The notes under the pieces were generated by a model. The model worked only from the letters and a program-made list of their open reading frames with translations, had not been told where the DNA came from and did not search any database. From Bacteroidota bacterium (GTDB taxonomy: Bacteria; Bacteroidota; Bacteroidia; Bacteroidales; JAGNHN01): a stretch of DNA of 64,000 nt. The stretch lies in contig JAKLHK010000005.1 in NCBI GenBank assembly GCA_022710185.1, forward strand, positions 65,682 through 129,681, in the 5' to 3' direction. Numbering within the stretch: position 1 is the first letter of the stretch; each line of letters opens with the position of its first letter. This document shows positions 1 to 64,000 of the stretch, piece after piece. A program made the position numbers and the translations under genes.

Positions 1-85
1 CCCGGATTTCCTCAATGTTCATACTTACTGTTTCGGGCAAATTTAGCATATCGGACTGAAAAGCATACCCTTAGGCTGTTGATGC

Positions 86-115
86 TTTGAAATGCCGAAC
101 CTTTGGCTAAATTTG
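86..115 (+). promoter_or_regulatory. Putative Bacteroidota-type promoter (TTTG at 86-89, TAAATTTG -7 box at 108-115)
   Basis: Exact match to the TAnnTTTG -7 consensus with a TTTG 18 nt upstream, about 50 nt before the ATG at 169. Motif match only. Confidence 0.3.
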
Positions 116-168
116 TAATATTGCCGGGAATTTGTGCGGCAAGCGTGGTATAACCAAAACCAGAACTT

Positions 169-1716
169 ATGTCACTGAAACAGAAGACCAGCGACCTCAA
201 GAAGCGAATGCGCGGGGCGTTGCAGGGAGGTGGCCAGCAGGCCATCGAGAAGCAGAAAGCCGGCGGTAAGATGACGGCCCGCGAGCGGATCATCGCCCTC
301 CTTGATCCGAAGTCCTTTCATGAGTATGACCTGTTTGTTGAGCATGCGGGCAAGGACTTTGACATGGACAAGAAGTACCTTCCCGGCGACGGGGTGATCA
401 CGGGTACCGGGACCATCAGCGGCTACCCGGTATGTATCTACGCCCAGGACTTCACGGTGGCCGGGGGATCCCTTGGCTGGATGCATTCCAAGAAGATCTG
501 CAAGATCATGGACCACGCCATGAAGCTGAAGGTACCTCTGATCGGTATCAACGACAGTGGGGGGGCACGTATCCAGGAAGGGGTGAACTCCCTGGCCGGC
601 TATGGGGAGATCTTCTACCGCAACACCCAGGCTTCCGGGGTGATCCCGCAGATCAGCGTGATCCTCGGCCCCTGCGCCGGAGGCGCGGTCTACTCCCCTG
701 CCCTCACCGATTTCGTCTTCGTGGTGGACAAGATCTCCAAAATGTTCATCACCGGCCCTGAGGTGATCAAGACGGTGTTAGGTGAGGAGATCAGCATGGA
801 AGACCTGGGTGGGGCCCGGGTGCATGCCGAAATCACGGGCAATGCGCACTTCTTCGCCGAAAGCGAAGACGAATGCTTCGCCCAGATCAAGGAACTGGTG
901 AGTTACATCCCCTGGAACAACGAGAAGAAAGCCGAGCCTTTCCCCAAGAAACCGCCCCGCATCCGCACCTATAAGATAGAGAACATCATCCCGGAAGACC
1001 CCAAGCAGCCTTACGATGTGCGCGACGTGATCCGTTCGATCAGCGACGACTCGGAATTCCTGGAGGTGATGGAACTCTTTGCCCAGAACATCGTGATCGG
1101 CTTTGCCCGCATGGGCGGGGAGACCGTGGGCTTCGTGGCCAATCAGCCTTTGGTGCTGGCCGGGGTGCTCGACGTGGACAGTTCCGACAAGGCCGCGCGC
1201 TTCATCCGCTTCTGCAATGCTTTCAACATCCCCTTGGTTACCCTGGTAGACCTGCCGGGTTACCTGCCCGGGGTAGACCAGGAGCATGCCGGCGTGATCC
1301 GGCATGGGGCTAAAGTGCTCTATGCTTACTCTGAAGCCACTGTGCCCAAGATTACAGTGATCCTTCGCAAAGCCTATGGCGGGGGTTATATCGCTATGTG
1401 CTCTACTCACCTCAAGGCCGACTTCGTATTTGCCTGGCCGGTGGCCGAGATTGCCGTGATGGGCCCTGAAGGCGCCGCCAACATCATTTTCCGCGCCGAG
1501 ATCAACAGCGCGGAGAACCCTGAAGCCATGCGCCGCCAGAAGATCAAGGAATACAAGAAGAAATTCGCCAATCCTTACGTTGCCGCAGCCTATGGCTATG
1601 TGGACGCAGTGATCGAACCCCCAGATACCCGGGCCTTCGTGATCCACGCCCTGGACATCAGCGCCGGCAAATCGGTGCAGCGCCCCAGCAAGAAGCACGG
1701 CATCCCGCCTTTCTGA
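169..1716 (+). CDS. Acyl-CoA carboxylase carboxyltransferase subunit (propionyl-CoA carboxylase beta / methylmalonyl-CoA decarboxylase alpha family)
   Basis: 515-aa ORF. The N-terminus (TARERIIALLDPKSF, DGVITGTGTISG, AQDFTVAGGSLG) and the two crotonase-like halves are typical of this family. A biotin-carrier gene follows. Confidence 0.9.
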   Translation: MSLKQKTSDLKKRMRGALQGGGQQAIEKQKAGGKMTARERIIALLDPKSFHEYDLFVEHAGKDFDMDKKYLPGDGVITGTGTISGYPVCIYAQDFTVAGGSLGWMHSKKICKIMDHAMKLKVPLIGINDSGGARIQEGVNSLAGYGEIFYRNTQASGVIPQISVILGPCAGGAVYSPALTDFVFVVDKISKMFITGPEVIKTVLGEEISMEDLGGARVHAEITGNAHFFAESEDECFAQIKELVSYIPWNNEKKAEPFPKKPPRIRTYKIENIIPEDPKQPYDVRDVIRSISDDSEFLEVMELFAQNIVIGFARMGGETVGFVANQPLVLAGVLDVDSSDKAARFIRFCNAFNIPLVTLVDLPGYLPGVDQEHAGVIRHGAKVLYAYSEATVPKITVILRKAYGGGYIAMCSTHLKADFVFAWPVAEIAVMGPEGAANIIFRAEINSAENPEAMRRQKIKEYKKKFANPYVAAAYGYVDAVIEPPDTRAFVIHALDISAGKSVQRPSKKHGIPPF

Positions 1717-1742
1717 TGCACTGAACCCGGTGATCATATCCT

Positions 1743-2081
1743 ATGAGCAGTACCATGGAAAACGAAAGCAGTGTAACCCGCTACAAGACGCTGGAGATCG
1801 ACAGTGTGCGTTACCGCACCACCTTCAACAAGAAGTTCGACCAGCGCAAGCCCTACGAGCCCATTAATCCTGACCATATACTGGCCTTCATTCCCGGTAC
1901 CATCCTGAAGATCTACGTGAAGAAGGGCATGAAGGTGAAGGAAGGGGAACGGCTGCTCGTACTGGAGGCCATGAAGATGAAGAACGACCTCATCGCGCAC
2001 CGTTCGGGCACCATCAAGGATGTGCTGGTGGCCGAAGGAGAGAGGGTACCCAAGAAACAACTGCTGATCGAGCTGGAATAG
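1743..2081 (+). CDS. Biotin/lipoyl attachment (biotin carboxyl carrier-like) protein
   Basis: 112 aa with the biotinylation motif LEAMKMKN near the C-terminus. It sits immediately downstream of the carboxyltransferase. Confidence 0.8.
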   Translation: MSSTMENESSVTRYKTLEIDSVRYRTTFNKKFDQRKPYEPINPDHILAFIPGTILKIYVKKGMKVKEGERLLVLEAMKMKNDLIAHRSGTIKDVLVAEGERVPKKQLLIELE

Positions 2082-2090
2082 GCCCTGGGA

Positions 2091-2699
2091 TCATGGCCTG
2101 GTCCATTCGTCGTTCAGTTCCCCGATAAGGCTGAGGATCTCCTCCCGGCCCTGACGGGTGGTGGCGGAGCTGATGATAGCCGGGGGCAGTGAATCCCAGG
2201 TCTGCATCAGCTCTTCCTTATATGCGGTCACTTGTTCCTGCAGCCGGGTGCGGCCCAGTTTGTCGGATTTCGTGAAGATGAGCACGAAGGGAATGCCGTT
2301 GCGGGCCATCCACTCCATGAAGCGGAGGTCGCTGTCCTGTGGCTCCAGCCGCGCATCCAGCAGCAGAAATACCTGTACCAGTGAGGTCCGCCCGGTAAGG
2401 TAAGTCCTCACCATGCGCTCCCAGCTGCCCCGTTCCGAGCGGGAACGGCGTGCGTACCCATACCCCGGAAGGTCCACCAGGTACCACTCCTCGTTAATGA
2501 TGAAATGACTGATCAGCTGGGTCTTGCCCGGGGTCCCGCTGGTCTTGGCCAGGCCCTTCTTTCCGGTGATCATATTGATGAGGGTGGACTTCCCCACATT
2601 GGAGCGTCCGATAAAGGCATATTCGGGGAGGAGGGGCTCGGGACACTGATCGAGTCGCGCCGAGCTTTTCACGTAGTCCGCTTTCTTTATTTCCATCAC
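2091..2699 (-). CDS. engB: Ribosome biogenesis GTP-binding protein EngB/YihA
   Basis: 202 aa. G1 motif GRSNVGKSTLIN, DLPGYGYA (G3) and TKSDK (G4), in the arrangement typical of EngB. Confidence 0.9.
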   Translation of the reverse strand: MMEIKKADYVKSSARLDQCPEPLLPEYAFIGRSNVGKSTLINMITGKKGLAKTSGTPGKTQLISHFIINEEWYLVDLPGYGYARRSRSERGSWERMVRTYLTGRTSLVQVFLLLDARLEPQDSDLRFMEWMARNGIPFVLIFTKSDKLGRTRLQEQVTAYKEELMQTWDSLPPAIISSATTRQGREEILSLIGELNDEWTRP

Positions 2700-3625
2700 A
2701 TCCCTTTCCGGTAGGTGTTCACATGGCGGTCTTTCTTGGCCTCGTAGATGTCGTTGATGGTCACCATGATGCCGGTCTCTTCCACATCGCCGAACACTTC
2801 ATTGATGGCGGTGCCGAAGGTGCGCATGGTGGAGCTGAGGTTCATATAGGCATTCACCAGGGGCGGGATGCCCTCACCCAGGCTGCGGACCTGCTGCACC
2901 AGGAGCTTGTAGTCGGCCTCATAGTTCCCTCCGCTGAACACGGCCTCCAGCTCCCCTGAGGGGGTGGTGAGGGCCATGGGTACGAAGGGCCTGACCAGTT
3001 CATCGGGATCGGGGAAGTATTTCCGGAGAAAATGCTGGATGAGGTCGCGGGCCCGGGTATTGAAGTGGGGGTACATGGTGATCTTGCCAAAGAACCAGCG
3101 GATGTCGGGATGATCGACCACCAGGGCGCCCAGACCATCCCAGAGGTTATCGAGGGAATACATCCCTTTACGGATGTTCATGGCCGGCTGGTAGGCCGGT
3201 TGGACGAAGGAGCGGCCCAGTTCGATGGTATAGGGCATATAGTGCCCTATGAAGCGTTCGCTCAGGCGGAACAGCCGGGAGGTGGGGCTCTGCGGGGCAC
3301 CCTCATGGATTTCCAGGTCGCGGCAGTGGATGAAGCGATAGCCCCCCACGATCTCCTGTTCTTCGGGGTTCCATACGATGAGTTGCTGGAACGGCAGGGG
3401 CATGGTATCGTAGCGGTCGATGTCGGCCGATTTGCCCGTGCCCCCTCCGGCTTCACGGAAGCTGAGCTCGCGCAGGCGACCGATCTCCTGCATCACCTGT
3501 GGGGCCGAGTGGGCATCCACAATATATATTTCATTGTTCCCATTGTTGGTCTGGCGCACGAAATGCCCTTCGCCCAACTCAGCGAGCAGCAGTCTGCGGT
3601 CTATGGGAGGGATGAGTTCCTGCAT
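2696..3625 (-). CDS. GNAT-type N-acyltransferase (OlsB/GlsB-like, N-acyl amino acid lipid synthesis)
   Basis: 309 aa. The sequence pattern resembles the hemolysin-like/OlsB family found in Bacteroidota. It overlaps engB by 4 nt and follows an acyltransferase gene. Confidence 0.65.
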   Translation of the reverse strand: MQELIPPIDRRLLLAELGEGHFVRQTNNGNNEIYIVDAHSAPQVMQEIGRLRELSFREAGGGTGKSADIDRYDTMPLPFQQLIVWNPEEQEIVGGYRFIHCRDLEIHEGAPQSPTSRLFRLSERFIGHYMPYTIELGRSFVQPAYQPAMNIRKGMYSLDNLWDGLGALVVDHPDIRWFFGKITMYPHFNTRARDLIQHFLRKYFPDPDELVRPFVPMALTTPSGELEAVFSGGNYEADYKLLVQQVRSLGEGIPPLVNAYMNLSSTMRTFGTAINEVFGDVEETGIMVTINDIYEAKKDRHVNTYRKGM

Positions 3626-3632
3626 GGGTAGT

Positions 3633-4517
3633 TCAGGGGTTAGGTAGGTTAGGGTCGAAGAGGGCCCCGGGCTCCCGCTCCAGCCGGTAGGTGTGGGCCT
3701 TCAGCCGTCCGGCCCAGTCCGCATCCTTGCGGCTGCGGTCGAAAATATCATAGGGTATGGGGCGGCCGAAGGTGATGCGGACCTCCTGGTCCTTCTGTTT
3801 CACCATCTCATCAACGAGGTAAAGCATTTCTACGTTGGTTCGAAGCCCGACTGCCGTGCGGAAATTGGCGAGGTTGTAGAAGAAATTGGAATTACGCCCC
3901 GAGATGTGGACCGGAATGACATCGCGTTCATAGCGCCGGGCCCTGGTCACGATACCCTTTTTCCATTCCAGGTCGAGGATCCGCCCATGCTGCTTACGGG
4001 AACACAAGCCTGCAGGGAAGTAGAGGACCAGCTTGTCGGAGGCGAAGGTATCGTCGAACACCTTCACATTGGACGCATTGCTGCCGTGCTTGTTGATGGG
4101 GATGAAGAGTCCGCGCAGGTTGGGGATGTGCATCAGGAGGTCGTTCACGGGGAAAACGATGTCTTTTCTGACACTTCCTACCACCTTCATCAGGGCCAGG
4201 CCGTCGAGCCCCCCCAGAGGGTGGTTGGCCACGATGAGGCCACGGCCTGTGGGCGGTATATTGGCCAGGCCTTCCACCATGATCCTGACCCCGAAATCCT
4301 TCAGCACTTCATCAATAAACTCCAGTCCCTGAGTCCCTTGCAGCCTACCCAGTGTAGCGTTGATCCGGTCCTGGTGAATAATGCGTTTGAGATAGCGTAG
4401 TACGAAGCCGGGGAGGATACGGAGCAGGCGGGGGCTCTTGCCGGAGATCACCCGCTCGAGGTCCACGAACGCCGGCTGTGCTTCCGGAATGCCCGTCATT
4501 TCTGCATCTGCGCTCAT
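3633..4517 (-). CDS. Lysophospholipid (PlsC-family) acyltransferase, OlsA/GlsA-like
   Basis: 294 aa with the acyltransferase block VANHPLGGLDG and FPAG. It is paired head-to-tail with the GNAT N-acyltransferase. Confidence 0.7.
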   Translation of the reverse strand: MSADAEMTGIPEAQPAFVDLERVISGKSPRLLRILPGFVLRYLKRIIHQDRINATLGRLQGTQGLEFIDEVLKDFGVRIMVEGLANIPPTGRGLIVANHPLGGLDGLALMKVVGSVRKDIVFPVNDLLMHIPNLRGLFIPINKHGSNASNVKVFDDTFASDKLVLYFPAGLCSRKQHGRILDLEWKKGIVTRARRYERDVIPVHISGRNSNFFYNLANFRTAVGLRTNVEMLYLVDEMVKQKDQEVRITFGRPIPYDIFDRSRKDADWAGRLKAHTYRLEREPGALFDPNLPNP

Positions 4518-4728
4518 ACAGCCTTTTTCAGGTGAGGATCAAAGATAGGGATTTTTCGCCTTTCGGGGCACTATTAACATATTTCGCTGAATATCAACAC
4601 CTTTCGGCTTTGTTAATAACTGGGCTGTAATCCCACCTTTTCCCACCGTTATAATTCAAACTTTTTCAATGACTTACTGTAACCATTTTTTCAGAATGGC
4701 GTTATACAAGGTACTATTTATCAACATT

Positions 4729-4764
4729 GTGGTAGCATGTGGTAAATAGTGGTAGAAGGTGCAG
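4729..4764 (+). promoter_or_regulatory. Putative MraZ operator: GTGGTA direct repeats with 10-bp periodicity
   Basis: GTGGTA at 4729, 4739 and 4749, plus a degenerate GTGCAG at 4759, all about 30-60 nt upstream of the mraZ ATG. This mirrors the known phased direct-repeat MraZ boxes. Confidence 0.5.
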
Positions 4765-4791
4765 TATATTTACGCCTTGAAGCCTGAACGG

Positions 4792-5271
4792 ATGATCAAC
4801 TTCATCGGAGAATACGAATGCAGGATGGATGCGAAGGGTCGCATCGTACTGCCCTCCGGCCTGAAAAAGCAGGTCCCGGTGGAAGCCGATGATCGTTTTG
4901 TGATCAACCGGGGTTTCGAAAAGTGCCTGATCATCTATCCACTCAATGTGTGGAACCGGATCAGTGAGGAGATCAACCGCCTGAACCCCTACGTAAGGAA
5001 GAACCGCGAATTTGTGCGCTATTTCTACCGCGGGGCCACGGAGATCCGCCTGGATGCCACCAACCGTCTGCTGTTCCCCAAGGCTTTGATGGAATATGCC
5101 GACATCGATAAGGACGTGGTCCTTTTCGCCCATGGTGACCGTATCGAGGTTTGGAACAAGCTGCTTTACGATGCGCAGCTGAACGTGGAATCAGAGGACT
5201 TCTCCTCCCTGGCCGAAGATGTCATGGGCAGTTTCGGAAAACCAGAAGGTTCAAGGGGAGATGTATCATAA
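4792..5271 (+). CDS. mraZ: Transcriptional regulator MraZ
   Basis: MINFIGEYECRMDAKGRIVLPSGLKK with two SpoVT/AbrB-like halves. I trimmed the start from the ORF-track GTG at 4759 to the ATG at 4792. It is the first gene of the dcw cluster. Confidence 0.9.
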   Translation: MINFIGEYECRMDAKGRIVLPSGLKKQVPVEADDRFVINRGFEKCLIIYPLNVWNRISEEINRLNPYVRKNREFVRYFYRGATEIRLDATNRLLFPKALMEYADIDKDVVLFAHGDRIEVWNKLLYDAQLNVESEDFSSLAEDVMGSFGKPEGSRGDVS

Positions 5272-6172
5272 GCCTGCACTACTGAACGAGACCCTCGGGT
5301 TACTCTCGGTCCGGCCGGGAGGCACCTACGTGGACCTAACCCTGGGGGGTGGCGGCCACAGCCGAGGCATCCTGGAGCAGCTGGGCGAAGGGCGGCTCCT
5401 CGCCTTCGATCAGGATGAAGAGGCCCGTGCCAATGTTCCCGGGGATCCCCGGGTGACCTTCATCCCTGAGAACTTCCGCTTCTTCTCCAACTTCCTCAAG
5501 TATCACAAAGCCTATCCGGTTGACGGCATCCTGGCCGACCTGGGGGTGAGCAGCCACCAGATCGATGCCCCCGAGCGTGGGTTTTCCACCCGTTTCGACG
5601 GCCCCCTGGACATGCGCATGAACGCCCGGTGGGGGCAGACCGCCGCCGAATTCATCGCCGGTGCTACCCACCCCGAACTCGCCCGTGTGTTCCGCGAATA
5701 CGGGGAGATCCCCAATGCCGGCCGCTTGGCCAGCGCCATAGTGCATGCCAGGACAGAACAGGCCGTGGACACCACCACCCGGCTGCGCGGCATTGCCCAG
5801 CCCCTGGCGCCCAGAGGGAAAGAAAACCAATACTACGCCAGGGTATTCCAGTCGCTGAGGATACATGTAAACGCTGAACTGGAAGCCCTGGAGGCCATGT
5901 TGCACCAACTACCCCAGGCCTTGCGCAGCGGGGGCCGCGTGGCGATCATCAGCTGGCATTCCCTGGAAGACCGCATGGTCAAGAACTTCTTCCGGAGCGG
6001 AAGCCCGGACGGAACGCTGCAGAAAGATTTCTACGGCCACGTCCTCACCCCTTTCCAGCCCGTAACCCGCAAGGCCGTTGAGGCAGGAAGCGCGGAAGTG
6101 GACGACAACCCCCGCTCCCGCAGTGCCCGCCTGCGTGTGGCCGAACGCAACGAAATGCAATACCATGGCTAA
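5261..6172 (+). CDS. rsmH: 16S rRNA (cytosine1402-N4)-methyltransferase RsmH
   Basis: MYHKPALLNETL, DLTLGGGGHS and GILADLGVSSHQID motifs. I chose the ATG at 5261; an alternative ATG lies at 5219. Confidence 0.92.
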   Translation: MYHKPALLNETLGLLSVRPGGTYVDLTLGGGGHSRGILEQLGEGRLLAFDQDEEARANVPGDPRVTFIPENFRFFSNFLKYHKAYPVDGILADLGVSSHQIDAPERGFSTRFDGPLDMRMNARWGQTAAEFIAGATHPELARVFREYGEIPNAGRLASAIVHARTEQAVDTTTRLRGIAQPLAPRGKENQYYARVFQSLRIHVNAELEALEAMLHQLPQALRSGGRVAIISWHSLEDRMVKNFFRSGSPDGTLQKDFYGHVLTPFQPVTRKAVEAGSAEVDDNPRSRSARLRVAERNEMQYHG

Positions 6173-6548
6173 GGAGAACGGAAATATGCCCCAGCCTCCG
6201 CAGCCTGCGCCACAGGGCAAATCACTGGGCATGGTGGCCCGCATCCTGGCCGGAATCCTGGGAGGGAGCATCCTCACCAGGGAGAATGTGGTGCGCTCCC
6301 TGCCCTTTATGTTCTACCTCGCCATGCTGGCCCTGGTATATATCAGCAACAGCTATTACGCCGAGCGTACCATCATCCGCAGTTACCACCTGCGCAAGGA
6401 GATCAAGGAACTGCGGTATGCCTTCATTACCGGACGCTCGGAGCTGATGTTCGAAAGCAAGCAGACCGAGGTGGCCCGCAGACTGGAACCCACAGGGGTC
6501 AGGGAATCGCGCATCCCCCCGCAAAAGATCTCATTGGATACCCCGTGA
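6165..6548 (+). CDS. ftsL: FtsL-like cell division protein
   Basis: 127 aa with a single TM segment (LPFMFYLAMLALVYISNSYY) followed by a helical region. It occupies the canonical slot between rsmH and ftsI. The call rests on position and topology only. Confidence 0.6.
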   Translation: MAKENGNMPQPPQPAPQGKSLGMVARILAGILGGSILTRENVVRSLPFMFYLAMLALVYISNSYYAERTIIRSYHLRKEIKELRYAFITGRSELMFESKQTEVARRLEPTGVRESRIPPQKISLDTP

Positions 6549-8650
6549 CCACGATGGCAGCACAAGGATACATACCATCGCGCATCTACCTGGTGTACCT
6601 GCTGATTGCCCTCGGGGCGATCGGGGTGGTCGGGCGCATTGCCTACATCCAGTTCGCGCTCAGGGACCACTACGAACAGCTTTCGCGGGAGCGCACCCTG
6701 CGTTATTTCAGCATTGAAGAGAACCGGGGCAGCATCTATGCCGCCGACGGCAGCCTCCTCTCTGCCTCGGTACCCTCTTTCGATGTCCGCCTCGACCTGC
6801 ATCCCAGTGTCATCCCCGACGAGTACTTCCTCAGCCGTGTCGACAGCCTGGCCCGGTCCCTCTCCCTGCTGTTCAAGGATAAGTCGCCGCGAGCCTACCG
6901 CTCGGCCCTGATGCAGGCCCGTTCGGAGGGAGACCGTTACTTCCTTCTCAGACGGGGCGTAAGCTATCCCCAGCTGAAGCAACTGCGCACCTTCCCAATC
7001 CTCGACCGTGGGCGATATGGCGGTGGGCTGATCGCAGAGCAGCGCAATGTGCGTGTCAAGCCCTTCCGCATGCTGGCAGAGCGTACCATAGGCTTCGACC
7101 GCAGCGATTTCCATGTCGGACTGGAAGGGGCCTACCGTGAGGAACTGGAAGGCATCAGCGGACGCCGCCTCATGCGCAGGATCACAAATAATATGTGGGT
7201 GCCGGTGAACGACGAGAACGAGATCGAGCCCCAGGACGGCAACGACATCATCACCAATATCGACGTCAACATCCAGGATGTGGCCGAGCACAGCCTGATG
7301 GAGCACCTGGCCCGCCACGACGCCGACCACGGCTGTGCCGTGCTGATGGAGGTATCCACGGGCTATGTGGTGGCCATCGCCAACCTCCGCAAGAAGGGGG
7401 ATGGCCGGTATGAAGAGGACTACAACTTTGCCGTTGGCGAGAGTGCCGAACCCGGCTCAACCTTCAAGCTGGCCTCCCTGATGGTAGCATTGGAGGACGG
7501 GAGGCTGCGGCTGGACCAGACTGTCGACACCCGCGAAGGCGTGGTCAGTTTTTACGGCCGCCAGATGAAGGATTCCCATCACGGGGGCTATGGCCGGATC
7601 ACGCTGCAGAAGGCTTTCGAGCTCTCCTCCAATGTGGGCATCTCGGTAGCCATTCAGGAAGCCTACGCCCAGGATCCTTCGCGTTTCGTGGAGGGCCTCA
7701 GGCGCATGTCACTGGGAAGTCCATTGGGCCTTGAGATCCCGGGCGAAGGCAAACCCCTGATCAAAGGCCCCGGGGAAAAGGGCTGGTCCGGCCTGAGCCT
7801 CCCCTGGATGTCGATCGGCTACGAAGTGGCAATCACCCCCCTCCAGACCCTGGCCTTCTATAATGCGGTGGCCAATGATGGGAAGATGGTGAAGCCGCTC
7901 TTCGTCAGGGAAGTCCGCCGGGGAGGTCAGCTCATCCGCGAACACAAGCCCCAGGTGATCAATCCCTCCATCTGTTCCCGTGAGACCCTGGCCCAGGTTC
8001 GCGGTATGCTCGAAGGGGTGGTAGAACGCGGTACCGCCAAACAGCTCAGCAACACGGTATACCGCATTGCCGGCAAGACGGGAACTGCACAAATCGCCAG
8101 CGCCAGGTCCGGCTACAACAAAAAAGACTACCGGGCTTCCTTTGTCGGATATTTCCCGGCCGGAAACCCCAAATACTCGTGCATCGTGGTGATCGACGGG
8201 CCACGGGAGGGCCACATCTACGGCGCAGCCGTGGCAGCCCCCGTATTCCGCGACATTGCCGACAAGGTATATGCCACGCATCTCGAGATCCAGGATATCC
8301 AAGATTCCCTCCCTCCAATCTCAGGCTCCGCTCCGATAACGCCCGGGGGGCACACCGATGACCTTCACGCCCTGTGCAGCTCTCTCGGCTCTACCCCCCG
8401 GGTTTCGGAGCACTCTTCCCCATGGGTGGTCCCCATGACCGGGGAAAAGGGTGTGGAATATGTCCCCCGCAACGTACTTCCGGGGGTAGTACCGAATGTC
8501 ACCGGCATGAACGTCCGCGATGCGGTCTACATCCTCGAAACCCTCGGCATGAGCGTACAGCTCAGGGGCAAGGGGGTGGTTCATGCCCAGAGCGTTGCAC
8601 CCGGCAGCCCTGCTCAACGGGGACAGGCCATAACCCTGGAACTGTCATGA
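6545..8650 (+). CDS. ftsI: Penicillin-binding protein (FtsI/PBP3-type transpeptidase) with a C-terminal PASTA-like domain
   Basis: STFK, SSN and KTGTA active-site motifs in order, plus an N-terminal TM anchor. The start is a GTG at 6545 overlapping the ftsL stop; an alternative ATG lies at 6554. Confidence 0.9.
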   Translation: MTTMAAQGYIPSRIYLVYLLIALGAIGVVGRIAYIQFALRDHYEQLSRERTLRYFSIEENRGSIYAADGSLLSASVPSFDVRLDLHPSVIPDEYFLSRVDSLARSLSLLFKDKSPRAYRSALMQARSEGDRYFLLRRGVSYPQLKQLRTFPILDRGRYGGGLIAEQRNVRVKPFRMLAERTIGFDRSDFHVGLEGAYREELEGISGRRLMRRITNNMWVPVNDENEIEPQDGNDIITNIDVNIQDVAEHSLMEHLARHDADHGCAVLMEVSTGYVVAIANLRKKGDGRYEEDYNFAVGESAEPGSTFKLASLMVALEDGRLRLDQTVDTREGVVSFYGRQMKDSHHGGYGRITLQKAFELSSNVGISVAIQEAYAQDPSRFVEGLRRMSLGSPLGLEIPGEGKPLIKGPGEKGWSGLSLPWMSIGYEVAITPLQTLAFYNAVANDGKMVKPLFVREVRRGGQLIREHKPQVINPSICSRETLAQVRGMLEGVVERGTAKQLSNTVYRIAGKTGTAQIASARSGYNKKDYRASFVGYFPAGNPKYSCIVVIDGPREGHIYGAAVAAPVFRDIADKVYATHLEIQDIQDSLPPISGSAPITPGGHTDDLHALCSSLGSTPRVSEHSSPWVVPMTGEKGVEYVPRNVLPGVVPNVTGMNVRDAVYILETLGMSVQLRGKGVVHAQSVAPGSPAQRGQAITLELS

Positions 8651-10119
8651 GGGAAAAAGGGCTGCAGCATATCCTATACCGTGCCGGCATCATCGCTACG
8701 GAAGGTCCCCTGGATCGCCGGGTGGACCACCTCAGCATTGACTCGCGTCAGTTGGGGCCTTCCAGCCTGTTTGCCGCCCTGCCGGGCACGCGCACCGATG
8801 GCCACGCCTTCATCCCTGCCGCCATCGCGGGAGGGGCAGGGGTAATCCTCTGTGAGCGCATGCCCGAGACCCGCCCTGCGGGTATCACCTTTATTCAGGT
8901 GAATGATGCCAGGAAGGCCCTGGGCAGCATCGCCTCCAACTTCTACGACCATCCCAGCGCTTCCCTGCAGCTGGTCGGAGTTACGGGTACCAACGGCAAG
9001 ACCACCACGGCCAGCCTGCTTTATCAGGTGTTCCGTTCCCTGGGCTATGCCAGTGGGTTGCTGTCGACCATCAGCAATCGCATCGATACCCGTGAGGTGG
9101 CCGCAACGCATACCACACCGGATGTGATCTCCATCAACCGCTGGCTGGCGGAAATGGCTGAAGCCCGCTGCGCCTATGCCTTCATGGAGGTGAGCTCACA
9201 TGCCGTAGACCAGGAGCGCATCGCCGGCCTGCGCTTTGCCGGGGCCATCTTCAGTAACCTCACCCACGACCACCTGGATTACCACCATACGTTCGAAGCC
9301 TACCGGGATGCCAAGAAGGCCTTCTTCGACGGGCTCGGCAAGGAGGCGTTCGCCCTGAGCAATACCGACGACCGCAACGGGAGTGTGATGCTGCAGAACA
9401 CCTCCGCCCGCTGCCGCAGCTACGGCCTGCTGCGCCCTGCCGATTACAAAGGCCAGGTGATGGAGAGCGATTTCAGCGGGATGCAGCTGCGGGTGAACGG
9501 ACAGGAGCTCTGGACCCCCCTGGTCGGCCGCTTCAATGCATACAACCTGCTTGCGGTCTATGGCGCAGCCAGCGAACTGGGCGTCAGCCCGGAGGAACTG
9601 CTCCCGGTGCTGAGCACAGTGCGCCCGGCCGAAGGACGTTTTGAATATGTACGCGATGAGGCCGGACGGACGGCCATTGTGGACTACGCCCATACACCCG
9701 ACGCCCTGAAAAACGTGCTGGAGACCATCAACGACATCCGTGGGGTACAGGGGACGCTGATCACTGTGGTTGGTGCCGGTGGGGACCGCGACGCCACCAA
9801 GCGCCCGGTCATGGCGGCTACCGCTGCTCAGCTGAGCGACCGCCTCATCCTGACCTCCGACAACCCCCGTTCCGAGGACCCTGAACAGATCATCCGCGAG
9901 ATGCAGGCCGGACTGGATGCGCTGACCCGCCGCAAGACCATCGCCATCACCGACCGCCGCGAGGCCATACGCACCGCCGTGGCACTGGCCGGAAACGGGG
10001 ACATCATCCTCATCGCCGGAAAAGGCCATGAGAAATACCAGGAGATCCAGGGGGTAAAGCACCCCTTCGACGATAAGCAAGTCGTGGCCGAAGCCTTAAA
10101 GGAAACCTCACAAGGATAG
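8647..10119 (+). CDS. murE: UDP-N-acetylmuramoyl-L-alanyl-D-glutamate--2,6-diaminopimelate ligase MurE
   Basis: [12 protein letters not shown]-loop and DNPR motif. The ATG at 8647 forms an ATGA overlap with the ftsI stop. The upstream in-frame extension (8374-8646) lies inside ftsI. Confidence 0.92.
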
Positions 10120-10123
10120 GGAT

Positions 10124-11365
10124 ATGCTGTATTATCTGTTCAATTATCTGGACCAGCACTTTGACTTCCCCGGGGCAGGGATGTTCCAGTACATCTCCTT
10201 CCGCACCGCGCTGGCCATCATCGTTTCCCTGCTCATCACCATGGTGTTCGGCCATCGGCTCATCGACTACCTGAGGCGTCGCCAGGTGGGGGAAACCGTG
10301 CGCGACCTGGGCCTGGAAGGACAGAAAGAAAAGGAAGGCACCCCCACCATGGGAGGGCTGATCATCCTGGGGGGGATTCTGCTTCCTACCCTGCTGTTTG
10401 CGCGCCTCGACAACATCTATATCATCCTCATCCTGTTCACCACGGTTTGGCTGGGCCTTATCGGTTTCATCGACGACTATATCAAGGTTTTCCGCAAGGA
10501 CAAGAAGGGACTGGCCGGAAGGTTCAAGATCCTCGGGCAGGTGATCCTCGGACTGGTTGTTGGGGGCACGCTGTATTTCAGCGACCAGGTGGTGATCCGT
10601 GAGAAAGTGGCCCCCCAGACCATCGAACTGACCGGGGACGGTCCCATACAGGACCCCGGTGCGGTGTTCTCCCGCGAATCGGTGAAGTCAACCAAGACCA
10701 CCATCCCCTTCGTCAAGAACAACGAACTCGACTATGCCCTCATGCTGCGCTGGCTGGGCGAGGGTTTCCGTGACTGGGCCTGGCTGATCTACATCCCCAT
10801 AGTGATCCTGATCATTACCGCGGTATCCAACGGGGCCAACCTCACCGACGGCATGGACGGGCTGGCGACCGGGACCTCGGCCATCATCGGGGTTACCCTC
10901 GGTATCCTGGCCTACGTCTCGGGCAACACCATTTTTGCCAACTACCTGAACATCATGTATATCCCCAATACCGGGGAGCTCGCCATATACATAGGCGCCT
11001 TCGTTGGGGCCTGCATTGGATTTCTCTGGTACAATTCCCATCCGGCCCAGGTCTTCATGGGAGATACAGGCAGCCTGGCCCTGGGGGGCATCATCGCCGT
11101 ATTCGCCATCATCATCCGCAAGGAGCTGCTCATCCCCATCCTCTGCGGCATTTTCGTGGCCGAGAGCCTCTCGGTAGTGCTGCAGGTGGCCTGGTTCAAA
11201 TATACCCGGCAGAGGTTCGGCGAAGGGCGCCGCATCTTCCGCATGTCGCCCCTGCACCATCATTATCATCTGAAAGGCTACAAGGAGCCCAAGATTGTGA
11301 TGCGCTTCCTCATCCTGGGCATCATGCTGGCGGTATTCACAGTGATCACCCTCAAGATCAGATAA
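10124..11365 (+). CDS. mraY: Phospho-N-acetylmuramoyl-pentapeptide transferase MraY
   Basis: Polytopic membrane protein with the [17 protein letters not shown] and [11 protein letters not shown] motifs. Confidence 0.95.
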
Positions 11366-12727
11366 ATGAGCGGAAGAACGGTCATATTGGGCGCAGGCGA
11401 GAGCGGCACCGGGGCAGCCATCCTGGCACACAAGCTGGGCATGGAGGTCATGGTATCCGATGCCGGTCTGGTGCGCGAGCCCTACCGTTCCACGCTCACG
11501 GCCCTGCAGGTGCCCTTCGAGGAGTCGGGCCATAAGCCCAGCCTGCTTCAGGGTGCTTCTGAAGTGGTGAAGAGCCCCGGCATCCCCGAAGAGGCCCCGG
11601 TGGTAACAAAGGCCCGTTCCCTGGGCCTGCCGGTGATCTCCGAGATTGAGTTCGCATCACGGCACACCCGCGGCAAAAGGATCTGCATCACGGGCAGCAA
11701 CGGGAAGACCACTACCAGCCACCTGGTTTACCACATCCTGCGCCGGGCCGGGATGCAGACCGTGCTTTGCGGTAATGTGGGCGACAGCTTCGCCCGGCGG
11801 GCAGCGGAGACGAAGGCCGACTACTGGGTGCTTGAGATCAGCAGCTTCCAGTTGGACGGGATGTTCGACTTCAGGGCCGACATCGCCATACTGCTGAACA
11901 TCACCCCTGACCATCTCGATCGCTACCAGGGTTCCTTTGAACGCTACGCCGCAAGCAAGTTCCGCATCCTGAGAAACCAGACGGCATCGGACGCCTTCAT
12001 ATACAATGCCGATGATCCCGTGATCCGGCAATATCTCGCCCTTCATCCTCCGGATGCGCGATCCTATGCTTTCGGCCTTGAGGATGCTCCCCAGTTGAAC
12101 GCCGCCTGGGTCGGCCCTTCAGACCGTCCCTGGACAAGCCGCGAAATGAACATCAACATTGCACCAGAACCTCTCGCCATGACCCTCGAAAACCTGGCCC
12201 TTCAGGGGCGTCACAACATCTACAACTCCATGGCCGCAGGCATAGCCACAAGGCTACTTGACATCCGCAAGGAGACCATCAAGGAGTGCCTCTCGGATTT
12301 CGAGCACATCGAGCACCGGCTGGAGGTGGTGGGGAATGTCCACGGGATAGAGTTCATCAACGATTCCAAGGCCACCAACGTGAATGCGGCCTGGTTCGCC
12401 CTGGAGAGCCAGAACAAGCCGGTGGTGTGGATCGCCGGGGGGACGGATAAGGGCAACGATTACAGCATGCTGAAGGACCTGGTGAAGCACAAGGTGAAGG
12501 CCATTGTATGCCTGGGCAAGGATAACAGCCGGATCAAGGCGGCCTTTGCCGATGTGGTGGAAACCATACTGGAGACGGGATCTGCCGAAGAGGCGGTTAA
12601 CGAAGCCTACTACCTGGGACGCAAGGGCGATGTGGTTCTGCTTTCGCCGGCCTGCGCCAGTTTCGATCTGTTCACCAATTATGAAGAAAGGGGACGCGCC
12701 TTCAAGCAGGCCGTTGCCAAGCTCTGA
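11366..12727 (+). CDS. murD: UDP-N-acetylmuramoylalanine--D-glutamate ligase MurD
   Basis: ITGSNGKTTT P-loop. The ATG directly abuts the mraY stop. Confidence 0.92.
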   Translation: MSGRTVILGAGESGTGAAILAHKLGMEVMVSDAGLVREPYRSTLTALQVPFEESGHKPSLLQGASEVVKSPGIPEEAPVVTKARSLGLPVISEIEFASRHTRGKRICITGSNGKTTTSHLVYHILRRAGMQTVLCGNVGDSFARRAAETKADYWVLEISSFQLDGMFDFRADIAILLNITPDHLDRYQGSFERYAASKFRILRNQTASDAFIYNADDPVIRQYLALHPPDARSYAFGLEDAPQLNAAWVGPSDRPWTSREMNINIAPEPLAMTLENLALQGRHNIYNSMAAGIATRLLDIRKETIKECLSDFEHIEHRLEVVGNVHGIEFINDSKATNVNAAWFALESQNKPVVWIAGGTDKGNDYSMLKDLVKHKVKAIVCLGKDNSRIKAAFADVVETILETGSAEEAVNEAYYLGRKGDVVLLSPACASFDLFTNYEERGRAFKQAVAKL

Positions 12728-12731
12728 TTCC

Positions 12732-13883
12732 ATGCTCTCGCGCCTGCAAAATATCAAAGGAGACAAAGTGGTCTGGATGGTGGTGATCCTGCTGTCTGGC
12801 CTCAGCCTTCTGGCAGTATATTCCTCCAGCAGTTCGCTGGCTTACCGCACCCAGGCAGGCAATACCGGTCATTACCTCATCAAGCATGCCATGATCCTGG
12901 TGTTCGGGCTCTTCCTGATGCATGCCACCCACCGCATCCCCTATCAGGTTTTCTCCAGGGCCTCGGTGATCGGTATGTTCCTCACCCTACCCCTGCTTGC
13001 CATAACCCTGTTCATGGGTACCAGCGTCAACGAGGCCAGCCGCTGGCTGATGGTGCCCTTCATCAACATTAGTTTCCAGACTTCCGACCTGGCCAAGCTG
13101 GTGCTCATCGTATTCACCGCCAGGGCCCTGGCCAAGCGTCAGGACAGCATACGCGACCTACGCAGCGGCTTCTTCCCAGTATTCCTTCCGGTACTCGCCG
13201 TATCCTTCCTGATCCTTCCCGCCAACTTCTCTACTGCTGCCCTGCTCATGCTCACCTGCGTAGTCCTGATGTATATCGGCAAGGTGAGGGTGAAGCACCT
13301 CCTCGCCCTGGGAGGCATCGTGTTGGCCAGTCTCAGCCTTTTCGTGCTTATCCTGCTCAATTCCAGCGACAAGGGCCGTCTGGGCACCTGGAAATCCCGG
13401 GTAGAAAGCTTTGCCGGAGGAGATGAACAGGAAGCCTTCCAGGTGGAACAGGGCAAGATCGCCATCGCCACCGGGGGAGTACTCGGCAAGGCTCCGGGCA
13501 ACAGCAGCCAGCGCAACTTCCTGCCCCACCCCTACTCGGACTTCATCTTCGCCATCATTGTGGAAGAGTATGGACTGTTGGGCGGCATCGCCGTGGTGCT
13601 GCTCTACCTCATCCTGCTGTACCGGGGCATACGCATCACCCTGAAAAGCCCTACCCTCTTTGGAGGGTTCATGGCCTTCGGACTAACGTTCAGCATTGTA
13701 TTCCAGGCCTTTGTAAATATGGCTGTGGCAGTCGACCTCCTCCCCGTGACCGGGCAGCCCCTGCCATTGGTCAGCATGGGAGGTACCAGCATATTGTTCA
13801 CCAGCATCGCCCTGGGCGCGATCCTCAGTGTATCGCGGCAGGAAGAGATAAAAACAAGCCCGGCCCATGCAGCAGCAGCTTAA
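12732..13883 (+). CDS. ftsW: Peptidoglycan glycosyltransferase FtsW (SEDS family)
   Basis: Multi-TM protein with the QTSDLAKL and PLPLVSMGGTS motifs. The ATG at 12732 lies just after the murD stop; the upstream in-frame stretch overlaps murD. Confidence 0.9.
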   Translation: MLSRLQNIKGDKVVWMVVILLSGLSLLAVYSSSSSLAYRTQAGNTGHYLIKHAMILVFGLFLMHATHRIPYQVFSRASVIGMFLTLPLLAITLFMGTSVNEASRWLMVPFINISFQTSDLAKLVLIVFTARALAKRQDSIRDLRSGFFPVFLPVLAVSFLILPANFSTAALLMLTCVVLMYIGKVRVKHLLALGGIVLASLSLFVLILLNSSDKGRLGTWKSRVESFAGGDEQEAFQVEQGKIAIATGGVLGKAPGNSSQRNFLPHPYSDFIFAIIVEEYGLLGGIAVVLLYLILLYRGIRITLKSPTLFGGFMAFGLTFSIVFQAFVNMAVAVDLLPVTGQPLPLVSMGGTSILFTSIALGAILSVSRQEEIKTSPAHAAAA

Positions 13884-14988
13884 CATAATGATCAGCGGAG
13901 GCGGTACCGGGGGGCATATCTTCCCTGCACTGGCCATCGCAGAGGCTATCCGGACGCTGCGGCCTGAGGCGGACTTCCTGTTTGTGGGAGCCCGTGGGAG
14001 GATGGAGATGGAAAGGGTACCCGCCGCGGGCTACCGTATCGAAGGACTCTGGATCAGCGGCCTACAGCGCAGCCTGAGCCTCAGCAACCTCAGCTTTCCT
14101 TTCAAGGTGATGAGCAGTCTGTGGCAGGCCCGCCGCATCATCCGTCGCTTCCGGCCAGCACTGGCTGTAGGGGTGGGCGGATATGCCAGCGCTCCGGCCC
14201 TGTGGATGGCCTCACGCATGGGCATCCCCACCCTGATCCAGGAGCAGAACGCCTTCCCCGGGATCGCCAACCGCATTCTGGCCGGCAGGGCCGACCTCAT
14301 CTGCGTGGCCTATCCGGGCATGGAACGCTATTTCCCGGCATCACGCATCCGGACTACGGGCAACCCTGTAAGGCGTACCATCATGCCGGACCCTGCCCGC
14401 CGCCAGGAAGCGTTGAAGCATTTTGGATTGACTGAAGGCCAACCCGTGGCCTTCATTACCGGGGGCAGCCTGGGTGCCCGCACCCTCAACCAAAGCATCG
14501 CTGGCGGGCTGGATTCGCTTACTGCGGCCGGACTTCAGCTGATATGGCAGACAGGGAAGGCGTTCGAGCCCAGGGCCAGGGAACTGGCAGCAGCCCAAAA
14601 GCACGGCAGCGTGCATGCCACGGCCTTCGTGGAACGTATGGACCTGGCCTATACCCTGGCCGATGTGGTGGTGTCACGTGCCGGCGCCATGGCCATCGCC
14701 GAGCTCAGTTCGGCCGGTAAGGCCTGCATCCTGGTGCCTTCGCCCAACGTCACCGAAGACCATCAGACGCGCAATGCCCTCGCCCTTTCGGAGCGGGGAG
14801 CCGCACAGCTGGTAAGGGATGCCGACGCCCCTGCACAACTGGTGCCCGCCATGATCGCCCTGACGCAGGATACCCGGACCAGGGAATCCCTGGAACGCCA
14901 GATCCTGACCATGGCCTTGCCCGGAGCGGACCTTGAGATCGCCCGGCTTGCCCTGGAACTCATAGACAGCAAAACCTCAAAGAGATAA
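13867..14988 (+). CDS. murG: Undecaprenyldiphospho-muramoylpentapeptide beta-N-acetylglucosaminyltransferase MurG
   Basis: ISGGGTGGHIFPALA N-terminal motif. An alternative ATG lies at 13888. Confidence 0.92.
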   Translation: MQQQLNIMISGGGTGGHIFPALAIAEAIRTLRPEADFLFVGARGRMEMERVPAAGYRIEGLWISGLQRSLSLSNLSFPFKVMSSLWQARRIIRRFRPALAVGVGGYASAPALWMASRMGIPTLIQEQNAFPGIANRILAGRADLICVAYPGMERYFPASRIRTTGNPVRRTIMPDPARRQEALKHFGLTEGQPVAFITGGSLGARTLNQSIAGGLDSLTAAGLQLIWQTGKAFEPRARELAAAQKHGSVHATAFVERMDLAYTLADVVVSRAGAMAIAELSSAGKACILVPSPNVTEDHQTRNALALSERGAAQLVRDADAPAQLVPAMIALTQDTRTRESLERQILTMALPGADLEIARLALELIDSKTSKR

Positions 14989-15018
14989 GCAAAAGCTCAC
15001 GATAGCCACACCCTGACC

Positions 15019-16395
15019 ATGAAAAGGCTCCACGACATACATTCGGTTTACTTCCTCGGCATAGGAGGTATCGGGATGAGTGCCCTGGCCCGTTGGTTCA
15101 GGGCCAGGGGTGCCCAGGTGTCGGGCTATGACCGTACCCCGGGGGCCATCACGCGTCAGTTACAGGAAGAAGGCATTGCCGTGCATTTCGAAGACGATGC
15201 CACCCGGGTACCCGTTCAACCCGACCTGGTGGTCTACACCCCCGCCATTCCCCGGGACCTGCACGAGCTGGTACATGTGCGTTCCATGGGATACTGGCTG
15301 CTGAAACGCTCGGAGGTGCTGGGCATGATCTCTTCCGATATGTTCACCATCGCCGTGGCCGGCACTCACGGTAAAACTTCAGTAACCTCTATGATCGCCT
15401 GGCTGCTGCATGCCACCGGAAAACCGGTCACTGCTTTTATCGGGGGCATCAGCCGCAACTTCGGTTCCAACCTGCTGCTGCATCCCTCAGCCGAGGTTCT
15501 GGTGGCCGAGGCCGACGAATTCGACCGTTCCTTCCTCCGCCTCAAGCCCGATATCGCTGTGGTTACCAGCGTGGATGCCGACCACCTCGACATCTACGGC
15601 AGCCGGCAGGAACTCCTGGATACCTACCGCACCTTTGCCCGTGGCGTACCGTCCACAGGACTGCTGGTCCACAGCGCCAGGGTGAGCGGGTTGCAGCCAT
15701 CCGCAACGGAAGTGAGCTACGGTGAAGGCGAAGGGTGCGAGTGCCAATACACCGGACTGGTATACGAAGGGGACCGCATGCGCTTTGACCTGCATTTCAG
15801 GGAACACCACATGAAGGGGCTTATCCTGAGTGTGCCGGGCCGTCACAACCTGGAGAATGCCCTGGCCGCCCTGGCCGTTTGTCTTCAGCTGGGCGTTGAC
15901 CCCGAAGCCCTTCGCCTTGCCCTGGCCAGCTATCGCGGGGTGGAACGCCGCTTCGATTACCGTATCCGCAGGGATGACCTCATTTATATCGATGATTACG
16001 CCCATCACCCCGAAGAGCTCCTTGCCTTTATCCAGGCGGTAAAGGAATTATATCCAGGCCGCAGGCTCACCGGTATCTTCCAACCCCACCTCTACAGCCG
16101 GACCCGTGACTTTGCCGATGGCTTTGCCCGCAGCCTCGACCTGCTGGACGAACCCATCCTGATGGACATTTATCCGGCCCGCGAGCAGCCGATCCCCGGG
16201 GTAGACTCCGGCATGATCCTCAGGCGCATGCGCAATCCGAACAAGAGCGTGATGACCCGCACCGGGATCCTTGACCGCCTCAGCCATGCCCCCCTGGAGG
16301 TAGTGCTCACCATGGGCGCCGGAGACATCGACCGCCTGGTGCCGGAGATCGAGAACATATTGAATTCAGTGTCCAATCTTTTCCCCGGGTCATGA
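15019..16395 (+). CDS. murC: UDP-N-acetylmuramate--L-alanine ligase MurC
   Basis: FLGIGGIGMSALA and VAGTHGKTSVTSM motifs. Confidence 0.92.
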   Translation: MKRLHDIHSVYFLGIGGIGMSALARWFRARGAQVSGYDRTPGAITRQLQEEGIAVHFEDDATRVPVQPDLVVYTPAIPRDLHELVHVRSMGYWLLKRSEVLGMISSDMFTIAVAGTHGKTSVTSMIAWLLHATGKPVTAFIGGISRNFGSNLLLHPSAEVLVAEADEFDRSFLRLKPDIAVVTSVDADHLDIYGSRQELLDTYRTFARGVPSTGLLVHSARVSGLQPSATEVSYGEGEGCECQYTGLVYEGDRMRFDLHFREHHMKGLILSVPGRHNLENALAALAVCLQLGVDPEALRLALASYRGVERRFDYRIRRDDLIYIDDYAHHPEELLAFIQAVKELYPGRRLTGIFQPHLYSRTRDFADGFARSLDLLDEPILMDIYPAREQPIPGVDSGMILRRMRNPNKSVMTRTGILDRLSHAPLEVVLTMGAGDIDRLVPEIENILNSVSNLFPGS

Positions 16396-17177
16396 AAAAG
16401 GCGCTCCACATACTGGTATGGGTGCTCCTCGCCGGAGCCGTGGTGCTCCTTCCGGCCTTCGCAGCCAGGGAACGTGCCCAGCTGCCGTGCCAGGGCCAGG
16501 TCTTCAGCCTCGATGCCGGCGGACAGGCTGCCCTCTTGAGCACCCGGGACCTCGAAGACTTTCTGCTGCACCGCTTCGATACCCTTCAGGGACGTGCAGC
16601 GACCGATATCGACCCCGGCGCCATGGAGGATTGGCTGAAGAAACACCCCTATGTGCTGAAGGCCGAGGCCTATATGGACATGGACCGTACCCTTCGTCTG
16701 CAGGTCATCCAGGAACAGCCCCTGCTGAGGATATTCAGGGCCTCAGGCGCTTCGGTATACCTGAGCCGCAGTGGCAGGATCATGCCGCTGAGGGAAGGCC
16801 TGGCCCTGCGCATCCCCATCCTGAGCGGATACCTGGGCGAACTGCCGGTAGAAGGTCACAGCATAGATCCTCAGCGCCACGCACGGCTGGCCTCCGCCCA
16901 CCGTCTGGGACTGCTCCTGGAAAAGGACGATTTTCTGCGCCTGCTGGTCAGCCAGATCTATATCGAACCCCATGGGGACCTCCGCATGGAGCCCCGCATC
17001 GGCAAACACTCCATCATCGTGGGTGACTCCACCGGGCTGGAGTCGAAGCTGGAGAACCTCGAGGCCTTCTACCGCCAGGGACTGGTGCGGGGGCCCTGGG
17101 ATCGCTACGAGCTTATCAATCTGAAGTATAAGGACCAGGTCGTGTGTACTAAACGTAAAACTTATGAAATCATCTGA
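16392..17177 (+). CDS. ftsQ: Cell division protein FtsQ
   Basis: 261 aa with an N-terminal TM anchor and a POTRA-like region. ATGA overlap with murC, and it sits between murC and ftsA. Confidence 0.7.
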   Translation: MKKALHILVWVLLAGAVVLLPAFAARERAQLPCQGQVFSLDAGGQAALLSTRDLEDFLLHRFDTLQGRAATDIDPGAMEDWLKKHPYVLKAEAYMDMDRTLRLQVIQEQPLLRIFRASGASVYLSRSGRIMPLREGLALRIPILSGYLGELPVEGHSIDPQRHARLASAHRLGLLLEKDDFLRLLVSQIYIEPHGDLRMEPRIGKHSIIVGDSTGLESKLENLEAFYRQGLVRGPWDRYELINLKYKDQVVCTKRKTYEII

Positions 17178-18432
17178 AATCATCGTCGGGCTCGATATCG
17201 GGACCACCAAGATCGCCGCGATCGTCGGACGCCGCAATGAGTTCGGCAAGATCGAGATCCTGGGTTCGGGCAAAAGCCCCTCGCTGGGCGTCAGGAGGGG
17301 CGTAGTATCGAACATCGAAAATACGGTCAAGTCCATCCGTGCCGCGGTGGAAGAGGCCAGCGAGCGTTCCGGGGTGGACATCCGCTACGTGAACGTGGGC
17401 ATTGCAGGACAGCACATCAAGAGCCTGCAGCATCGCGGGGGGATCATCCGCAATTCCCGCGAAGAGGAGATCAACCAGGCGGATATCGACCGTCTGCATT
17501 CCTCCATGTTCAACCTGGCCATGAGTCCCGGGGAAGAGATCATCGATGTGATCCCCCAGGAGTTCATTATCGATGGGGAGCCCGGGCTGAAGGAGCCTAT
17601 CGGGATGCTGGGCAACAGCCTCGAAGCCAATTTCCACATCATCACAGGCCAGACCACGGCAGCCAAGAATATTTATAAATGTGTGAAGAAGGCCGGCCTG
17701 GAAGTAGTGGAGCTCATCCTTGAGCCCCTGGCCTCTTCGGCAGCCTGCCTGAGCGAGGAAGAGAAGGAAGCCGGGGTGGTGCTCGTGGACATCGGCGGGG
17801 GAACCACCGACATCGCCATCTTCCAGGACGGCATCATACGGCATACCGCCGTGATCCCCTTCGGAGGGGAGATCATCACCGAAGACATCAAGGAAGGCTG
17901 CAGTATCATCCGCAAGCATGCCGAAGAGCTCAAGGTGAGGTTCGGCAGCGCCCTGGCCAGCGAGAACCGCGATGAGGAGATCGTGTCCATCCCCGGCCTC
18001 AGGGGAAGGCCCGCCCGCGAGATCACCCTGAAGAACCTGGCCAGCATCATCCAGGCCCGCATGGAAGAGATCATCGAATACGTGTATTTCGAAATAAAGA
18101 ATAGCGGGTACGAGCGTAAGCTCATCGCCGGCATCGTACTCACCGGCGGCGGCGCCCAGCTCAAACATATCAGCCAGCTCACCCAGTTCATCACCGGCAT
18201 GGATACCCGCATCGGGTATCCCAACGAACACCTTGCCAAGGAGGTGGGACGCGAAATGGCCAGCCCCATGTACGCCACCGGCATCGGCCTGGTGATCACC
18301 GGCATGGAACGCTTCGAACGCGAACTGGTGAAGGAGAACATGTTAACACGAAACGACCGCAAGGCCCCGCGTCGGGAAAAAAGCGGCTTCTTCGAGAAAA
18401 TCAAGAACTGGTTCGAAGAAGAACAGATCTGA
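17164..18432 (+). CDS. ftsA: Cell division protein FtsA
   Basis: Actin-fold motifs VGLDIGTTKIAAIVG and VDIGGGTTDIAIF, with a C-terminal amphipathic tail. Confidence 0.92.
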   Translation: MKSSEIIVGLDIGTTKIAAIVGRRNEFGKIEILGSGKSPSLGVRRGVVSNIENTVKSIRAAVEEASERSGVDIRYVNVGIAGQHIKSLQHRGGIIRNSREEEINQADIDRLHSSMFNLAMSPGEEIIDVIPQEFIIDGEPGLKEPIGMLGNSLEANFHIITGQTTAAKNIYKCVKKAGLEVVELILEPLASSAACLSEEEKEAGVVLVDIGGGTTDIAIFQDGIIRHTAVIPFGGEIITEDIKEGCSIIRKHAEELKVRFGSALASENRDEEIVSIPGLRGRPAREITLKNLASIIQARMEEIIEYVYFEIKNSGYERKLIAGIVLTGGGAQLKHISQLTQFITGMDTRIGYPNEHLAKEVGREMASPMYATGIGLVITGMERFERELVKENMLTRNDRKAPRREKSGFFEKIKNWFEEEQI

Positions 18433-18468
18433 ACCAAGCTGAATTCATAACCCAAAACACCTATAAAA

Positions 18469-20121
18469 ATGCCAGCAAACCTGAAATTCGACCTTCCGAA
18501 GAACCAGAGCAACATCATCAAGGTCATCGGAATCGGCGGCGGCGGATCCAACGCGGTCAACCACATGTACAAAGAAGGGATCACCGGGGTAGACTTCATC
18601 GTCTGCAATACCGATGCCCAGGCACTCGACTTCAGCCCGGTGCCGTCCAAGATCCAGCTCGGCGCCAGCCTCACTGAGGGCCGGGGCGCAGGGTCCATCC
18701 CGGAGAAAGGCAAGAACGCCGCCCTGGAGAACCTTGACGAGCTGAGGGCCATCCTGGACCACAACACCAAAATGGTGTTCATCACCGCGGGCATGGGCGG
18801 AGGTACCGGTACCGGCGGTGCGCCTGTGGTTGCCTCCCTGGCCAGGGAAATGGGCATCCTTACGGTGGGCATCGTCACCATCCCCTTCCTGTTCGAGGGC
18901 CGTAAACGTAAGCAACAGGCCGACAATGGCATCGAAGAACTGCGCCGCAATGTGGATACCCTGCTGGTGATCTGCAACGACAAGCTGCGCGAACTCTACG
19001 GCGACCTTACCCTGTCCCGCGCCTTCGGAAAGGCCGATGACATCCTCACCGTGGCCGCCAAGGGCATAGCCGAGATCATCACGGTACCAGGCTACATCAA
19101 CGTGGACTTCGAAGACATCAACACCGTGATGCGCGACAGCGGTGTGGCCATCATGGGATCGGGCAGCGCCGAAGGTCCTGACAGGGCCACCAAGGCCATC
19201 AAGGAAGCCCTGGAATCCCCCCTGCTGAACGATAACGACATCTACGGGGCCGAGAACATCCTGCTGTACATCACCTCCGGGGAGGAAGAAGTCTCCATGG
19301 ACGAGGTGAGCGAGATCACCGATTACATCCAGAAGGAAGCCGGTATGGAAGCCGACATCATCTGGGGCAACGGCACCGATGAAAACCTCGGGATGCGCCT
19401 GAACATCACCCTGGTGGCCACCGGTTTCGACAAGAAGGAACGCAAGCGCAAGCAGGCCGAGCCGGAGAAGGTAGTGGTAGGCGCCCTGGGCGAAACCCCC
19501 GCCCCGGCCCCCTACGTGGAACCGGAGCCCGCCACCCAGACCATGGAAGTGGCCGAAGAAGAAGTACGCATGGTGCTCCCCCAGGCCCCGGCGGTGACGA
19601 TGCACACCCTCACCGAGGAAGAACCGCCGGTGTTCCAGGACATCACCTCCCAGCCCGACTATATGCCGCTGATCCCCGAGGAGCAGGAATCGGAGATCGA
19701 GCTCCTGCTGCGCGACACCAGCCGGCCGGCCGTAGAGCGCCAGGAGAGCTGGGCACGCCAGGAAGTCACAGGGGTTTCCGAAGTGGAAAAGGTTCATGAA
19801 GAAATTCGTCGCGTGGTCACGCCGGAAGCCCGCACCTCCCGCGAAGAGCAGGCCGCGGAACCCGGCCGCAACGGGAACGAGGGCAGGGCCATGGACCGCG
19901 TGAAGCGCCTGAAGGAGATGAGCCTTAAACTGCGCTCCTTCAACGACATCAACGAACTGGAACGCCAGCCCGCCTATGTGCGCCGCAACGTCGACCTTAC
20001 AGATCCCCCCCACAGCTCCGAATCGCAGATCAGCCGTTTCTCCCTGTCCGAAAACGGCGGTGACCGCAACGGCAGCGAGCTGAGGCAGAACAACTCCTTC
20101 CTTCACGACAACGTAGATTAA
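18469..20121 (+). CDS. ftsZ: Cell division protein FtsZ with a long acidic/proline-rich linker
   Basis: GIGGGGSNAVNHM and the tubulin signature AGMGGGTGTGGAPV. 550 aa, with about 200 aa of low-complexity linker before the conserved C-terminal peptide. Confidence 0.95.
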   Translation: MPANLKFDLPKNQSNIIKVIGIGGGGSNAVNHMYKEGITGVDFIVCNTDAQALDFSPVPSKIQLGASLTEGRGAGSIPEKGKNAALENLDELRAILDHNTKMVFITAGMGGGTGTGGAPVVASLAREMGILTVGIVTIPFLFEGRKRKQQADNGIEELRRNVDTLLVICNDKLRELYGDLTLSRAFGKADDILTVAAKGIAEIITVPGYINVDFEDINTVMRDSGVAIMGSGSAEGPDRATKAIKEALESPLLNDNDIYGAENILLYITSGEEEVSMDEVSEITDYIQKEAGMEADIIWGNGTDENLGMRLNITLVATGFDKKERKRKQAEPEKVVVGALGETPAPAPYVEPEPATQTMEVAEEEVRMVLPQAPAVTMHTLTEEEPPVFQDITSQPDYMPLIPEEQESEIELLLRDTSRPAVERQESWARQEVTGVSEVEKVHEEIRRVVTPEARTSREEQAAEPGRNGNEGRAMDRVKRLKEMSLKLRSFNDINELERQPAYVRRNVDLTDPPHSSESQISRFSLSENGGDRNGSELRQNNSFLHDNVD

Positions 20122-20127
20122 CGCACC

Positions 20128-20580
20128 ATGAGCCTGGCAGAGATCATCAACGAGGACATGAAGTCCGCCATGCGGGAGCGCAACCAGCGCAAACTGGAAG
20201 CCCTGCGTGCTATCAAGGCCGGCCTGCTCCTGCTCAAGACGGGCAAGGATGTGAGCAGCGGCGAGATCCCTGCGGAGTTGGAAGTGCAACTGATCCAGAA
20301 ACTGGTGAAGCAGCGCGAGGAGAGCGCGGTGATCTACCGCCAGCAAGGGCGCGCCGACCTGGCGGAGGAGGAAGAGTTCCAGGCCGGGGTCATCAAGGCC
20401 TACCTCCCGCAGCAGATGAGCGAAGCAGAGATCCGGACCTATCTGGTGGAGCTTATGGCCAGGCTGGGCGTCAACGACGCCAAGGGCATGGGCAAGGTAA
20501 TGGGCAACGCCGCGAAGGAACTCGCCGGCAAGGCCGACAACCGCCTCATATCCCACTTGCTGAAAGACCTGCTGGGCTAG
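20128..20580 (+). CDS. GatB/YqeY domain-containing protein
   Basis: 150 aa. The pattern MSLAEIINEDMKSAMRERNQRKLEALRAIKA is typical of the YqeY family. Confidence 0.85.
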   Translation: MSLAEIINEDMKSAMRERNQRKLEALRAIKAGLLLLKTGKDVSSGEIPAELEVQLIQKLVKQREESAVIYRQQGRADLAEEEEFQAGVIKAYLPQQMSEAEIRTYLVELMARLGVNDAKGMGKVMGNAAKELAGKADNRLISHLLKDLLG

Positions 20581-20608
20581 CCCGGCATCTCTTTATACAC
20601 ACGACCCA

Positions 20609-20640
20609 CCCCGGAGTTATGGCATTCTCCGGGGTTTTTT
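20609..20640 (+). terminator. Rho-independent terminator of the dcw/yqeY transcription unit
   Basis: The CCCCGGAG (20609-20616) / CTCCGGGG (20627-20634) stem has a 10-nt loop and is followed by TTTTTT (20635-20640), 29 nt after the yqeY stop. Confidence 0.75.
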
Positions 20641-21021
20641 ATTGGTGGGCCTGCCTGCATCAGACAGTGGCTAATGTGAAGATACCTCAATAAGGACAGA
20701 CCTTGTTGGATTTCCGTAGAAAACAAGCCTGAGGATGATTGGAGTATAGTACAAGGTCTTGGGAATGGAGCGATCCGCGAGCTCAAGCCCGGTAGTTCCA
20801 GGCGAACAGTTCCGCAGCGGCTCGGATCGCGACTCCCATCCGAAGGCGTAGTCTTCAAGGAAATCCAACGCAGTCTTGATTTATTACTCGCAAAAAGTTG
20901 ATTAATAAGGTGCTCATGAGCTCGGGAAGCGCAAGCGCTTCCCTCGGTTGCAGCGCTTTTGTATCAAGACAAAAGCGCGAAAAAAGATTTGATTGACACT
21001 GAAGGCCTTTTCCCAGTGGGC

Positions 21022-21056
21022 TCAGATATCAGATATCAGATATCAGATATCAGATA
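21022..21056. repeat. Tandem heptamer array, TATCAGA x4 plus partial units
   Basis: Directly visible: tcagatatcagatatcagatatcagatatcagata. The same heptamer family recurs at 47328-47376. Confidence 0.9.
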
Positions 21057-21076
21057 CCCCTGCTGAGCAATATCCT

Positions 21077-21106
21077 GAGCTGGTTGGTGAGCTGGTTGGT
21101 GAGCTT
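21077..21106. repeat. Tandem 12-mer GAGCTGGTTGGT, about 2.5 copies
   Basis: Directly visible: gagctggttggtgagctggttggtgagctt, just downstream of the rsgA stop. Confidence 0.85.
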
Positions 21107-21138
21107 GTCGAACCACTGTCGAAGGGCCTGTCGGAGCA

Positions 21139-22215
21139 TCATCCATCCCCCCTCCTTCGCTTGAAATCCTTCTTGTAGTAATCCTTGATCACCTTCCCCA
21201 TGAGTTTTTCCCGCCTCTTCTTCTCGCCGGCCTCGGTCTCGAAGTGGGCACGCTCCCTTTCCAGCCGGAGGTAGTTGTCCCAGGCGTCCGCGTCGATCTC
21301 CCCCTGCTCCAGGGCGTGCAGCACGGCACAGCCGTTCTCCCGGGTGTGGGTGCAATCGGCATAACGGCATTGCCGGGCCAGGTCGAGGATGCGGTCGAAG
21401 GTGGCTTCCAGCCCCCCGCCCCCATCGGTAATGCCTACCTCCCGCATGCCGGGGTTATCAATGATCAGCCCGCCCCCCTTCAGCAGCACAAGCTCCCGGT
21501 GGGTGGTGGTATGTCTCCCCTTGTTCGTGCTTTCGCTCAGGGTCCGTGTGTGCATGTACTCTCCCCCAGCCAGATGGTTGAGCAGGGTTGACTTCCCTGC
21601 ACCGGAAGAGCCCAGCAGGCAATAGGTCTTGCCGGCCTCTATCCTCTGCCTCAGCTCCTCCAAACCTTCTCCGCTCACCGCGCTCATCACCAGGAAGGGC
21701 ACCTCCGGATGGCGCTGCTGCAGCCGCTCCCGCACCTCATGGCAGTGGTTCTCCCCGCACAGGTCAGCTTTGGTGAGCACTATCACCGGGCTCACCCGGG
21801 CGGCATAGCACAGGGTGAGGTAGCGATCCAGACGGTTCAGGTTGAAATCGCGGTCCAGGGCCTGCACCAGGAAGGCATAATCGATGTTGGCCGCGATGAG
21901 TTGTACTTCCCCGTGCTGTCCCACGGCCTGGCGGGTAAGCGCAGCGGTCCGCGGAAGGACCTTATGGATCAGGGCCTGCTCCTCCCCCGCAGCGATCAAG
22001 GCCACCCAATCGCCCACGGCAGGAAAATCCTCCCGGTTGCGGGCACTGAACCTCAGGTTCCCCGTTACCTCCGCCTGCACCTCCCCCCCATCGGTCATCA
22101 CGATATAGCGTTCCTTGTGCTCGGCAGTCACCCTCCCCACACCAAAACCCATCAACCCCTGCTCCCGCCGGTAGTGCTCCAGGTCTTCAGTATAACCCCA
22201 TTCGATGATATTCAT
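21139..22215 (-). CDS. rsgA: Ribosome small subunit-dependent GTPase A (RsgA/YjeQ)
   Basis: Circularly permuted GTPase (TKADL ... GSSGAGKSTLLN) with the zinc knuckle CRYADCTHTRENGCAV. It carries a basic C-terminal tail. Confidence 0.9.
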   Translation of the reverse strand: MNIIEWGYTEDLEHYRREQGLMGFGVGRVTAEHKERYIVMTDGGEVQAEVTGNLRFSARNREDFPAVGDWVALIAAGEEQALIHKVLPRTAALTRQAVGQHGEVQLIAANIDYAFLVQALDRDFNLNRLDRYLTLCYAARVSPVIVLTKADLCGENHCHEVRERLQQRHPEVPFLVMSAVSGEGLEELRQRIEAGKTYCLLGSSGAGKSTLLNHLAGGEYMHTRTLSESTNKGRHTTTHRELVLLKGGGLIIDNPGMREVGITDGGGGLEATFDRILDLARQCRYADCTHTRENGCAVLHALEQGEIDADAWDNYLRLERERAHFETEAGEKKRREKLMGKVIKDYYKKDFKRRRGDG

Positions 22216-22288
22216 GACATTAAAATATAATGTCCCCCAGGCAGCGCCTGACCGGCATCAGGCCTCTCCCCAAATCAACCAGCAGAAA

Positions 22289-25594
<3,306 letters not shown>

Positions 25595-25704
25595 GGGTCT
25601 GTTATTTTCTTGCCCGGCTTGGTTCCGGGTGCCGGGGATACCTGCAATAATCGTTCTATTTCTTCCCCCTGCCATAATGGCAAGAAGGAGTGCAAAGGTA
25701 CGAA

Positions 25705-25740
25705 TACTAAAAAGAGCGGTTTTTACCGCTCTTTTTAGTA
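25705..25740 (-). terminator. Hairpin terminator overlapping the stop of the DUF2795 gene
   Basis: Perfect 16-nt inverted repeat tactaaaaagagcggt / accgctctttttagta with a tttt loop. On the minus strand the stem ends in a U-run. It lies between the DUF2795 stop and the secA start. Confidence 0.55.
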
Positions 25741-25956
25741 TTCGTCCTCGTGGAAGAAGAAGTCTTCCCGGGTTGGGTAATCGGGCCAGAGGTCTTCTAT
25801 GCTTTCATAGACCTCTCCTTCGTCCTCGATCTCCCTCAGGTTTTCAATGACCTCCATCGGAGCTCCTGACCGGATCGCGAAATCGATCAGCTCTTCCTTA
25901 GTGGCCGGCCAGGGTGCATCTTCAAGCTTGGATGCCAACTCCAGTGTCCAGTACAT
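25735..25956 (-). CDS. DUF2795 family protein
   Basis: 73 aa. [25 protein letters not shown] matches the pattern I associate with DUF2795. Confidence 0.65.
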
Positions 25957-26053
25957 ATCCTTATGAGACCTTAGGTTTTAAGCCCGCAAAAATATATTAT
26001 TTAAGATTAAAGTCAAGAGCTATTCACGCTAATTTTACATCCTGCTGTATCGC

Positions 26054-27646
26054 TTGTATACCATGCCTTTGCCGAAGGACTCCCTGCTCCCCCCCCGCCT
26101 CAGCCGGGCCGCACTGGCCGCCATCCTGGTACTTTGCCTGCTGCTGTATGTCCGGGTGGCCGGTTTTGGGCTGCTCAACTGGGACGATCAGGTGTACATC
26201 ACCCATAACCCCCATGTCAATGGCAACGCGCCAGCCGGCGAGGCCCTGGTCACCAGCTTCGAGGGGCATTACCATCCCCTGGTGCTGTGGTCCCTGCGCT
26301 TCGACCACTTCCTTGGCGGGGGCTCGCCCGTGGTCTTCCACCTGCACAACCTCTTGCTCCACCTGCTGAATGTGCTGCTGGTATTTCTGCTGTTCCGGCG
26401 GCTGGAAGGCGGGGAGCGGGCCGCCTTATGGGTCAGCCTGGTGTTCGCCGTCCACCCCCTGCAGGTGGAGGCGGTAGCCTGGGCCACGGCCCGCAAGGAC
26501 GTGCTGTACGCCCTGTGGTTCCTGCTGGCGCTGGGGTGCTGGCTGCGGTATGCGGAGGATGGGAGGCGACGGTGGTACGCCCTGAGCCTGGCGGCCTTCC
26601 TGCTGGCCCTGCTCTCCAAGGGACAGGCCCTGGTGCTGGCGGCTTTGTTGCCGGTCCTCGACCATTTCCTCGGGGGGAAGGCCCTGCTGAGGGCGCACCG
26701 CCGGGCTTACCTGCCCTTCCTGGGGCTGGCCCTGGGGTTTGCCTATCTTGCCGTATGGGCCCAGCAGCAGAGCGGGTACACCAGCGCCGAGAGTTTCTCC
26801 ACGCCCTGGCACTGGCTGTTGGGCAATGCCGGCTACGCCCTGCTAAGTTATATGCTGCGCATCCTCGTCCCCCTGGGCCTCTCCGCCTACTATCCTTACC
26901 CTGTGCCCGGCCACGACCTCCCGGTCTGGCTGTTCTGGGCTGCGCTTCCCCTGGCCGTGGGGATCGCAGGGGGCAGTACCCGGTTATGGTGGAAGCGCCG
27001 GGCGGTAGGGCTGGGACTGCTCCTTTTCCTTATCTGTCTGGCGCCCATGCTGCGCCTGCTGCCGGTGTCCAACTTCATCACCGCCGACCGTTACACCTAT
27101 GTCGCCCTCCCCGGGGCCATCTGGGCGCTTTACCACGTCCTGCGGCGGCTGGGCCAGGCCCGGAGGGAGGGCCTGCTGGCTGCCCTGGCGCTATTTTTTA
27201 TAGTGCTGACGGCCCTGCGCCTGCCGGTCTGGGGGGATAGCCTCGCCCTGCTGAACGACACCCTGCGGAAGCACCCTGAAGTGGTGCCGGCCTTGAATGC
27301 CCGGGGCGATGTGTTGCTGGAGCAGGGGGACCTTGTGCCGGCCGTGGCGGACTTCAGCGCGGCCATCCGGTTGCGGCCCGGGGAGGCGCGGGCCTATGCC
27401 AACCGCGGCCGTGCCCTGGCGATGGCCGGGGAGATGGACAAGGCCCTCCAGGACCTCGACACGGCCATCCTGCTGGACCCAGGACACCCGGGTATCCGCC
27501 TGAACCGCGCCCTGGCCCTGGCGCGCCTGGGACGCACCCGCGAAGCCCTCCAGGAACTCGACCTCATCCTCTCCCTGGACCCTGGCCACCGCCCCGCCCA
27601 ATTGCTGCGGCAGGAGGTGCAGCAGGCGATGCGTCCGGCGAATTAA
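26054..27646 (+). CDS. Polytopic membrane protein with C-terminal TPR repeats (TMTC/PMT_2-like glycosyltransferase family)
   Basis: 530 aa. The N-terminal two thirds are multi-TM (LLNWDDQVYITHNPHV motif) and the C-terminal about 120 aa are TPR-like (ARAYANRGRALAMAGEMDKALQDLDTAILLDP). Confidence 0.7.
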   Translation: MYTMPLPKDSLLPPRLSRAALAAILVLCLLLYVRVAGFGLLNWDDQVYITHNPHVNGNAPAGEALVTSFEGHYHPLVLWSLRFDHFLGGGSPVVFHLHNLLLHLLNVLLVFLLFRRLEGGERAALWVSLVFAVHPLQVEAVAWATARKDVLYALWFLLALGCWLRYAEDGRRRWYALSLAAFLLALLSKGQALVLAALLPVLDHFLGGKALLRAHRRAYLPFLGLALGFAYLAVWAQQQSGYTSAESFSTPWHWLLGNAGYALLSYMLRILVPLGLSAYYPYPVPGHDLPVWLFWAALPLAVGIAGGSTRLWWKRRAVGLGLLLFLICLAPMLRLLPVSNFITADRYTYVALPGAIWALYHVLRRLGQARREGLLAALALFFIVLTALRLPVWGDSLALLNDTLRKHPEVVPALNARGDVLLEQGDLVPAVADFSAAIRLRPGEARAYANRGRALAMAGEMDKALQDLDTAILLDPGHPGIRLNRALALARLGRTREALQELDLILSLDPGHRPAQLLRQEVQQAMRPAN

Positions 27647-27959
27647 AGTGACTAATTTTGAACGGGTTAGAAGCACATCAATGGCCTGGTCTTAAACTGC
27701 CGTTGTTCCTTGTCCCTTGCACAATATCCCCATCCTTCTGAAATCTGAGATCGTAAATTCCGCCAGCAGGCGGACAATCCTTTTTCGATATTCCATAATT
27801 CACCACAGATTACACAGATTTTCACAGAGGTACCAGTGCCTGAAGTTGATAGTACTTGGAGTTAGGAGTTAAGAGTACCTGGAGTGCTGTACGCTGTCCG
27901 CTTCGCGTTTTTCCGCTATTCGCCTATTTTCATTATCATAAAATATACGCCAAAATCGT

Positions 27960-27992
27960 GGCGGCTATTTCCAGATAATGCAAATAGCCGCC
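27960..27992. other. Perfect 11-bp stem hairpin in the left flank of the island
   Basis: ggcggctattt (27960-27970) pairs with aaatagccgcc (27982-27992) across an 11-nt loop, followed by an A-run on the plus strand. Function unknown. Confidence 0.5.
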
Positions 27993-28305
27993 AAAAATTC
28001 CAGCCACACCCAGCAGAGGGCACGTTGCTCAGTTACTCGCCGGACAGCCAGCCCTTGGCCGGGATTGCGCAAGTGTCTGATTATGTGAAACAAGGAATTT
28101 CCCTTGCATATCACAGCGACCATGTGACTAAAAATCTAACCCAAGGTACCCATAGTCCAAATATTCTCAATATCTTTAGGTCTGTGACTTAGGCTCTTGA
28201 TTATCAGACAATGAACACCGTCCGCTAAATGCGAAATATCCGCCATAGGTTCTGATAGCGAAATGTTATGCCCAATGCTGAAAAACAACCTAACGACAAC
28301 ATAAA

Positions 28306-29760
28306 ATGAAGAAATTTGACCTAAACATTGAGAAAATTCTTGAAAACTGGGAAACATTTCATGCTATCCGAGAACTAATTGCAAATGCACTTGATGAACA
28401 ACTTATTACTAATACAAAGGAGGTTGAAATATTCAAAGTAGGTAATACTTGGAAAATCAGAGACTTTGGACGGGGATTAAAATATACTCATTTGACACAA
28501 AATGAAAACCAAGAAAAACTTTCAAATCCTCATGTTATAGGGAAATTTGGAATTGGACTAAAAGATGCTTTAGCAACTTTCGACAGAAAAGGTATAAAAG
28601 TAATTGCAAAATCAAAACACAGTAAAATAACAATCGCAAAATCTGAAAAAGAAGGGTTCAAAGATTTATTGACTCTTCATGCAATTATTGAAGCCCCACA
28701 AGACCCAAACTTTATTGGGACCGAGTTTGAACTTGTTGGGATAAATGATAATGACATTAACGAGGCAAAAAAATTATTTCTAAAGTTTTCAGGTGAGAGA
28801 ACAATGGAAATTACAAAACAAGGTCAAGTAGTTAGAAAAAACAGCACGTTTGGCAACATTTATATCAATGGAGTAAAAGTTGCGGAAGAAGAAAATTTTC
28901 TCTTCAGCTACAATATTACTGTATTAAATGCTTCAATAAAAAAAGCTCTTAACAGAGAAAGAACAAATGTCGGGAGAAGTGCATATTCAGAATCAGTAAA
29001 AAAAATATTATTGTCTTGCCAATCTAAGGAGGTTGCTGAAACATTGGCTAAAGATTTGACAAATATAAATAGAGGAACTGCACACGACGAGTTAACCTGG
29101 CTTGATGTTCAGGAACACTCTGTTAAAATATTAAATCAACAGGGCAAATTTCTTTTTATAACTTCGTTTGAAGCAATGCAACATCCAGACATGATAGACC
29201 AAGCTAGAAATAGTGGTCATGAAATCATAACAATCCCTGAAAATTTAAAGTATAAAATTCAAGGCTCAACCGACTTTAACGGTAGCCCTATTGTGGATAT
29301 TGGGCAATTCGTTGAAAACTACAATAACAGTTTCAATTTTAACTTTATAGACCCAAATAAATTAAGTCAAAAGGAAAAAGCCATTTATGACCAAACTCCA
29401 AAAATCATTGAACTATTTGGTGGTAAACCATATAAAGTAAAGTCAATAAAAATTTCATCTACAATGAGAAAAGACTTTTTTGGTGAAGTTGAAACACTTG
29501 GTTGCTGGGATGATAATACAAACTCAATAGTTATTTCACGTAAAGTATTAAATAACATTACAGACTTTTCAGGAACTTTGATACATGAGCTCGTTCATGC
29601 TGATACTGGACATGATGATGTAACTAGGGATTTTGAAACATCACTGACAACAATAATTGGACGACTATCTTCAACAATTCTTGGACAAAAAGTTTCCTTA
29701 ATTAGCAATTCAAATTCTAAAAAGAATTCTTCTTGGCTTCAAAAATTTTTTGGAGAGTAA
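28306..29760 (+). CDS. GHKL (Bergerat-fold, MORC/Hsp90-like) ATPase fused to a C-terminal HExxH zincin-like motif
   Basis: 484 aa. N-box ELIANALDE (aa 23-31), G1 box DFGRGL (53-58), G2 box GKFGIGLK (79-86), and IHELVHADTGHDD (HExxH at aa 427-431, nt 29584-29598). Confidence 0.75.
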   Translation: MKKFDLNIEKILENWETFHAIRELIANALDEQLITNTKEVEIFKVGNTWKIRDFGRGLKYTHLTQNENQEKLSNPHVIGKFGIGLKDALATFDRKGIKVIAKSKHSKITIAKSEKEGFKDLLTLHAIIEAPQDPNFIGTEFELVGINDNDINEAKKLFLKFSGERTMEITKQGQVVRKNSTFGNIYINGVKVAEEENFLFSYNITVLNASIKKALNRERTNVGRSAYSESVKKILLSCQSKEVAETLAKDLTNINRGTAHDELTWLDVQEHSVKILNQQGKFLFITSFEAMQHPDMIDQARNSGHEIITIPENLKYKIQGSTDFNGSPIVDIGQFVENYNNSFNFNFIDPNKLSQKEKAIYDQTPKIIELFGGKPYKVKSIKISSTMRKDFFGEVETLGCWDDNTNSIVISRKVLNNITDFSGTLIHELVHADTGHDDVTRDFETSLTTIIGRLSSTILGQKVSLISNSNSKKNSSWLQKFFGE

Positions 29761-30102
29761 TGACAAGTGACAATAAGAAAAATGAATAAAAGCACAGGGC
29801 ATAACAATGTACATATTGCAGGGCGGGGTTTGGAGGTATGCCAACTGCGGATTCTCGCATCGCAGTTCCGTGTCCTTCGGACAGGAACGCTCTCCGAAAT
29901 CCGCCCCGACAACATGTACCAACCGTTACCGCCAAGTGTAAGAGACAGACAACGACATAGAAAAACTGAAAAGTAAACCATTGTGAAAGGACAGAAAAAA
30001 GAAATATTGACTAGACCAGAGACCCGACACTCGAGCCGACCCGATGTTTTTTATTTTTTGCCCACCGCACATTTTTTAAAACAATTGCCGACCCACATTG
30101 CA

Positions 30103-30155
30103 CACATTGCCAAAGCCCCACAAGCCAACGCTACAACCAAAGCTTTGTCAAAGAG
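30103..30155. repeat. 53-bp direct repeat, copy 1 (upstream of the 1668-aa gene)
   Basis: cacattgccaaagccccacAagccaacGctacaaccaaagctttgtcaaagag matches 36982-37034 at 51 of 53 positions. Confidence 0.9.
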
Positions 30156-30191
30156 TGCAATTTTGCCGACACACTAAAAAAGAATATCACT

Positions 30192-33100
30192 ATGCTTTAT
30201 ATAAAAGACCTTTCCTTTTTCAGACAGTATTATAAATCGCAAGAAGCTTTAAATTTTGATAGGTCGATAGATACTTCATTTATTAACACTTTTCACCCTG
30301 AAAAACCAACGAATAAAACTAAAGGTTTTTCTTATTTGGTATATGGTGCAAGAGGTAATATCGGAGGATTTTTAAGGAGTGCTTCATTAAATGTCGCTGC
30401 TGACCAACAAGCGATTTATGAACTTATTCAAAATGCTGACGATTGCGAGGCAAATCTTTTCAGTGTTTTCTACAACAGGGAATATCTATTGTGTATCAAC
30501 AATGGTACTCCATTCTCAAAAAGGAATATGTCAGCAATATTAAATGTTGGCGATTCAGACAAAGATGCAGAAGATATTGGAACATTTGGGATAGGTTTTA
30601 AAATTATTCACCGACTCTTGGGTGAGGATGATGGATTGAAAGCGATATTGAATGATTATGCCGGGCCAATTATATACAGTTGGAATCAGTACAATCATTT
30701 AAAAAGATTACTAAGTGATGATGAAATTGTAATTAATAAAAACGGTTCAAGAGATGATGATTGTCCCTGGTTATTGAAAATAATTTATACCTGTTTTCCA
30801 ACGCATTTAGGTGAAAGTATAAAAAATGAAAAATATTCTGATGAAACATTATTTACAATTGAGGAATTCAATGAATTCAAACTTTTTCTTAAAAATTCAT
30901 TAGCAAAACTTAATACGTTTACGGAAAACAATCTTCGACAAGGTTCAATATTTTTCCTAAGAATTGGTGCAGATAAGTTCAAATACATTGATGAGAATAT
31001 AGATAACATTTTTAATGGAATTGGTTATTCATTCAATTTCCTAAATCATTTGAAGCGAATTTATATTAATGAAAAAGAGATAAATAAAGAGAAAATCACC
31101 TTAGAAAAATTTGAATATCCTATTGGTAGCGATCAATACAACTTAATTAGACCAAGAAATGAAGAACGGAATATTGACTTTTCTTTTTCATATTATAAAA
31201 ACTACAAAACCGCATTAAAACTAAAGGATGTACCAAATATTTATAACTTCTTCTCAATGGAGGAAGAAAAAAATGGTTGGTGTTTCTTATTGCATTGCAA
31301 TTCTTTTGATATGCATAATGATAGAAGAAAACTTCAACCAAATTCAAATATAAATGAACGACTTTTACCCAGTATTGCTAACGAAATCAAACAATTTTTA
31401 GTAGACCTTTCCGACACAAATACTGATTCATTTATCAATATTTATCCATCGTTATTAATAAGTGATATTCCAGAAAGTAAACAACATCTTAAAGATTATT
31501 TTTTCGATATTTTGACTACCATTTTATCGGAGAGAATACCGACAGATAATGGGTTTTCTGATAATTCACAGGATGTGGTAATTAAAAAAACAAAACTACC
31601 AATATCACCAAGAGATTGGGGAGTAGAAAAAGATTGGTTTTATTGGACGGATTTTAAAGAGGATGAGGTAATAATCAAAGAAGCCCAAAAAGAAGAAAAA
31701 ATTGGCCTAGAAAAAGTGTCAATTTCATCATTGATTGAAAATGGAGACATTGATACAATCAATGAATGGATTTTTAATGCGAATGAAAAGGATTTTACTC
31801 TCTTTCTAAATGAGTTAGAAAAGGATATTCCTGATGAAAATTTCCTTGATTTGCAATTTTTAAAATGCTCCGATACTTATTACTATTCAATCAATGAAAT
31901 TGCTTCAAATTCTAATGTTTTGTGCCTTTTTGAAAAGATTCACGAAATAAAGGATATTCTAAACGAATTAGAGTTAATTACAACGGAAATAAATATTTCT
32001 GATTTCAAGAACATCGCAGAAAAAGCTAGTAAAAAACTTCCGTATCTTAAAACTATTGGTGAAAAAAAGGTTTTTGATGATTTTATCAAAGATGCAACAA
32101 CTGAAAATAATTTAACTCCAAAAAGTAAAAAAAGATTATTCGTTGCAATAAAAGAACTTTATAATGTTGGGGACAAATCATTAAAGGAATGGGAATTGTT
32201 TTCCAATAATGAAATGGAAATATGCTCCTTAAACACATTAATAAGCCCTTCAATCAAGGTTGAGAAATGGCTTATCAAATATCAAATCATTAAAAGTGAA
32301 TTCTTTGAAGAACTTGAGGAGTATTTGTTGCAAGCAGATGACATTTACCCATCAATTATTTATCCACTTTGGGACGAGTTAATAGAAGTCGATGAAATTG
32401 ATGAAATAACCATAGGTGAATTTTATTCTTCTGTAAAAAACTATTTTGATGAAGAAGCGCATAAATCACTAACATTAAATAAGAAGGCGTACATTTTTAC
32501 TTCTGAAGGGTTCTTTCCAACATCTGAGGTTTTCTATAATGAAGTTTTTAACTCCATTATGGATTACCCATCCTTAAAAAGCTCAATAGAAAAAGTTACT
32601 GGATTTAAGACACCATCAAAAAAAGTTTTAAAGTACTTAACTGAAAGTCCTTTTAAAACAGATAATGACAAATTATTGGACCATCTTTCTGATTGTTCCA
32701 TAGAGCAGTCAGAAGCTTATGAATTGCTGAGATATTGTCAAAAAGCAGATGTTAAACTTTTTTCGAAAGGAGTTTTTTGTGAATCTGGTAATGATATTGA
32801 CTGGGAATGCAATGATTCAAAAATACAGTACTTTTCAGAAGATTCAAGATTAATTGAATTTATCAATGAATATTTAGAAGATACTTTTTATCTTCTACCA
32901 TCAGCTTTACAGGACTTCAAATTTTTTGAAGGTATCAGACGAAATCAAGAACTTTATGAAGAAATAATTGAGCAACTTGATAATATAAATGATTTGGCGG
33001 CTGAGTTCTTGCCATTATTGAAACATAAAGAAGTTATTAAATCATATATATCAAATTTACCTGATATAAGGATTGAAAACAGAATTTCATTTGATAAAAG

Positions 33101-35198
33101 TAGTTTTGAACATATTGTGGTTTCAAATATCATCTCACATTTTGAAGACGAAGAACTTGAAGAAATAAAGGAGAGAATTATAATTTGCGATGATGATACT
33201 GAATTTAAATTAGAAGAAATAGTTACTGGTAACGAGGTTCAATTTGACATCGATAATAAGTTATACAATATCAAAGTTTCGGAAATATTGCCTGACTCTG
33301 ACAATTTTTCCAAAGCTGAAATACTTGACGTTATTATTGCAAATTTCAAAAAACTTGAACTGTCCAAAACCAAAATTGATAAATTACTCTCTGTCGAGAT
33401 TGAAGAGGACGACCTTGCTGAAAAACTTGCCGAGGAATTACTTGGGTCACTTGAAGATAATATCCTTGAAACTGCTGAACAGATTGCTTTTTGTCTTTTA
33501 TATGAATTACAGGCAGGGTGGTCTAAATTTGATGATTTTCAGATTTACGCTTCGAACAATGAAACATATAAACTAAATGAGGTATGGTATGCCAAACCAT
33601 TTTCATTTCTAAGTGAAACAGGTGCAATTGGGGAACAATATAAAGGGCTTTCAAAGTTGCTCAAGATTAAAGATGAAAACCCAATTTTTAAAGTCAGTGA
33701 TAGTTGTATTTTTCTTTATAAACCTGCTTTTGATGAAGATGGTAGATTTGTTTGCAATTATATTGATGAGAAATTAGACGATGACAATAGTATTGCGTTA
33801 CTCGATTTTTTGTTTGAAGAATATAATAAACGAGGAAAGGAAAGCAGACGTGACTTTGAGGAAATTGATGATTGGTCAAAACTTGGAGACACTGAAACAG
33901 AAAAAATAATAGGCATCAATCCGCATAATACAATCTTTATCGAAAACGATAAATTTATGTTGTCTGATGAAGTCGTACCGGAGTGGATTCAGGATTGGGC
34001 AAAAGATGAAGCAAAAATTTCATTCTTAAAAGTATTGGGAATTCATTTCAATGATTCGGATATTGTTAAGCTAAGGGAATCTCTTTATGATGAAGATGGC
34101 TCTATAACAAAGAATGACATAAATGGAAGTAACTCCTTAAATGCATTTTTATTGGAGAACACTTTAAAATGGCTTGTAGAATCAGAGATATGGGAAGATA
34201 AGGTAATTGATGAACCTGTAAAAGTTGAACTTCTTGATGCGATTATTGAAAAATTAGGTTGGGATTTAGAGGATTATTGGTCTGTTGACATTGAAGAACT
34301 AAATGAAAACAGCGAGGAATGGGTAGATGAGGGTTATTCAAATTGGCGTGAAGAAGAGGATTCATTTGAAATAAGAATGTATAATGATCAAATGCCTTAT
34401 ATCTTACAATATGAAAATAATATTCTTGCTGAGAAAAATCAAGATGAATACTGGTATGATGATGAAAATCAAATATTTTATACAAACAAAAATAAATCCA
34501 CCCATTTATTGCTTCAAAATGCTGCTGAAGAAGAGTTGTTTGATTTAGACACAATAAAACCACTAATCCAACAAGGTCTGGTAAAAGTTAAAGATTATGT
34601 AGATCGCATAGAGCAACTTGAAGCAGAATTACAGCAATTTAGACAACCTAAAGGAGATATTACTAGAGGTACTGCTGATTCAGAAACAATGGGTGCAGTT
34701 CTTGATGAAACTCTAAATATGGTTAGAGAAGAACTAGAACAAGACGAGAATTATAATTGCACACATTGGGACAATTCACGATTTCCAAAGACTTTGGTTC
34801 AAGGGGTATTATATAAAGAGATTCCGATAAAGCTGATCGTTCGCAGTTGTCAAAGAGGTAGACTCCATCTAATCCCTAAAGAATGGCTATTACTATCAGA
34901 ACCTAATACTTTTTTAGTGCTACGGTTATCAAAACACAAAATTGAAGTAATCCCAGAACCACTTAAGGAGCTTGCCGAATCAAACAACCTATTTAATATG
35001 AATTTTGATTTGGAAAGATTAACCACAAATGGGGTCACAGCTTTAAGCAAGGCAATTGAAAGTTCAAATATTAAATATGTTGGTGTTGGTTTCGTAATAG
35101 ATGCACCAAGATATTCCAGAAGTATTGAACTTAATGAAATCGGATTATACGTTACAAATCAGGGTGATATTTCATCTGCAAATGACAATGAGTTTTAA
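30192..35198 (+). CDS. Giant sacsin/NO VEIN-like GHKL ATPase domain protein with a possible NOV_C (DUF3883)-like C-terminal module
   Basis: 1668 aa. YELIQNADD (aa 76-84), INNGTPF (102-108) and GTFGIGFK (130-137) reproduce the sacsin SRR pattern (ELIQNAxDA ... NN..F ... GrFGIGF). About 1300 aa of acidic/lysine-rich sequence has no motif I recognise. Residues about 1500-1590 resemble NOV_C. Confidence 0.7.
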   Translation: MLYIKDLSFFRQYYKSQEALNFDRSIDTSFINTFHPEKPTNKTKGFSYLVYGARGNIGGFLRSASLNVAADQQAIYELIQNADDCEANLFSVFYNREYLLCINNGTPFSKRNMSAILNVGDSDKDAEDIGTFGIGFKIIHRLLGEDDGLKAILNDYAGPIIYSWNQYNHLKRLLSDDEIVINKNGSRDDDCPWLLKIIYTCFPTHLGESIKNEKYSDETLFTIEEFNEFKLFLKNSLAKLNTFTENNLRQGSIFFLRIGADKFKYIDENIDNIFNGIGYSFNFLNHLKRIYINEKEINKEKITLEKFEYPIGSDQYNLIRPRNEERNIDFSFSYYKNYKTALKLKDVPNIYNFFSMEEEKNGWCFLLHCNSFDMHNDRRKLQPNSNINERLLPSIANEIKQFLVDLSDTNTDSFINIYPSLLISDIPESKQHLKDYFFDILTTILSERIPTDNGFSDNSQDVVIKKTKLPISPRDWGVEKDWFYWTDFKEDEVIIKEAQKEEKIGLEKVSISSLIENGDIDTINEWIFNANEKDFTLFLNELEKDIPDENFLDLQFLKCSDTYYYSINEIASNSNVLCLFEKIHEIKDILNELELITTEINISDFKNIAEKASKKLPYLKTIGEKKVFDDFIKDATTENNLTPKSKKRLFVAIKELYNVGDKSLKEWELFSNNEMEICSLNTLISPSIKVEKWLIKYQIIKSEFFEELEEYLLQADDIYPSIIYPLWDELIEVDEIDEITIGEFYSSVKNYFDEEAHKSLTLNKKAYIFTSEGFFPTSEVFYNEVFNSIMDYPSLKSSIEKVTGFKTPSKKVLKYLTESPFKTDNDKLLDHLSDCSIEQSEAYELLRYCQKADVKLFSKGVFCESGNDIDWECNDSKIQYFSEDSRLIEFINEYLEDTFYLLPSALQDFKFFEGIRRNQELYEEIIEQLDNINDLAAEFLPLLKHKEVIKSYISNLPDIRIENRISFDKSSFEHIVVSNIISHFEDEELEEIKERIIICDDDTEFKLEEIVTGNEVQFDIDNKLYNIKVSEILPDSDNFSKAEILDVIIANFKKLELSKTKIDKLLSVEIEEDDLAEKLAEELLGSLEDNILETAEQIAFCLLYELQAGWSKFDDFQIYASNNETYKLNEVWYAKPFSFLSETGAIGEQYKGLSKLLKIKDENPIFKVSDSCIFLYKPAFDEDGRFVCNYIDEKLDDDNSIALLDFLFEEYNKRGKESRRDFEEIDDWSKLGDTETEKIIGINPHNTIFIENDKFMLSDEVVPEWIQDWAKDEAKISFLKVLGIHFNDSDIVKLRESLYDEDGSITKNDINGSNSLNAFLLENTLKWLVESEIWEDKVIDEPVKVELLDAIIEKLGWDLEDYWSVDIEELNENSEEWVDEGYSNWREEEDSFEIRMYNDQMPYILQYENNILAEKNQDEYWYDDENQIFYTNKNKSTHLLLQNAAEEELFDLDTIKPLIQQGLVKVKDYVDRIEQLEAELQQFRQPKGDITRGTADSETMGAVLDETLNMVREELEQDENYNCTHWDNSRFPKTLVQGVLYKEIPIKLIVRSCQRGRLHLIPKEWLLLSEPNTFLVLRLSKHKIEVIPEPLKELAESNNLFNMNFDLERLTTNGVTALSKAIESSNIKYVGVGFVIDAPRYSRSIELNEIGLYVTNQGDISSANDNEF

Positions 35199-36968
35199 AT
35201 GCAATTAGACCGAACTGAACATATTAAACTGTTAGACCTTGAGTTAAAAACTCAATCAGACAATTATTTAAAACTGGTTTTACAGAAAGCAACTGCCCTT
35301 ATTGAACAAGAGGAGGTCTTCACAAGTCAGTTTGTGAAATTTGAAGATGGAATACTTGTATTAAAATTAAAAACAGAAAAAGCACTTCCTCGCAAAGGTC
35401 AATACTTATCAGCAGTTTTACTAAATGATGAAAAAAGAAGTTATAAAAACTGGGGTGATTTGTCTTGGGCTGAATTGAGAAACAAATATCAAAATAGTTT
35501 TTCTGAATGTGTTTGTGTTTGGCATAAGTCATATGATGAGAAAAGATTTCAGCTAGCAGGCTTTAAAGGTATTTCACTTGATTTTGCTGGGAAATTGGTT
35601 GACAAGTGTTTAGTTACCCTTGGTCCGCACGAACCACCTTTGAAATATTTGCAAAATTTAATCGAGATAGTTACAAATACTCCAAAAGATCTACCCTCTG
35701 CAAGATTCCTTGATATTCATTTAGCTAATAATGAGTGGATTCCTACGATACTTGATGAGAAACGTAACTTATCTGATTTTATTCAAACGCAACTTTCTAT
35801 TTCTGATGAAATTATTATTCAAGGACCTCCAGGAACAGGGAAGACTTATCAAATGGCAAAATTAATTGCTGACTTATTAGATAAAAACAAAAGTGTCCTT
35901 GCTACTTCATTAACCAATCGTTCGTTAATAGAATTGGCTTCAAAGAAGTTTTTGGAAAATCATCGTAAAAGTGAAAAGATTTACAAAACAAATCTTACTA
36001 AAGACGAACAAGAAGAATTGCCAGGGTTATTAAACTCAAAGGATATTCAGGTAATATCAGGTACAGTATTGCTTTCAACATTTTATATCTCAAGTGGCTT
36101 TGCAAAAGAAATACAAGATGAACCACCGTTTGATTTTGTTATTGTTGATGAAGCAAGTCAGGCTTTATTATCAATGTTTTGTGCTGCAAAGAAACTAGGG
36201 AAGAAAGTTGTTTTTATTGGAGACCCGTATCAATTACCACCGGTTGTTGAAGTCAATAAGGATATAATTGAAAAGAAAAATGCTATAAGTTTTGTTGAAG
36301 GATTCAATACTATCTGTAGAAATTTATCAATTCCATCATTTCAACTAACAGAAACCTACAGGCTGCCAACAAGAGCTACCCAATATACTGGTCTATTTTA
36401 CCGTAACACATTAGTTTCAAAGGCAAATAAAAAACTGAGATTCCAATTTCCTGAATGCGGTCTTGAATTTAATAAATATCTAAACCCTGATGGTGGACCT
36501 GTATTGATTAAATCAAGTTTTCCAATTGGTAATGACAACCCTGATTTTGGTCTTTTTTTAATCATAGACTTTTTAAAACAGTTGATGTTTGTTTTGGAAA
36601 AGGATTTCAAGATAGCTTTAATTGCAAAAACTAAAAAGGCAGTAAGAGCAATTCAAAAAGCAATGACAGCAACTTTTGGCAGTGATGATAGGATTTTAAT
36701 TGAAACTGTTGAAAGAATTCAAGGTCTTACTTGTGACTTAACCATTTTTTTCATCCCAAATTCAAGTATGAATTATTCTTTGAAAAAGCCGCTATTTAAT
36801 GTCGCAACAAGTAGAGCAACGAGACACACAATAATTATTGCAGACAAAGCAATTACTACATATCCTATTGCTGACAAACTTGTTAGAGATTTTATTCATA
36901 AATTGAACGATGAATATAGTTTTGAAATTGAACCAAAAATAAATATGAAAAAACTTACAGAAGGTTAA
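35199..36968 (+). CDS. Superfamily 1 helicase, Upf1/DNA2-like (AAA_11/AAA_12 type)
   Basis: 589 aa. Walker A GPPGTGKT (aa 209-216, nt 35823-35846), Walker B VIVDEASQ, GDPYQLPPV, TYRLP, ERIQGLTCD and NVATSRATRH. The ATG directly abuts the TAA of the upstream gene. Confidence 0.85.
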   Translation: MQLDRTEHIKLLDLELKTQSDNYLKLVLQKATALIEQEEVFTSQFVKFEDGILVLKLKTEKALPRKGQYLSAVLLNDEKRSYKNWGDLSWAELRNKYQNSFSECVCVWHKSYDEKRFQLAGFKGISLDFAGKLVDKCLVTLGPHEPPLKYLQNLIEIVTNTPKDLPSARFLDIHLANNEWIPTILDEKRNLSDFIQTQLSISDEIIIQGPPGTGKTYQMAKLIADLLDKNKSVLATSLTNRSLIELASKKFLENHRKSEKIYKTNLTKDEQEELPGLLNSKDIQVISGTVLLSTFYISSGFAKEIQDEPPFDFVIVDEASQALLSMFCAAKKLGKKVVFIGDPYQLPPVVEVNKDIIEKKNAISFVEGFNTICRNLSIPSFQLTETYRLPTRATQYTGLFYRNTLVSKANKKLRFQFPECGLEFNKYLNPDGGPVLIKSSFPIGNDNPDFGLFLIIDFLKQLMFVLEKDFKIALIAKTKKAVRAIQKAMTATFGSDDRILIETVERIQGLTCDLTIFFIPNSSMNYSLKKPLFNVATSRATRHTIIIADKAITTYPIADKLVRDFIHKLNDEYSFEIEPKINMKKLTEG

Positions 36969-36981
36969 CCCGATTTGCAAG

Positions 36982-37034
36982 CACATTGCCAAAGCCCCAC
37001 GAGCCAACACTACAACCAAAGCTTTGTCAAAGAG
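36982..37034. repeat. 53-bp direct repeat, copy 2 (downstream of the helicase gene)
   Basis: It matches 30103-30155 with 2 mismatches and begins 14 nt after the helicase stop codon. Confidence 0.9.
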
Positions 37035-37357
37035 CTTGCAAAGCCAACGCACCGAGAAAAATTGTTTTAAAAAATTTGCCGACACTTAAAAAAATAAAAA
37101 ACGCTGACACACAAGCCGACAGAAAAAAGTAAAATGACAATGACACGAAAACTGAATATTAACAATGGTATACAAGACTGGAAGACAGAACACCAGGCGG
37201 TAACAGGCGGTATATTTTATTGCCGAGACAGTGGGTATTTCAGCGTTTCTGCATCTAATAAACTTTCGTGTAACTTGACAGTGAAGTGCTTCGAAATCGG
37301 CAACAAAAACATACCGCCAATCCGTTAGCAGCCATATCAAAATAGCAGGACTAAACT

Positions 37358-37849
37358 ATGAGAATCTTTTTAATTATTTTATTCTTTTTAGCTTTCACTT
37401 TAGTTAATGCCCAATACAAAATGTTTTCAGGTATTCATGATACAATCAACTTAGATTTGTCGACTTTACTGGAGAATACTGGCTTTGGGAAAGCAACATA
37501 CTATTATGATGATATTGAGAAGAAAGATGGTGTTTGGAACTTCTATCCAATGATTAATTTGTCAAAATCATTAACCGCAGTATGGGTCAGCACAATTCCA
37601 GGCCGAAATAATGGCTATACATTTCTTTTAATTTTTGATATTAATACTCATAAAATCTCGGATACCTTGGGACCATATTATGATTCTAGTATTGATGCTA
37701 TTAAGGGCAGAATAAAGAAGAATAATTTAAATTATTTAAAGGTTCGACTATCAAATCCACCGGAAGTAGAGAATTCAAAATATACTATCAGGGAATATAA
37801 ACGTATTGAGGGTAACCTTAAAGAATATAGAAGTCGTGATAATTATTGA
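37358..37849 (+). CDS. Small secreted hypothetical protein
   Basis: 163 aa, AT-rich codon usage. Signal peptide MRIFLIILFFLAFTLVNA followed by Q at +1. No recognisable catalytic motif. Confidence 0.6.
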   Translation: MRIFLIILFFLAFTLVNAQYKMFSGIHDTINLDLSTLLENTGFGKATYYYDDIEKKDGVWNFYPMINLSKSLTAVWVSTIPGRNNGYTFLLIFDINTHKISDTLGPYYDSSIDAIKGRIKKNNLNYLKVRLSNPPEVENSKYTIREYKRIEGNLKEYRSRDNY

Positions 37850-38179
37850 TACGGCTGCTAATAAGTAAGGCTTCGTGCGGCGATAGCCCAGTCCGCCATC
37901 TGGCGGATTGCACGAAATCCCGCGCCTTATGGGGTTTAAGTATCGAAAGCAGTGATCAGGGAAGAGCGAACGACAAGGTTCTTGGATAAGCTAAAGCAGG
38001 CAGGCTGGTTGAAAGGCCAGTAACCGGGTCTTTTGAAAGGATTTAGGGGCGAAATATCTTTCGGGGACTAATCCCGCGCATCAGCGCGTAAACATTACCG
38101 GACCCGGCAGGCGGCAGGATTTGTCAGGCCTCGCTCAACCTAAGCATTGATTTGGGCAGATGCACCCCGGCCCCTCCCC

Positions 38180-38740
38180 TCAATACTCCGGCGCCCAGGG
38201 GCTTTCCCCGGCATTGGTCTCCTGCCCCAGGAAACGGGCCAGCACGAAGAAGTAGTCGGAAAGACGGTTGAGGTAACGCAGGATCACGGGATCCACCGGG
38301 TGCTCCCGCCCCAGGGTAATGGTAGTGCGCTCGGCCCGGCGGCATACGGTGCGCGCCACATGGGCCAGCGACACCACGGCATGGCCCCCGGGGAGCAAAA
38401 AACGGGTGAGCGGGGGCAAACGGTCGTTCATCCGGTCGATGGCCTGTTCCAGCACCACCACCTCCTCCTCGCGCAGCTGGGGCAGGGCCCGCGGCTTGCC
38501 CCCCGGGTCCACGGCCAGCCACGACTCGGCCGTGAAGATCTGCTCCTGGATCCGGACCAGCTCGGCCCTCACCCCCGCCGCCTCGGGCTGGTCGCGCAAC
38601 AACCCGATGAAGGAGTTCAGCTCGTCCAGGGTGCCGTAAGCCTCAATGCGCAGGTGGTCCTTGGGCACCCGGGTGCCCCCGATCAGGGAGGTCTGGCCTG
38701 CATCGCCCCCCTTGGTGTAAATCTTGAATGGTTCGCTCAT
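38180..38740 (-). CDS. ATP:cob(I)alamin adenosyltransferase, PduO type
   Basis: 186 aa. The N-terminal IYTKGGDAGQTSL and the helical-bundle pattern are typical of the PduO/MMAB family. Confidence 0.88.
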   Translation of the reverse strand: MSEPFKIYTKGGDAGQTSLIGGTRVPKDHLRIEAYGTLDELNSFIGLLRDQPEAAGVRAELVRIQEQIFTAESWLAVDPGGKPRALPQLREEEVVVLEQAIDRMNDRLPPLTRFLLPGGHAVVSLAHVARTVCRRAERTTITLGREHPVDPVILRYLNRLSDYFFVLARFLGQETNAGESPWAPEY

Positions 38741-38746
38741 GCCCGT

Positions 38747-39481
<735 letters not shown>

Positions 39482-39582
39482 TCCATAAGGCTTGAACTAC
39501 AAATGTAAGGGTTCTGTCCATGCTTTCGCTACAAGCAACCCACACCGGAACACCGATGCGAGCAGGAAAGATCCGCCTGGAA

Positions 39583-40449
39583 TCAGAACACCAGCAGGTC
39601 GAGGATGGCGGCCAGGCCGAACAGTATGCTGGCAACGCCATTGGTGGAGAAGAAGGCCAGATTGACCCGGCTCAGGTCGTCGGGCTTCACGATCCAGTGC
39701 TGGTAGACCAGCAGGGCGATGAAGGTCAGCGCCCCTCCCCAGTAGATCCAGTTGAAGCTCCCCAGGGTACCGATAAGGAGCAGCAGCGCCCCGGTGACGG
39801 CATGCATGCCCACGGAGACCAGCAGCGCCCTGCGGGCTCCCAGGCGGGAGGGCAGGGAAAAGAGGCCGTGGTCCTTGTCAAAGCCTTCGTCCTGAAGGGC
39901 ATAGATGATGTCGAACCCGGCCACCCAGAAGATTACCGCCACCGACAGCAGCACCGGGATGAGGCTGATCTCCCCGGAAACGGCGATATAGGCCCCCGAG
40001 GGGGCCAGGCCCAGCCCCAGGCCCAGCAGCAGGTGCGACCAGGAGGTGAAGCGCTTGGCATAGCTGTAGCCCATGATCACCGCCAGGGCAAGCGGAGAAA
40101 GCCAGAAGCAGAGGGGGTTGATGAGCCAGGCCACGCCGATGAATCCCGCCGCGTTGAGCAGGGTGAAGGCCAGGGCCGCCGGGGGGCTCACGATGCGAGC
40201 GGGGATCTCCCGCAGGCGGGTCCGGGGGTTCAGGGCGTCGATGTAGCGGTCGGTCCAGCGGTTGAAGGCCATGGCCGTGTTGCGGGCCAGCACCACGGCG
40301 GCCACCACCAGCACCAGGAGGCGGAAGGAGAAGGCATGGCCGGTGTCGGCCAGGGCCATGAAAAAGGCCACCAGGGCAAAGGGCAGGGAGAAGACGCTGT
40401 GTGCGAACTTCACCAGGGAAAGGAAATGCTGTATGCTGGTCCTTGCCAT
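39583..40449 (-). CDS. UbiA family polyprenyltransferase
   Basis: 288 aa, multi-TM, with the Asp-rich motifs NRWTDRYIDALNPRT and YALQDEGFD. I trimmed the start to the ATG at 40449 because the 577-aa ORF extension is antisense to a real plus-strand gene. Confidence 0.85.
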   Translation of the reverse strand: MARTSIQHFLSLVKFAHSVFSLPFALVAFFMALADTGHAFSFRLLVLVVAAVVLARNTAMAFNRWTDRYIDALNPRTRLREIPARIVSPPAALAFTLLNAAGFIGVAWLINPLCFWLSPLALAVIMGYSYAKRFTSWSHLLLGLGLGLAPSGAYIAVSGEISLIPVLLSVAVIFWVAGFDIIYALQDEGFDKDHGLFSLPSRLGARRALLVSVGMHAVTGALLLLIGTLGSFNWIYWGGALTFIALLVYQHWIVKPDDLSRVNLAFFSTNGVASILFGLAAILDLLVF

Positions 40450-40554
40450 CCGTATCCGTTTACCCGGCAAAGGTAGGAAGAAGATACAGGATATCGTCAT
40501 ATATCGATGCTTGGGCATTTTGACCGGCCACACGGAAATGCCTAACTTTATCCC

Positions 40555-41337
40555 ATGTCCGTCCCCTGGAAGCTCCGGCAATACCTTAGCCACCTGCGCA
40601 AGGCCAGGGGTCCTTTCCGTCTGCATTCCCCCTTCGTCTTCACCTTTCATCAACGGGTGCTCAGGGGGCGCGGCCTGCCCTCTCCTCCTCCGCTGCTGCA
40701 GGGGCTGAGGCGGGAATGGCTTCAGGACAAGGCGCTCATCACCCATCACCCCCTGGGTTGCGCCGAGGGCAGGGAGTTGAGCGAGCCGGTGGCCCAACTG
40801 GCACGCAGGACGGCCATCAGCGGGGGCGACACCCGCCGGCTGTTCCACCTGGCCGCCTTCCTCAAGCCCCGCACCGTCCTCGACCTGGGCAGCGGGCTGG
40901 GCTTCTCGGCCCTGGCCCTGGCCCTGGGCGCCCCCCAGGCCCGCGTGCTCTCCCTCGAAGGCGATGCCGCAGTGCACGCCCTGGCCGTGGAACGCCTCAG
41001 CCCCCTGGCGCCGCCAGGGCTGCGTTTCCTGCAGGGCGCCTTCCGTGAGCTGCTCCCTGAACTGCTGGAAGGACCGGGGAGGCCCGACCTGGTCTTCCTC
41101 GATGGCGACCACCGCCAGGAGGAGACCATTTACCTCGGCCAGCTCATCCTCCCCCGCCTGAGCCGTCACGGAGTGCTTGCCATCCACGACATCCATGCTT
41201 CGGAAGGGATGCTCGGGGCCTGGGAACGGCTGCGGGAGATGCCCGAGGTCACCGTATCCCTCACCACCTGGAGCACCGGCTTCCTCTTCGTCAACGAAAG
41301 CCTCAGCACCCAGCACTTCCGGCTGAGGTCGTGGTAA
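40555..41337 (+). CDS. Class I SAM-dependent methyltransferase
   Basis: 260 aa. Motif I VLDLGSGLGFSALALA, and later LVFLDGDH, typical of O-methyltransferase-like folds. Confidence 0.75.
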   Translation: MSVPWKLRQYLSHLRKARGPFRLHSPFVFTFHQRVLRGRGLPSPPPLLQGLRREWLQDKALITHHPLGCAEGRELSEPVAQLARRTAISGGDTRRLFHLAAFLKPRTVLDLGSGLGFSALALALGAPQARVLSLEGDAAVHALAVERLSPLAPPGLRFLQGAFRELLPELLEGPGRPDLVFLDGDHRQEETIYLGQLILPRLSRHGVLAIHDIHASEGMLGAWERLREMPEVTVSLTTWSTGFLFVNESLSTQHFRLRSW

Positions 41338-41470
41338 GCGGGCCGGGGATCCACCTCACCCCAAATCGAACATCCGCCCATGCGCCCTTGCGTGCATCGA
41401 ACATCCTACAGGCCGACATTCTTGCTACCTTAGTGGGCTGAATCCCTCCACGGAGGGGAAAAAGGGAAAG

Positions 41471-41926
41471 ATGTTCATCCAGGAGCGACTGCGGGTCAAC
41501 CATCCGCATGCAGTGCACGACACCATTGACGGGGAGACCATCATCGTCAATCTGAAGAATGGCCACTATTACAGTTTCGACAAGACCGGTGTGGCGGTAT
41601 GGGAAGTGATCGCCCGGGGCGGTGACCTGGGCCTGCTGCTTTCCTGCCTGCAGGAGCAGGGCGGGGATAATGCCGTCGGTCTGGGCGATGCCTTGTCGGA
41701 CTTCGTGGCCGCCCTGCTGAGGGAGGAGCTGGTGATTGCCGATGCCTCGCCTTCACCCCCGGAAGGGGCCATGGCCGATGCCGAGGTGAGCGCCCTGGCC
41801 GCAAGGCTGGGCGGCACACCCGAGCCCCCGGTGCTCCATCGCTATGCCGACATGCAGGACATGCTGCTGCTCGACCCCATCCACGACACCGATGAGCGGG
41901 GCTGGCCCCGCGCCCGGATCGAATAG
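41471..41926 (+). CDS. PqqD-family (RRE-like) protein
   Basis: 151 aa. VHDTIDGETIIVNLKNGHYYSFDKTGVAVWEVI matches the PqqD / RiPP recognition element pattern. Confidence 0.7.
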   Translation: MFIQERLRVNHPHAVHDTIDGETIIVNLKNGHYYSFDKTGVAVWEVIARGGDLGLLLSCLQEQGGDNAVGLGDALSDFVAALLREELVIADASPSPPEGAMADAEVSALAARLGGTPEPPVLHRYADMQDMLLLDPIHDTDERGWPRARIE

Positions 41927-41937
41927 GGCATTCTTCC

Positions 41938-43122
41938 TTGATCATGCATTTCCAGGCTAAAGACCAGGGCTACGGCCACCCTTTTCCGGATCCCGCGCAG
42001 TTGCTGCTGCTGAAAGCAGCCTTGTGCGAGGGGGAAGAGGCCATCCTCGCCTGGCAGGCCTGGCAACAGGCTTTCGACCTGAAAGACCCCCTGGATGCCG
42101 GTTCATACCGCACCCTCCCACTGCTGTACCGCAACCTCAGCCGGGTGCTCCCCCAGGAGCCCCTGCTCCCCAAGTTGAAAGCGGCCTACCGCCAGTCGTG
42201 GTACCGCAACCAGCAGGTACTGCACCGCGGACTGCCGGCGCTGCGCCTGTTGCGTGGGGCGGGTATCGAGGTGATGCTGCTGAAAGGCGCGGCCCTGGGG
42301 CCGCTCTGGTACGGTGATGCCGGGGTCAGGCCCATGGCTGACCTGGACGTGATGGTTTGCCCGGCGGACGCCTGCAGGGCCCTGGACCTGCTGAAGGAGG
42401 CCGGCTGGACCCCTGAAGAACCGGGAGCGGTGGAATATAACCTGAGGTACGGCCGCGCCATGGGACTGCGCGATGCGGAAGGCTGGGAGCTCGACCTGCA
42501 CTGGCATGCGCTGTTCGAGGGGCTGCGCCACGAAGGAGTGGACCTGTGGCGGAATGCGGCGCCGATGGAACTGCAGGACCTTACGGTCAAAGTGCCCGAA
42601 CACGCCATGATGCTGGTGCACGTCATGGTGCATGGGCTCCGCTGGAACCCCGAGCCCCCCATCCGCTGGATCCCCGACAGCCTGCAGGTGATGCGGGCCA
42701 TGGGGGCCGGGGACTGGGAGCGCGTCACGGAGCTGGTGAGGGCATACCGCATCCAACTGCCCATGCTGCAGGCGCTGGGGTACCTGAAACAGCACTTTGG
42801 AGCGGAGGTGCCCGAGCACATCCACCTTGCGCTATCCAACATGAGTACCGGCTATGCGGAGCGTGCGCTCTGGAAGGCGCAGCTGCGTCCAGGGGCGGAG
42901 CGGCTGCCGGAAGCCTTCTTCCCCCGGCTGCACTACCTCTTCGGAGTGTATATGCGGCAGAGCGGGCGTTCGGGATTGCTCCCCAACCTGGCTGGTTTCC
43001 CGGCCTTCCTGGCTTACCGGACCCGCGGAAAATCACGGCTGCAACTGCTGGCCTATTATGCAGGACGGGCCTGGAGGGGCCGGAGGAAAGACACCGCTCA
43101 CCCCCACCCCAACACCCCATGA
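41938..43122 (+). CDS. Uncharacterised nucleotidyltransferase family protein (NTP_transf_5-like)
   Basis: 394 aa. The MLLKGAALGPLWYGDAGVRPMADLDVMV motif is typical of this family. Confidence 0.7.
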   Translation: MIMHFQAKDQGYGHPFPDPAQLLLLKAALCEGEEAILAWQAWQQAFDLKDPLDAGSYRTLPLLYRNLSRVLPQEPLLPKLKAAYRQSWYRNQQVLHRGLPALRLLRGAGIEVMLLKGAALGPLWYGDAGVRPMADLDVMVCPADACRALDLLKEAGWTPEEPGAVEYNLRYGRAMGLRDAEGWELDLHWHALFEGLRHEGVDLWRNAAPMELQDLTVKVPEHAMMLVHVMVHGLRWNPEPPIRWIPDSLQVMRAMGAGDWERVTELVRAYRIQLPMLQALGYLKQHFGAEVPEHIHLALSNMSTGYAERALWKAQLRPGAERLPEAFFPRLHYLFGVYMRQSGRSGLLPNLAGFPAFLAYRTRGKSRLQLLAYYAGRAWRGRRKDTAHPHPNTP

Positions 43123-43126
43123 AGCC

Positions 43127-44815
43127 ATGCCCGAGCTGAAAACAACCCGCCCTTTGTTCGCCCGCCCGGCCTGGAGGTATTTCCTGAGGGCCTACCAGGG
43201 CATGCACCGGCGCCTGGCCTTCACGGCACTGGGCTCCTCGGCCCAGGTGCTGCTGCTGGTGCCCATGCTGCTGCTGGTGAAGTACGCTTTCGACACCGTC
43301 ATCCCGCAGGGCGGGGTCAGGACCCTGATCGTCATCGGTCTGGGCATATTACTCCTGCGCATCCTGCACAGCCTGCTGGCCCTATGGATGCGGCACATCA
43401 GCATAGGGATCATCAACACGGCCATCCTTCGCATAAGGCAGGACCTGCTGGACCGCCTCTACGCCCTGCCCCGGTCCTTTCACACGCGGGAGGACCCCCG
43501 GCTGCTGCATGCACGCATCGTGCAGGACAGTGAACGCCTCACCCAGTTAAGCAATTCTCTCATCTCCAAAATACTGCCATCGGGCATCATCAGCCTGGCG
43601 CTGATCGTACTCTTGCTCGTGCTCAACCCCTGGCTCACGGGCTGCATCCTGGCCCTGGGGCCGCTCATCTATTGGAGCAACCGTCGCATGGGCCACCGCA
43701 TCCAGGGCAAGGTGTTCTCCTTCCAGCGCAGCTTTGAGCGATTCAGCCAGGGCATGCTGTTCGTGCTGCGTTACCTCGACCTGACCCGCAGCCAGTCGGC
43801 GGAAGCATTGGAGGTGGAAAGGCAGCGGGCCACCCTCGACCGGCTGAGGCAGGAGACCGGCGATATGGCCTATAGTTTCGCCCTCAATGCCCAGCTCCAG
43901 GAGCTCCTGAGTTCACTGAGCGGGATCCTGATCATCATCCTGGGCGGGGCGGCCGTTGCCCTGGAATGGATGAGCCTGGGGGATTTCGTGGCCTTCTATC
44001 TCGCTGCCGGCTTCCTCAACCGTCATGTCGGCTTCATCACCTCCTCCCTGCCCGAGGTGGTCGCCGGCAACGAGTCACTGATCACCTTGCACCGCCTGAT
44101 GGACCTTCCGGACGAGCTCCCTTATCAGGGCCGCAGTTTCCCGGGCTTTGACGGGAGCATCCGCATGGAAGGCGTGGTTTTCGGGTATGGTGAAGAAGCG
44201 GTGCTGCGTGGGGTGGACCTGGCGCTCAGACCAGGCGCCCGGGTAGCCGTGATCGGCCCCAATGGCGCGGGGAAGACCACCCTGATCCAGCTCCTCCTGG
44301 GATATTACCGGCCGTGGGGCGGCATCCTGAAGGCCGGGGGGCACCCCTACGAGGGCCTGGACATGGTCCGGCTGAGGCGGGGCATCGGGCTGGTGGCCCA
44401 GAATCCTTCCCTGTTCTCCGGCACCGTAAAAGAGAACATCCTCTACGGTAATGAGGCCTTCGAAGCAGAGGGCCTGGGCGGTGCCCTGGAGATGGCCGGG
44501 CTGAACGAATGCCTGGGGCGCCTGCCCCATGGATTGGATACGGAGATAGGGGAAGACGGGGTGAGGCTGAGCGGGGGGGAGCGCCAGCGCATCGCCATGG
44601 CCCGGGCACTGGTCCGCCGTCCTCCCCTCCTCATCCTGGATGAGCCGACCAACCACCTCGACCTTACGTCGGTGGACCGCATCATGGAAACCCTGAACCA
44701 CCTGCCCTGGAACCCCGCCATCCTGCTGATCAGCCATGATATGCGCCTGGTGCGGCATGCCACGGAGGTGTATACCCTGCAGGGCGGCCTGCTCATCCCC
44801 ACCGGTAAACCCTGA
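43127..44815 (+). CDS. ABC exporter, fused permease/ATPase (MsbA-like)
   Basis: 562 aa from the ATG at 43127. It has an N-terminal 6-TM domain, Walker A GPNGAGKTTL, signature LSGGERQRIAMARAL and Walker B LLILDEPTNHLD. Confidence 0.88.
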   Translation: MPELKTTRPLFARPAWRYFLRAYQGMHRRLAFTALGSSAQVLLLVPMLLLVKYAFDTVIPQGGVRTLIVIGLGILLLRILHSLLALWMRHISIGIINTAILRIRQDLLDRLYALPRSFHTREDPRLLHARIVQDSERLTQLSNSLISKILPSGIISLALIVLLLVLNPWLTGCILALGPLIYWSNRRMGHRIQGKVFSFQRSFERFSQGMLFVLRYLDLTRSQSAEALEVERQRATLDRLRQETGDMAYSFALNAQLQELLSSLSGILIIILGGAAVALEWMSLGDFVAFYLAAGFLNRHVGFITSSLPEVVAGNESLITLHRLMDLPDELPYQGRSFPGFDGSIRMEGVVFGYGEEAVLRGVDLALRPGARVAVIGPNGAGKTTLIQLLLGYYRPWGGILKAGGHPYEGLDMVRLRRGIGLVAQNPSLFSGTVKENILYGNEAFEAEGLGGALEMAGLNECLGRLPHGLDTEIGEDGVRLSGGERQRIAMARALVRRPPLLILDEPTNHLDLTSVDRIMETLNHLPWNPAILLISHDMRLVRHATEVYTLQGGLLIPTGKP

Positions 44816-44837
44816 CCCACACGATACGACAGCCATC

Positions 44838-47321
44838 ATGGATGCCCCACGCAAGACCGAATTCGAACAGCAGCATTTTTTCCGGCAGAGCCTGAGCGGC
44901 TATGCACAAGCCTCGGAAGCCCGGGGGGAGCGTAAGTTCTATTACCAGCTCGCCGGTACCGTGGTGTGCATCGCCTTTGCCGGGGATGCCATGGTCCCCC
45001 TGCTGAGCCCGGCCCTGGAACACCTGCGCATCCCCGATCCCGGCCGCTATAACGCGCTGTTCTGTGTATGGGACAGCGAGAGCACCGGCGTGAGCATGCC
45101 TCCCCCACCCTGTGCCTGGTCGGCCTTCACCGACCGGGGCGACATCTGGGGCTTCGGCAGCCCGCGCATCCGCACCGCATGGCACTGGGGCGAGTTTTCG
45201 GTGAACGTGATGGACCTGGAGACCGGCACCGCGGTGTACTGGGTGGAGACCGCCCGGGCCCTGCCTTACTGGGCCGTCGCCTCCCCCTTCCGCACCCTGT
45301 TCCATTGGTGGATGGAGAAGAACGGGGGGCAACTATTGCATGCCGCAGCGGTTGGCACCGCTGAGGGGGCCGTGCTGATCACCGGCAAGGGCGGAGTGGG
45401 GAAATCATCGACCGCCTTGAGTTGCCTTAACGAGGGAATGTACTATATAGCAGATGATTACCTCTTCGTTACCGAATACCCTGAACCCAGGGTACACAGC
45501 CTGTACGCTACCGCCAAGCTGAACTGGGATGACCTGGAGCGTTACCCCCGCCTGGCTCCCTGGATCGCTCCCCCTATGAAGGAAGGCCAGGAAAAGGCCA
45601 ACCTGTTCCTGTATCCCGGACTGAAGGACAGCATCATGCCGCACCTCCCCTTGCGCGCCATCCTCACCCCGGTATTCGCCCCGGGCCCCGATACCAGCCT
45701 GGCCAGCGTACCCTTCTGGACCCTCCGCGGCAATATGGCGTTCACTACCATGTCGCAGCTCCCTTATGCCGGGAGGCAGACCCATGAATACATCGGGCGC
45801 CTCTGCCGCAGCCTGTCCATCTATGAGCTCAGGCTCGGGCAGGAGCGCGACCGGGTTCCCGGGGTACTGCGTCAGTTGCTGGGTTCGCCCCCCGGGGAAC
45901 TGCCGGCCCAGCCCGACATCCGCCAGGCCGGGGGACAGCGCCCGCTGATCAGCGTGATCATGCCGGTATACAACGGCGAGGTTTTCATAAAAGAAGCCAT
46001 CGCCAACATCCTCTCCCAGGGATACCCCGCCCTGGAGATCATCATCGTCAATGATGGCTCCACCGACCGCAGCGAGGAGATCATCCTGGGATTGGACTGC
46101 GATGTGCGCTATTTCCGACAGGAGAATGCCGGGCCGGCCGCTGCACGCAACCGGGGCATACGGGATGCCTCGGGAGAGTTCATCGCTTTTTTGGACGTGG
46201 ACGACCTCTGGCCCGAGGACAACCTGCATTACCTGGTGAGCGAGATACAACAGGATCCTGGCTGCCTGGTGGTACATGGGTACGCCCAGTTGCTGCAGCA
46301 AGACCCGGAGAGCGGGGCCTACGGCTATGCCGGCAACCCCGGGGAATCCTTCCCGGGCTACATCGGAGCCGGGCTGTACCGCAGGGAAGCCTTCCAGCGG
46401 GTAGGGCTGTTCGACACCATGATGCGCTTCGGGGAGGATGCCGATTGGTTCAAACGCGCTTCGGAACTGGAGATCCCGCTGAAAAAGCTGGAGGAGGTGA
46501 CGCTGTATGTGCGGCGCCACGGGGGCAATATGACCCAGGGCAAGGACCTGGTGGAGCTCAACGCCCTCAAGGTGTTCAAGAAATCGCTGGACCGCAGGCG
46601 GGGCAAGCTGACCATTCCCGGGCTGGAGGACAAGCAAGTGCTGCCCCTGAGCGTGGTGCTGCCGTGCTACAATGCCGAAGCCTATCTGGGCGAGGCCCTC
46701 GACAGCATCCTCAGCAGGGAGGCCATCCCGCAGGAGATCATCGTGATCGACGACGGGAGCATCGACGATTCCCTGGCCATTGCCCAAAGCTATCCACCCC
46801 CGGTGAAGGCGGTGAAACAGGCGAACCGCGGTGCCGCGGCGGCACGCAACCATGGCATACTGCTGGCCTCCCAGGAGTTCCTTAGTTTTTTGGATGCCGA
46901 TGATATCTGGGTCAATGCCATGCCGGGGACCCTTTTCAAGGCCCTGCAGGAAGATCCGGGGCTGGACATGGTGTTCGGGATGGTGGAGCAGTTCATCAGT
47001 CCTGAGCTGCCGGAAAGCCAGCATACCCACCTCAGGGAGGAGCTGAAGACCATGCCCGGCCTGCTGATGGGTGCCATGATGGTCCGCAGGGCCTCCTTCG
47101 ACAGGGTAGGCCCGCTGGACGAGCAGCTGAACCTGGCCGAGTTCATCGACTGGATGAGCCGGGCGGCCCAGCTTGGGTTGAAATACCAGGTGATCCCCGA
47201 TCTGGTGATGCGGCGCAGGATACACACCAGCAACCAGGGACTGCTGAAGAAGGACAAGATGCAGGACTATACTGCCGTGGCCAGGGCCGCCCTACAGCGC
47301 CGAAGAGACCCGAAGCCATGA
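44838..47321 (+). CDS. Tri-domain protein: HprK-related kinase-like domain plus two family-2 glycosyltransferase domains
   Basis: 827 aa from the ATG at 44838. LHAAAVGTAEGAVLITGKGGVGKSSTALSCL...IADDY (P-loop at nt 45384-45407), then ISVIMPVYNGE...IIVNDGSTD...LDVDD, then LSVVLPCYNAE...IVIDDGSID...LDADD. Confidence 0.8.
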   Translation: MDAPRKTEFEQQHFFRQSLSGYAQASEARGERKFYYQLAGTVVCIAFAGDAMVPLLSPALEHLRIPDPGRYNALFCVWDSESTGVSMPPPPCAWSAFTDRGDIWGFGSPRIRTAWHWGEFSVNVMDLETGTAVYWVETARALPYWAVASPFRTLFHWWMEKNGGQLLHAAAVGTAEGAVLITGKGGVGKSSTALSCLNEGMYYIADDYLFVTEYPEPRVHSLYATAKLNWDDLERYPRLAPWIAPPMKEGQEKANLFLYPGLKDSIMPHLPLRAILTPVFAPGPDTSLASVPFWTLRGNMAFTTMSQLPYAGRQTHEYIGRLCRSLSIYELRLGQERDRVPGVLRQLLGSPPGELPAQPDIRQAGGQRPLISVIMPVYNGEVFIKEAIANILSQGYPALEIIIVNDGSTDRSEEIILGLDCDVRYFRQENAGPAAARNRGIRDASGEFIAFLDVDDLWPEDNLHYLVSEIQQDPGCLVVHGYAQLLQQDPESGAYGYAGNPGESFPGYIGAGLYRREAFQRVGLFDTMMRFGEDADWFKRASELEIPLKKLEEVTLYVRRHGGNMTQGKDLVELNALKVFKKSLDRRRGKLTIPGLEDKQVLPLSVVLPCYNAEAYLGEALDSILSREAIPQEIIVIDDGSIDDSLAIAQSYPPPVKAVKQANRGAAAARNHGILLASQEFLSFLDADDIWVNAMPGTLFKALQEDPGLDMVFGMVEQFISPELPESQHTHLREELKTMPGLLMGAMMVRRASFDRVGPLDEQLNLAEFIDWMSRAAQLGLKYQVIPDLVMRRRIHTSNQGLLKKDKMQDYTAVARAALQRRRDPKP

Positions 47322-47327
47322 CCCCAA

Positions 47328-47376
47328 TATCTGATATCAGATATCTGATATCTGATATCAGATATCTGAAATCTGA
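47328..47376. repeat. Heptamer array TATCWGA x7 in mixed orientation (palindromic blocks)
   Basis: tatctga tatcaga tatctga tatctga tatcaga tatctga aatctga fills almost the whole 59-nt gap between convergent stop codons (47321 and 47381). It contains the perfect palindrome tatctgatatcagata. Confidence 0.9.
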
Positions 47377-47380
47377 TTTC

Positions 47381-47935
47381 CTACTTCGTCGTCTCCCCGC
47401 CCATCGCGGTGAACACGCTATCAACCGGCTCCCAGAGCTCGATCTTGTTCCCTTCAGGGTCCATAATGTGGATGAACTTCCCGTAGGAGTATTCCTCTAT
47501 GGAATCCAGGATGGTGACCCCGCTCTCCCGGAGCTTGCGGACCAGTCCTTCCAGGTTCTGGACACGGTAATTGATCATGAACTCCTTGGTGGATGGGTCC
47601 ATATAATCCGTGCCTTCATGGAAGGGGCTCCATTGAAGGTAATTGATCTCTTCGGGCCGGTGGGCGTTCCTGAACTCGAAGGGGGAACCGTAGTCATTGA
47701 TGGCGAGGCCCAGGTGCTTCCCATACCAGGATTTGATCGAGGAAGGGTCCTTGGCGCGGAAAAAGATCCCGCCTATCCCGGTAACCTTAGGGGTGGTATC
47801 ATCCATAATTATTTGGTTTTCTGATGTTTCAATCATATCTTTCGTTGTATCCCGGTCACACCCTGCACCTGGGCTGCATGAACTGAGCGCGAGGGACAGG
47901 CCGAGCCAGAGGGAGGCAGGCAACAGTTTATTCAT
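47381..47935 (-). CDS. VOC (glyoxalase/bleomycin resistance) family lipoprotein
   Basis: 184 aa. Lipobox LALSSC in the signal peptide, and a VOC-like core (GIGGIFFRAKD ... HIMDPEGNKIELWEP). Confidence 0.75.
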   Translation of the reverse strand: MNKLLPASLWLGLSLALSSCSPGAGCDRDTTKDMIETSENQIIMDDTTPKVTGIGGIFFRAKDPSSIKSWYGKHLGLAINDYGSPFEFRNAHRPEEINYLQWSPFHEGTDYMDPSTKEFMINYRVQNLEGLVRKLRESGVTILDSIEEYSYGKFIHIMDPEGNKIELWEPVDSVFTAMGGETTK

Positions 47936-47967
47936 GATCTGGTCAGGTTATCTCCGGTCAAAACTAA

Positions 47968-49824
47968 TCAATCCGGGCCGAATACCTCACCGAAACGGGG
48001 ATCACCTGCGAGGTGGGCCTGGGAGGCTTTATCGAAAAGATAGTCCCCGATCACCAGGAAGTCCATTTCGGTGCGCATGAAACAGCGGAAGGCGTCGTCG
48101 GGGGTACAGACGATGGGCTCCCCCCTCACATTGAAACTGGTGTTGACGATCACGGAGGTCCCCGTGAGGCGTTCCATTTCCTTCATTACCTGCCAGTAGC
48201 GGGGATTGTCGCGGCGGTTCACGCTCTGCAGCCGGGCGGAGTAATCGATGTGGGTGACCGCAGGGATATCGGAACGCCCGAAGTACAGGCGTTCGTAGAG
48301 CTCCTTGCGGTCGTAGCCTTCGGGCAGGGGGATGCAGCGCTGACGGTCCACGGGCACTACAAGGAGCATATAGGGAGAAGGGGTACTCAGCTCGAAGTAC
48401 CGGGCAACGTCCTCTTCCGGCACCGAAGGGGCGAAGGGGCGGAAGCCTTCCCTGTACTTGATCTTGAGGTTCATTTTCTTCTGCATGCCCGGGTTACGGG
48501 CATCACCCAGGATGCTGCGGTTGCCCAGGGCCCGGGGGCCGAACTCCATGCGTCCCTGGAACCATCCCACCACTGCCCCATCCGCGATCTTCTGCGCCAC
48601 GGTACGGGCCAGCTCGTTGAATTCCTCGAATTTCTTGGCCTGGGCGCCATAGCGACGAAGGAGGCTTTCGGTTTCCTCCGGAGGAAAGGACGGGCCCAGC
48701 AGGGCAGCATTCATGGCATCGGGCTGTTGCGGGCGGCGGTCTCTCCCTTCCCAGAGGTGCCCACCGAGCAGGGCGGCGCCCAGGGCACCCCCGGCATCTC
48801 CGGCTGCGGGTTGAATCCAGAACCCATCGAAGATACCGGACTGCAGCAGCTTGCCATTGGCCACGCTGTTCAGGGCCACACCCCCGGCCATCACCAGGTT
48901 GGATGACCCCGTAAGTCTCCTGGCTGTGGCCGCCAACAGGAGCACGATCTCCTCGGTGACCTGCTGGATGGCCAGGGCCAGGTTCATATGGTCCTGGCGC
49001 AGGGGATCGGATTCTTTGCGGGGGGGCATCCCGAAGAGGTCGGTCCAGCGGCGGTCATCGCACATCCTGAGCCCGGTGGCAAAACGGAAATAGCGCATGT
49101 TCAGCAGCAGGGAGCCGTCCTCGCGGATATCGCACAGCTCCCGGCGGATGATGTCAGCAAACGCTTTCGTCTGTGGATCCTGGGCCAGGCCGTAGGGTGC
49201 CAGCCCCATCAGCTTGTACTCCCCGCTATTGACCCTGAACCCGAGGTACCAGGTAAAGGCTGAATACAGCAAACCCACGGAATGTGGGAAGTGCAGCTCA
49301 CGGAGGATGCGGATGTCGCGCCCCTGACCATGACCGATGGTGGTGGTGGCCCATTCGCCCACCCCGTCGATGGTGAGGATTGCCGCCTCCTGGAATGGGG
49401 AAGGATAGAAGGCGCTGGCGGCATGGGAGAGATGGTGCTCCGGAAAGAGCAGGGGTACTTTTCCGGTGCCGAACTGAGCCAATTCTTCCCTCAGCATGCG
49501 TTTCATGAACATCTTCTCCTTTATCCATACCGGGATGGAGGTAAGGAAGCTGCGATAACCTTTGGGTGCGAAGGCATGGTAGGTCTCCAGCAGGCGCTCG
49601 AACTTCAGGAAGGGTTTGTCATAGAACACTACCGCGCTCAGTTCGTCGTAGGGGATGCCCCCTTCCCGCAGCACATAGCTGACGGCATGGCGGGGGAAGC
49701 CGGGGTCGTGCTTGCGGCGCGTGAAGCGCTCCTCCTGGGCGGCCGCTATGATGCGGCCATCGACGACCAGGGCGGCGGCACTGTCGTGATAAAATGCGGA
49801 GATCCCGAGTATGGCGTCCGGCAT
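47968..49824 (-). CDS. Carbamoyltransferase (NodU/CmcH/SxtI family)
   Basis: 618 aa. The N-terminal ILGISAFYHDSAAALVVDG...AAQEERFTRRKHD and the overall pattern are typical of the family. Confidence 0.88.
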   Translation of the reverse strand: MPDAILGISAFYHDSAAALVVDGRIIAAAQEERFTRRKHDPGFPRHAVSYVLREGGIPYDELSAVVFYDKPFLKFERLLETYHAFAPKGYRSFLTSIPVWIKEKMFMKRMLREELAQFGTGKVPLLFPEHHLSHAASAFYPSPFQEAAILTIDGVGEWATTTIGHGQGRDIRILRELHFPHSVGLLYSAFTWYLGFRVNSGEYKLMGLAPYGLAQDPQTKAFADIIRRELCDIREDGSLLLNMRYFRFATGLRMCDDRRWTDLFGMPPRKESDPLRQDHMNLALAIQQVTEEIVLLLAATARRLTGSSNLVMAGGVALNSVANGKLLQSGIFDGFWIQPAAGDAGGALGAALLGGHLWEGRDRRPQQPDAMNAALLGPSFPPEETESLLRRYGAQAKKFEEFNELARTVAQKIADGAVVGWFQGRMEFGPRALGNRSILGDARNPGMQKKMNLKIKYREGFRPFAPSVPEEDVARYFELSTPSPYMLLVVPVDRQRCIPLPEGYDRKELYERLYFGRSDIPAVTHIDYSARLQSVNRRDNPRYWQVMKEMERLTGTSVIVNTSFNVRGEPIVCTPDDAFRCFMRTEMDFLVIGDYLFDKASQAHLAGDPRFGEVFGPD

Positions 49825-49831
49825 GGCAGGA

Positions 49832-49984
49832 TCAGAACAGGGTATAGATGAAGGGGGCCACTGCTGACCCGGCCGTCAGCACGATGAGGAGGCCGAAAAG
49901 CAGCAGCACAAGGATGAGCGGCAACAGCCAGAACTTCTTTCTGACGCGCAAAAAACCCCAAAGGTCCTTGAGAAATTCCATCAT
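49832..49984 (-). CDS. DUF5989 / SxtK-like small membrane protein
   Basis: 50 aa, MMEFLKDLWGFLRVRKKFWLLPLILVLLLFGLLIVLTAGSAVAPFIYTLF. I trimmed it from the 114-aa ORF. It lies next to the carbamoyltransferase. Confidence 0.7.
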   Translation of the reverse strand: MMEFLKDLWGFLRVRKKFWLLPLILVLLLFGLLIVLTAGSAVAPFIYTLF

Positions 49985-49988
49985 GGGT

Positions 49989-50378
49989 TCAATACAGTTG
50001 TTCCAGGTCGGAAGAGGTGAAGGTATGATCGCGGGTGTGGAAGACCGAGCTCCGGGCCTTGCGGAAACTCCGCAGCTGCAGGGGATCGCGGCCCAGGGCC
50101 CTGCGGGCCAGTCCCAGGGGGATGACGAATACCCCATAGATGAGGGTGAGCAACACCAGGGACGCCCCCTGCCCAAGGAGATCAGTCAATGGGTACCAGG
50201 CCCTGGCGAAGGGGTAATAAGCCGAAGGCCAGGCCATCAGCAGCAGCATGGCCCCGATAATCCAGGGTACCAGGGTGATATTGTCGGTGAAGTGCGCGAC
50301 GATCAGCAGGATCAGCACGAGGGCCATTCCGGCATCGCGGCATTCCTTGCGTCCATACTGCCTGGCAGGCTTATGCAT
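49989..50378 (-). CDS. SxtJ-like membrane protein
   Basis: 129 aa with hydrophobic segments. It sits upstream of the SxtK-like and carbamoyltransferase genes, as in sxtIJK-type trios. The call relies on context and general pattern. Confidence 0.55.
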   Translation of the reverse strand: MHKPARQYGRKECRDAGMALVLILLIVAHFTDNITLVPWIIGAMLLLMAWPSAYYPFARAWYPLTDLLGQGASLVLLTLIYGVFVIPLGLARRALGRDPLQLRSFRKARSSVFHTRDHTFTSSDLEQLY

Positions 50379-50387
50379 ACAGCAAAG

Positions 50388-51926
50388 CTATGGTTTTTCC
50401 CTCTCCCCCTGCGCCTCTTCGGCCCCGTGTTTCTGCGCCTCATCGCTACGCACCCGCGGGAGCATGGCCGATACGAGGGCCCTGGCGAAGCGCTCCTGCC
50501 CATAATCGGTGAGGTGGATGAAATCCCAGTACAGGAACCCGCTATCCTCAAACGCAGGCAGAATGCGGTGCATATCCACCAGGGGTACCCGGGCAGAGCT
50601 TGCCGTAACGCGCATGATATTGAGGTTGTCGAGGTGAAAGGAGCGGATCTCGTTCACCGGTTCAGCAAGCAGGAAGGGCGTCCCTCCCCTTTCCCTTGCC
50701 AGCCGGACCATGGCGTTCAGGTTATGCCCGAAGCGCGGGTTGCCTGAATCGTTGAAGCCCAGGTTGATGACCACATACCGCGGTCTTAGTCCGGCCCAGT
50801 CATCCCGGTACATCTCCAGCAGCACATCGGAGTTCATGCCCGAGATTCCGGCATTGATGGCCTCTACCGCCCTGCCTCCCAGGGAATCCGAGAGCATACG
50901 GGCAAAGCGGCTGGCCAGGGTCAGGCTATCCGCGGAGGCCCCTGCGCCCCAGGTCTGGGAGGAGCCGATGAACAATACCCGGAGTGTGCTGTCCCCGTCG
51001 GCAGGAGCGTATTGCTGCCGGATGCGCTGGCTGACCTCCCTGCCTTCCTCGATGGTGGAGACCCGCTGGCCCCATTTGACCATCCAGCGCGGGGGATAGC
51101 GCTCGATCCCGACCGTCAGGAAGAAGAGGGAAAGGGCGGCAGTGAGTACGGTGATGTTCACGGACAGCGGCAGCAGCCATCGCCGCTGACCGTAAAGCAG
51201 CAGAAAGGCTGCATTGGAGAGGACGAGGAAAGCCAGGTAGATCAGGTAATGGTGGTATTTTTTACTGAAATCCTCCCCAAATACTTGTTGGTCGGTCCCC
51301 TGGAACAGGCGGACATCGTCCACCTCAGTGCGGCGTCCGCTGCCCCTGAGCCCCAGCAGGGGTACTGCCGGGCCATTCTCGCGGTGTACGGCGAGCAGCG
51401 TGCCATCGAGAAAGGCGCGTGTTTCCCGGGCCTCCCTTTCCAGGCGGAGCTCATGCCATACCTCCGGGACCTGCCAATGTCTTATAAGATCCTTATCCGT
51501 GAACTCCATGGACCGCAGTCCGAGCCAGGCCGGAGCATGGGCCGGATGGGCAGAAAGGCGCAGCGCATAGAGCTCATCGTCCAGCCCTGCATAGTATACC
51601 ACCAGGAAGGCCGAGTCTTCCAGCCGGAAGCGGAGCGTGAGGCGGTCGTAGGCGAGCGTATCCTTGAGGAAAACTTCCTGGTAGCCATGCCAGGTGCCCA
51701 GGTCCAGGCGATGGTGGGCCAGGGCACGGTAGGTCAGCACGAAGGACCAGGCCCCCATCAGGCCTTTCTCCAGTTTCACCTTGCTGCTTTCCCAGCGGGC
51801 ATTTCTCCAGATCGTATTGGTATAGGCAGTATACAGCCCATGGAACGAAAGCAGGAAAGCCAGTAATATGACATTAAATATCAGAATATTACGTACAGTA
51901 AACTTGCGATTGCCCTGAGGGTCCAT
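50388..51926 (-). CDS. Membrane-anchored SGNH/GDSL-family hydrolase
   Basis: 512 aa from the ATG at 51926. It has an N-terminal TM, and the C-terminal blocks are VLFIGSSQTWGAG (I), INLGFNDSG (III) and DFIHLTDYG (V). Confidence 0.7.
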   Translation of the reverse strand: MDPQGNRKFTVRNILIFNVILLAFLLSFHGLYTAYTNTIWRNARWESSKVKLEKGLMGAWSFVLTYRALAHHRLDLGTWHGYQEVFLKDTLAYDRLTLRFRLEDSAFLVVYYAGLDDELYALRLSAHPAHAPAWLGLRSMEFTDKDLIRHWQVPEVWHELRLEREARETRAFLDGTLLAVHRENGPAVPLLGLRGSGRRTEVDDVRLFQGTDQQVFGEDFSKKYHHYLIYLAFLVLSNAAFLLLYGQRRWLLPLSVNITVLTAALSLFFLTVGIERYPPRWMVKWGQRVSTIEEGREVSQRIRQQYAPADGDSTLRVLFIGSSQTWGAGASADSLTLASRFARMLSDSLGGRAVEAINAGISGMNSDVLLEMYRDDWAGLRPRYVVINLGFNDSGNPRFGHNLNAMVRLARERGGTPFLLAEPVNEIRSFHLDNLNIMRVTASSARVPLVDMHRILPAFEDSGFLYWDFIHLTDYGQERFARALVSAMLPRVRSDEAQKHGAEEAQGEREKP

Positions 51927-51937
51927 GGTCGGGTGGT

Positions 51938-53179
51938 TTAGGCCGGGATGGGGCGGGCCTTGATGAGGTTGTGAAGGAAAAGGGTCCAGAGGATCCAGGA
52001 ATATCCCAGGACGGGATAGAAGAAGCGGGAGAACTCCACCGAGGATCCGGCCGCCATCAGTACAAAGGCCAGCACGGTACCCCCTGCGGCAAAAAGCAGG
52101 GCCCGACGGACGAGCTTGCTGTTCTGGCTCCTGAAACGGAGCCACGGGACGGAGAAGGCCGGAAAAAGGAACAACAGCACCGGGAGGCGGAAGGGCTCCA
52201 GCCCGGCGATGTTCATGCGGGTGAACGCATAGAAGGTGGCGGCCGGGTGGAGCAGGGCATGGATGGTATTTCGCAGGGTCCCCTGAAGGAACCCGCTGAG
52301 ATAGGCCCAGGGGTCATGCCTTCGGAGGGCAGTATTGAAGGCATACAGTTCCTTGCGGGAATGATGGGTGAGCAGGGCATTGAAGGCCTGCCAGAAATCC
52401 CGGCCCTGCTGCCGGGCCATGGCCATCTCCCTGGAAATCTCCTGTTCCGGCATCGCCTGGAACAGGGCATAGTCGTACACCTTCTGCAGCTGCAGCACGC
52501 GGGTGGTTTCGCTCAGGCCCGGGATCCCGTGTTGACGGTTGTTGAGCATACTGAATCCCGTCACCGCAATGAACACAATGAAGGCGCCGGCCAGCAGGGT
52601 GCGTATCGTTCCACGGCTGATCTGCTTCAACTGGCTGAGGAACAATACTGCCATGCCCAGTGCGAGCCAGAAAAAATACAGTTTCAGGAAGATGCCCAGC
52701 AGGGTAAGGACGATCAGGCCGGCTGCCCAGGGCGGTCTTCCGCCTTCCATTACCCTGAGGAAAAGATAGAGCATGGCCAGCGCCACCAGCAGGGCCAGGC
52801 TTTCGGTCATCATGCAGTGCTCCCAACTGATGAGGTAAGGGTCGATGGCAAACAGCAGGGCCGCGACCAGTGCCCAGCTTTCATCGCGGAGCAGGCGCTT
52901 CAGGATCAGGAAGATCAGGACTGCAGAACCCAGTCCGAAGCCTGACTGGACCCACAGCAGCGCGGACTCCAGGGGTGCCAGCGGGGCGAACCACCCGCAG
53001 CACAGCAGAAGGACCGGATAGGTGAGCAACCTGGAGCTGTGCAATGTACCGGTGCGCAGCATATCTGCAGCCAGGAGATAATCGCCGGAGTCGTAGTGCG
53101 TGGAATTGAACCCAAAGACATAATGTCCCAGCAGCAGCCTGGCCAGGATACCGGCCACAGCCACAAGCAGGATTTTCAT
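51938..53179 (-). CDS. Polytopic membrane protein (glycosyltransferase-C / polymerase-like), function unassigned
   Basis: About 413 aa with at least 9 hydrophobic segments, inside the polysaccharide locus. The start is uncertain; alternative Met codons run up to 53230. Confidence 0.5.
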   Translation of the reverse strand: MKILLVAVAGILARLLLGHYVFGFNSTHYDSGDYLLAADMLRTGTLHSSRLLTYPVLLLCCGWFAPLAPLESALLWVQSGFGLGSAVLIFLILKRLLRDESWALVAALLFAIDPYLISWEHCMMTESLALLVALAMLYLFLRVMEGGRPPWAAGLIVLTLLGIFLKLYFFWLALGMAVLFLSQLKQISRGTIRTLLAGAFIVFIAVTGFSMLNNRQHGIPGLSETTRVLQLQKVYDYALFQAMPEQEISREMAMARQQGRDFWQAFNALLTHHSRKELYAFNTALRRHDPWAYLSGFLQGTLRNTIHALLHPAATFYAFTRMNIAGLEPFRLPVLLFLFPAFSVPWLRFRSQNSKLVRRALLFAAGGTVLAFVLMAAGSSVEFSRFFYPVLGYSWILWTLFLHNLIKARPIPA

Positions 53180-53208
53180 ACCTTTATCCGACATTCCGGG
53201 GAGCCGCA

Positions 53209-54255
53209 TTGGAAGGGATGAAATTACCACATTATCTGCATATCCGTAACCACTGGAAACATGCCCTGTGGTTCAACCTGGGGGCCATCCTGCTTATCCT
53301 GCTGGGGGCTGAAGGGATCTGCCGATGGCTGGAGGCCAAGGCATCGTCGGCCCAGGAGCGCATCCGTACCGAGCGGGTATACGAGGTCATCCCTGATGAT
53401 CTCGTGGGAGGAAGGCTGGCACCCGACACCCGGCGGCTGACGCGGAAGTATGCGGATGGCCGGCTGATCTATGAGGCTGTGGTGACCACTGATCCCCATG
53501 GCCTGCGTATTGCCCCGCCCTGCGGAGCGTGTGACTCCGCAGTCCTTTTTTTTGGCGACAGTTTCACCTACGGCGAAGGAGTAGATGATACCGCCACCAT
53601 GCCCTGGCGTGTGGGCCTGAGGGCCCGTGACCGCTACAGGACCTATAATTTCGCCGTCCATGGCTACGGACCCCACCAAATGCTATCGCTCGTCGAGCAC
53701 GGGCGGGTAGACCCCATCGTGGAAGAGCCTGTGGCCTGCGTTATTTATCAGGCCATTTATCCGGAACATGTGCACCGCCTCATGGGCCATTATTCCTGGA
53801 ATGCCCACGGGCCACGTTATGCTTTGAAGGAAGACGGAACCCTGCGATTCATGGGGCCCTTCGACCAACAGCCCAGGCCCTCCTGGCACCAGGCCATGGA
53901 GAAAAGTGCCCTGGGGCGCCGCATCCTGAGTTATGCCCCGCGGGCAGGGGAACGGGACAAGGCACTCTTCGTGGCCGTGGTGTGTCGCACCTCTGAACTG
54001 CTCCGCCAGCGCTGGCCGGGCGCGCGCTTCCACCTGATCGTCTGGGATTGGACCGATGGGGCCGACAGCCTCTGGTTCAGGCAGATCAGCGGTGCCGGTA
54101 TCCAGGTACATGATATCCGCGATATCCTTCCGGATGGAAACAAATCCAACCTGGCCTACAAGATCAGTCCGGACGACAAGCACCCCAATCCTCAGACCCA
54201 TCAGCTCATCGCGGACTATGTAACGAGGAATGTCCTGGGGCTGGACGTGCCCTGA
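53209..54255 (+). CDS. SGNH/GDSL-like hydrolase with an N-terminal membrane anchor
   Basis: 348 aa. The block I-like motif is VLFFGDSFTYGEG. There is one N-terminal TM segment. Confidence 0.55.
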   Translation: MEGMKLPHYLHIRNHWKHALWFNLGAILLILLGAEGICRWLEAKASSAQERIRTERVYEVIPDDLVGGRLAPDTRRLTRKYADGRLIYEAVVTTDPHGLRIAPPCGACDSAVLFFGDSFTYGEGVDDTATMPWRVGLRARDRYRTYNFAVHGYGPHQMLSLVEHGRVDPIVEEPVACVIYQAIYPEHVHRLMGHYSWNAHGPRYALKEDGTLRFMGPFDQQPRPSWHQAMEKSALGRRILSYAPRAGERDKALFVAVVCRTSELLRQRWPGARFHLIVWDWTDGADSLWFRQISGAGIQVHDIRDILPDGNKSNLAYKISPDDKHPNPQTHQLIADYVTRNVLGLDVP

Positions 54256-54407
54256 GCCTGGGGGATGTACGATGTTCCCATGGGCGCATGGGCGCATTTT
54301 CGATTTATCGCCCTAATGAGTCCCTGATCATGTTTGATAAGCAATGTTAACCCGCCTCCGCAAAGAGCGGAAATGTTCATATTGAGCATACCACAGCCGC
54401 CAGGCTA

Positions 54408-56384
54408 TTAAGGGGCGGGTGTTTCCAGTGGCGGGCCGCCCGGATCGCCCGGCTGGGGGCCGAACAGCTTCACCTTGATCTCGTGGATGAGGGCATTCAG
54501 GCGGGGATCCTCCTTATCCGTAAGGCATTGATAGAGGCAGTCGAGGGCTTCCTGGTACCTGCCCAGGTTGTAGTTGGCCAGGCCCATATTGTACAGCACC
54601 AGCCGGTCGCTGGGCAGGATTTCATGGGCTTCCTGCAGGTATTCCAGCGCCCGGGCATGCTCCCCCATCCTTCCGTGCAGTACCCCAAGCTCAGAGAGGA
54701 CGGTGAGGTACCGGGGCATCTGCTGCAGGGCCAGTTCCAGGTCGTGCCGGGCCTGTTCCACATGGTTGAGGTTCATATGGGCCTTGCCCCGGAACCAGAG
54801 CAAAGGGTTGTTGCTGGGGTCGATCTGGGTGAGCCGGGTGTACCCCCGGTCGATCGCCTTCACCGCCTCGGTCCATCGGCCTGCTGAATTGTGGGCATAG
54901 GCCTCATTGGCCGCCACTTCCCCCCTGACCCAGATGCGTCCCAGGGGCAGACTGGCCAGAAGAAAGGCCATCATGCCGTACAGCACCCAGGGCCTGCCGT
55001 GCTCCGGGCTGCCTTTGTGTGCGGGAACCGGCTGCTTTTCGATGCCGAGGATGAGCCCGGTATACAGCATCGCCATCATGCCCATATCCAGTCGCTCATA
55101 GGGGAAAGAAAACATGGAATCCAGGCTGTAGCCGGCCAGGCCGCCCAGTGCCAGAAGAACCAGCAGCAGCCCCTGGCGGTCCGAGGAACGGCCCAGGTAT
55201 CTCAGTCCTTTCCATGCGAGCAGCATAAAGAAGGCGAGGTATACTCCCAGGGCCGGCACCCCTTTTTCGGCAGCAATCAGAAGAAAATCGTTGTGCGGCC
55301 GCCTCCAGTTGTGGTATTGGGTTGTCATATACCCCTTCTCGTAATAGCCCGGGGCCTTGATCTTCCAGTTGCCGGCGCCCACTCCAAGCCAGGGCCGGTC
55401 CTGGATCATCTGCCAGGTGTAGCCCCAGATCACAAGCCGGGTTTGCCTGTTCTGTGTTTTATTATCTACGATGGAAGCTGCCCGCTCACCCAATCCGGTG
55501 ATCGCATCCCCCTTGGCGGGAGCGTCAAGTCTGCCCTGCCTGGCCGCACTCAGGGAGGCCTGAGTGAGCAGGCTGGCGGAAAGGACAGCGATCCCGAGGC
55601 ACAAGCCGATCATTCCGGCAGATTTCCTGCCCTTACCGCCCCATAGGGCCTGGCGGACAGCTGGAAGGAAAATGGCCAGTATTGCAGGGATCAGGATCAG
55701 GGCAAGTACGGCCAGCCATTGGGCGCGGGTTTGCATGAGCATCAGCATCAGGAGCTCCAGGGTAAAGGCCCCGGCCGCGGTAAAGCGCTCGGGCCTGCTT
55801 CCCGAATATATGCTGTACACCAGCATGGGCAGGGTGAGGAACATCATCCCGCTGAATACATTCTTATGCGACATCAGGCCATAGATACGGTAGAGTTGCT
55901 GCAGGTCGGCTTCGCCGAAAACGAAGGCGCCGTATTGGTACAGCCCGATGAGGGCCTGGGCCCAGGCCAGGAGGATGACGGTCCAGCGCAGGGCCAGGAG
56001 GGCCTTGTCCATCATCATGAACAGCATGAACGCTATCAGGAAACACAACAGCATTCCCAGGCGGAAGAGGTCGAACACCCCTTCCCAGGGATTATAGGCT
56101 ACGCTGAGGCTGAGCGCCGAGAGCAGGAGGAACCCCAGCCAAAGGCGGACGGGCCAGGGCTTAAATAAGGCCTTGAGGGAAAGTTTTTTATGGACCTGAA
56201 AATGCAGCAGGGGAAGGAATGCCAGCAGGAGTACCGCCAGGAGGACGAATTTCGGTGTCAGGGTGACATCGATGGCCGGCCGGTAAAAGAAGAGCGGCAC
56301 GACCAGGAACATCAACAGGGAAAAGGCCCAGGCGGTCCGGCTGGACAGGGCGGATGGTTGTGGAGGGGCAGGCTTCCGGCTCAT
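54408..56384 (-). CDS. O-antigen ligase (Wzy_C) family membrane protein fused to C-terminal TPR repeats
   Basis: 658 aa. Multi-TM with the RRPHNDFLLIAAEKG motif, then about 200 aa of TPR-like repeats (ALEYLQEAHEILPSDRLVLYNMGLANYNLGRYQEALDCL). Confidence 0.75.
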   Translation of the reverse strand: MSRKPAPPQPSALSSRTAWAFSLLMFLVVPLFFYRPAIDVTLTPKFVLLAVLLLAFLPLLHFQVHKKLSLKALFKPWPVRLWLGFLLLSALSLSVAYNPWEGVFDLFRLGMLLCFLIAFMLFMMMDKALLALRWTVILLAWAQALIGLYQYGAFVFGEADLQQLYRIYGLMSHKNVFSGMMFLTLPMLVYSIYSGSRPERFTAAGAFTLELLMLMLMQTRAQWLAVLALILIPAILAIFLPAVRQALWGGKGRKSAGMIGLCLGIAVLSASLLTQASLSAARQGRLDAPAKGDAITGLGERAASIVDNKTQNRQTRLVIWGYTWQMIQDRPWLGVGAGNWKIKAPGYYEKGYMTTQYHNWRRPHNDFLLIAAEKGVPALGVYLAFFMLLAWKGLRYLGRSSDRQGLLLVLLALGGLAGYSLDSMFSFPYERLDMGMMAMLYTGLILGIEKQPVPAHKGSPEHGRPWVLYGMMAFLLASLPLGRIWVRGEVAANEAYAHNSAGRWTEAVKAIDRGYTRLTQIDPSNNPLLWFRGKAHMNLNHVEQARHDLELALQQMPRYLTVLSELGVLHGRMGEHARALEYLQEAHEILPSDRLVLYNMGLANYNLGRYQEALDCLYQCLTDKEDPRLNALIHEIKVKLFGPQPGDPGGPPLETPAP

Positions 56385-56478
56385 GGGTGGGGATTATGCT
56401 CAAAAACGCTACATTCGCAGGGTACAGGTTGTCCAATACCCGGAACGAAGGTAAGAAATACTCCATCCACCCTCCCTG

Positions 56479-57450
56479 ATGAACCTGCCTTCCCTTAGCA
56501 TAATGATGCCGGTGTTCAACGGTGAGCGCTACCTCAGGGAGAGCATCGCTTCGCTGCTTGAACAGACGTACCGGGATTTTGAGTTGATCATTGTGAACGA
56601 CGGTTCCACAGACGGCACGCTCCAGGTCACCAGGGAGTTCGCAGACCCCCGCATCCGGCTGCTGGACCGCAGCCTGAACCGGGGCGTGGTGTATAGCCGC
56701 AATGAAGCCCTGGACGCAGCCCAAGGGGAATTTCTGGCCTTTTTCGATGCCGATGATGTGGCCCATCCAGACAAGTTCAGGATACAGCTGCAGTATCTCC
56801 GACACCATCCTGAGCTCGGATTGGTGGGCTCCACGGCCCGCAGGATCGGCCCCCGGGGCGAGCACCTTGGTCACTGGAAACTGCACGGAGGGCCGGACGA
56901 ACTCATTGCCAACATGCTGTTCCATAATGCCTTCGTTAACTCCAGCGTGGTCTTCCGTAAGGAAGCCCTGGACGGTCTGCGCTTCGTAGAAGGCCTGGCC
57001 CCTTGCGAAGATTATCTGTTCTGGTGGATGATGATGCAGCATAACCGCGCCAGCATCCTCGGTCCTCCCCTGCTCAGCTACCGGGTGCATGGGCAAAGCC
57101 TGACGGGTTCCCAGCCTGAGCGACTGCAGCACTGTGACCGTGAAGTGGCCCGTAACATCCTGACCGGGGCTGGCATGGAACCTACTGAAAATGAACTTGA
57201 TGGGCATCTTGGACTGAAATACGGCCGCAGGCTGAAGCATGCGGGTGAGCTGAGCGCCCTGAGGTCATGGTTTTTGAAACTGGCCAGGGAACAGCGTTCC
57301 GCACCCCGGCAAGTCATGCGCCGGGTGCTGATAAACCGTTGGCTGAAAGTGATCTACCTCTGCCGTCCCCGGCTACTGCTGATGCTGAGTGCCGGGGCTG
57401 ACCTGCGTTTCTGGGCTGAACTTCTCCGGTCATATCCCCTGCATCGATGA
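56479..57450 (+). CDS. Family 2 glycosyltransferase
   Basis: LSIMMPVFNGERYL, IIVNDGSTDGT and FFDADD motifs. Confidence 0.88.
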   Translation: MNLPSLSIMMPVFNGERYLRESIASLLEQTYRDFELIIVNDGSTDGTLQVTREFADPRIRLLDRSLNRGVVYSRNEALDAAQGEFLAFFDADDVAHPDKFRIQLQYLRHHPELGLVGSTARRIGPRGEHLGHWKLHGGPDELIANMLFHNAFVNSSVVFRKEALDGLRFVEGLAPCEDYLFWWMMMQHNRASILGPPLLSYRVHGQSLTGSQPERLQHCDREVARNILTGAGMEPTENELDGHLGLKYGRRLKHAGELSALRSWFLKLAREQRSAPRQVMRRVLINRWLKVIYLCRPRLLLMLSAGADLRFWAELLRSYPLHR

Positions 57451-58325
57451 AGGAAACCGCCGATATCACGGTACTTGCGGCCAATTACAACAATGGCCCC
57501 TACCTGCAGGAGTTCATCCGGAGCATCCTCGCATCGGAGGTGCTGCCCCGCTGCATCCTCATCGTGGACGACGGGTCTACCGATGCGAGCCGGGCTATCC
57601 TGGAGGGGTATCGTAAGGACCCGCGCTTCGATATTGTGCTCCTTGAACACAACGAAGGCTTCGCCCGTGCGCTCAACCATGGCCTCGACAGGGTGAGTAC
57701 CTCCTATATCCTGCGTGCCGATCCCGACGACATCCTGTTGCCGGGGCGCATCGGGACGCAATGGCGCTTTCTGGAAGCCCATCCTGAGCTGAGTGGCGTG
57801 GGCTGTAATGTGGAATATGTAGAATCGGGGTCGGGGCGGCGCATCCTGGGATCCAACTTCCCTTCCGGGCCCGGGGCCGTGGACCGGGCCTACCGCAAGG
57901 GGCAGCATGGCATGCAGCACCCCACGGTGATGCTGCGCAGCGCTGCCCTGGGGGGGGTCCGCTACCACCAGGAGACTGTACCTGCCGAGGACTACGACCT
58001 GTTCGCCCGCCTGGTGGCGGCAGGGTGCCGTTTCGACAACATCCGCGGGATATTGTACCGTATGCGTATCCACGAACGCAGTGCGAGCAGCAATCTGAAA
58101 TTCACCACGATACACAAGACCTTCCGTCTACGGAAGGAGATCTTCGGGAAGGACACCCCCTGGCTGAAGCAGTTCATATACTTCCTGCACATGCGGGCAT
58201 ACCGGAACGGCCTGCTGGCGGGAAATCGACCCGGGAGGTACGCCTGGTTCCTGGTTTCGGCCCTGCTGCGCCCGGCGTCGTTGCTGGAACGGCTCATGAA
58301 ACAGCGAAAGGACCATCCGGCATGA
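57447..58325 (+). CDS. Family 2 glycosyltransferase
   Basis: ITVLAANYNNGPYL, IVDDGSTDAS and RADPDD motifs. It overlaps the previous gene by 4 nt. Confidence 0.85.
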   Translation: MKETADITVLAANYNNGPYLQEFIRSILASEVLPRCILIVDDGSTDASRAILEGYRKDPRFDIVLLEHNEGFARALNHGLDRVSTSYILRADPDDILLPGRIGTQWRFLEAHPELSGVGCNVEYVESGSGRRILGSNFPSGPGAVDRAYRKGQHGMQHPTVMLRSAALGGVRYHQETVPAEDYDLFARLVAAGCRFDNIRGILYRMRIHERSASSNLKFTTIHKTFRLRKEIFGKDTPWLKQFIYFLHMRAYRNGLLAGNRPGRYAWFLVSALLRPASLLERLMKQRKDHPA

Positions 58326-59479
58326 GCCTATCCGGCCACATCGGCGCATCCGCTCCAGGGGCGGAGCCACCCCAGGGGAGGCGCAGGCTGAGGATAGGTA
58401 TCCTGGGCAGCCGGGGGATCCCCAACCGCTATGGGGGATTTGAGCAATTGGCTGAACGGCTTTCGGCCGCACTGGCCGCGCTGGGAGAAGAAGTAATCGT
58501 ATACAGTCCGCATCACCATCCCTGGCGCGAAAGAGAATGGCAAGGAGTGAAGATCGTACGGTGTGTGGATCCTTATCGTCTGCTGGGCCCCGCAAGCCAG
58601 TTCCTGTATGACCTGCTTTGCATCCTCGACAGTCGCCGCAGGGGTTTCGACCTCATCCTGCAGCTTGGGTACACCAGCAGCGCCCCCTGGTACCGGCTGC
58701 ACCCCGCTCACGCCAGGGTGATCACCCATACCGATGGGGTTGAATGGACACGCTCGAAATACCGGGGTCTGGTGAAAACCTACCTGCGATGGGCCGAAAG
58801 CAGCTCGGTGAGGCATAGCCATGCCCTGATCGCCGATGCCCTGGCGATCCGGGACCACCTGCGGCTTCGCTACGGGCAGGAGGCAGAATATATTGCCTAC
58901 GGAGCTGAACCGGATGCCCCGAAAAGCGAAGGTATGCCGGAAAGGTTCGGGCTGGAGCCGGGGGCCTATTTCCTGGCCGTGGGTCGTTTTCAGTCCGACA
59001 ACCACCAGGAGCTGATGATACGCGCCTGGGAGGAGGCCGGAAGGCCCTGGCCGCTGGTGTTGGTGGGGAATGCCGGCAACCGTTTCGGACAGGGGCTTCA
59101 GGACCGGCACGCCCACCCCATGCTGATGTTTCCCGGTCCAGTATATGACCAGGGGGCCCTGCGGGGCTTGAGGGCCGGCTGCGGCCTCTACCTGCACGGG
59201 CATTCCGGGGGGGGGACCAATCCTTCCCTGCTCGAAGCCATGGCCGATGGAGCCCTGATCGCGGCTCACGACAATGTTTTCAACCGGGAAGTGCTCCAGG
59301 GGCGTGGTTTCTTCTTCAAAACACCGGAAGAATTGGCCGGCCAGCTTACCGAAACGGTCAATACCCCCTACCGTGGTTCCTGGCCAGAGGAAAACCGGCA
59401 GCATATCGTGGAGCGCTACAACTGGGAAGGGGTAATCAGGACGTATCATGCACTCTTTCAACGCATGCTGAAATTATGA
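58322..59479 (+). CDS. GT4-type glycosyltransferase with an N-terminal DUF1972-like domain
   Basis: 385 aa from the ATG at 58322 (ATGA overlap). IGILGSRGIPNRYGGFEQ is typical of DUF1972, and the C-terminal half is GT1/GT4-like with EAMADGALI. Confidence 0.8.
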   Translation: MSLSGHIGASAPGAEPPQGRRRLRIGILGSRGIPNRYGGFEQLAERLSAALAALGEEVIVYSPHHHPWREREWQGVKIVRCVDPYRLLGPASQFLYDLLCILDSRRRGFDLILQLGYTSSAPWYRLHPAHARVITHTDGVEWTRSKYRGLVKTYLRWAESSSVRHSHALIADALAIRDHLRLRYGQEAEYIAYGAEPDAPKSEGMPERFGLEPGAYFLAVGRFQSDNHQELMIRAWEEAGRPWPLVLVGNAGNRFGQGLQDRHAHPMLMFPGPVYDQGALRGLRAGCGLYLHGHSGGGTNPSLLEAMADGALIAAHDNVFNREVLQGRGFFFKTPEELAGQLTETVNTPYRGSWPEENRQHIVERYNWEGVIRTYHALFQRMLKL

Positions 59480-60873
59480 GCCCGGACAGCAACAACAGAC
59501 GATGGTCCCCACGACTGCACCAGGCCCTGACGCTGGCCTCGGTGCTGGGTGACCTGCTCATTATCAACCTGCTCATCGCGCGATTCTGGCTGGCGGATGC
59601 GAGGCTGGTCCTGGGGGGTGTATGGCCTTGGGCGCTGATCCTGTCCTGCCTGACCTGGCTGGCCCTGGCATGGGGCTTCCACCTCAACCCGGCGTCCCGG
59701 CGCATGGGCCGCAAGGTTCTGAGCGCCCGCATCAGCGCCGCCACCGCTATCCTGCTGTTCATCATCCTGCTGGGGCATATCGCCCTGAACCGTAATATCA
59801 CCCTTTCTCCCGACTTCCTCTATTTCAGTATCGCACTCCTGATCCTGCTCGTGCTCTGGAACCTGTTCATACACAGCCTTGCCCGTTTTTTGCGCAGCAA
59901 AGGCTTTGATCAGCGCCGGGTGGTCATTGCCGGGGCAGGCCCGTGCCTTCCTGCCCTGGAGCATTATTTCCAGCACGAGCGCGGCTCAGGGTATGCCTTT
60001 GCCGGATACCTGAGCGACACGCCGGGTGGCAAGGGATGGCTTGGTGGTACGGGGAACCTCCGGCAGATATGCAGCGCCATGGGGGTCGACGAGCTCTTCC
60101 TTGATCTTTCAGCCCTTGATGCCAGTAAGCGTCAATGTCTCATGGAAACGGCACAGGATATGCACCTTCAGATCACACTCATCCCCGATATCGCAGGTTT
60201 CATTTCGTTTCGACACATCTACCTCCGCCTGGATCAGACACCCCTGATGGCACTGGGATTCAGTCCATTGCAACTCCTGCCCAACCGCTTCATCAAACGC
60301 ACACTGGACCTCCTGGTCTCCTTTTCAGGCATAATGCTGGTGCTTTCCTGGCTGGGACCCCTGATCATGCTGGGAATACGGCTCAGTTCCCCCGGCCCGG
60401 TCCTATTCCGGCAGAAACGGACCGGCTACTACAACCGGACCTTCACCATGCTCAAGTTCAGGACCATGGTCGACAATACGGAAGCTGACACCCATCCGGC
60501 CGGAAAAAACGATCCCCGGACTACGTCCATTGGCCGACTGCTCCGGAGGACCAGCATGGATGAACTGCCTCAGCTGATCAATGTGCTGGCCGGGCAGATG
60601 TCGATCATTGGCCCCCGCCCCCACATGCTTTCGCATACCCAGGCCTTCGACGGAGCCATCCCCCACTATCTTTATCGCCATCATGTCAAACCCGGGATGA
60701 CCGGACTGGCCCAGGTTCGCGGCCTCAGGGGGGAAGTGAATGGGGAAGAAGAGATGCAGGCAAGGATCGCACAGGACATTTTTTATATAGAGCACTGGAG
60801 CCCCTTCCTCGACCTGAGGATTGCCCTGCTCACCTTATGGCAGATCCTTCGGGGAGATGAAAAAGCTTACTGA
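59476..60873 (+). CDS. Undecaprenyl-phosphate sugar phosphotransferase (WbaP/EpsB-like priming enzyme)
   Basis: 465 aa. N-terminal TM segments, with a C-terminal catalytic domain (KRTLDLL, GPVLFRQKRTG, KFRTM, DELPQLINVLAGQMSIIGPRP). Confidence 0.88.
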   Translation: MSPDSNNRRWSPRLHQALTLASVLGDLLIINLLIARFWLADARLVLGGVWPWALILSCLTWLALAWGFHLNPASRRMGRKVLSARISAATAILLFIILLGHIALNRNITLSPDFLYFSIALLILLVLWNLFIHSLARFLRSKGFDQRRVVIAGAGPCLPALEHYFQHERGSGYAFAGYLSDTPGGKGWLGGTGNLRQICSAMGVDELFLDLSALDASKRQCLMETAQDMHLQITLIPDIAGFISFRHIYLRLDQTPLMALGFSPLQLLPNRFIKRTLDLLVSFSGIMLVLSWLGPLIMLGIRLSSPGPVLFRQKRTGYYNRTFTMLKFRTMVDNTEADTHPAGKNDPRTTSIGRLLRRTSMDELPQLINVLAGQMSIIGPRPHMLSHTQAFDGAIPHYLYRHHVKPGMTGLAQVRGLRGEVNGEEEMQARIAQDIFYIEHWSPFLDLRIALLTLWQILRGDEKAY

Positions 60874-60912
60874 TCCCTTGGGGACCGTCAATCATCTACT
60901 GTACCGGCAGGA

Positions 60913-63900
60913 CTAACGAAGCAGCGTCACGGAACCCTGACGTGTATGGTTCAGGTCTTCTTCCAGAAAGAAGGAATAATCCACGGTATAGAAATAAGTA
61001 CCTTCGGGGCAGTCCCTTCCCTCGCAGCGCCCGTCCCAGCCCAGGCGGGTGTCGTCGGTCTGGAAAACCAGCCCGCCCCAGCGGTTGAATATCAGCATAC
61101 GGAACAGCACCACATTGCGGGTCTCCGGAAGGAATACATCGTTGATGCCATCCCCATTGGGTGTGAACACATTGCCGAGATGGATTTCCGGAGGGCAGGA
61201 TGCAATGGAAAGGGTATCGCTGGCAAAGCAGGTCGCCGACTTCACCTGTACCCAATACATTCCCTGCCATTCAACATTCAGCACAGGCGCCGTAGATCCG
61301 TCCTGCCAGAGGTAGGATTCGAAGCTTCCCGGATCGAGCCGCAGGCTCCCATCGTAGGTGATGCAGGTATCGGTCCCCAGTCCTGGTTGGGGCAGAGGGT
61401 CCTCCCGGACAAAGGCGTTGAACCTGATGCTGACGCAACCGTTGCTGTCGGTGACCACCAGCCAGATGCTGTCGCCCTGGTCCAGGGTGACCCAGGGGGT
61501 TGTGGCGCCTGTCGACCAGGCATATTCCATAAACCCGGGTTTAGCCACTATGGTGAGCGTGGTATCCTCACAGAAAGCCGTATCGGAAAGCTGCGCATCA
61601 GGGACCGGGGGTTCAATGACTTCCACCGAGTCGATGCCCCAGCAGATGCTGTCGGTCACAGTCACCGTGTACCACCCGGCGCTCAGGCTGTTGACATCCT
61701 CAGTGGTATCTCCAGTAGACCATTGAAACGCGTACTGTCCGGGATCACCCTGAACGCTGAGGTCGACCGCTCCATCGGAATAGGCATTGCAGGTAGTGGG
61801 GGTGGGGGTGAAATCCAAACCCAGGCGGCAGTACACCTGGATGGAATCACTGACCATACAGTTGGAATCGTAGCTTACGCTCACATAATAGACCCCCGGG
61901 GTGCTGACGGTCAGGGTGCTGCCGGTACTGCCATCGCCCCAGAGATAGGTGGTACCAGGCCCTCCGTTGAAGTTCAGGGTGTTCAGTACCAGGGGGGTTC
62001 CCTTGATGAGGAAGGTATCTTCGGGAAAGCCGTATACATAGGATGGGGCATTGTTGAAGACCCAGCCACTGTTGTTCTTGATGTCGGAGCTGTTCACCCC
62101 GGCATAGAAGGAAGCCCCGCCGCTGGCCAGGATGTCGCGCATGTGGATGAAATCGCCTGTGATGACCCCTGTGTCCTTGATCACTTCTGCCTGGTCGCCG
62201 TAGGTGGTGGATTCGAGGCGGACAGGGAAGCAGTTGTTCCCCCGTATCCACCAGTATTCGCCTATGGTCTGCGGCAGGCTGGCATCCAGCTGGTAGGTAT
62301 GGTCGGGAAAGAAGGTCAGGGAATCGAAGGTGTTCTTGCCGAAGATCCTGGCTCCGTTATGCAGGATCACATGATTGAAGCGGCACTCTATCTGGTTGGA
62401 ACGGATGAGCGAACTGCCGCTGGAATTGGCGAACACCACGTTATGGTATTCCAGGTTGCTGCCGGTTTTATTCTCCATTCCGGTAGCCTGGGAAAAGATG
62501 ATGGTAGATGTCCCCGGCAGTATGCTCATATTGGTACCATCTACCACCCAGGAAATCATCTGAGCCGAATTTAACTGGAGGGTGGACGACCCCAGGTCAA
62601 GCACCCGTGGATTCTCAAAGTCAGAACGATAGGCCGATGCCGAGACAAAATGTCCCTGGGTGTTCAGCCTTCCTTTGGCATGATAGATCTCGGCATAGCA
62701 GTGAAAATCGTCCGTCAGGTCCCAGGAACCGTTGCCCTGGAAGAAGACCGGACGTAGAAAGGGCTGACTTGCGGTATGGATGGTGTTTCCCGGTGCATCC
62801 GAGGCGAAATACCAATAGGCGTTCAGCATGTTCAGCATGCTGTCGGTGAGGTTCAGGCTGCCAAACAAGGAAAGAGACCAGGTCCCCATCAGGAGGGGGT
62901 TCCCTTTGGCGCCCGACCAGTCCATGCTCCTGCATTCAGCCAGCAGGTCTATGGTTACCGTGTCCTGTCCGGGAAGGAAGGAACTCGCATCGAAATAGAC
63001 GTCGTCCCTGCGGGTAGGAATACAGGCACCCCCCGGGCCTCCGCTGCTGTATGACCAATGGCTGGAATCGCTCCAGTTCCCGGACCCTCCTACCCAATAA
63101 TGATCGGTAGATGGGGGGTTGATGATGGTCCAGTTGAGGTTATCTCCATCGTCCAGGGAGTTGAGCGCCTCGAAGACAGCGCCACCGCCGGCCTTGATGC
63201 CCCTGAGGCGCACAAAATCCAGGCGCAGGGTGTCACTGGTCTTCGAAAAGGCTGTTTGCTTGTTGTTGTCGATACAAAGGATGCGGATATAATTGAAGCA
63301 GTCGCCTGCTGCATCCAGGTGCTGAAAATGCTGGGTCTGGTCCTCCTCGATGTAATAGTTCTTTCCTGAAGAAAAATACAGGGTGTCATAAATATTCTCC
63401 CCCGCGATGGACGCAGAAGAGAGGAAACGGACCTCGTTGAACACCGCGATGCACTGCTCGGTGATCAAGAGGGGGAAGGCGTTCTGAGAGGTGAAGCTCA
63501 GGTTGTGGTATATCACGGTATCCCCATCGAAATTGAGCATTACCCCGCTGGTATCGAAAATGATGTGCGAGGAGTCGGCCCACAGGCTCAGAGAGTCGGT
63601 GCACATGGTCCAGCCCAGCAATCCGATATGGCAGACCGAGGCGCGCATGTCGAGCGCACGGGTGAGGTTGCGTGTGGACCGCAGACCGGGAAGTTCGAGG
63701 TAACGGTTCCGGGTCACCAACCTGCCCTGCCTCAGGTCGAGGGCGCAGTCTTCACACTTCATGAACAGGGAATCCATCAGTGTCCAACCCCCCTGCGGAT
63801 GCTGGAAAAGAAGGGTATTGAGCAGTACCCTGCCCCGGGTAGTCAGTGTTTTTCCAGTCGTATCGGCCAGAAAGGAGATGACCCCCCGGTAATTGTATTG

Positions 63901-63996
63901 CATGGAATCGCTCAGCAGCATGGATCCATAGATGCGCCAGGTGGCGCTGTCCTCACCGGTGAAGAAGGGCTGGCTGTTGGAATGGATCCAGCTCAC
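60913..63996 (-). CDS. Large surface protein with an SprB-type repeat and a T9SS type-B C-terminal sorting domain (N-terminus outside the window)
   Basis: The C-terminus (FTPNGDGINDVF ... FNRWGGLVF ... GTYFYTV) matches the gliding-motility-associated CTD, and a CNAYSDGAVDLSVQG...WYTVTVTD repeat is present. The ORF runs to the window edge, so it is 5-prime truncated. Confidence 0.8.
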   Translation of the reverse strand: MSWIHSNSQPFFTGEDSATWRIYGSMLLSDSMQYNYRGVISFLADTTGKTLTTRGRVLLNTLLFQHPQGGWTLMDSLFMKCEDCALDLRQGRLVTRNRYLELPGLRSTRNLTRALDMRASVCHIGLLGWTMCTDSLSLWADSSHIIFDTSGVMLNFDGDTVIYHNLSFTSQNAFPLLITEQCIAVFNEVRFLSSASIAGENIYDTLYFSSGKNYYIEEDQTQHFQHLDAAGDCFNYIRILCIDNNKQTAFSKTSDTLRLDFVRLRGIKAGGGAVFEALNSLDDGDNLNWTIINPPSTDHYWVGGSGNWSDSSHWSYSSGGPGGACIPTRRDDVYFDASSFLPGQDTVTIDLLAECRSMDWSGAKGNPLLMGTWSLSLFGSLNLTDSMLNMLNAYWYFASDAPGNTIHTASQPFLRPVFFQGNGSWDLTDDFHCYAEIYHAKGRLNTQGHFVSASAYRSDFENPRVLDLGSSTLQLNSAQMISWVVDGTNMSILPGTSTIIFSQATGMENKTGSNLEYHNVVFANSSGSSLIRSNQIECRFNHVILHNGARIFGKNTFDSLTFFPDHTYQLDASLPQTIGEYWWIRGNNCFPVRLESTTYGDQAEVIKDTGVITGDFIHMRDILASGGASFYAGVNSSDIKNNSGWVFNNAPSYVYGFPEDTFLIKGTPLVLNTLNFNGGPGTTYLWGDGSTGSTLTVSTPGVYYVSVSYDSNCMVSDSIQVYCRLGLDFTPTPTTCNAYSDGAVDLSVQGDPGQYAFQWSTGDTTEDVNSLSAGWYTVTVTDSICWGIDSVEVIEPPVPDAQLSDTAFCEDTTLTIVAKPGFMEYAWSTGATTPWVTLDQGDSIWLVVTDSNGCVSIRFNAFVREDPLPQPGLGTDTCITYDGSLRLDPGSFESYLWQDGSTAPVLNVEWQGMYWVQVKSATCFASDTLSIASCPPEIHLGNVFTPNGDGINDVFLPETRNVVLFRMLIFNRWGGLVFQTDDTRLGWDGRCEGRDCPEGTYFYTVDYSFFLEEDLNHTRQGSVTLLR

Positions 63997-64000
63997 ATCC

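What the first reader, a model, noticed from the sequence alone, without database searches (positions are those of the whole stretch)
27647..38179. About 10.5-kb AT-rich island with no visible mobility genes; donor probably an AT-rich Bacteroidota
Spot counts give 17/60 G+C (line 30181) inside the island versus 38/60 (line 10201) outside. The change coincides with the gap between the TPR-membrane gene and the adenosyltransferase gene. I found no integrase, transposase, tRNA or long terminal repeats. Two features hint that the donor was itself Bacteroidota. The small secreted protein has a signal peptide ending VNA with Q at +1, which fits the Bacteroidota Q-rule. The repeat blocks contain AnnTTTG motifs resembling the Bacteroidota -7 promoter box. 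The non-coding spacers inside the island are noticeably more GC-rich than its genes, the opposite of what is usual.
Basis: partly seen in the sequence, partly recalled or inferred. Interest (0 to 1): 0.6.

Follow-up and report, generated by a model that had tools for sequence, protein, structure and literature searches.

The report
Imported integron-type defence cassette array
The AT-rich island is real and foreign: it is a row of three integron-style gene cassettes, one carrying a two-gene Tiamat-like anti-phage system. The cassettes come from a widespread Bacteroidota pool of unusually large defence cassettes with standard flanking modules.

Summary
About 28.3-37.9 kb has 28-37% G+C against about 60% outside, and GC3 is 0.22-0.27 in island genes against 0.85-0.88 in host genes.

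The host is a high-GC Bacteroidales MAG close to Lentimicrobiaceae. Most of the 80 related genomes examined keep ABC-AdoT-SecA at this site, and none carries an island gene.

The island has no integrase, transposase or tRNA. It does have a clear mobility signature: three co-oriented cassettes, each ending in a 90-140 nt attC-like hairpin with conserved AAC...GTT. Each cassette begins, right after G|TT, with the exact complement of its own hairpin's 5' arm.
- Cassette A, 28266-29925: a 484-aa GHKL/zincin-like protein.
- Cassette B, 29926-37324: TmtA (PADLOC E=0) plus an SF1B helicase.
- Cassette C, 37325-37934: a 163-aa secreted protein.

Cassette B sits between conserved 5' and 3' modules that share a 53-nt hairpin. 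These modules occur in at least 120 AT-rich metagenome contigs, around restriction-modification (RM), Gabija-like, DRT and MADS genes and many other cargoes.

Related arrays start beside a co-oriented, often decayed tyrosine recombinase that lacks the IntI-specific domain.

Verdict: a new variant of a known kind, an integron-like defence-cassette platform. The Bacteroidota donor is supported.

The parts
27647..28265 (.). Unresolved proximal non-coding stretch (G+C 0.45). It ends in ...GATAGCGAAATG|TT and contains the hairpin TCCGCCAGCAGGCGGA at 27759-27774. It could be a decayed array start (attI-like) or host intergenic DNA.
   Evidence: no similarity to 125 related loci; no integrase remnant; only loose likeness to the attI-like motif ATAAGnGAGTT.
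28266..29925 (+). Cassette A. It starts with TTATGCCC, the exact complement of its own attC R'' arm.
   Evidence: GTTATGCCC at 28265-28273 is the reverse complement of GGGCATAAC at 29797-29805 (sequence); (D-module 3' half at 29759-29935).
28306..29760 (+). Gene for a 484-aa protein with a weak GHKL/sacsin-type ATPase N-terminus and a zincin (SprT-like, HExxH) C-terminus. Precomputed Pfam family: MPN635_N.
   Evidence: No PADLOC hit and no PDB relative.
29797..29933 (+). attC-like site of cassette A (R'' GGGCATAAC ... R' GTTACCGCC). It folds as a long imperfect hairpin.
   Evidence: DNA fold -28 to -30 kcal/mol.
29926..37324 (+). Cassette B (7.4 kb): 5' U-module, tmtA, helicase, 3' D-module with attC.
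   Evidence: The same unit occurs in three other genomic contexts at about 86% DNA identity. Homology ends at ...CCGTTA|. TTACCGCC at 29926-29933 complements GGCGGTAA at 37196-37203.
29926..30186 (+). U-module: conserved 5' leader of the cassette. It holds GCCGAC(A/C)C iterons, hairpin H (30097-30161) and AATTTTG at 30159, 33 nt before the ATG (candidate -7 box).
30192..35198 (+). tmtA: 1668-aa Tiamat-family protein with a sacsin-type ATP-binding N-terminus. The last ~210 aa are hypervariable among close relatives.
   Evidence: PADLOC TmtA PDLC03970, E=0, 1146.7 bits, residues 4-1614; Pfam SACS and NCBIfam P_loop_sacsin.
35199..36968 (+). 589-aa SF1B (Upf1/IGHMBP2/DNA2-like) helicase. Its ATG abuts the tmtA stop codon.
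   Evidence: Paired with tmtA in all close relatives and in one relative at 38% identity.
36973..37324 (+). D-module: conserved 3' trailer. It holds hairpin H (36974-37042) starting 5 nt after the stop codon, an A-rich iteron region with AAATTTG at 37072, and then the attC.
37196..37333 (+). attC-like site of cassette B (R'' GGCGGTAAC, L'' GGCGGTAT ... L' ATACCGCC, spacer AATCC, R' GTTAGCAGCC).
37325..37934 (+). Cassette C. It starts with TTAGCAGCC, the complement of its own R''-like arm GGCTGCTAAT (37853-37862).
   Evidence: Sequence; fold.
37358..37849 (+). Gene for a 163-aa protein with an N-terminal signal peptide (...LVNA|Q). It matches no family, and its protein cluster holds only this MAG.
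37853..37940 (+). Degenerate terminal attC of cassette C (R'' core AAT instead of AAC; stem AAGGCTTCGTGC/GCACGAA..GCGCCTT enclosing TCCGCCATCTGGCGGA; R' G|TTTAAG).
37935..38179 (.). Junction stretch to the host gene for cobalamin adenosyltransferase (G+C 0.535). Probably host or target DNA.
   Evidence: no similarity to related loci.

Best explanation
**What it is.** The island is a horizontally acquired integron-type array of three gene cassettes with no integrase of its own (CALIN-like). It sits between the convergent 3' ends of a TPR/PMT_2 gene and the adenosyltransferase gene of a 60%-GC Bacteroidales MAG.

**Cassette structure (shown).**
- Each cassette is a co-oriented gene or operon followed by a structured attC-like site (R''-L''...L'-R', with only AAC and GTT invariant).
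- Each cassette begins immediately after G|TT with the distal half of its own R' arm. That is the footprint of site-specific recombination at G|TT of a once-circular cassette.

**Origin (inferred).** The cassettes were assembled in low-GC Bacteroidota by a tyrosine recombinase acting in trans. The array then arrived recently in this lineage and is now probably static.

**Cargo.** Cassette B is a self-contained defence module. TmtA, a Tiamat-family sacsin/GHKL-type ATPase, is translationally coupled to an SF1B helicase. Anti-phage function is inferred from family membership and from its company in defence islands elsewhere.

**Flanking modules.** Cassette B lies between a standard 5' module and a standard 3' module. 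The 5' module has iterons, a 53-nt hairpin and an AnnTTTG box, and is likely the promoter with an upstream insulator. The 3' module starts with the same hairpin just after the stop codon, likely a terminator, and then carries the attC. Hundreds of other cassettes use the same two modules around different defence operons. I infer they act as a common chassis into which cargo is recruited.
For: **Composition and absence from relatives.**

**Not an assembly artefact.** Both junctions are identical in at least 5 independent assemblies.

**Complementarity of cassette start and own attC arm.** A is 9/9, B is 9/9, C is 9/10 (sequences; coordinates in the parts list).

**Same cassette in other contexts.** Cassette B occurs in three other contexts, and homology breaks exactly after ...CCGTTA.

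**Crossover test on 93 sites.**
- The 7 nt after GTT of site i complement the 7 nt before AAC of site i+1: mean 4.9/7, and 14 of 24 pairs reach 6/7 or better.
- Against the same site's own arm the mean is 2.8/7.
- For random pairs the mean is 2.55/7, and 4.6% reach 6/7 or better.

**Hairpin structure.** 84% of cells are paired, against 62% in shuffles (0 of 500 reach the observed value) and 30-43% when partners are slid. All 10 pairs of the inner stem show compensatory changes.

**Cargo elsewhere.** The modules occur in at least 120 AT-rich contigs. 86% of 698 ORFs are co-oriented. In a 50-protein sample, cargo includes type I/II/III RM, GajB-like, DRT and MADS components.

**Link to a recombinase.** Arrays of the same attC family start beside a co-oriented tyrosine recombinase and an attI-like ATAAGnGAGTT|RGCA junction in L215, L230 (Kaistella flava) and L235.

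**TmtA membership.** PADLOC E=0.
Against: - The 64-kb window holds no recombinase.
- The recombinase beside related arrays is short between the catalytic K and H (62 aa). The integron-integrase model TIGR02249 matches it only in two pieces and below cut-off, so it lacks the IntI-specific domain. It is usually frameshifted or truncated.
- IntegronFinder's attC model could not be run.
- The sites are at or above the top of the usual attC length range (as I recall it) and have an asymmetric spacer of 1 nt against 5 nt.
- 10 of 24 neighbouring pairs fail the complementarity test. Undetected sites in between are the likely cause, but this was not shown.
- The proximal 619 nt (27647-28265) are unexplained.
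- The role of the 53-nt hairpin is unknown. One contig lacks a 106-nt block containing it, precisely and without a target-site duplication. The cassette model does not predict that.
- How the array entered this chromosome is unknown.
Confidence: 0.75

Rival explanations
1. The island is an ordinary defence island that arrived by homologous or illegitimate recombination. The conserved spacers would be only regulatory modules (promoter plus terminator hairpins), and cargo would shuffle by homologous recombination between them, as with PeSL cassettes of T4-type phages. No site-specific recombination is involved.
For: - The U and D modules are 77-93% identical across unrelated cargo, which is ample substrate for homologous recombination.
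- AnnTTTG boxes and a hairpin right after stop codons look regulatory.
- The hairpin plus A-rich part also follows a copper-resistance operon on Flavobacterium plasmids with no attC part.
- The window has no recombinase.
Against: Homologous recombination does not explain three results:
- each cassette starts with the complement of its own hairpin arm, at single-base resolution;
- the R' distal half tracks the next site rather than its own;
- the hairpin shows strong compensatory covariation while only AAC and GTT are invariant.
Confidence: 0.13
2. The tmtA-helicase unit is mobilised as a composite element by its two flanking 53-nt hairpin repeats. These would act as MITE-like or HUH/rolling-circle ends, perhaps served by the IS91-type Y2 transposases seen next to some arrays.
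For: - Direct hairpin repeats flank the cargo in every context.
- A 106-nt hairpin block is precisely present or absent between two contigs encoding the identical TmtA, with no target-site duplication.
- IS91-type elements sit at array starts in L137 and L231.
Against: - Homology between contexts runs well beyond the hairpins, out to the G|TT sites.
- IS91-type elements in other places carry no U or D modules.
- Only 2 of 125 loci show the IS.
Confidence: 0.07
3. The island is an assembly or binning chimera: an AT-rich contig from another organism wrongly joined to a GC-rich one.
For: The source is a metagenome-assembled genome, and the composition switch is extreme.
Against: Both junctions are reproduced at 99.98-100% identity in independent assemblies from ENA, JGI, NCBI and Logan, made with different assemblers.
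Confidence: 0.02
4. The genes are old and vertically inherited, kept AT-rich by selection.
For: No strain lacking the island was found within this species. All sampled contigs are identical.
Against: - None of the 80 related genomes has any island gene at the conserved ABC-AdoT-SecA site.
- A GC3 gap of 0.6 shows no amelioration.
- The same cassette is found at about 86% DNA identity in unrelated low-GC genomes.
Confidence: 0.03

Closest known systems
Integron cassette arrays without integrase (CALINs) and sedentary chromosomal integrons that stock anti-phage cassettes (Cury et al. 2016, PMC4889954; Darracq et al. 2024 preprint, 10.1101/2024.07.02.601686)
   Same: - Co-oriented cassettes, each with a 3' structured site built as R''-L''...L'-R' with conserved AAC/GTT.
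- Crossover footprint at G|TT.
- Homogeneous sites within a lineage, as with Vibrio VCRs.
- Defence cargo.
- Decayed integrases.
- IS elements inserted in the sites.
- Integrase co-oriented with the cassettes, as in the 'inverted' integron group.
   Different: - Validated cassettes measure 0.75-9.4 kb and often hold whole multi-gene systems. The integron literature stresses small, streamlined cassettes.
- Large cassettes carry standard 5' and 3' modules with a shared 53-nt hairpin and a likely promoter of their own.
- The neighbouring recombinase lacks the IntI-specific domain.
- The spacer asymmetry is unusual.
- The 7.4-kb spacing between sites exceeds the default clustering distance of IntegronFinder as I recall it (4 kb), so standard scans may miss such arrays.
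Tiamat anti-phage system (TmtA; Millman et al. 2022, recalled from memory; PADLOC model PDLC03970)
   Same: Full-length match of the 1668-aa protein to a PADLOC TmtA model (E=0). It has an N-terminal sacsin/GHKL-type ATP-binding domain and is found inside defence islands (BREX, McrBC, GmrSD, type I RM neighbours).
   Different: - Tiamat is catalogued as a single gene. Here, and in relatives down to 38% identity, tmtA is translationally coupled to a 587-589-aa SF1B helicase.
- A 35%-identity relative has no helicase.
- Pfam DUF3883 is present in more distant homologues but not detected here.
- I know of no established mechanism, and the papers I searched gave none.
PeSL mobile regulatory cassettes of T4-type phages (Arbiol et al. 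2010, recalled from memory)
   Same: Conserved promoter-plus-stem-loop units flank diverse accessory genes and could mediate modular shuffling.
   Different: Here the units lie inside attC-bounded cassettes on bacterial chromosomes. The boundaries are site-specific, not homology-based.

Membership tests
Integron cassette array | attC architecture: imperfect inverted repeats R''-L''...L'-R' with conserved ...AAC and GTT... cores; structure conserved more than sequence | tested here: met
   In 93 sites only AAC(A) and (C)GTT are invariant. 84% of cells are paired against 62% in shuffles, and 17 of 18 L-box and inner-stem pairs show changes on both sides.
Integron cassette array | Cassette boundary at G|TT of R', so that a cassette begins with the distal R' half of its own attC | tested here: met
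   Window cassettes A, B and C score 9/9, 9/9 and 9/10. Shared-cassette homology ends at CCGTTA|.
Integron cassette array | Cassette genes co-oriented, with the attC at their 3' end | tested here: met
   All four island genes are on the + strand. 597 of 698 ORFs in related loci are co-oriented.
Integron (complete) | Adjacent integron integrase IntI carrying the IntI-specific additional domain | tested here: not met
   - The window has no recombinase.
- The recombinase beside related arrays has 62 aa between catalytic K and H. IntI1 has 106 and XerD 72 (residue numbers from memory).
- TIGR02249 matches in two pieces at 100-123 bits, against a cut-off of 265.
Integron (complete) | attI site and Pc promoter at the array start | tested here: inconclusive
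   A shared ATAAGnGAGTT|RGCA junction follows the recombinase in L215, L230 and L235. The end of window 27647-28265 resembles it only loosely. No promoter was mapped.
Integron cassette array | Detection by the IntegronFinder attC covariance model; extrahelical bases in the folded bottom strand | not testable with these tools
   The model was not available. Bottom-strand and top-strand folds are about equally stable, and alifold favours the reverse strand.
Tiamat (TmtA) | Protein matching the TmtA family profile over its full length | tested here: met
   PDLC03970, E=0, 1146.7 bits, residues 4-1614 against profile positions 3-1538 of 1552.
Tiamat (TmtA) | Single-gene system | tested here: not met
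   A conserved, translationally coupled helicase partner is present.
Tiamat (TmtA) | Protection against phage | not testable with these tools
   This needs an experiment.

The most novel reading that the evidence does not exclude
Bacteroidota carry a distinct integron-like platform. It would be driven by a short XerA-like tyrosine recombinase without the IntI domain. Its cassettes are large, self-expressing 'plug-and-play' defence modules built on a standard chassis: a 5' promoter/insulator module and a 3' terminator-plus-attC module that share a 53-nt hairpin. This chassis would lift the size limit thought to restrict integron cassettes to streamlined systems, and it would spread whole RM, Tiamat-helicase, DRT, Gabija-like and MADS systems across the phylum, including across a 30-point G+C gap.
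Probability: 0.35. Interest if true: 0.85.

Novelty: new variant of a known kind. Interest (0 to 1): 0.66.

Why it matters
Integrons have recently been recognised as stores of anti-phage genes, but cassettes are considered small and promoterless, and Bacteroidota barely feature in that work. This locus leads to a family present in at least 120 metagenome contigs. In it, complete multi-gene defence systems of up to about 9 kb travel as attC-bounded cassettes with standard flanking modules, and standard integron scans may miss them.

Practical consequences:
- The conserved modules give a direct handle for harvesting new defence systems from Bacteroidota.
- They offer a testable recombination system: recombinase, attI-like site and attC.
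- The tmtA-helicase pairing is a two-gene Tiamat variant that can be tested genetically.

Tried and rejected
- **Rfam, permissive mode, 26-40 kb.** Nothing relevant.
- **Viral contigs scanned for the hairpin pattern.** One chance hit inside a coding region.
- **Apparent contig breaks at 28180.** An artefact of the 10-kb flank limit, not an assembly break.
- **L001/L002 'different neighbours' and the '1520-aa TmtA'.** Gene-calling differences on identical DNA. The only SNP is at 37009, in the hairpin loop.
- **'Big ORF' 22205-25738 (+).** The antisense shadow of SecA.
- **25-nt inverted similarity around the TCCGCC-N4-GGCGGA hairpins at both island edges.** Considered as terminal inverted repeats. 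Only 5 of 8 positions match outside the palindrome, so this was not pursued.
- **Home-made AAC...GTT stem scanner.** Too unspecific to find further sites in 27647-28265 or 37850-38179.
- **First container alignment of 96 proteins.** The tool failed. A 50-protein version was used instead.
- **PDB sequence searches.** Nothing for TmtA or the 484-aa protein.
- **Pfam on TmtA segments.** No DUF3883.
- **TmtA on plasmids (tblastn).** No match.
- **Literature searches.** No description of Bacteroidota arrays of this kind and no Tiamat mechanism.
- **268-aa recombinase found in L137.** It belongs to an IS91-type element (with a Y2 transposase) that occurs in many unrelated places, so it is not the array recombinase.
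Full report
**1. Observation**

In 1-kb windows G+C is 0.55-0.66 everywhere except 28001-38000, where it is 0.28-0.37. At 200-nt resolution the fall is at 27600-28300 and the rise at 37800-38200. Third-codon G+C is 0.22-0.27 for the four island genes and 0.85-0.88 for the flanking TPR, adenosyltransferase, ABC and SecA genes. There is therefore no sign of amelioration.

The 64-kb window has no tRNA and no tyrosine recombinase. Neighbouring genes are housekeeping.

**2. Host, and absence from relatives**

Exact protein look-ups place the window on a 145,558-bp contig of an NCBI MAG labelled Bacteroidales bacterium. The closest genome in the species collection is an uncultured Lentimicrobiaceae, with 76% identity for the adenosyltransferase.

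Most of the 80 related loci keep ABC-AdoT adjacent, and about half also have SecA just downstream. None has a homologue of any island protein, or of the TPR/PMT_2 gene, within 10 kb. Note that my 'big_22205' query in that call was the antisense shadow of SecA.

Both junctions of the island are reproduced at 99.98-100% identity in independent ENA, JGI, NCBI and Logan assemblies. That excludes a chimera. No island-free strain of the same species was found.

**3. Gene content**

All four genes are on the + strand.
- 28306-29760 encodes a 484-aa protein with weak GHKL/sacsin-type ATPase signals at the N-terminus and a zincin HExxH (SprT-like) C-terminus. It has no defence-library hit.
- 30192-35198 encodes a 1668-aa protein that matches PADLOC TmtA (Tiamat) over its full length, E=0 and 1146.7 bits. 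It has a sacsin-type ATP-binding N-terminus.
- 35199-36968 starts on the base after the tmtA stop codon. It encodes a 589-aa SF1B helicase of the Upf1/IGHMBP2/DNA2 kind.
- 37358-37849 encodes a 163-aa secreted protein with no known family. It is found only in this MAG.

**4. The tmtA-helicase pair is one mobile unit**

TmtA relatives at 75-89% identity lie on AT-rich contigs (G+C 0.27-0.43) and are always followed by the helicase. Their neighbours differ: DUF3825 and ParA-like genes in one context; GmrSD, type I RM and AbiE in another; an rve transposase in a third.

A 38%-identity relative keeps the helicase inside a BREX/McrBC island. A 35%-identity Flexibacter relative lacks it.

DNA homology between the window and these contexts spans about 29994/30080 to 37327/37345 at about 86% identity. 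The exception is the 3' end of tmtA (34567-35212), which is too divergent to align with L008/L010, although L012 aligns right through it. Named relatives of TmtA and the helicase are Bacteroidales, Paludibacter, Prevotellaceae, Symbiothrix and Flexibacter.

**5. Conserved flanking modules**

A 53-nt sequence at 30103-30155 and 36982-37034 is 96% identical between the two copies. It flanks the pair in every context and is better conserved than the genes. It forms a hairpin whose outer stem differs between upstream and downstream copies in a compensatory way: TTGCAC/GTGCAA against TTGCAAGC/GCTTGCAA.

In these contigs the hairpin is always co-oriented with the genes. It lies either about 21 nt after a stop codon or 36-110 nt before a start codon.

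Profile searches show that the hairpins are parts of two larger modules:
- a 3' D-module of about 360 nt, made of the hairpin, an A-rich region with GCCGAC(A/C)C iterons, and a structured block;
- a 5' U-module of about 250 nt, made of iterons, the hairpin, and an AnnTTTG box shortly before the ATG.

In some spacers D is followed directly by U. In the window, the 3' half of a D-module follows the 484-aa gene (29759-29935). It is followed by a U-module (29923-30169), then tmtA-helicase, then a full D-module (36973-37327).

The cargo between modules is very diverse: 698 ORFs fall into 501 clusters, and 86% are co-oriented. In a sample of 50 cargo proteins it includes type I/II/III RM, GajB-like helicases, DRT reverse transcriptase-helicases, MADS components, radical SAM enzymes and many proteins with no assigned function.

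**6. The structured block is an attC-like recombination site**

Evidence from 93 distinct copies:
- Only AAC(A) near the 5' end and (C)GTT near the 3' end are invariant.
- The layout is R'' (for example GGCGGTAAC) - 1 nt - L'' (GGCGGTAT) ... L' (ATACCGCC) - AATCC - R' (GTTACCGCC).
- RNAalifold finds a 10-bp inner stem in which every pair shows compensatory changes, for example CG 46 / GC 40.
- For my 22-pair model, 84% of cells pair, against 62% in shuffles (0 of 500 reach the observed value) and 30-43% when partners are slid. The covariation score is 0.52 against 0.16.

The decisive evidence is the crossover footprint.
- The same tmtA cassette in three contexts loses homology exactly after ...CCGTTA.
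- Across arrays, the 7 nt after GTT of one site complement the 7 nt before AAC of the next site downstream: mean 4.9/7, and 14 of 24 pairs reach 6/7 or better.
- They do not complement the site's own arm (mean 2.8/7), and random pairs give 2.55/7, with 4.6% reaching 6/7 or better.

This is what integron-type recombination at G|TT produces. Each cassette carries the distal half of its own R' at its 5' end.

**7. Reading the window with this key** (sequences)

- Cassette A is 28266-29925. GTTATGCCC at 28265-28273 is the exact reverse complement of GGGCATAAC at 29797-29805.
- Cassette B is 29926-37324. GTTACCGCC at 29925-29933 complements GGCGGTAAC at 37196-37204.
- Cassette C is 37325-37934. GTTAGCAGCC at 37324-37333 complements GGCTGCTAAT at 37853-37862. 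Its core has mutated from AAC to AAT. A hairpin follows, and then G|TTTAAG at 37934|37935.

The array therefore ends at 37934. The stretch 37935-38179 (G+C 0.535) is probably host or target DNA.

The proximal 27647-28265 (G+C 0.45) has no similarity to any related locus and no integrase remnant. Its last bases resemble only loosely the attI-like motif described below. It remains unresolved.

**8. Link to a recombinase**

Two recombinase fragments turned up in the 125 loci.

The first, in L137, belongs to a 268-aa family that is always paired with an IS91-type Y2 transposase and occurs in many unrelated places. It is an IS, not the array's enzyme.

[quoted passage not shown] Its relatives are found in Flavobacterium, Kaistella and others. 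They are nearly all truncated or frameshifted:
- a 124-aa stump in Kaistella flava, CP040442;
- a 202+175-aa split in L231;
- a 255+154-aa frameshift in L235 and L236.

In L215, L230 and L235 the gene is followed by a shared junction ATAAGnGAGTT|RGCA and then by co-oriented cassettes. The first cassette's attC arm complements the bases after that junction. One attC in L235 is almost identical to a member of the window's family, and three copies of a DDE IS sit exactly in R' sites.

The recombinase has 62 aa between the catalytic K and H. From memory, IntI1 has 106 and XerD 72. The integron-integrase model TIGR02249 matches it in two pieces and far below cut-off. The best model is XerA / 'integron integrase' NF040815, also below cut-off. 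The platform is therefore integron-like in its sites and products but fails the IntI-domain criterion.

**9. Mechanism, with steps marked**

Shown:
- foreign composition and absence from relatives;
- cassette structure with a G|TT footprint;
- structural conservation of the sites;
- reuse of the same cassette and modules elsewhere;
- TmtA family membership and the conserved helicase partner.

Inferred:
- Cassettes were assembled in low-GC Bacteroidota by a trans-acting tyrosine recombinase.
- The array then moved recently into this MAG's lineage, by an unknown route, and is now static.
- The U-module supplies a promoter (AATTTTG 33 nt before the tmtA ATG), with the hairpin acting as an upstream insulator.
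- The same hairpin just after the stop codon acts as a terminator.
- TmtA and the helicase act together as an NTP-driven sensor/effector against phage nucleic acid. The mechanism is unknown: no PDB relatives were found and the literature I could search gives none.

**10. What stays unexplained**

- The function of the 53-nt hairpin and the iterons is unknown.
- Two contigs encoding the identical TmtA differ by the precise presence or absence of a 106-nt hairpin block, with no target-site duplication.
- The hairpin plus A-rich part follows a copper-resistance operon on Flavobacterium plasmids without any attC.
- The nature of 27647-28265 is unresolved.
- It is unclear why almost all array-adjacent recombinases are decayed.

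**11. Comparison with what is known, and novelty**

Defence genes in integron cassettes are known, but they are described as small, streamlined systems shaped by cassette size limits. Bacteroidota are only listed among phyla with integrons. Co-oriented 'inverted' integrases are known in Treponema and others. I found no description of multi-kb defence cassettes with standard 5' and 3' modules, or of this recombinase.

The finding is best filed as a new variant of a known kind. It misses that the 'repeat blocks' and G+C-rich spacers are themselves the mobility apparatus.

Noticed in passing
L012:140-246 versus L014:1840-1862: Two contigs encode the identical TmtA protein. They differ by the precise presence or absence of a 106-nt block (iteron-hairpin-iteron) just upstream of the ATG, with no target-site duplication and no repeat remnant. 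This suggests the hairpin block can insert or excise on its own.
   Followed up: partly
L235:10640-10930, 13575-13855 and a third copy near 16300: Three identical 534-aa DDE_Tnp_1 (DUF772) IS copies lie within one cassette array. At the two junctions read (10640-10930 and 13575-13855) the IS sits at the same point of an attC R' core (...AGCCGT|CAAACTGTC). This looks like an attC-targeting IS, analogous to the IS1111-attC group in classical integrons.
   Followed up: no
L137:1-1646; L231:9746-10671; L223-L229: A two-gene IS91-type element (268-aa tyrosine recombinase plus 383-385-aa Y2 transposase) is very abundant in metagenomes. It twice sits between an array-type integrase or array start and the first cassette.
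   Followed up: partly
L230:10001-10375; L231:8389-9518; L235:8078-9465; L236; L215:346-702: The recombinase next to cassette arrays is truncated or frameshifted at different positions in every case examined. The 120 best database relatives are all 103-208 aa long.
   Followed up: partly
window 34567-35212 (TmtA residues ~1459-1668): The C-terminal ~210 aa of TmtA do not align at DNA level with the L008/L010 relatives, while the rest is about 86% identical; L012 aligns right through this region. The helicase partner is much more conserved: its 90%-identity cluster has 85 members. This suggests diversifying selection or module swapping at the TmtA C-terminus.
   Followed up: no
L234 (Flavobacterium sp. 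CBA20B-1 plasmid NZ_CP092371.1) 4440-4647: The hairpin plus A-rich part of the D-module lies 11 nt after a multicopper oxidase gene of a copper-resistance operon on a 64.6-kb plasmid. This part of the module is therefore not restricted to defence cassettes or to attC-bounded arrays.
   Followed up: partly
window 27759-27774 and 37892-37907: The palindrome TCCGCC-N4-GGCGGA occurs only twice in 64 kb, once near each edge of the island. The right copy lies inside the terminal attC of cassette C. The left copy is unexplained.
   Followed up: partly
window 22205-25738 (+) versus 22289-25675 (-): An 1177-aa open frame runs antisense to SecA. It is an artefact of high G+C, yet it gives strong tblastn hits in relatives because SecA is conserved.
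   Followed up: yes
window 26063-27646: The G+C-rich TPR/PMT_2 membrane gene bordering the island is also missing from the ABC-AdoT-SecA site of all 80 relatives. This intergenic site may have taken up DNA more than once.
   Followed up: no
window 27921-27993: Nested palindromes in the unresolved proximal stretch (for example TGGCGGCTATTT-N11-AAATAGCCGCCA). They may be remains of further recombination sites.
   Followed up: no

Follow-up and report, generated by a model that had tools for sequence, protein, structure and literature searches.

The AT-rich island analysed here is likely to be an integron-like array whose second cassette carries a two-gene variant of the anti-phage system Tiamat, made up of a TmtA-family giant and a Upf1-like helicase; the roles that we assign to the two proteins are inferred. 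The island lies at about 28.0–37.9 kb of the window, by which we mean the whole 64-kb stretch of DNA that was analysed, and has 30% GC inside a Bacteroidales contig of 62% GC (0.28–0.37 along the island, 0.56–0.68 in the flanks). The genes on either side are of housekeeping types: a PMT_2/TPR glycosyltransferase, RsgA, an ABC ATPase and UbiA. An initial annotation had described a co-oriented trio of foreign composition inserted between core genes, and the ORFs, the GC step and the flanking genes all agree with this. The three genes (g1, g2 and g3) are intact on the + strand with exactly the boundaries given there. The island holds four genes in all, the small g4 having been missing from that annotation.

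28306–29760, + strand: g1, 484 aa; N-terminal and middle domains of an Hsp90-like GHKL ATPase, then an HExxH metallopeptidase-like domain at the C-terminus
30192–35198, + strand: g2, 1668 aa; sacsin/Hsp90-type GHKL N-terminus, long helical body and, at about residues 1493–1668, a "paired-type" C-terminal domain
35199–36968, + strand: g3, 589 aa; Upf1-like SF1B helicase; residues 1–195 form an N-terminal domain specific to the family
37358–37849, + strand: g4, 163 aa; signal peptide, orphan, no family match in profile searches

The domain calls of the initial annotation, two GHKL proteins, an SF1B Upf1-like helicase and an HExxH motif, were upheld; the GHKL and SF1 motifs that it quoted are all seen in the translations of g1–g3 and are invariant or nearly so among homologues. 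Its view that the trio is unnamed did not survive comparison with PADLOC. The TmtA (Tiamat) model PDLC03970 matches g2 over its full length (E=0, 1146.7 bits; g2 residues 4–1614 on profile positions 3–1538 of 1552), and g2 is therefore not unnamed. The N-box ELIQNADD and the G-box DIGTFGIGFK are present in g2 and nearly invariant across homologues, the NCBIfam model NF047352 (P_loop_sacsin) scores 66.4 bits (cut-off 50), and Pfam SACS, at 32.3 bits, falls slightly below its cut-off of 32.8. The NOV_C/DUF3883 nuclease domain, of PD-(D/E)XK type, was not found in g2 (no PF13020 match at E≤0.1), and when the g2-type C-terminal domain was compared with NOV_C by hhalign the probability was 0.2%. 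An AF2 model of this domain (pLDDT 62) gave no significant Foldseek match, and no PDB relative of the large g2 body was found by sequence.

The ATG of g3 (35199) abuts the stop codon of g2 (35198). The g3 translation carries GPPGTGKT and the other SF1 motifs, and its best PDB relatives are IGHMBP2, Sen1, Upf1 and Dna2. No PIN domain was found in g3, and the g2–g3 pair in the window has no recognisable nuclease. Among 1.84 billion representatives, only 114 clusters at 50% identity contain the g3-type N-terminal domain, and the proteins headed by it are always about 555–620 aa or about 690–795 aa long.

The pairing is conserved: a helicase gene abuts a TmtA-like giant in 18 loci, from a sample of tens, not thousands, of loci. 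Homologues of g2 and g3 are adjacent or abutting in unrelated contexts (loci L001–L007, L012, L015, L019, L020, L023 and L026). When the search started from the helicase, 12 true family members were recovered, and all nine with enough upstream DNA have an abutting ORF of 1318–1873 aa with sacsin-type N-box and G-box motifs. Six giants, five from this set plus that of L007, were scanned with the TmtA models, and each matches PDLC03970, 03972 or 03967. The C-terminal ends differ between solo and paired proteins. An HMM built from solo NOV_C ends finds that type of end in 4/4 solo TmtA homologues (no helicase within 10 kb; n=4) and in 0/18 paired ones, while HMMs for the "paired-type" domain of about 170 aa find it in 13/18 paired and 0/4 solo proteins. 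PIN_4 is fused to the C-terminus of 7/18 partner helicases, and the catalytic motifs are invariant in both the GHKL giants and the partner helicases. The pairs have BREX, McrBC, GmrSD, type I R-M and PemK genes as neighbours; the first four bear out the earlier impression of a defence cargo. Judged from sequence comparison, only g2 and g3 form a conserved unit.

The same comparison speaks against the proposal of the initial annotation that the three genes are one defence system, with the HExxH domain of g1 as effector, which we now regard as very improbable. The trio is co-oriented, tightly packed and of one composition, and it combines two GHKL proteins with a helicase; however, g1 homologues were missing by tblastn from all of the roughly 30 TmtA or helicase loci fetched, and conversely no TmtA or g3-type helicase stands beside g1 homologues in the four genome or metagenome loci and three plasmid copies inspected. 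Relatives of g1 stand alone among unrelated genes in Bacteroidota, Gammaproteobacteria, Bacillus and haloarchaea. The 430-nt spacer between g1 and g2 contains an attC-like junction (see below), g1 nucleotide homology to other loci is limited to the CDS, homology of the g2–g3 block stops short of g1, and g2 already bears the name TmtA. The g1 protein, with the motifs ELIANALDE, DFGRGL, GKFGIGLK and HELVH, belongs to the precomputed Pfam family PF25856 (MPN635_N), and H427, E428 and H431 are invariant in 41 aligned sequences. Its AF2 model (pLDDT 79.6) matches Hsp90, TRAP1 and GRP94 in Foldseek (E 1e-10), and a match to the phrog_87 metallo-protease was also found (E 7e-4). It is a member of a very large, highly conserved, widely transferred, cross-domain mobile family. 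We regard g1 as a candidate solo conflict factor, apparently in a separate cassette and no partner of g2 or g3, and this family of Hsp90-like GHKL proteins with HExxH, which has no assigned function, as a good candidate for defence screens.

The proposed organisation of the island places g1, g2 with g3, and g4 in separate cassettes bounded by attC-like sites.

28266–29925, + strand: cassette 1, 1660 nt, beginning with the TT that follows G28265 and ending with G29925; g1 only
29794–29936, + strand: attC-like site A, GGGCATAAC-AA-[long imperfect hairpin]-CAACC-G|TTACCGCC
29926–37324, + strand: cassette 2, 7399 nt; g2 and g3, the probable helicase-coupled Tiamat variant
30098–30160, + strand: upstream copy of a direct repeat of about 62 nt, inside cassette 2
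36975–37041, + strand: downstream copy of this repeat, 3' of g3
37193–37335, + strand: attC-like site B, GGCGGTAAC-A-[hairpin]-AATCC-G|TTAGCAGCC
37325–37934, + strand: cassette 3, about 610 nt; holds g4
37853–37945, + strand: hairpin C', 3' of g4, diverged or truncated, ending GGGG|TTTAAG; assigned from junction complementarity alone

The island would thus be made up of three or more gene cassettes that were acquired independently, each closed by an attC-like hairpin of about 140 nt and joined to the next at G|TT, with g4 as an unrelated orphan cassette. Sites A and B, 3' of g1 and g3, are bulged hairpins in the same orientation with the cores GCATAAC...GTTACCG (A) and CGGTAAC...GTTAGCA (B) and asymmetric spacers (1–2 nt vs 4–5 nt). 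Site A has a DNA fold z of −3.7, scores 104.6 bits with covariance model R1 and shows covariation; site B scores 130.2 bits, its fold being conserved with compensatory changes. Hairpin C' has a fold z of −1.7 and was not picked up by R1, and neither DNA folding nor the covariance model detected a hairpin upstream of the leftmost junction (28265). In an alignment of seven sites, compensatory changes were seen in 19/32 pairs. For 11 distinct sites the share of paired cells is 86%, vs 31–39% with the partner slid, and the covariation score is 0.51 vs 0.19 in shuffles, 0/500 of which reached it. The AAC/GTT core is invariant in these 11 sites, and the full 7-mers fit R'' RYYYAAC and R' GTTRRRY only partly. 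Within a site the outer R-box extension frequently stays unpaired, which is what one would expect were the bases past G|TT part of the next cassette. R1 also finds sites on which it was not trained, after a ParA-like gene, a PemK toxin–antitoxin module, a solo TmtA and a 174-aa ORF.

At the cassette starts, 28264–28279 (TGTTATGCCCAATGCT) is 88% complementary over 16 nt to 29791–29806, the R'' arm of site A; GTTACCGCC (29925–29933, the junction G and the start of cassette 2) is 9/9 complementary to GGCGGTAAC (37196–37204) in the R'' arm of site B; and GTTAGCAGCC (37324–37333, the junction G and the start of cassette 3) is 9/10 complementary to GGCTGCTAAT (37853–37862), right past the g4 stop. 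With L004 (9/9) this makes four cassettes, three of them in the window; in L001 and L003 the complementarity is 6/9 only. Cassette 2 has 86–92% nucleotide homology to L001, L003, L004 and L012, which stops at 37327–37345, the G|TT of site B, the sequences diverging beyond. The left limit of g2–g3 block homology to other genomes lies at or after 29994 and does not reach g1. The two copies of the 62-nt repeat are 96% identical (0.01 expected by chance).

These hairpins might instead be REP-like elements, terminators or regulatory RNAs in an ordinary horizontally acquired defence island, an account that we consider improbable. It would fit the absence of an integrase in the 64-kb window (no tblastn match at E≤10 with an IntI1 probe), the lack of an Rfam match (Rfam has no attC family) and the non-canonical spacers. 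Moreover, integrons are very rare among complete Bacteroidetes genomes (PMC9024848), and the 7.4-kb spacing is above typical cassette sizes, those reported to recombine well being far below 7.4 kb (bioRxiv 10.64898/2026.03.17.712381). However, a terminator or REP model does not predict that in four cassettes the 9–16 nt past G|TT are complementary to the next downstream R'' arm, and this counts against it. The invariant AAC...GTT core beside a poorly pairing outer extension and the break of inter-genome homology exactly at G|TT also disfavour it. Furthermore, every site is found on the coding strand, 3' of a gene unit, and the adjoining gene changes between genomes (ParA-like in L001, the PemK module in L003, GmrSD in L004, the 174-aa ORF in L116).

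We therefore prefer the integron-like array, and its cassette context, with gene units acquired separately, calls for caution in reading adjacency within an AT-rich island as an operon. A tentative extension, which we hold to be possible rather than probable, is that Bacteroidales have an unrecognised integron-like system, with its own conserved attC family of about 140 nt and a recombinase, that moves unusually large, multi-gene defence cassettes, including the 7.4-kb Tiamat variant whose TmtA would have, in place of NOV_C, a dedicated C-terminal domain recruiting a Upf1-like helicase, either with PIN or lacking it. The default clustering distance of IntegronFinder is 4 kb, and the sites in the window are further apart. 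Arrays of this kind would escape standard integron finders on account of site spacings above 4 kb and the lack of a neighbouring IntI. Should the attC-like sites prove real, Bacteroidales would have an integron-type cassette exchange able to carry 7-kb defence modules.

The architecture of the pair suggests how it might work. The TmtA-family giant g2 would have lost the canonical DUF3883/NOV_C nuclease end and carries the different domain of about 170 aa instead. We infer that g2 forms dimers by way of its ATP-driven Hsp90/MORC-like GHKL head and may serve as a sensor or clamp on invading nucleic acid, its C-terminal domain docking or activating g3. The helicase would then translocate 5'–3' and be the effector arm that unwinds or strips intermediates of phage replication or transcription; in sister lineages the helicase-fused PIN nuclease would cleave them. 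As g3 has no PIN, interference here could proceed by motor activity or by host nucleases.

The roles could also be reversed, the g3 helicase sensing phage nucleic acid, as in proposals for Mokosh and Hachiman, and the GHKL giant acting as effector. The Upf1-like helicases of Mokosh have been proposed as RNA/DNA sensors (Millman preprint), PIN is dispensable in 11/18 partner helicases, so that the killing arm need not be the helicase protein, and the large g2 body is without a PDB relative by sequence. We nevertheless judge this assignment somewhat unlikely, since the added catalytic module of paired systems sits on the helicase (PIN) and not on TmtA, and the nuclease of solo TmtA is precisely what goes missing when the helicase is present. 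Possible actions of a g2 effector are ATP-driven remodelling or compaction of DNA or protein, or catalysis by an unrecognised region of its body of about 1,300 aa. It is improbable that g2–g3 is a DNA-maintenance or selfish stabilisation module of the array or of a mobile element, with no anti-phage role. Integron arrays do hold stabilising toxin–antitoxin cassettes, a PemK cassette adjoins the pair in L003, and g2 is only remotely similar to the verified TmtA. Against this, the assignment of the family to Tiamat came through defence-island enrichment (Millman Table S20; PADLOC model), pairs adjoin BREX, McrBC, GmrSD and R-M genes, and defence systems typically show modular swaps of nucleases such as those seen here (NOV_C, PIN).

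Read as a helicase-coupled Tiamat, cassette 2 is an example of defence genes trading parts and spreading from one genome to another. Tiamat has been validated against phages, and no mechanism is known for it. The split natural form would replace the nuclease end by a domain of helicase-docking type and a separate Upf1-like helicase, sometimes with PIN; this yields a testable hypothesis of signalling from TmtA to an effector and supplies separable components for biochemistry. Annotation in the style of PADLOC or DefenseFinder would call g2 "Tiamat" and omit its obligate partner g3.

The g2 protein resembles Tiamat (TmtA, Millman et al. 2022) in its GHKL head, its size of about 1,600 aa and its relatives in defence islands. 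In its canonical form Tiamat consists of one gene, with the annotation "Hsp90, DUF3684, DUF3883" (Table S2 of the Millman preprint), whereas g2 has no DUF3883, carries the other domain in that place and has an obligate, translationally coupled SF1B helicase as neighbour. Solo members of PDLC03970 are 31–37% identical to g2 over about 1,400 residues, yet have the DUF3883/NOV_C end. The verified Tiamat of B. cereus FORC_005 belongs to another PADLOC subfamily (PDLC03964), and its N-terminal part of about 400 residues, the part compared by BLAST, has only a 73-aa ATP-binding stretch in common with g2 (33% identity, E 1e-6). The literature searched contained no pairing of the g2–g3 type with an alternative C-terminal domain.

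With Mokosh, which joins a COG1112 helicase to a PLD nuclease (and has a kinase domain in type I), the pair shares an SF1B helicase like Upf1, IGHMBP2 and Sen1 and the logic of a helicase with a swappable nuclease (PIN in sister lineages), but the partner of g3 is a GHKL giant and its N-terminal domain is family-specific. The best PADLOC match of g3 is MkoA (E 5e-23; best stretch residues 298–367); MkoA and MkoC match the helicase core only, profile searches of g1–g4 found no Mokosh PLD nuclease or kinase domain, and membership was rejected for want of PLD. Restriction-like operons that combine prokaryotic MORC/paraMORC GHKL ATPases with helicases and nucleases were reportedly described by Iyer, Abhiman and Aravind in 2008. 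The theme is that of the present pairs and their relatives, the GHKL protein being proposed as a clamp or manipulator of DNA, but g2 is sacsin/Hsp90-like, not MORC-like, and far larger. The paraMORC context is cited in PMC3710099.

Clusters of attC sites lacking an integrase are known as CALINs. The island differs from integrons in having no IntI in the 64-kb window, a sequence-conserved site family with asymmetric spacers, a Bacteroidales host and one two-gene cassette of 7.4 kb, far above usual sizes. It resembles integrons and CALINs in its imperfect hairpins 3' of gene units, YAAC/GTT cores and G|TT junction, in cassette 5' ends complementary to their own R'', in co-oriented genes with variable neighbours and in the presence of toxin–antitoxin and defence cassettes; integron cassettes that encode phage defence have been reported (bioRxiv 10.1101/2024.07.02.601719; PMC12614218).

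An AT-rich island at ~28.0-37.9 kb, with a GC content of 0.28-0.37 as against 0.56-0.68 in both flanks, has sharp borders and lies among ordinary genes (PMT_2/TPR glycosyltransferase, RsgA, ABC ATPase and UbiA), as the initial annotation had described when it placed the island between core genes. Its coordinates for three ORFs proved exact, all of them on the + strand, and the motifs it named were all found in the translations and are invariant or near-invariant in the homologue alignments; a fourth gene, g4, had been omitted.

Genes of the AT-rich island
28306-29760, + strand: g1, Hsp90-like GHKL protein with HExxH, 484 aa
30192-35198, + strand: g2, giant GHKL protein, 1668 aa
35199-36968, + strand: g3, Upf1-like helicase, 589 aa
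37358-37849, + strand: g4, small ORF with a signal peptide, 163 aa

The signal peptide of g4 is of the Bacteroidota style; the protein is an orphan without family match and the sole member of its 90% cluster. No att repeats bounding the whole island were found at its borders, a tRNA search found none, and no Rfam family matched. The high-GC flank contains a 1177-aa ORF (22205-25738, + strand) without a Pfam match, which is overlapped almost completely by an antisense 1128-aa ORF (22289-25675, - strand), the latter probably an artefact of GC composition.

The g2 protein matches PDLC03970, one of the PADLOC models of TmtA (Tiamat), along its whole length (E=0, 1146.7 bits), and its sacsin-type ATP-binding domain matches NCBIfam NF047352 (66 bits). 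Table S2 of Millman et al. gives Tiamat as one gene, TmtA, annotated "Hsp90, DUF3684, DUF3883", and labels the copy of B. cereus FORC_005 as verified. Since g2 matches TmtA throughout and TmtA is the sole Tiamat gene, g2 already has a name, and the earlier description of the system as unnamed does not hold. The verified TmtA falls into another PADLOC subfamily, PDLC03964, and a BLAST comparison with ~400 residues of it found only a 73-aa ATP-binding stretch in common; g2 is a distant relative of the verified protein. On one 15,984-nt contig the g2 orthologue is broken into fragments of 132-301 aa (P0248-P0253, cluster 2, one assembly), which could reflect a pseudogene or a frameshift error.

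The unit is formed by g2 and g3, not by g1, g2 and g3. In close relatives of g2 (76-89% identity; L001-L006, L012, L013) a g3 homologue always lies directly downstream, as it does in many distant relatives (L007, L015, L019, L020, L023, L026). The stop codon of g2 and the start codon of g3 abut in the window, and at the other loci checked the two genes overlap or are a few bases apart. The same coupling was seen from the side of the helicase. A helicase alignment used to scan metagenomes found 12 true members of the family, which match from end to end with the N-terminal domain included; all nine with sufficient upstream DNA abut an ORF of 1318-1873 aa carrying E[LF][LIV]QNAxD and GxGIGFK-type motifs, and the six giants scanned (five from this search and that of L007) all match TmtA models (PDLC03970, 03972 or 03967). 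The genes around the pairs vary by locus, from OST-HTH/DUF3825 with ParA, to GmrSD with type I R-M, to BREX with McrBC. A g1 homologue was never present at the g2 homologue loci, which were fetched with their flanks. The initial annotation had joined the three genes into one defence system and proposed neighbourhood conservation as a check; the three do not co-occur at the other loci inspected, only g2 and g3 are conserved together, and on the gene-neighbourhood data the three-gene system is rejected.

Pairing is accompanied by an exchange of the C-terminal module. A NOV_C/DUF3883-type C-terminus is found in 4/4 solo TmtA homologues, which have no helicase within 10 kb (L014, L016, L017, L018), and in none of the 18 helicase-paired TmtAs. 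The reverse holds for an HMM made from the C-terminal ~175 residues of paired proteins: it matches 13 of the 18 paired and none of the four solo TmtAs, and its matches extend to the divergent subfamilies 03972 and 03967. By eye, the C-terminus of g2 (VVKS...NEW) resembles (D/E)xK...NEW. We do not claim it as a degenerate NOV_C: hhalign of the paired-type C-terminus against NOV_C gave a probability of 0.2%, which is not significant, the AF2 model of the domain is weak (pLDDT 62), and a Foldseek search of that model against the PDB returned nothing below E 0.07.

As the initial annotation had it, g3 is an SF1B helicase, with relatives in the Upf1/IGHMBP2/Sen1/Dna2 group. Its PADLOC matches (MkoA and others) are confined to the helicase core, and membership in Mokosh, matched by this core only, was excluded. 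The N-terminal domain of the family (residues 1-195) is rare: of 1.84 billion representatives, only 114 clusters (50% identity) contain it, always at the start of the protein, and these proteins have ~555-620 or ~690-795 aa. Among the 18 partner helicases scanned, seven have PIN_4 at their C-terminus (E 1e-19 to 1e-21), a domain which is absent from g3 and ten others.

The island as a whole appears to be an integron-like cassette array. Other g2-g3 loci are homologous to the window at the nucleotide level only from ~29994-30080 to 37327-37345, and for g1 such homology to other loci is confined to its CDS. Directly after g1 and g3 stand two attC-like hairpins, sites A and B, with the common layout CCAG-N5-AAC-A(A)-[stem]...[stem]-(C)AACC or AATCC-G/TT-N6-AAG, the slash marking the junction; the spacers of the attC-like sites are asymmetric.

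Cassettes and hairpins of the island
28266-29925: cassette c1, g1
29794-29936: site A, ~140-nt imperfect hairpin directly after g1
29926-37324: cassette c2, g2 and g3, 7,399 nt
37193-37335: site B, ~140-nt imperfect hairpin directly after g3
37325 to ~37934: cassette c3, g4, ~610 nt
37853-37945: terminal hairpin of c3, diverged, missed by the covariance model

The bases after each G/TT complement the R'' arm (AAC side) of the site that follows downstream, not that of the same site. Such complementarity is the signature of cassettes that recombine at G/TT via a circular intermediate, integron-style.

Junctions and the next downstream R'' arms
28264-28279; next R'' 29791-29806: 16 nt, 88% complementary
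GTTACCGCC (29925-29933); next R'' GGCGGTAAC (37196-37204): 9/9
GTTAGCAGCC (37324-37333); next R'' GGCTGCTAAT (37853-37862): 9/10
L004, GTTATGGGC; next R'' GCCCATAAC, after a GmrSD gene: 9/9

A simple scanner for AAC...GTT hairpins did no better than on shuffled sequence and was dropped in favour of a covariance model, R1, built from seven aligned sites; their alignment is good, with compensatory changes in 19/32 pairs. The model detected sites on which it had not been trained, all on the coding strand and just 3' of a gene unit: after a ParA-like gene in L001 (E 5e-14), a PemK toxin module in L003 (E 6e-12), a solo NOV_C TmtA in L017 (E 8e-7) and a 174-aa ORF in L116 (E 2e-4). Over 11 distinct sites, 86% of cells are paired, as against 31-39% with the partner slid, and the covariation score is 0.51 as against 0.19 in shuffles (0/500 shuffles reach 0.51). 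The AAC/GTT core is invariant in these sites. In line with the prediction of the junction model, the outer arm extension frequently fails to pair within its own site.

No IntI-like recombinase was found in the 64-kb window with an IntI1 probe sequence, nor was a hairpin found upstream of the first cassette junction. The 660-nt spacer of intermediate GC between the host TPR gene and this junction contains an inverted repeat of 15 nt around a 5-nt loop (TGGCGGCTATTTCCA/TGCAAATAGCCGCCA, 27959-27993); neither an attC-like site nor an attI was recognisable in this spacer. In a Saprospiraceae MAG (L025, 7795-7965, contig end), a tyrosine-recombinase-like stretch with 49% identity to the IntI1 C-terminus over 57 aa lies ~2 kb upstream of a TmtA homologue, and might be a lead to the recombinase. 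The stretch 2319-7351 of L116, downstream of a further copy of the helicase and of site B, holds more cargo of the conflict type in an array of this kind: the 174-aa ORF and its attC-like site, two genes with Fic domains, and a baeRF (bacterial eRF1-like) gene.

Cassette c2 also contains a direct repeat of ~62 nt, just upstream of g2 (30098-30160) and just downstream of g3 (36975-37041), with a 53-nt core that is 96% identical and a palindrome, CTTTGTCAAAG. Both copies are retained in L001 and L004; L006 lacks the upstream one and L012 most of it, within an indel of ~105 nt. Five distant TmtA-helicase pairs lack the repeat, which rules it out as a general feature of such pairs, and viral contigs lack it too.

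The remaining gene of the proposed trio, g1, is best regarded as a cassette of one gene, independent of the others; its homologues at the loci inspected are always solitary, with unrelated neighbours. Its annotation as GHKL plus HExxH was borne out: Foldseek (E 1e-10) matches its AlphaFold model (pLDDT 79.6) to the N-terminal and middle domains of Hsp90, TRAP1 and GRP94, and the C-terminal HExxH (H427, E428, H431), in a region with weak SprT-like and metalloprotease profile matches, is invariant in the homologue alignment. A role as DNA clamp with SprT-like protease is speculation. PADLOC gave no match for g1, which belongs to Pfam PF25856 (MPN635_N, precomputed; >4,788 matches). Relatives 65-96% identical occur, among the top matches listed, in Bacteroidota, Gammaproteobacteria, Campylobacterota and Nitrospinae, and plasmid copies 41-55% identical in Bacillus, Croceicoccus, Salinibacter and haloarchaea. 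Some homologues (P0228, P0237; 672 aa) are fused to TerD (PF02342), a stress/phage-associated module. In Flaviaesturariibacter terrae (L010, 1-17386) a g1 homologue is surrounded by ~20 short, co-oriented ORFs, among them those of an Arr-ms rifampin ADP-ribosyltransferase and of a HEPN_AbiU2 protein. The region looks like a cassette array; R1 found no sites in it, so it may use another attC family. On a lake metagenome contig (L008/L009), the attC-like model gives a weak, partial match at 9420-9496 (21 bits, E 0.017), overlapping a g1 homologue at its 3' end.

Cassette c2 is taken to be an anti-MGE system. Its two genes are strictly coupled, the C-terminal modules of the family are mutually exclusive, the catalytic motifs are intact and the context is that of a defence island. 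Signalling direction, physical contact, substrate and phenotype are what we infer. If it works like the Hsp90, MORC and sacsin families, the GHKL head of g2 would be a clamp or sensor whose dimerisation is driven by ATP, and the paired-type C-terminal domain would provide the link to g3. As effector arm, g3 would be an SF1B translocase moving 5'-3', with a PIN nuclease in addition in sister lineages. A serious rival swaps the roles, with the helicase as sensor and TmtA as effector.

Two caveats from the literature bear on the array: complete genomes of Bacteroidetes seldom contain integrons (PMC9024848), and in Vibrio recombination is poor when cassettes are large (bioRxiv 10.64898/2026.03.17.712381). 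Confirmation would make the cassette-array reading notable for this phylum; the pair rides an unusually large cassette of an integron-like array in Bacteroidales. Literature searches on TmtA, sacsin-like GHKL with helicase, and MPN635 returned nothing on the g2-g3 pair or g1, and no description of a helicase-coupled, NOV_C-less Tiamat was found in the searchable literature. The cassette c2 pair is such a Tiamat, new as a variant of an already known system, and offers a handle on the mechanism of Tiamat.

Follow-up and report, generated by a model that had tools for sequence, protein, structure and literature searches.

One of the closest described systems to the gene presented here is VcSduA, a validated single-protein defence in which a GHKL ATPase carries a C-terminal nuclease effector (PMC12137116). 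The MORC/paraMORC paper leaves peptidases unmentioned, and CapK, the GHKL protein of the CapK/CapS paper, is of a different, anti-sigma-kinase-like type. SprT and WLM proteases, for their part, are not fused to GHKL ATPases. To our knowledge, the characterised ATP-dependent proteases use AAA+ motors. Zinc proteases do occur in immune settings: SprT-type peptidases recur in restriction-modification (R-M) operons, CapP/CapH is an example of a protease-controlled immune operon, and Lit, the zinc protease of prophage e14, cleaves EF-Tu after activation by a phage capsid peptide and has no ATPase domain.

The window, by which we mean the whole 64-kb stretch of DNA analysed, encodes a 484-aa protein that, judged by its sequence and its structural model, is an Hsp90/MORC-type ATPase module joined to a small zinc protease and represents an uncharacterised family. 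The initial annotation did not recognise this as a standard characterised architecture, and we agree: a PADLOC-DB 2.0 scan of the protein returned no defence family at E<=1 (neither a Shedu nor a TmtA model), a single-sequence search of solved structures returned nothing, with weak matches coming from profile searches only, and a literature search found no paper on the GHKL-zincin architecture, PF25856 or DUF6782. We lean towards reading the gene as a single-gene, ATP-gated protease that serves in conflict or defence, its opponents being phages or other mobile elements.

Domains and conservation of the protein

The open reading frame proposed by the initial annotation is present and intact, and its product divides into an ATPase domain, a middle region and a protease domain. 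In the feature list below, counts of conservation refer to 116 full-length representatives of clusters at 50 % identity, and statements of invariance to a separate alignment of 69 sequences.

28306..29760, + strand: GHKL-middle-zincin gene, complete, 484 aa, ATG start (ORF list and translation)
28306..28920, + strand: GHKL (Bergerat-fold) ATPase domain, aa 1 to ~205 (Pfam, PDB profile, Foldseek)
28372..28395, + strand: Bergerat motif I, E23-x3-N27-x2-D30, invariant in the 69 sequences, kept in 114/116
28462..28476, + strand: Bergerat motif II, D53-F-G55-R-G57, invariant in the 69 sequences, kept in 115-116/116
28540..28557, + strand: Bergerat motif III, G79-K-F-G82-I-G84 (ATP-lid hinge), invariant in the 69 sequences, kept in 115-116/116
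28717..28722, + strand: Bergerat motif IV, G138-T139, invariant in the 69 sequences, kept in 114-115/116
28921..29280, + strand: middle region, aa 206-325, helices and a small alpha/beta unit (secondary structure of the AF2 model)
28954-28956, + strand: R217, kept in 116/116
29281..29715, + strand: minimal zincin domain, aa 326-470 (AF2 model of the domain alone, pLDDT 93.2; Foldseek; sub-threshold Pfam)
29584..29598, + strand: HExxH motif, H427-E428-L-V-H431, invariant in the 69 sequences, intact in 104/116
29617-29619, + strand: D438, invariant in the 69 sequences, kept in 104/116
29635-29637, + strand: E444, invariant in the 69 sequences, kept in 109/116

Three Bergerat boxes had been noted in the N-terminal part of the protein; we find four motifs, all inside residues 1-140, in a domain that opens with the conserved N-terminal strand F4 D5 L6 N7. 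Between 114 and 116 of the 116 representatives retain the GHKL residues. Pfam and NCBIfam match the domain weakly: HATPase_c_3 aligns with aa 18-122 at E=6.5e-4 and scores 20.2 bits, short of its cut-off of 25, a threshold that is passed in homologues of the window protein. In a PDB profile search the GHKL half matched GyrB, Hsp90 and TRAP1, with GyrB and Hsp90 at E of about 6e-4. The full-length AF2 model is confident (pLDDT 92.1, pTM 0.80) and has the Bergerat alpha/beta sandwich; Foldseek aligned it with Hsp90, TRAP1, GRP94, MORC4 and topoisomerase IV/VI structures in the PDB at E values from 1e-11 to 1e-4. The four motifs and the modelled fold together identify the domain as a member of the GHKL superfamily. 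Within motif I, E23 is the candidate catalytic base and N27 the candidate Mg-binding asparagine.

Pfam has no model that matches the middle region of the window protein, which may be transducer-like. This region holds a conserved loop, N216-R217-E218-R219, in which R217 may act as the gamma-phosphate sensor. The whole model matched the N and M domains of Hsp90 and the ATPase region of MORC4 (GHKL plus transducer), the latter at E=2.5e-5 with a TM-score of only 0.32-0.38, which bears on the question of an S5 fold in this region. The predicted ATPase would bind and hydrolyse ATP and dimerise in a nucleotide-dependent manner. Two independent clusters (P0121 and P0137) are tandem fusions of one GHKL-middle unit with a second GHKL-middle unit that carries the zincin, and they lend indirect support to a dimer as the working unit.

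At the C-terminus, the HExxH signature first placed at nt 29584-29598 maps exactly there. In the AF2 model of the domain, two N-terminal helices lead into a three-stranded sheet, which is followed by the HExxH helix and a further, long helix. H427, E428 and H431 sit on helix 418-434, D438 lies in a loop, and E444 opens the helix that follows the active-site helix, a gluzincin-like arrangement whose helix boundaries come from the model. The family motif spanning the active site reads HExxHAxTGxxDxTRxFExxLT. Histidine and aspartate residues near the HExxH had been put forward as third zinc ligands; the acidic part of that proposal stands, with D438 and E444 both conserved and both candidates, and the adjacent H436 drops out, its position being variable (H/Y/G/A/S/P among others).

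The initial annotation had called the C-terminus metallopeptidase-like, and its model bears this out. All of the best PDB matches of the domain model are minimal gluzincins, namely selecase, projannalysin and proabylysin (probability 0.92-0.99, E 0.03-0.08, 14-22 % identity), and proabylysin superposes with an rmsd of 2.7 A over 89 columns. Named matches in a viral structure library are mostly SprT, IrrE, M48 or XE zincins. By sequence the domain comes nearest to SprT and Wss1: Wss1p is its best PDB profile match (E=0.01-0.03), and SprT-like (PF10263) scores 17.5 bits with the full protein and 20.2 bits with the domain alone, both short of the gathering threshold of 25.6 bits. When 56 diverse C-terminal domains of the family were scanned with Pfam, the families matched were zincin peptidases apart from two single matches, and SprT-like was the commonest (22 of the 56, all sub-threshold, best E 5.5e-5). 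On model and alignment, then, the domain has a zincin fold with an HExxH conserved in the family; it appears SprT/Wss1-like in sequence and minigluzincin-like in fold, and falls below every curated family threshold. The predicted protease would act by zinc-dependent proteolysis.

The family is large. Homologues form at least 4,788 clusters at 90 % identity, spread over many bacterial phyla and Archaea, and 1,784 clusters at 50 % identity, 335 of which align over the whole length with E<1e-30. A chance motif in a chance open reading frame is ruled out by these thousands of homologous clusters together with the full-length alignments and the conserved residues. Homologues from distant bacterial phyla and from Archaea share 50-80 % identity. 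Among the matches listed, all 120 of 120 homologues have a precomputed PF25856.2 (MPN635_N) match, including P0001, which is 96 % identical to the window protein. Our own Pfam scan of the window protein at E<=1 came back without PF25856, a model that may be absent from the Pfam copy scanned; through its near-identical homologues the window protein probably belongs to this family as well. MPN635 of Mycoplasma pneumoniae has been reported solely as non-essential.

The HExxH is lost in 12 of the 116 full-length clusters (~10 %) and every GHKL residue is retained there, which excludes proteolysis as the output in those lineages at least. Some homologues carry an additional N-terminal TerD domain, and others have TPR, Sel1, LRR, FGE-sulfatase or Bles03 domains added at the C-terminus. 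Cluster P0192 has, in place of the protease, an N6-methylase of the Eco57I type together with a TaqI_C specificity domain. These fusions and the P0192 swap suggest the modularity that is typical of conflict systems.

Genomic context and mobility

In the window the gene lies in a low-GC island of ~10 kb, beside a TmtA gene and a helicase gene.

27650..38050, no strand: low-GC island carrying the gene, 31-36 % GC against ~60 % GC for the genome (composition profiles)
30192-35198, + strand: TmtA (Tiamat), 1668 aa, PADLOC TmtA PDLC03970, 1146 bits
35199-36968, + strand: SF1 helicase (AAA_11/AAA_12)

A tRNA search of the window found none, an Rfam scan of the island found no structured RNAs, and no integrase-sized ORF was apparent, judging by size, in the island's ORF list. 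Promoter and terminator scans of 27600-30300 were uninformative. We considered whether the gene travels as a mobile cassette with conserved ends and rejected this: DNA similarity to relatives runs from the start codon to a point within the gene, with no conservation of the flanks. As no flank is conserved, a 16-nt inverted repeat around the ORF is probably due to chance.

A functional link to the adjacent TmtA was also rejected, as no TmtA occurs among the neighbour ORFs in the 80-plus other loci. The helicase has one weak partial match in other loci (L065, 30 % identity over 96 aa). We therefore treat TmtA, the helicase and the island as context and not as functional partners of the GHKL-zincin gene.

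More generally, clustering of the ORFs within 6 kb of the gene at ~84 loci revealed no conserved partner, the largest cluster spanning 6 loci. Three neighbours that look alike in size (~250 aa) turned out to be unrelated. The GC content of the gene averages 6.9 points below that of its flanks, and the family is a solitary gene that moves horizontally, also between Bacteria and Archaea, with a tendency to end up in defence islands, R-M operons, plasmids and other mobile DNA. Most copies are chromosomal. The gene is carried by 13 of 72,556 plasmid records, with three copies on conjugative plasmids, and some copies adjoin transposases or ICE-like polyvalent proteins. Distant homologues are present in the viral structure library. 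Phages as the main habitat were rejected on the basis of a single distant match (a Moorella phage) in 50,697 phage records.

Defence-type genes are frequent among the neighbours, as judged by a qualitative survey without matched control genes. On the Salinibacter plasmid pSR56 the gene is part of a type I R-M operon, with hsdS on one side and hsdR on the other, and the same operon encodes a separate SprT-family peptidase. At other loci it adjoins HEPN_AbiU2, lies beside ParE and VapBC toxin-antitoxin pairs, or is found between an AAA_13 ATPase and DUF2130. Strong PADLOC matches among the 148 nearest neighbour ORFs include Gabija, viperin, SoFic, PDC-S06, HEC-05 and type IIG and type III R-M systems, and Pfam adds matches to GmrSD. 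RmuC, SbcCD-like and CoiA proteins are also found nearby, and at many loci the neighbours are ordinary housekeeping genes. A linkage to R-M is seen in some cases (pSR56, the type IIG and type III neighbours, the P0192 fusion) and is not conserved across the ~84 loci.

Possible functions

Under the defence reading, the protein would act as a homodimer. On binding ATP, its paired GHKL domains would clamp shut around a trigger (DNA or a foreign protein), and the middle region would relay clamp closure to the protease domain. The protease would thereby be activated or delivered to its substrate, and the target protein would be cut. Such a protein would make a stand-alone conflict or defence module aimed at phages or other mobile elements. 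The solitary, mobile habit of the gene, its defence-type neighbours, the modularity of the family and the precedent of VcSduA all support the defence reading. Against it stand the blank PADLOC result, the housekeeping neighbours at many loci and the 12 of 116 clusters without HExxH. A further observation against this reading is that the family is more strongly conserved than is usual for defence genes.

We see a small chance that the protein is the first GHKL-powered protease, which would form a class of ATP-dependent protease of its own next to the AAA+ proteases, and that its dimeric clamp closes on incoming nucleic acid while its SprT/Wss1-like domain destroys the proteins bound or covalently attached to it. 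The targets would then be conjugative relaxases, phage or viral terminal proteins, or stalled restriction complexes. If this nucleic-acid clamp exists, Bacteria and Archaea would share a single-gene immunity keyed to a feature of the invader and not to its sequence, and it would become clear why the family is so unusually conserved in both.

One explanation outside defence, unlikely in our view and yet the rival that we take most seriously, is the removal of proteins stuck on or crosslinked to DNA. The GHKL part would clamp DNA as topoisomerases, MutL or MORC do, and the SprT/Wss1-like protease would digest the obstacle, whether a host crosslink (a repair role), a stalled restriction enzyme or a trapped topoisomerase. 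SprT-like proteins and Wss1p, which come nearest to the protease in sequence, are indeed DNA-dependent crosslink proteases, and the GHKL part resembles DNA-clamping ATPases; its best structural match, however, is Hsp90, which clamps proteins and not DNA, and no DNA-binding domain was identified in the protein. The type I R-M operon with its own SprT-family peptidase, the joining of GHKL and middle region to a DNA methylase with its specificity domain in P0192, and the presence of RmuC, SbcCD-like and CoiA neighbours all fit work on DNA, but a sporadic, horizontally moved and island-borne distribution is unlike that of housekeeping repair, and the C-terminal TPR, LRR, Sel1 and FGE-sulfatase fusions suit the sensing of ligands or proteins rather than repair. 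Alternatively the protein may serve the mobile elements themselves, as an ArdC-like counter-defence or establishment factor that destroys host restriction or immune proteins on entry to a new cell. Copies on plasmids, three of them conjugative, and near transposases and ICE-like polyvalent proteins would agree with this, as would the distant homologues in the Moorella phage and the viral structure library and the sub-threshold matches of 5 of the 56 C-terminal domains to MPTase-PolyVal, an ArdC-like zincin. We rate its chances as slim, given how rare the gene is in phages (1 of 50,697) and plasmids (13 of 72,556), the chromosomal location of most copies and the presence of the gene within host-side R-M operons and defence islands.

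The resemblance to Hsp90 raises another alternative, a quality-control or stress chaperone-protease in which an Hsp90-like clamp holds misfolded clients and the fused zincin degrades them. Full-length Hsp90, TRAP1 and GRP94 are the top structural matches of the N-terminal and middle parts, the conservation across Bacteria and Archaea would suit a generic substrate, and TerD, the N-terminal addition of some homologues, is a stress-associated domain. This possibility appears slimmer still, since this is a patchily distributed accessory gene found in islands of foreign GC, the neighbours are not stress regulons, and the protein has neither the C-terminal dimerisation domain of Hsp90 nor an HSP90 Pfam match. 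We regard as very improbable an ImmA/IrrE-type regulatory protease that, once triggered by a signal, would cleave a repressor and turn on adjacent genes such as TmtA. There are precedents for protease-controlled immune operons, and IrrE-like proteins are among the weak fold and sequence matches, with Peptidase_M78 (ImmA/IrrE) matched weakly by 3 of the 56 C-terminal domains against 22 for SprT-like. The lack of any conserved neighbour, an HTH repressor included, across the ~84 loci strongly disfavours this explanation, and the TmtA adjacency is unique to the window.

Should the defence reading be correct, the gene would be an unrecognised single-gene conflict or defence module and, given its thousands of sequence clusters across Archaea and many bacterial phyla, a comparatively widespread one. 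A protease driven by a GHKL ATPase would also be the first of its kind. The GHKL-zincin family may in addition help to explain why SprT-type peptidases are found in R-M operons, a suggestion that comes partly from the pSR56 locus.

Comparison with known systems

Two comparisons follow from phage defence. Tiamat (TmtA), located in the same low-GC island, starts like the window protein with a GHKL-like ATP-binding region, of the sacsin type, and a pairwise comparison of the two proteins found no significant similarity. Lit has in common with the proposed function an HExxH protease as the output of phage defence.

On the ATPase side, the window protein shares with Hsp90, MORC and type II topoisomerases the Bergerat fold with its four motifs and, after it, a domain from which a basic residue would reach the nucleotide. 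In whole-model comparisons the E values are low (1e-11 for Hsp90, 2.5e-5 for MORC4), yet identity is 12-15 % and TM-scores are 0.2-0.4. Membership of the Hsp90 family goes with N, M and C-terminal domains and the HSP90 Pfam signature, and here the similarity is limited to an N+M-like part. The C-terminal domain of Hsp90, the CW domain and coiled coil of MORC and the Toprim domain are all absent, and the C-terminus is instead a predicted protease.

On the protease side, the SprT-like/WLM proteases (Wss1, Spartan) likewise carry HExxH on a helix that follows a small sheet of three strands. In Wss1 the motif is HExxHx5H, with the third-ligand histidine shortly after the HExxH. At this Wss1 position, which directly precedes the aspartate, the window protein has a histidine that the GHKL-zincin family does not conserve; D438 and E444 are conserved instead, and the SprT zinc ribbon, SHP and ubiquitin-binding parts are missing from the window protein. 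The minigluzincins (selecase, projannalysin and proabylysin; M48/M56-like) share its minimal size of ~110-140 aa and have a metal-ligand helix after the active-site helix, where the window protein has the candidate ligand E444. They are stand-alone archaeal or bacterial proteins, whereas the GHKL-zincin protease is the C-terminal module of an ATPase.

In overall design, the window protein resembles VcSduA and the paraMORC3-type Shedu (type I-D). Each is one polypeptide with N-terminal GHKL motifs I-IV, a clamp-like middle and a C-terminal effector, and VcSduA is likewise encoded in accessory islands, its ATPase being proposed to control the effector (PMC12137116). Sequence kinship between VcSduA and the window protein is apparent at the level of the GHKL superfamily, and the effectors differ in kind: that of Shedu type I-D is a DUF4263 PD-(D/E)xK nuclease, while the window protein has a zincin in its place.

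The gene and its predicted domains

The open reading frame at 28306-29760 (+) encodes 484 residues, in agreement with the initial annotation. The Bergerat boxes claimed for its N-terminus are readable as four motifs (E23-x3-N27-x2-D30, D53-F-G-R-G57, G79-K-F-G-I-G84 and G138-T139), and H427-E-L-V-H431 maps exactly to nt 29584-29598, where the HExxH had been placed. Single-sequence searches returned weak matches to HATPase_c_3 (aa 18-122, E=6.5e-4), SprT-like (aa 380-432, E=3.8e-3) and DUF6782 'putative metallopeptidase' (E=0.03) in Pfam and to a sacsin-type ATP-binding domain in NCBIfam (E=2.4e-4), which point the same way, to a probable GHKL ATPase and metallopeptidase.

The AF2 model of the full protein (69-sequence alignment) has a pLDDT of 92.1 and a pTM of 0.80. 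Foldseek against PDB matched it to Hsp90, Hsc82, TRAP1 and GRP94, either full-length or their N and M domains (E 1e-11 to 1e-6), to the MORC4 ATPase (E 2.5e-5) and to the ATPase regions of topoisomerases IV, VI and II (E 1e-4 to 1e-3), with just 12-16 % identity and modest TM-scores. The model establishes a predicted layout of GHKL plus following domain and not membership in the Hsp90, MORC or topoisomerase family. Compared with PDB sequences, the family profile found GyrB, topoisomerase IV, Hsp90, TRAP1 and endoplasmin at positions 20-110 and Wss1p at positions 345-455 (E=0.01).

Residues 325-470 modelled alone (pLDDT 93.2) form two helices and three strands, then the HExxH helix and, starting just before E444, a long further helix. 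The top PDB matches of this model are minimal gluzincins (selecase 4qhi/4qhf, projannalysin 4jix and proabylysin 4jiu; prob 0.92-0.99, E 0.03-0.08), with an rmsd of 2.7 A over 89 columns for proabylysin, which supports the zincin fold proposed for this region. Among predicted viral structures the best match is a 437-aa viral protein resembling a family member (E=1.8e-5, TM 0.66); lower named matches are mostly SprT-like, IrrE-like, M48 and baculovirus XE, alongside many unnamed or unrelated entries. The profile of the domain likewise has Wss1p as its best PDB sequence match (E=0.026), with weak lower matches to projannalysin, selecase, a fission-yeast WLM protease, Spartan and IrrE. A Pfam scan of 56 diverse C-terminal domains gave SprT-like in 22, DUF6782 in 9, MPTase-PolyVal in 5, M76 in 4, M78 in 3, M48 in 1 and single matches to Peptidase_M85, DUF7645 and Agglutinin_C; the best reach about E 5e-5, and the domain of the window protein scores 20.2 bits, under the curated cut-off. 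On these matches the C-terminal domain is a zincin, nearest SprT/WLM by sequence and resembling a minimal gluzincin scaffold by modelled fold.

Family conservation and architectural variants

In a word-indexed search the window protein had at least 4,788 homologous clusters, defined at 90 % identity. The best 120 of these are 67-96 % identical across 91-100 % of the length and carry labels including Cytophagales, Campylobacterota, Nitrosomonas, Methylomagnum, Methylomicrobium and Nitrospinae; all 120 have a precomputed match to Pfam PF25856 (MPN635_N), and their sources call them only 'ATP-binding protein' or 'hypothetical protein'. HMMER, run exhaustively on representatives of 50 %-identity clusters, detected 1,784 clusters with E<=1e-3, of which 335 reach E<=1e-30; most alignments extend from query residue 1-3 to about 455-460. 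Scanning one genome per species, we found relatives in many bacterial phyla and, at 50-60 % identity, in archaea (Thermoplasmatales, Thermococci, Methanobacteriaceae, Methanosarcinales, Bathyarchaeia, Thorarchaeota and Aenigmatarchaeota).

Columns that do not vary among 69 diverse aligned members are E23, N27, D30, E31, D53, G55, R56, G57, K71, G79, G82, G84, G138 and T139, followed by R217 and G399 and, at the C-terminus, by H427, E428, H431, D438, E444, L447 and a few hydrophobic positions. These members had been chosen largely among HExxH-bearing sequences, and we therefore recounted on all 116 representatives covering more than 90 % of the query.

Residues kept among the 116 full-length representatives
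GHKL residues: 114-116
R217: 116
HExxH: 104
D438: 104
E444: 109

The HExxH is thus well conserved among homologues, within the family motif HExxHAxTGxxDxTRxFExxLT. Neither outcome that the initial annotation would have taken as refuting its proposal, a non-zincin fold lacking a plausible third ligand or a poorly conserved motif, was observed. The nearby His suggested as a ligand candidate, possibly H436, falls away, its position not being conserved across the family. On average, the GHKL domain is 51 % identical to the query, the middle region 37 % and the zincin 34 %. The 12 representatives with a degenerate HExxH (e.g. P0127, P0164, P0182, P0242) keep every GHKL residue and R217; judging by these motifs, such lineages would retain the ATPase and cannot be proteases.

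Two independent clusters, P0121 (823 aa) and P0137 (815 aa), are tandem fusions in which GHKL plus middle region lacking the protease precede a complete GHKL, middle and zincin unit. They may be covalently linked pseudo-dimers, the arrangement to be expected of a protein that works as a GHKL dimer. Other homologues carry C-terminal TPR, Sel1, BspA-type LRR, FGE-sulfatase or Bles03 additions or an N-terminal TerD domain, which we take to be ligand- or protein-sensing modules typical of NTPase-centred conflict systems. In P0192 (770 aa), a putative fusion and possibly an assembly or gene-calling chimera, the zincin gives way to an Eco57I-type N6-adenine methylase and a TaqI_C specificity domain; GHKL and middle share 52 % identity with the window protein across residues 3-292.

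In six Bacteroidota loci (L023, L026, L027, L029, L030 and L032) a helical protein of 166-194 aa is encoded directly upstream, overlapping the gene start by 4 nt in L029 (9420-10004) and L030. It has no Pfam match and is absent from the window; a homologue is fused N-terminally in cluster P0149 (residues 1-167, pairwise E=2e-7). It is likely an accessory subunit in one subclade.

Genomic setting

The gene lies within an island of 31-36 % GC (~27650-38050, ~10 kb) in a contig of about 60 % GC.

Island genes, repeats and borders
26054-27646: PMT_2/TPR gene, left border
28306-29760, plus strand: GHKL-zincin gene
30103-30155 and 36982-37034: 53-nt direct repeat
30159-30184 and 37072-37097: 26-nt direct repeat
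30192-35198: TmtA (Tiamat, 1668 aa; PADLOC PDLC03970, 1146 bits)
35199-36968: SF1 helicase (589 aa, AAA_11/AAA_12)
37358-37849: orphan 163-aa ORF, island end
38180-38740, minus strand: cobalamin adenosyltransferase gene, right border

The helicase start codon abuts the TmtA stop (35198/35199). Tiamat has been described as a single-gene system, and a fixed helicase partner would deserve a check. The 53-nt repeat flanking this pair (30192-36968) is 96 % identical, with none expected by chance; no further copies occur in the window and Rfam gave no match. The bracketing repeats suggest insertion or duplication of TmtA and the helicase together, as one cassette. The window protein has no significant similarity to TmtA. 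The orphan ORF, with an N-terminal hydrophobic signal-peptide-like stretch, has no match in Pfam, PADLOC or PHROG and forms a 90 % cluster by itself; one source calls it a hypothetical protein from a 'Bacteroidales bacterium' MAG. There is no tRNA in the window, and no integrase-sized ORF is apparent in the island ORF list, its small ORFs being judged by size alone. Elsewhere in the window, the ORF at 22205-25738 (+, 1177 aa) was rejected as a gene: it has no family match and is a shadow of SecA, whose gene at 22289-25675 (-) has full SecA domain matches.

Clustering all ORFs up to 6 kb from the gene in about 84 loci revealed no common neighbour, the largest cluster comprising 6 loci. No TmtA match was found among the neighbour ORFs of other loci, and one such ORF (L065) weakly matches the SF1 helicase over 96 aa. 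DNA similarity to relatives begins at the ATG and ends within the gene, and gene GC averages 6.9 points under the flanks. The conserved, transferred unit is the GHKL-zincin gene itself. Occurrences in phages (one distant match) and on plasmids (13 records) are rare.

The neighbours vary. On the Salinibacter ruber plasmid pSR56 (L088, 4949-15681) the homologue is inserted into a type I R-M operon, flanked by hsdS and hsdR; the operon continues with a separate SprT-family zinc peptidase, a second methylase and a GIY-YIG nuclease. It adjoins a HEPN_AbiU2 gene in Flaviaesturariibacter, precedes ParE and VapBC toxin-antitoxin pairs on one metagenomic contig, belongs in Methylomagnum to an element that also encodes an LPD1 polyvalent protein, Arc repressors and a transposase, and adjoins Rpn, IS110, CoiA and SbcCD-like genes on Bacillus and Croceicoccus plasmids. 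Relatives of about 79 % identity have an AAA_13 ATPase (736-785 aa) on one side and a DUF2130 gene on the other in L091 (5618-11651) and L092 (5551-10723), an arrangement that could reflect either a common island or a functional trio. AAA_13 is also near the gene in L001 and possibly, from a homologous 789-aa neighbour, in L042. An Endonuc_Holl gene (~180 aa), whose product is an archaeal Holliday-junction-resolvase-like nuclease, lies about 1 kb downstream in five loci from Bathyarchaeia and Acidobacteria (L041, L043, L052, L058 and L067; in L043 at 12448-12996, minus).

Among the 148 nearest-neighbour ORFs of 75 loci, strong PADLOC matches include Gabija GajA/GajB, viperin, SoFic, PDC-S06, HEC-05 and type IIG and type III R-M, and Pfam matches include GmrSD, RmuC, AAA_15 and Endonuc_Holl besides ordinary housekeeping genes. 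This qualitative survey, made without a matched control, supports a mobilome and defence-island habit, short of proving enrichment.

Possible role and precedents

Strong purifying selection acts on both predicted catalytic sets, and the GHKL, middle and zincin parts nearly always occur together. The most economical reading is an ATP-controlled protease, both activities being predicted. In GHKL enzymes generally, ATP binding dimerises the N-terminal domains. By analogy, ATP would dimerise the GHKL domains of the window protein, with the conserved R217 loop in the middle region as gamma-phosphate sensor, and closure would be relayed to the C-terminal zincin domain.

A role in conflict or defence is our best guess, held with slightly more belief than doubt, on three grounds: the gene is solitary and mobile, its neighbours are often of defence type, and homologues carry sensor-type fusions. 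Against it, conservation is unusually high for a defence gene, the protease motif has been given up in 10 % of lineages, PADLOC has no model for the family (and its scan of the window protein gave no match), and MPN635 is reported as dispensable only. The main rival, which we consider rather improbable, is that the protein removes DNA-bound or crosslinked proteins, as the SprT/Wss1 affinity of the protease domain, the R-M operon context and the methylase fusion (P0192) would favour. A variant overlapping with this rival, with a protein attached to invading DNA as the target, seems to us more doubtful still. We also give less weight to counter-defence, chaperone-protease and ImmA-like regulatory roles.

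A validated precedent for a GHKL ATPase and a C-terminal effector in a single defence protein is VcSduA, in which protection is lost in ATPase and nuclease mutants alike (PMC12137116); its effector is a nuclease, whereas that of the window protein is a predicted protease. The initial annotation did not recognise the architecture as standard or characterised, and our literature search agrees, having found no description of it, while databases hold PF25856 or 'ATP-binding protein' only. An NTPase switch and an effector in one polypeptide is a known design; a GHKL ATPase coupled to a zincin protease is not.

Follow-up and report, generated by a model that had tools for sequence, protein, structure and literature searches.

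What could a bacterial protein of 1668 amino acids be doing if its N-terminus has the ATP-binding motifs of human sacsin, and its C-terminus stands where relatives have a nuclease whose catalytic residues it does not share? The question is raised by an open reading frame (ORF) in a Bacteroidota contig, of which a stretch of 64,000 nucleotides was analysed (called the window here). An earlier note, made from the letters of the window alone, had described the product of the ORF as a sacsin/NO VEIN-like giant.

Identity and authenticity of the giant protein

The ORF runs from ATG to TAA at 30192..35198 (+) and encodes 1668 aa, exactly as the earlier note had read it. When compared with the Tiamat models of PADLOC-DB (PDLC03964-03972), the protein was matched end to end by the TmtA model PDLC03970 (E=0, 1146.7 bits), with residues 4-1614 aligned to profile positions 3-1538 of 1552. 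Judged by this match, it is a full-length member of the named anti-phage family Tiamat (TmtA), and therefore no orphan giant. We found 178 homologues, the majority of 1550-1750 aa, and relatives with either type of C-terminus, canonical or variant, match this one model. Tiamat was reportedly presented by Millman et al. in 2022 as a single-gene anti-phage system. As far as the literature was accessible, it contains only listings of Tiamat or TmtA and no mechanism, and the name Tiamat is absent from the Millman 2022 preprint.

The gene lies in a three-cassette array of 10 kb with 31% GC within a 60% GC genome. The sharp drop in GC, from about 0.60 to 0.31, would fit an assembly or fusion artefact, either of the giant ORF itself or of its position in a high-GC genome. 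Against this, five independent assemblies have the identical gene order and both junctions to the high-GC flanks, over 100 full-length homologues share the length and domain order, and the low-GC island stops at defined cassette boundaries. We regard the probability of such an artefact as negligible. The ORF is real and was recovered at the same place by independent assemblies; as far as sequence data go, the concern about a fusion raised in the earlier note can be set aside.

The N-terminal ATPase module

Residues 71-142 (30402..30617, +) form a predicted Bergerat-fold ATP-binding core with the motifs ExxxNxxD, INNG and GTFGIGFK. In the window's TmtA these read YELIQNADD (76-84), INNGTPF (102-108) and GTFGIGFK (130-137), and all three lie within the block of highest conservation in the family, where G130, G133, G135 and K137 are invariant and conservation reaches 90% or more at E77, N81, D84, N103, N104 and G105. 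The NCBIfam model NF047352, named "sacsin N-terminal ATP-binding-like", scored 66.4 bits on residues 73-142 (cut-off 50), and Pfam SACS (PF25794) came just under its gathering score (32.3 vs 32.8 bits, E 1.2e-7). The sole sequence match in PDB was the Hsp90-like domain of human sacsin (5V44-46), which aligns with QNAxD, YNN opposite INN, and GxFGIGF. The sacsin SRR pattern that had been noticed in residues 76-137 is therefore well founded. A "divergent ATP lid" had also been proposed. Asn104 does stand in place of the adenine-contacting Asp of GHKL proteins, so that NNG replaces DxG, but since sacsin aligns YNN with INN, this is a trait of the sacsin family and the norm in that clade rather than a peculiarity of this protein.

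The AlphaFold model of residues 1-800 has a pLDDT of 85.6. Foldseek aligned it with full-length TRAP1/Hsp90 (E 5e-9 over about 700 columns) and MORC2 (E 2e-7); MORC3 was also aligned. On this basis residues 1 to ~720 (30192..32351, +), the most conserved part of the TmtA family, are assigned to a putative Hsp90/MORC-like N-terminal module consisting of the GHKL domain and a middle or transducer-like region. Similarity to the sacsin/Hsp90-like fold is thus seen both in profiles (NF047352) and in the predicted fold (TRAP1/Hsp90). From sequence and model, the TmtA N-terminus is a sacsin-type, Hsp90/MORC-like GHKL ATPase module in which the predicted residues for nucleotide binding and hydrolysis, including the catalytic E77 and N81 and the Gly-rich lid, are conserved. 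The fold alignment also means that the "roughly 1300 residues" said to be without motifs were overstated, since its approximately 700 columns fall within residues 1-800.

The middle region and the variant C-terminal domain

Residues ~721-1477 (32352..34622, +) make up a mixed alpha/beta region with a confident model and no family match; Pfam had no match here. No internal repeats were found in the 1668-aa protein by profile self-comparison, a check which the earlier note had proposed. For residues 780-1668 the pLDDT is 83.3, and Foldseek returned nothing significant from PDB, the best match being Cas4, a PD-(D/E)XK nuclease, with E 0.89.

From alignment with relatives, residues 1478-1668 (34623..35198, +) constitute a variant C-terminal domain at the position of NOV_C. 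Pfam NOV_C (PF13020) had no match on the whole of TmtA (E<=1) or on its last 229 residues (E<=10), whereas at the equivalent position in relatives P0018, P0019, P0044 and P0072 it scored 27.8-39.8 bits (gathering score 22.1). The NOV_C-positive relatives have intact D...(D/E)xK motifs, for example YIDCKGT and VDSKST. At the aligned (D/E)xK positions the 1668-aa protein has LIVRS, with the acidic residue changed to I/V. The position of (D/E) is hydrophobic throughout the variant clade; the equivalent of the motif is I-V-R in the window's subclade (Lys to Arg) and V-V-K in sister clades. In the alignment, the DFE strand, which holds the metal-binding Asp, is deleted. When the profiles of the variant and canonical C-termini were compared by hhalign, E was 0.26. 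The variant domain thus lacks the metal-binding residues of the NOV_C/DUF3883 nuclease, and the suspicion that the E-x-K residues are missing was correct, as the canonical catalytic residues are absent. As for the NOV_C/DUF3883 outline once read into this region, its position agrees with that of NOV_C in relatives, but neither Pfam nor hhalign gave significant profile similarity, so the outline comes down to this position and two short motifs.

The variant domain has conserved residues of its own, namely E1506 (97%), K/R1551, S1552 (100%) and E1564 (95%). Its profile retrieved 347 clusters at 50% identity. In nearly all proteins among the matches listed, the domain is the C-terminal end, and six of six diverse full-length matches tested are sacsin-GHKL giants. 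One protein with this domain, of 2245 aa, also has an S1 RNA-binding domain. In a neighbor-joining (NJ) tree built from the first 720 residues, the C-terminal types are interleaved, which suggests module swapping; because the tree is crude, we give it no weight on this point.

Could the variant TmtA still be a nuclease? As is the case in some restriction enzymes, other elements may contribute the acidic residues of a rearranged PD-(D/E)XK site; a neighbouring helicase (described below) would then be only an accessory for processivity or loading. The four residues kept in the variant domain would provide material for such a site, and the top match of the C-terminal model, though not significant, is Cas4. 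On the other hand, the strand with the metal-binding Asp is deleted, the (D/E) is hydrophobic clade-wide and the Lys has become Arg in the window's subclade. Besides, many of the helicase partners have gained a PIN nuclease, as expected if TmtA lost its nuclease activity. Taken together, we consider a rearranged site quite improbable and prefer to read the variant C-terminus as nuclease-less.

The partner helicase

Directly behind TmtA, with its ATG abutting the TmtA stop codon, is a gene for a Upf1-like SF1B helicase of 589 aa (35199..36968, +). It matches Pfam AAA_11 (69.3 bits) and AAA_12 (31.3 bits), each with a gathering score of 27, and its best PDB matches are IGHMBP2, DNA2 and Sen1. 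The motor motifs GPPGTGKT, DEASQ, GDxxQLPP and FNVATSRA (Walker A, Walker B, motif III and motif VI) are intact. From the abutting stop and start codons, TmtA and the helicase are predicted to be co-transcribed. In many non-canonical TmtA loci PIN_4 is fused to the partner helicase; the window's helicase has no PIN, and no nuclease is recognisable in either TmtA or the helicase of the window's lineage.

About 36 distinct TmtA loci were compared. TmtA with intact nuclease motifs was stand-alone and had no helicase in 8 of 8 loci, and TmtA without these motifs had a Upf1-like SF1B helicase abutting its stop codon in all of the approximately 28 distinct loci. In the loci examined, a TmtA has the helicase if it has lost the nuclease motifs, and only then, without exception. 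The invariable helicase partner argues that the non-canonical TmtA subfamily is a two-gene system.

The kind of helicase raises the question of the substrate. The pair may act on RNA: TmtA would sense infection, and the helicase, with or without a PIN RNase, would unwind or degrade phage or host transcripts, leading to translation arrest or abortive infection. The nearest solved relatives of the helicase are RNA or RNA/DNA helicases (IGHMBP2, Sen1, Upf1-like 5'-3'), its best PADLOC match is the helicase region of Mokosh MkoA, PIN_4 domains are commonly RNases, and the S1 domain of the 2245-aa protein would bind RNA. However, DNA2 matches the helicase equally well, canonical TmtA has a restriction-endonuclease-like DNase domain, and MORC, MutL and Topo VI, its GHKL relatives from conflict systems, work on DNA. 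Action on RNA is thus an unlikely alternative, though the strongest among those weighed here.

In unrelated genomes the neighbours of TmtA loci are BREX, McrBC, GmrSD, type I RM, AbiE, Wadjet and pAgo. This bears on whether the pair is anti-phage at all, or instead a chaperone-like, DNA-maintenance or selfish array-stabilising module. Integron arrays are known carriers of addiction modules, and sacsin is a chaperone (Anderson et al., as cited in PMC3710099). Nevertheless, a role outside defence is very unlikely, given the full-length match to the defence-family model PDLC03970 and the restriction, BREX, Abi and pAgo genes that consistently surround the pair across unrelated genomes.

The integron-type cassette and its neighbours

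TmtA and the helicase together occupy a 7.4-kb segment (29925..37327, +) with the features of an integron-type cassette. It starts with TTACCGCC after a G and ends in ...AATCCG before TTA. Nucleotide homology to independent contigs ends at the same limits (L038, 99.9% over 29925-37327; L005, up to 37327), and these breakpoints coincide with the crossover points between G and TTA. Reverse-complemented, the 9-mer at the cassette start reads exactly GGCGGTAAC, the sequence at 37197, which belongs to an attC-like structured site at 37194..37331 (+), a 135-nt hairpin (covariance model (CM) R1, 126.6 bits). The site consists of imperfect inverted repeats R''-L'' ... L'-R' in a bulged hairpin, with AAC ... 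GTT cores and crossover between G and TT. In its spacing (5' side, 1 nt; 3' side, 4-5 nt) it is unlike a textbook attC.

The consensus hairpin was derived from 7 sites of 5 different cassettes. In it 87% of cells are paired, compared with 70% in shuffled alignments and 37-43% in slid controls; 17 pairs have compensatory changes, a number reached by 0 of 500 shuffles. The single-stranded DNA fold of the site at 37194..37331 has a z of -2.3. Complementarity between cassette start and R'' is an exact 9-mer in the first two cassettes of the window and has one mismatch in the third. The same complementarity was predicted elsewhere, and it is exact in L001, L005 and L014, with one mismatch in L036. 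Rfam, which has no attC model, found no family on the island. Within the 64-kb window there is no integron integrase, so the array is CALIN-like. In a related array (L067) an adjacent, divergent IntI/XerA-like tyrosine recombinase of 288 aa scored 246.5 on NF040815 "tyrosine recombinase/integron integrase" (cut-off 220) and 232.8 on TIGR02249, under the cut-off of 265. From these sequence features, TmtA and the helicase apparently travel jointly as one very large integron-type cassette.

The first cassette (28265..29931, +) encodes a 484-aa protein with a GHKL ATPase and an HExxH metalloprotease (28306-29760), followed by an attC-like site at 29795-29931 (CM, 90.4 bits); its start GTTATGCCC at 28265 pairs with the R'' GGGCATAAC at 29797. 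This GHKL-protease was considered as a third component and rejected, as it is never beside TmtA elsewhere and has its own cassette. The third cassette (37324..37935, +) encodes a 163-aa protein (37358-37849) with a hydrophobic, signal-peptide-like N-terminus, identical to an NCBI protein from a Bacteroidales MAG. Its start GTTAGCAGC at 37324 pairs with GCTGCTAAT at 37854 with one mismatch, and its degenerate attC-like hairpin was missed by the CM search.

Repeat comparison also revealed a leader element, a direct repeat of about 65 nt, with one copy upstream of TmtA (30092..30157, +) and another just past the helicase stop codon (36972..37036, +). In its 53-nt core the first copy is 96% identical to 36982-37034. 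The element also occurs upstream of TmtA in L001, L005 and L014, the protein of L014 being only 37% identical. As this repeat surrounds both genes it was a candidate for the mobile-element boundary, but the homology breakpoints and attC-like sites put the ends at 29925 and 37327. No tRNA genes as integration target were found in the window, and no direct or inverted repeats of at least 11 nt flank the whole island as att sites.

Proposed mechanism and its significance

We consider it probable, with some reservation, that TmtA is an ATP-operated clamp or sensor with a nuclease-less C-terminus which hands phage nucleic acid to the helicase, the pair being cassette-borne. ATP, if bound despite Asn104, would dimerise TmtA through the GHKL domain, as in Hsp90, MutL and MORC, and the dimer would clamp or sense the nucleic acid of an invader. 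Where TmtA stands alone, its C-terminal nuclease would cut the trapped nucleic acid. In the variant, the C-terminal domain may now serve for binding or docking without catalysis, and the helicase would take over the effector step, presumably translocating 5'->3' on phage nucleic acid. In many lineages the helicase-fused PIN nuclease would then degrade this nucleic acid; in the PIN-less lineage of the window, the helicase may instead unwind it or strip proteins off it. More tentatively, and with rather less confidence than in the clamp itself, we propose two separate novelties: a helicase-coupled two-component immunity in which the GHKL clamp with its degenerate nuclease domain licenses a motor, and an undescribed integron-like system of Bacteroidota type. 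In the window's lineage the former would work with no recognisable nuclease, protecting by unwinding or stripping instead of cutting. The latter would comprise a short recombinase of IntI/XerA type and the attC family of 135 nt, and may mobilise multi-kb, multi-gene defence cassettes.

Tiamat is widespread, and the strict split into nuclease or helicase, with or without PIN, yields a hypothesis specific enough to be checked with mutants. If it is true, sensing or clamping falls to the GHKL giant, whose C-terminal module serves as an exchangeable effector interface; by implication, single-gene detection rules for Tiamat would mis-describe a large part of the family. Integron-type arrays with 7-kb defence operons in Bacteroidota-like genomes would extend the known limits of integron cassettes, in hosts as well as in size, and cassette mobility would explain a defence operon of 31% GC inside a chromosome of 60% GC. 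The integron-like system, if true, would run counter to the idea that defence cassettes of integrons need to be small.

Comparison with known systems

The likeness to Tiamat consists of the full-length PDLC03970 match, the sacsin-type GHKL N-terminus and the location in defence islands. A survey classed Tiamat among PD-(D/E)XK-containing systems (bioRxiv 10.1101/2024.10.26.620412). Compared with this single-gene PD-(D/E)XK system, the window's TmtA has none of the NOV_C motifs, and TmtA of this kind invariably comes with an SF1B helicase, with PIN or without it; the literature found makes no mention of a helicase partner of Tiamat. Sacsin SRR and plant NO VEIN agree with the window's TmtA in the ATP-binding motifs, down to the Asn that stands for the canonical Asp, and canonical TmtA relatives share the NO VEIN order GHKL ... 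NOV_C. Unlike these eukaryotic proteins, the window's TmtA is bacterial, has a defence and mobile-element context and an undetectable NOV_C, and is devoid of HEPN, DnaJ and Ubl domains.

As for the helicase, its best PADLOC matches are Mokosh MkoA/MkoC, other defence matches being PLuB, ProA and Hhe. The helicase-plus-nuclease logic of Mokosh is shared where PIN is fused. Only the motor core matches Mokosh, Hhe, ProA and PLuB, however, with scores far under the family cut-offs; the first 190 residues of the helicase have no counterpart in Mokosh or the other SF1B defence helicases, and the partner is a GHKL giant rather than the PLD nuclease of Mokosh.

Integron defence cassettes (Darracq et al., bioRxiv 10.1101/2024.07.02.601686) are likewise cassette-borne defence with a folded attC-like site and AAC/GTT cores, and in the related array of L067 a divergent tyrosine recombinase that belongs to the IntI/Xer group lies next to the cassettes. 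In contrast to classical integrons, that recombinase has 288 aa and is below the integron-integrase cut-off, and the window's array has no integrase. The reported cassettes are "streamlined" to small size limits, compared with the 7.4 kb seen here, and the hosts of TmtA cassettes are of Bacteroidota type, where integrons are reported to be nearly absent.

A further comparison is with the MORC/paraMORC and MutL-type GHKL ATPases known from conflict systems resembling restriction-modification (Iyer, Abhiman and Aravind 2008, PMC2292703). The window's TmtA resembles them in its GHKL and middle domains and in its MORC2/3 fold similarity, and their links to helicases and nucleases in defence loci are also seen with TmtA. 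Compared with MORC, TmtA belongs by sequence to the sacsin clade and is much larger, with about 950 extra residues of unmatched fold. By analogy with the MORC and MutL type, TmtA is likely to work as a dimerising clamp driven by ATP.

Family assignment and N-terminal ATPase module

The 1668-aa open reading frame at 30192-35198 (+) is present as the earlier note claimed, and the sequence observations made there were sound, but their interpretation, a sacsin/NO VEIN-like protein, was incomplete. The PADLOC model of TmtA, PDLC03970, aligns with residues 4-1614 (E=0, 1147 bits), and by sequence the protein is shown to belong to the Tiamat/TmtA family; TmtA is the protein of the anti-phage system Tiamat. 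In the literature reached, Tiamat is a single-gene system whose mechanism is given as unknown, and one survey groups it with PD-(D/E)XK-containing systems (bioRxiv 10.1101/2024.10.26.620412). A database search returned 178 relatives. Most measure 1550-1750 aa, and Bacteroidota-type metagenome bins are the source of most.

The N-terminal motifs reported earlier are present and form the best-conserved part of the family. The protein passes the NCBIfam 'sacsin N-terminal ATP-binding-like' model (66.4; curated cut-off 50) and falls 0.5 bit under the gathering score of Pfam SACS, while the only solved structures matched by sequence are those of the human sacsin Hsp90-like domain. Since human sacsin has 'YNN' opposite 'INNG' of TmtA, the Asn that replaces the canonical GHKL Asp is a sacsin-clade trait. 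The structure was predicted in two halves, each from a 72-sequence alignment. The model of residues 1-800 (pLDDT 85.6) aligns with full-length Hsp90/TRAP1 over about 700 columns (E 5e-9) and also matches the MORC2/MORC3 ATPase modules (E 2e-7). The N-terminus is shown to be a GHKL fold with conserved catalytic residues, and because the Hsp90/MORC-like fold spans about 700 columns, the large uncharacterised middle described previously does exist but begins only at about residue 720. The model of residues 780-1668 is confident (pLDDT 83.3) and has no significant match in the PDB, the top one being the PD-(D/E)XK nuclease Cas4 (E 0.89). The search for internal repeats proposed in the earlier note, done by profile self-comparison, found none in TmtA.

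Loss of the C-terminal nuclease motifs

Pfam NOV_C (PF13020) reaches its gathering score at the very C-terminus of relatives including P0018, P0019, P0044 and P0072; in the window protein it does not, nor does a separate scan of the final 229 residues detect it at E<=10. In an alignment of the family's last 260 residues, the NOV_C-positive relatives carry the classical helix Glu, a 'yDFEI' strand and 'IDCKGT' or 'VDSKST' as (D/E)xK. The window clade is without the DFE strand and has Ile or Val at the acidic position, and the Lys is retained in sister clades ('VVKS') but is Arg in the window protein ('IVRS'). The alignment thus agrees with the earlier reading that the expected E-x-K residues are absent, and the canonical nuclease motifs are shown to be missing from this TmtA. 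The clade retains the 'NEW' motif that follows, with about 100 additional residues after it. The proposed NOV_C module is accordingly right as a positional equivalent of the relatives' NOV_C, but a NOV_C match is lacking and the variant and canonical types are not significantly similar in profile-profile comparison (E 0.26); the variant domain may be a NOV_C that has decayed. Among its polar residues, E1506, K/R1551, S1552 and E1564 are conserved.

Searched against 1.8 billion representative proteins, a profile of the variant domain matched 347 clusters at 50% identity, at the C-terminal end in nearly all matches listed, and all six diverse full-length matches tested were sacsin-GHKL giants matching TmtA models. 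One relative, P0170 (2245 aa), joins the same variant domain and a sacsin GHKL to an N-terminal S1 RNA-binding domain, a hint that some family members may bind RNA.

An obligate helicase partner

The ATG of a 589-aa frame at 35199-36968 (+) abuts the TmtA stop codon. Its Pfam AAA_11 and AAA_12 domains, intact Walker A, Walker B, motif III and motif VI, and nearest solved relatives (IGHMBP2, DNA2 and Sen1) identify it as an Upf1-like SF1B helicase. Neighbours were surveyed in genome and metagenome loci and in contigs with exact homologues. It was found that a helicase homologue (32-96% identity) lies directly downstream of every TmtA without canonical motifs, in about 28 distinct loci, and beside none of the canonical-motif TmtA genes (0/8 distinct loci). 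The helicase is therefore shown to be an obligate, translationally abutting partner of variant TmtA, and the window system belongs to a known defence family, as a variant that has two genes and lacks the nuclease motifs. A C-terminal PIN_4 nuclease domain is fused to the helicase in many lineages, but not in the window's. Other neighbours vary by locus and are typical defence genes (BREX, McrBC, GmrSD, type I RM, AbiE, Wadjet, pAgo). A different, multi-gene context is seen in locus L009 (1070-18127), with a canonical NOV_C-bearing TmtA between a 1719-aa DEAD/ResIII helicase, a 955-aa SNF2 helicase and a 1344-aa Eco57I-type methyltransferase.

Cassette boundaries and attC-like sites

GC content is 0.28-0.36 over about 28.3-37.9 kb against about 0.60 in both flanks, with sharp edges. 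Independent contigs share a unit of about 7.4 kb at 86-99.9% nucleotide identity, ending at 29925 and 37327. It begins G/TTACCGCC (slash, boundary), and the reverse complement of this start, GGCGGTAAC, occurs at 37197, 229 nt past the helicase stop codon, where it opens a 135-nt imperfect hairpin ending ...ATACCGCC-AATCC-G/TTA. The same start/reverse-complement rule is true of the two flanking low-GC genes. In loci L001 and L005 the 9-mer expected from the next cassette's start occurs exactly once, 11-16 nt past that cassette gene's stop; upstream of TmtA it is exact in L014 and has one mismatch in L036.

Seven sites from five different cassettes were aligned over their full length. Their ends, AACA and CAA.CCGTT, are invariant, and in the shared hairpin 87% of cells are paired, compared with 70% in shuffles and 37-43% in slid controls; 17 pairs show compensatory changes, matched by 0/500 shuffles. 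A covariance model built from them found 38 more sites in 45 metagenome loci, all on the TmtA strand. Such sites bracket the TmtA-helicase(-PIN) pair in at least 9 contigs, and TmtA and its helicase are shown to be carried as an integron-type cassette.

Inside the cassette, a direct repeat of about 65 nt (30092-30157 and 36972-37036; 53-nt core 96% identical) brackets both genes. Even L014, with a TmtA only 37% identical, keeps the upstream copy before the gene, and this conservation suggests a regulatory function, as promoter, operator or leader.

The island in its setting

A MAG labelled Bacteroidales has the exact island proteins on a 145-kb contig. The island junctions are the same in five independent assemblies, so a chimera, the fusion artefact of assembly raised in the earlier note, is ruled out.

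The adjoining attC-bounded cassette (28265-29931) holds a 484-aa gene (28306-29760) with a classical GHKL N-terminus (ExxxNxxD, DFGRG, GKFGIG) and a HELVH zinc-metalloprotease motif fused at the C-terminus. Its product matches the phage families phrog_6077 and phrog_8203 and Pfam MPN635_N, has no PADLOC match and may be an undescribed defence protein; among loci with TmtA homologues, the gene never stands beside TmtA elsewhere. On the other side, a cassette from 37324 to about 37935 contains a low-GC 163-aa frame (37358-37849) whose N-terminus is hydrophobic and resembles a signal peptide, and which matches no family; the attC-like site of this cassette is degenerate, its R'' ending in AAT, and was missed by the covariance model.

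The first cassette is separated from the host TPR/PMT_2 gene by 600 non-coding nt (27650-28264; GC 0.41-0.48, intermediate), including a hairpin with 15-nt arms at 27959-27993 (GGCGGCTA…TAGCCGCC). This stretch might represent the remnant of an attI-like site or a cassette that has decayed; there is no recombinase gene near it. Nor does the 64-kb window contain one, and the array is therefore CALIN-like.

Elsewhere in the window, a 1177-aa frame at 22205-25738 (+), without Pfam, NCBIfam or PADLOC match, is nearly wholly overlapped by a 1128-aa antisense frame (22289-25675, -) in a region of strongly negative AT skew (-0.15 to -0.23). AT skew is unusually high (+0.29 over 2 kb) at 18001-20000, where a 703-aa frame (18445-20556, -) has no Pfam match.

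Proposed mechanism

ATP binding makes Hsp90, MutL, MORC and Topo VI-B dimerise, and they work as clamps. From this behaviour of GHKL ATPases and the description of DUF3883 as a restriction-endonuclease domain (PMC3710099), we infer that TmtA would use ATP to clamp or sense invading nucleic acid. In stand-alone TmtA its own C-terminal nuclease would do the cutting; in the variant, the C-terminal domain would have turned into a docking or binding module and the effector role would have been handed to the helicase, plus PIN where present. The weakest link is the phage-stopping step of the window's PIN-less pair. The pair could unwind the nucleic acid or strip proteins from it, could retain a residual or rearranged active site, or could act on RNA; the last option is suggested by the Upf1-like nature of the helicase, by the PIN domain and by a relative's S1 fusion.

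Comparison with known integrons

An array with its own recombinase was found in locus L067, where a 288-aa IntI/XerA-like tyrosine recombinase (633-1499, -), divergent from the array, adjoins its start, and five attC-like sites follow at 2874, 4859, 7245, 14734 and 15531. Besides TmtA-helicase-PIN, GmrSD and a DNA methyltransferase paired with an unknown gene are present in its cassettes. The recombinase passes the NCBIfam 'tyrosine recombinase/integron integrase' cut-off, is slightly under TIGR02249 and is without part of the IntI profile; this complete integron-like element, on a metagenome contig, could define a Bacteroidota-type integron family. Short C-terminal fragments of an IntI-like tyrosine recombinase (…HSFATHLLE…TTEIYTH…IRSPLDNL*) just upstream of TmtA and in the same orientation, at about 7795-7965 in L022 and 9478-9573 in L024, look like pseudogene remnants.

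The features described here for the TmtA cassette and related arrays are those that define integron gene cassettes. Integron defence cassettes are described as streamlined to small size (bioRxiv 10.1101/2024.07.02.601686), whereas this one is unusually large at about 7.4 kb, and complete integrons are described as nearly absent from Bacteroidetes. The array is thus unusual on two counts, its cassette size against the reported streamlining and its Bacteroidetes-type host against the reported near-absence.
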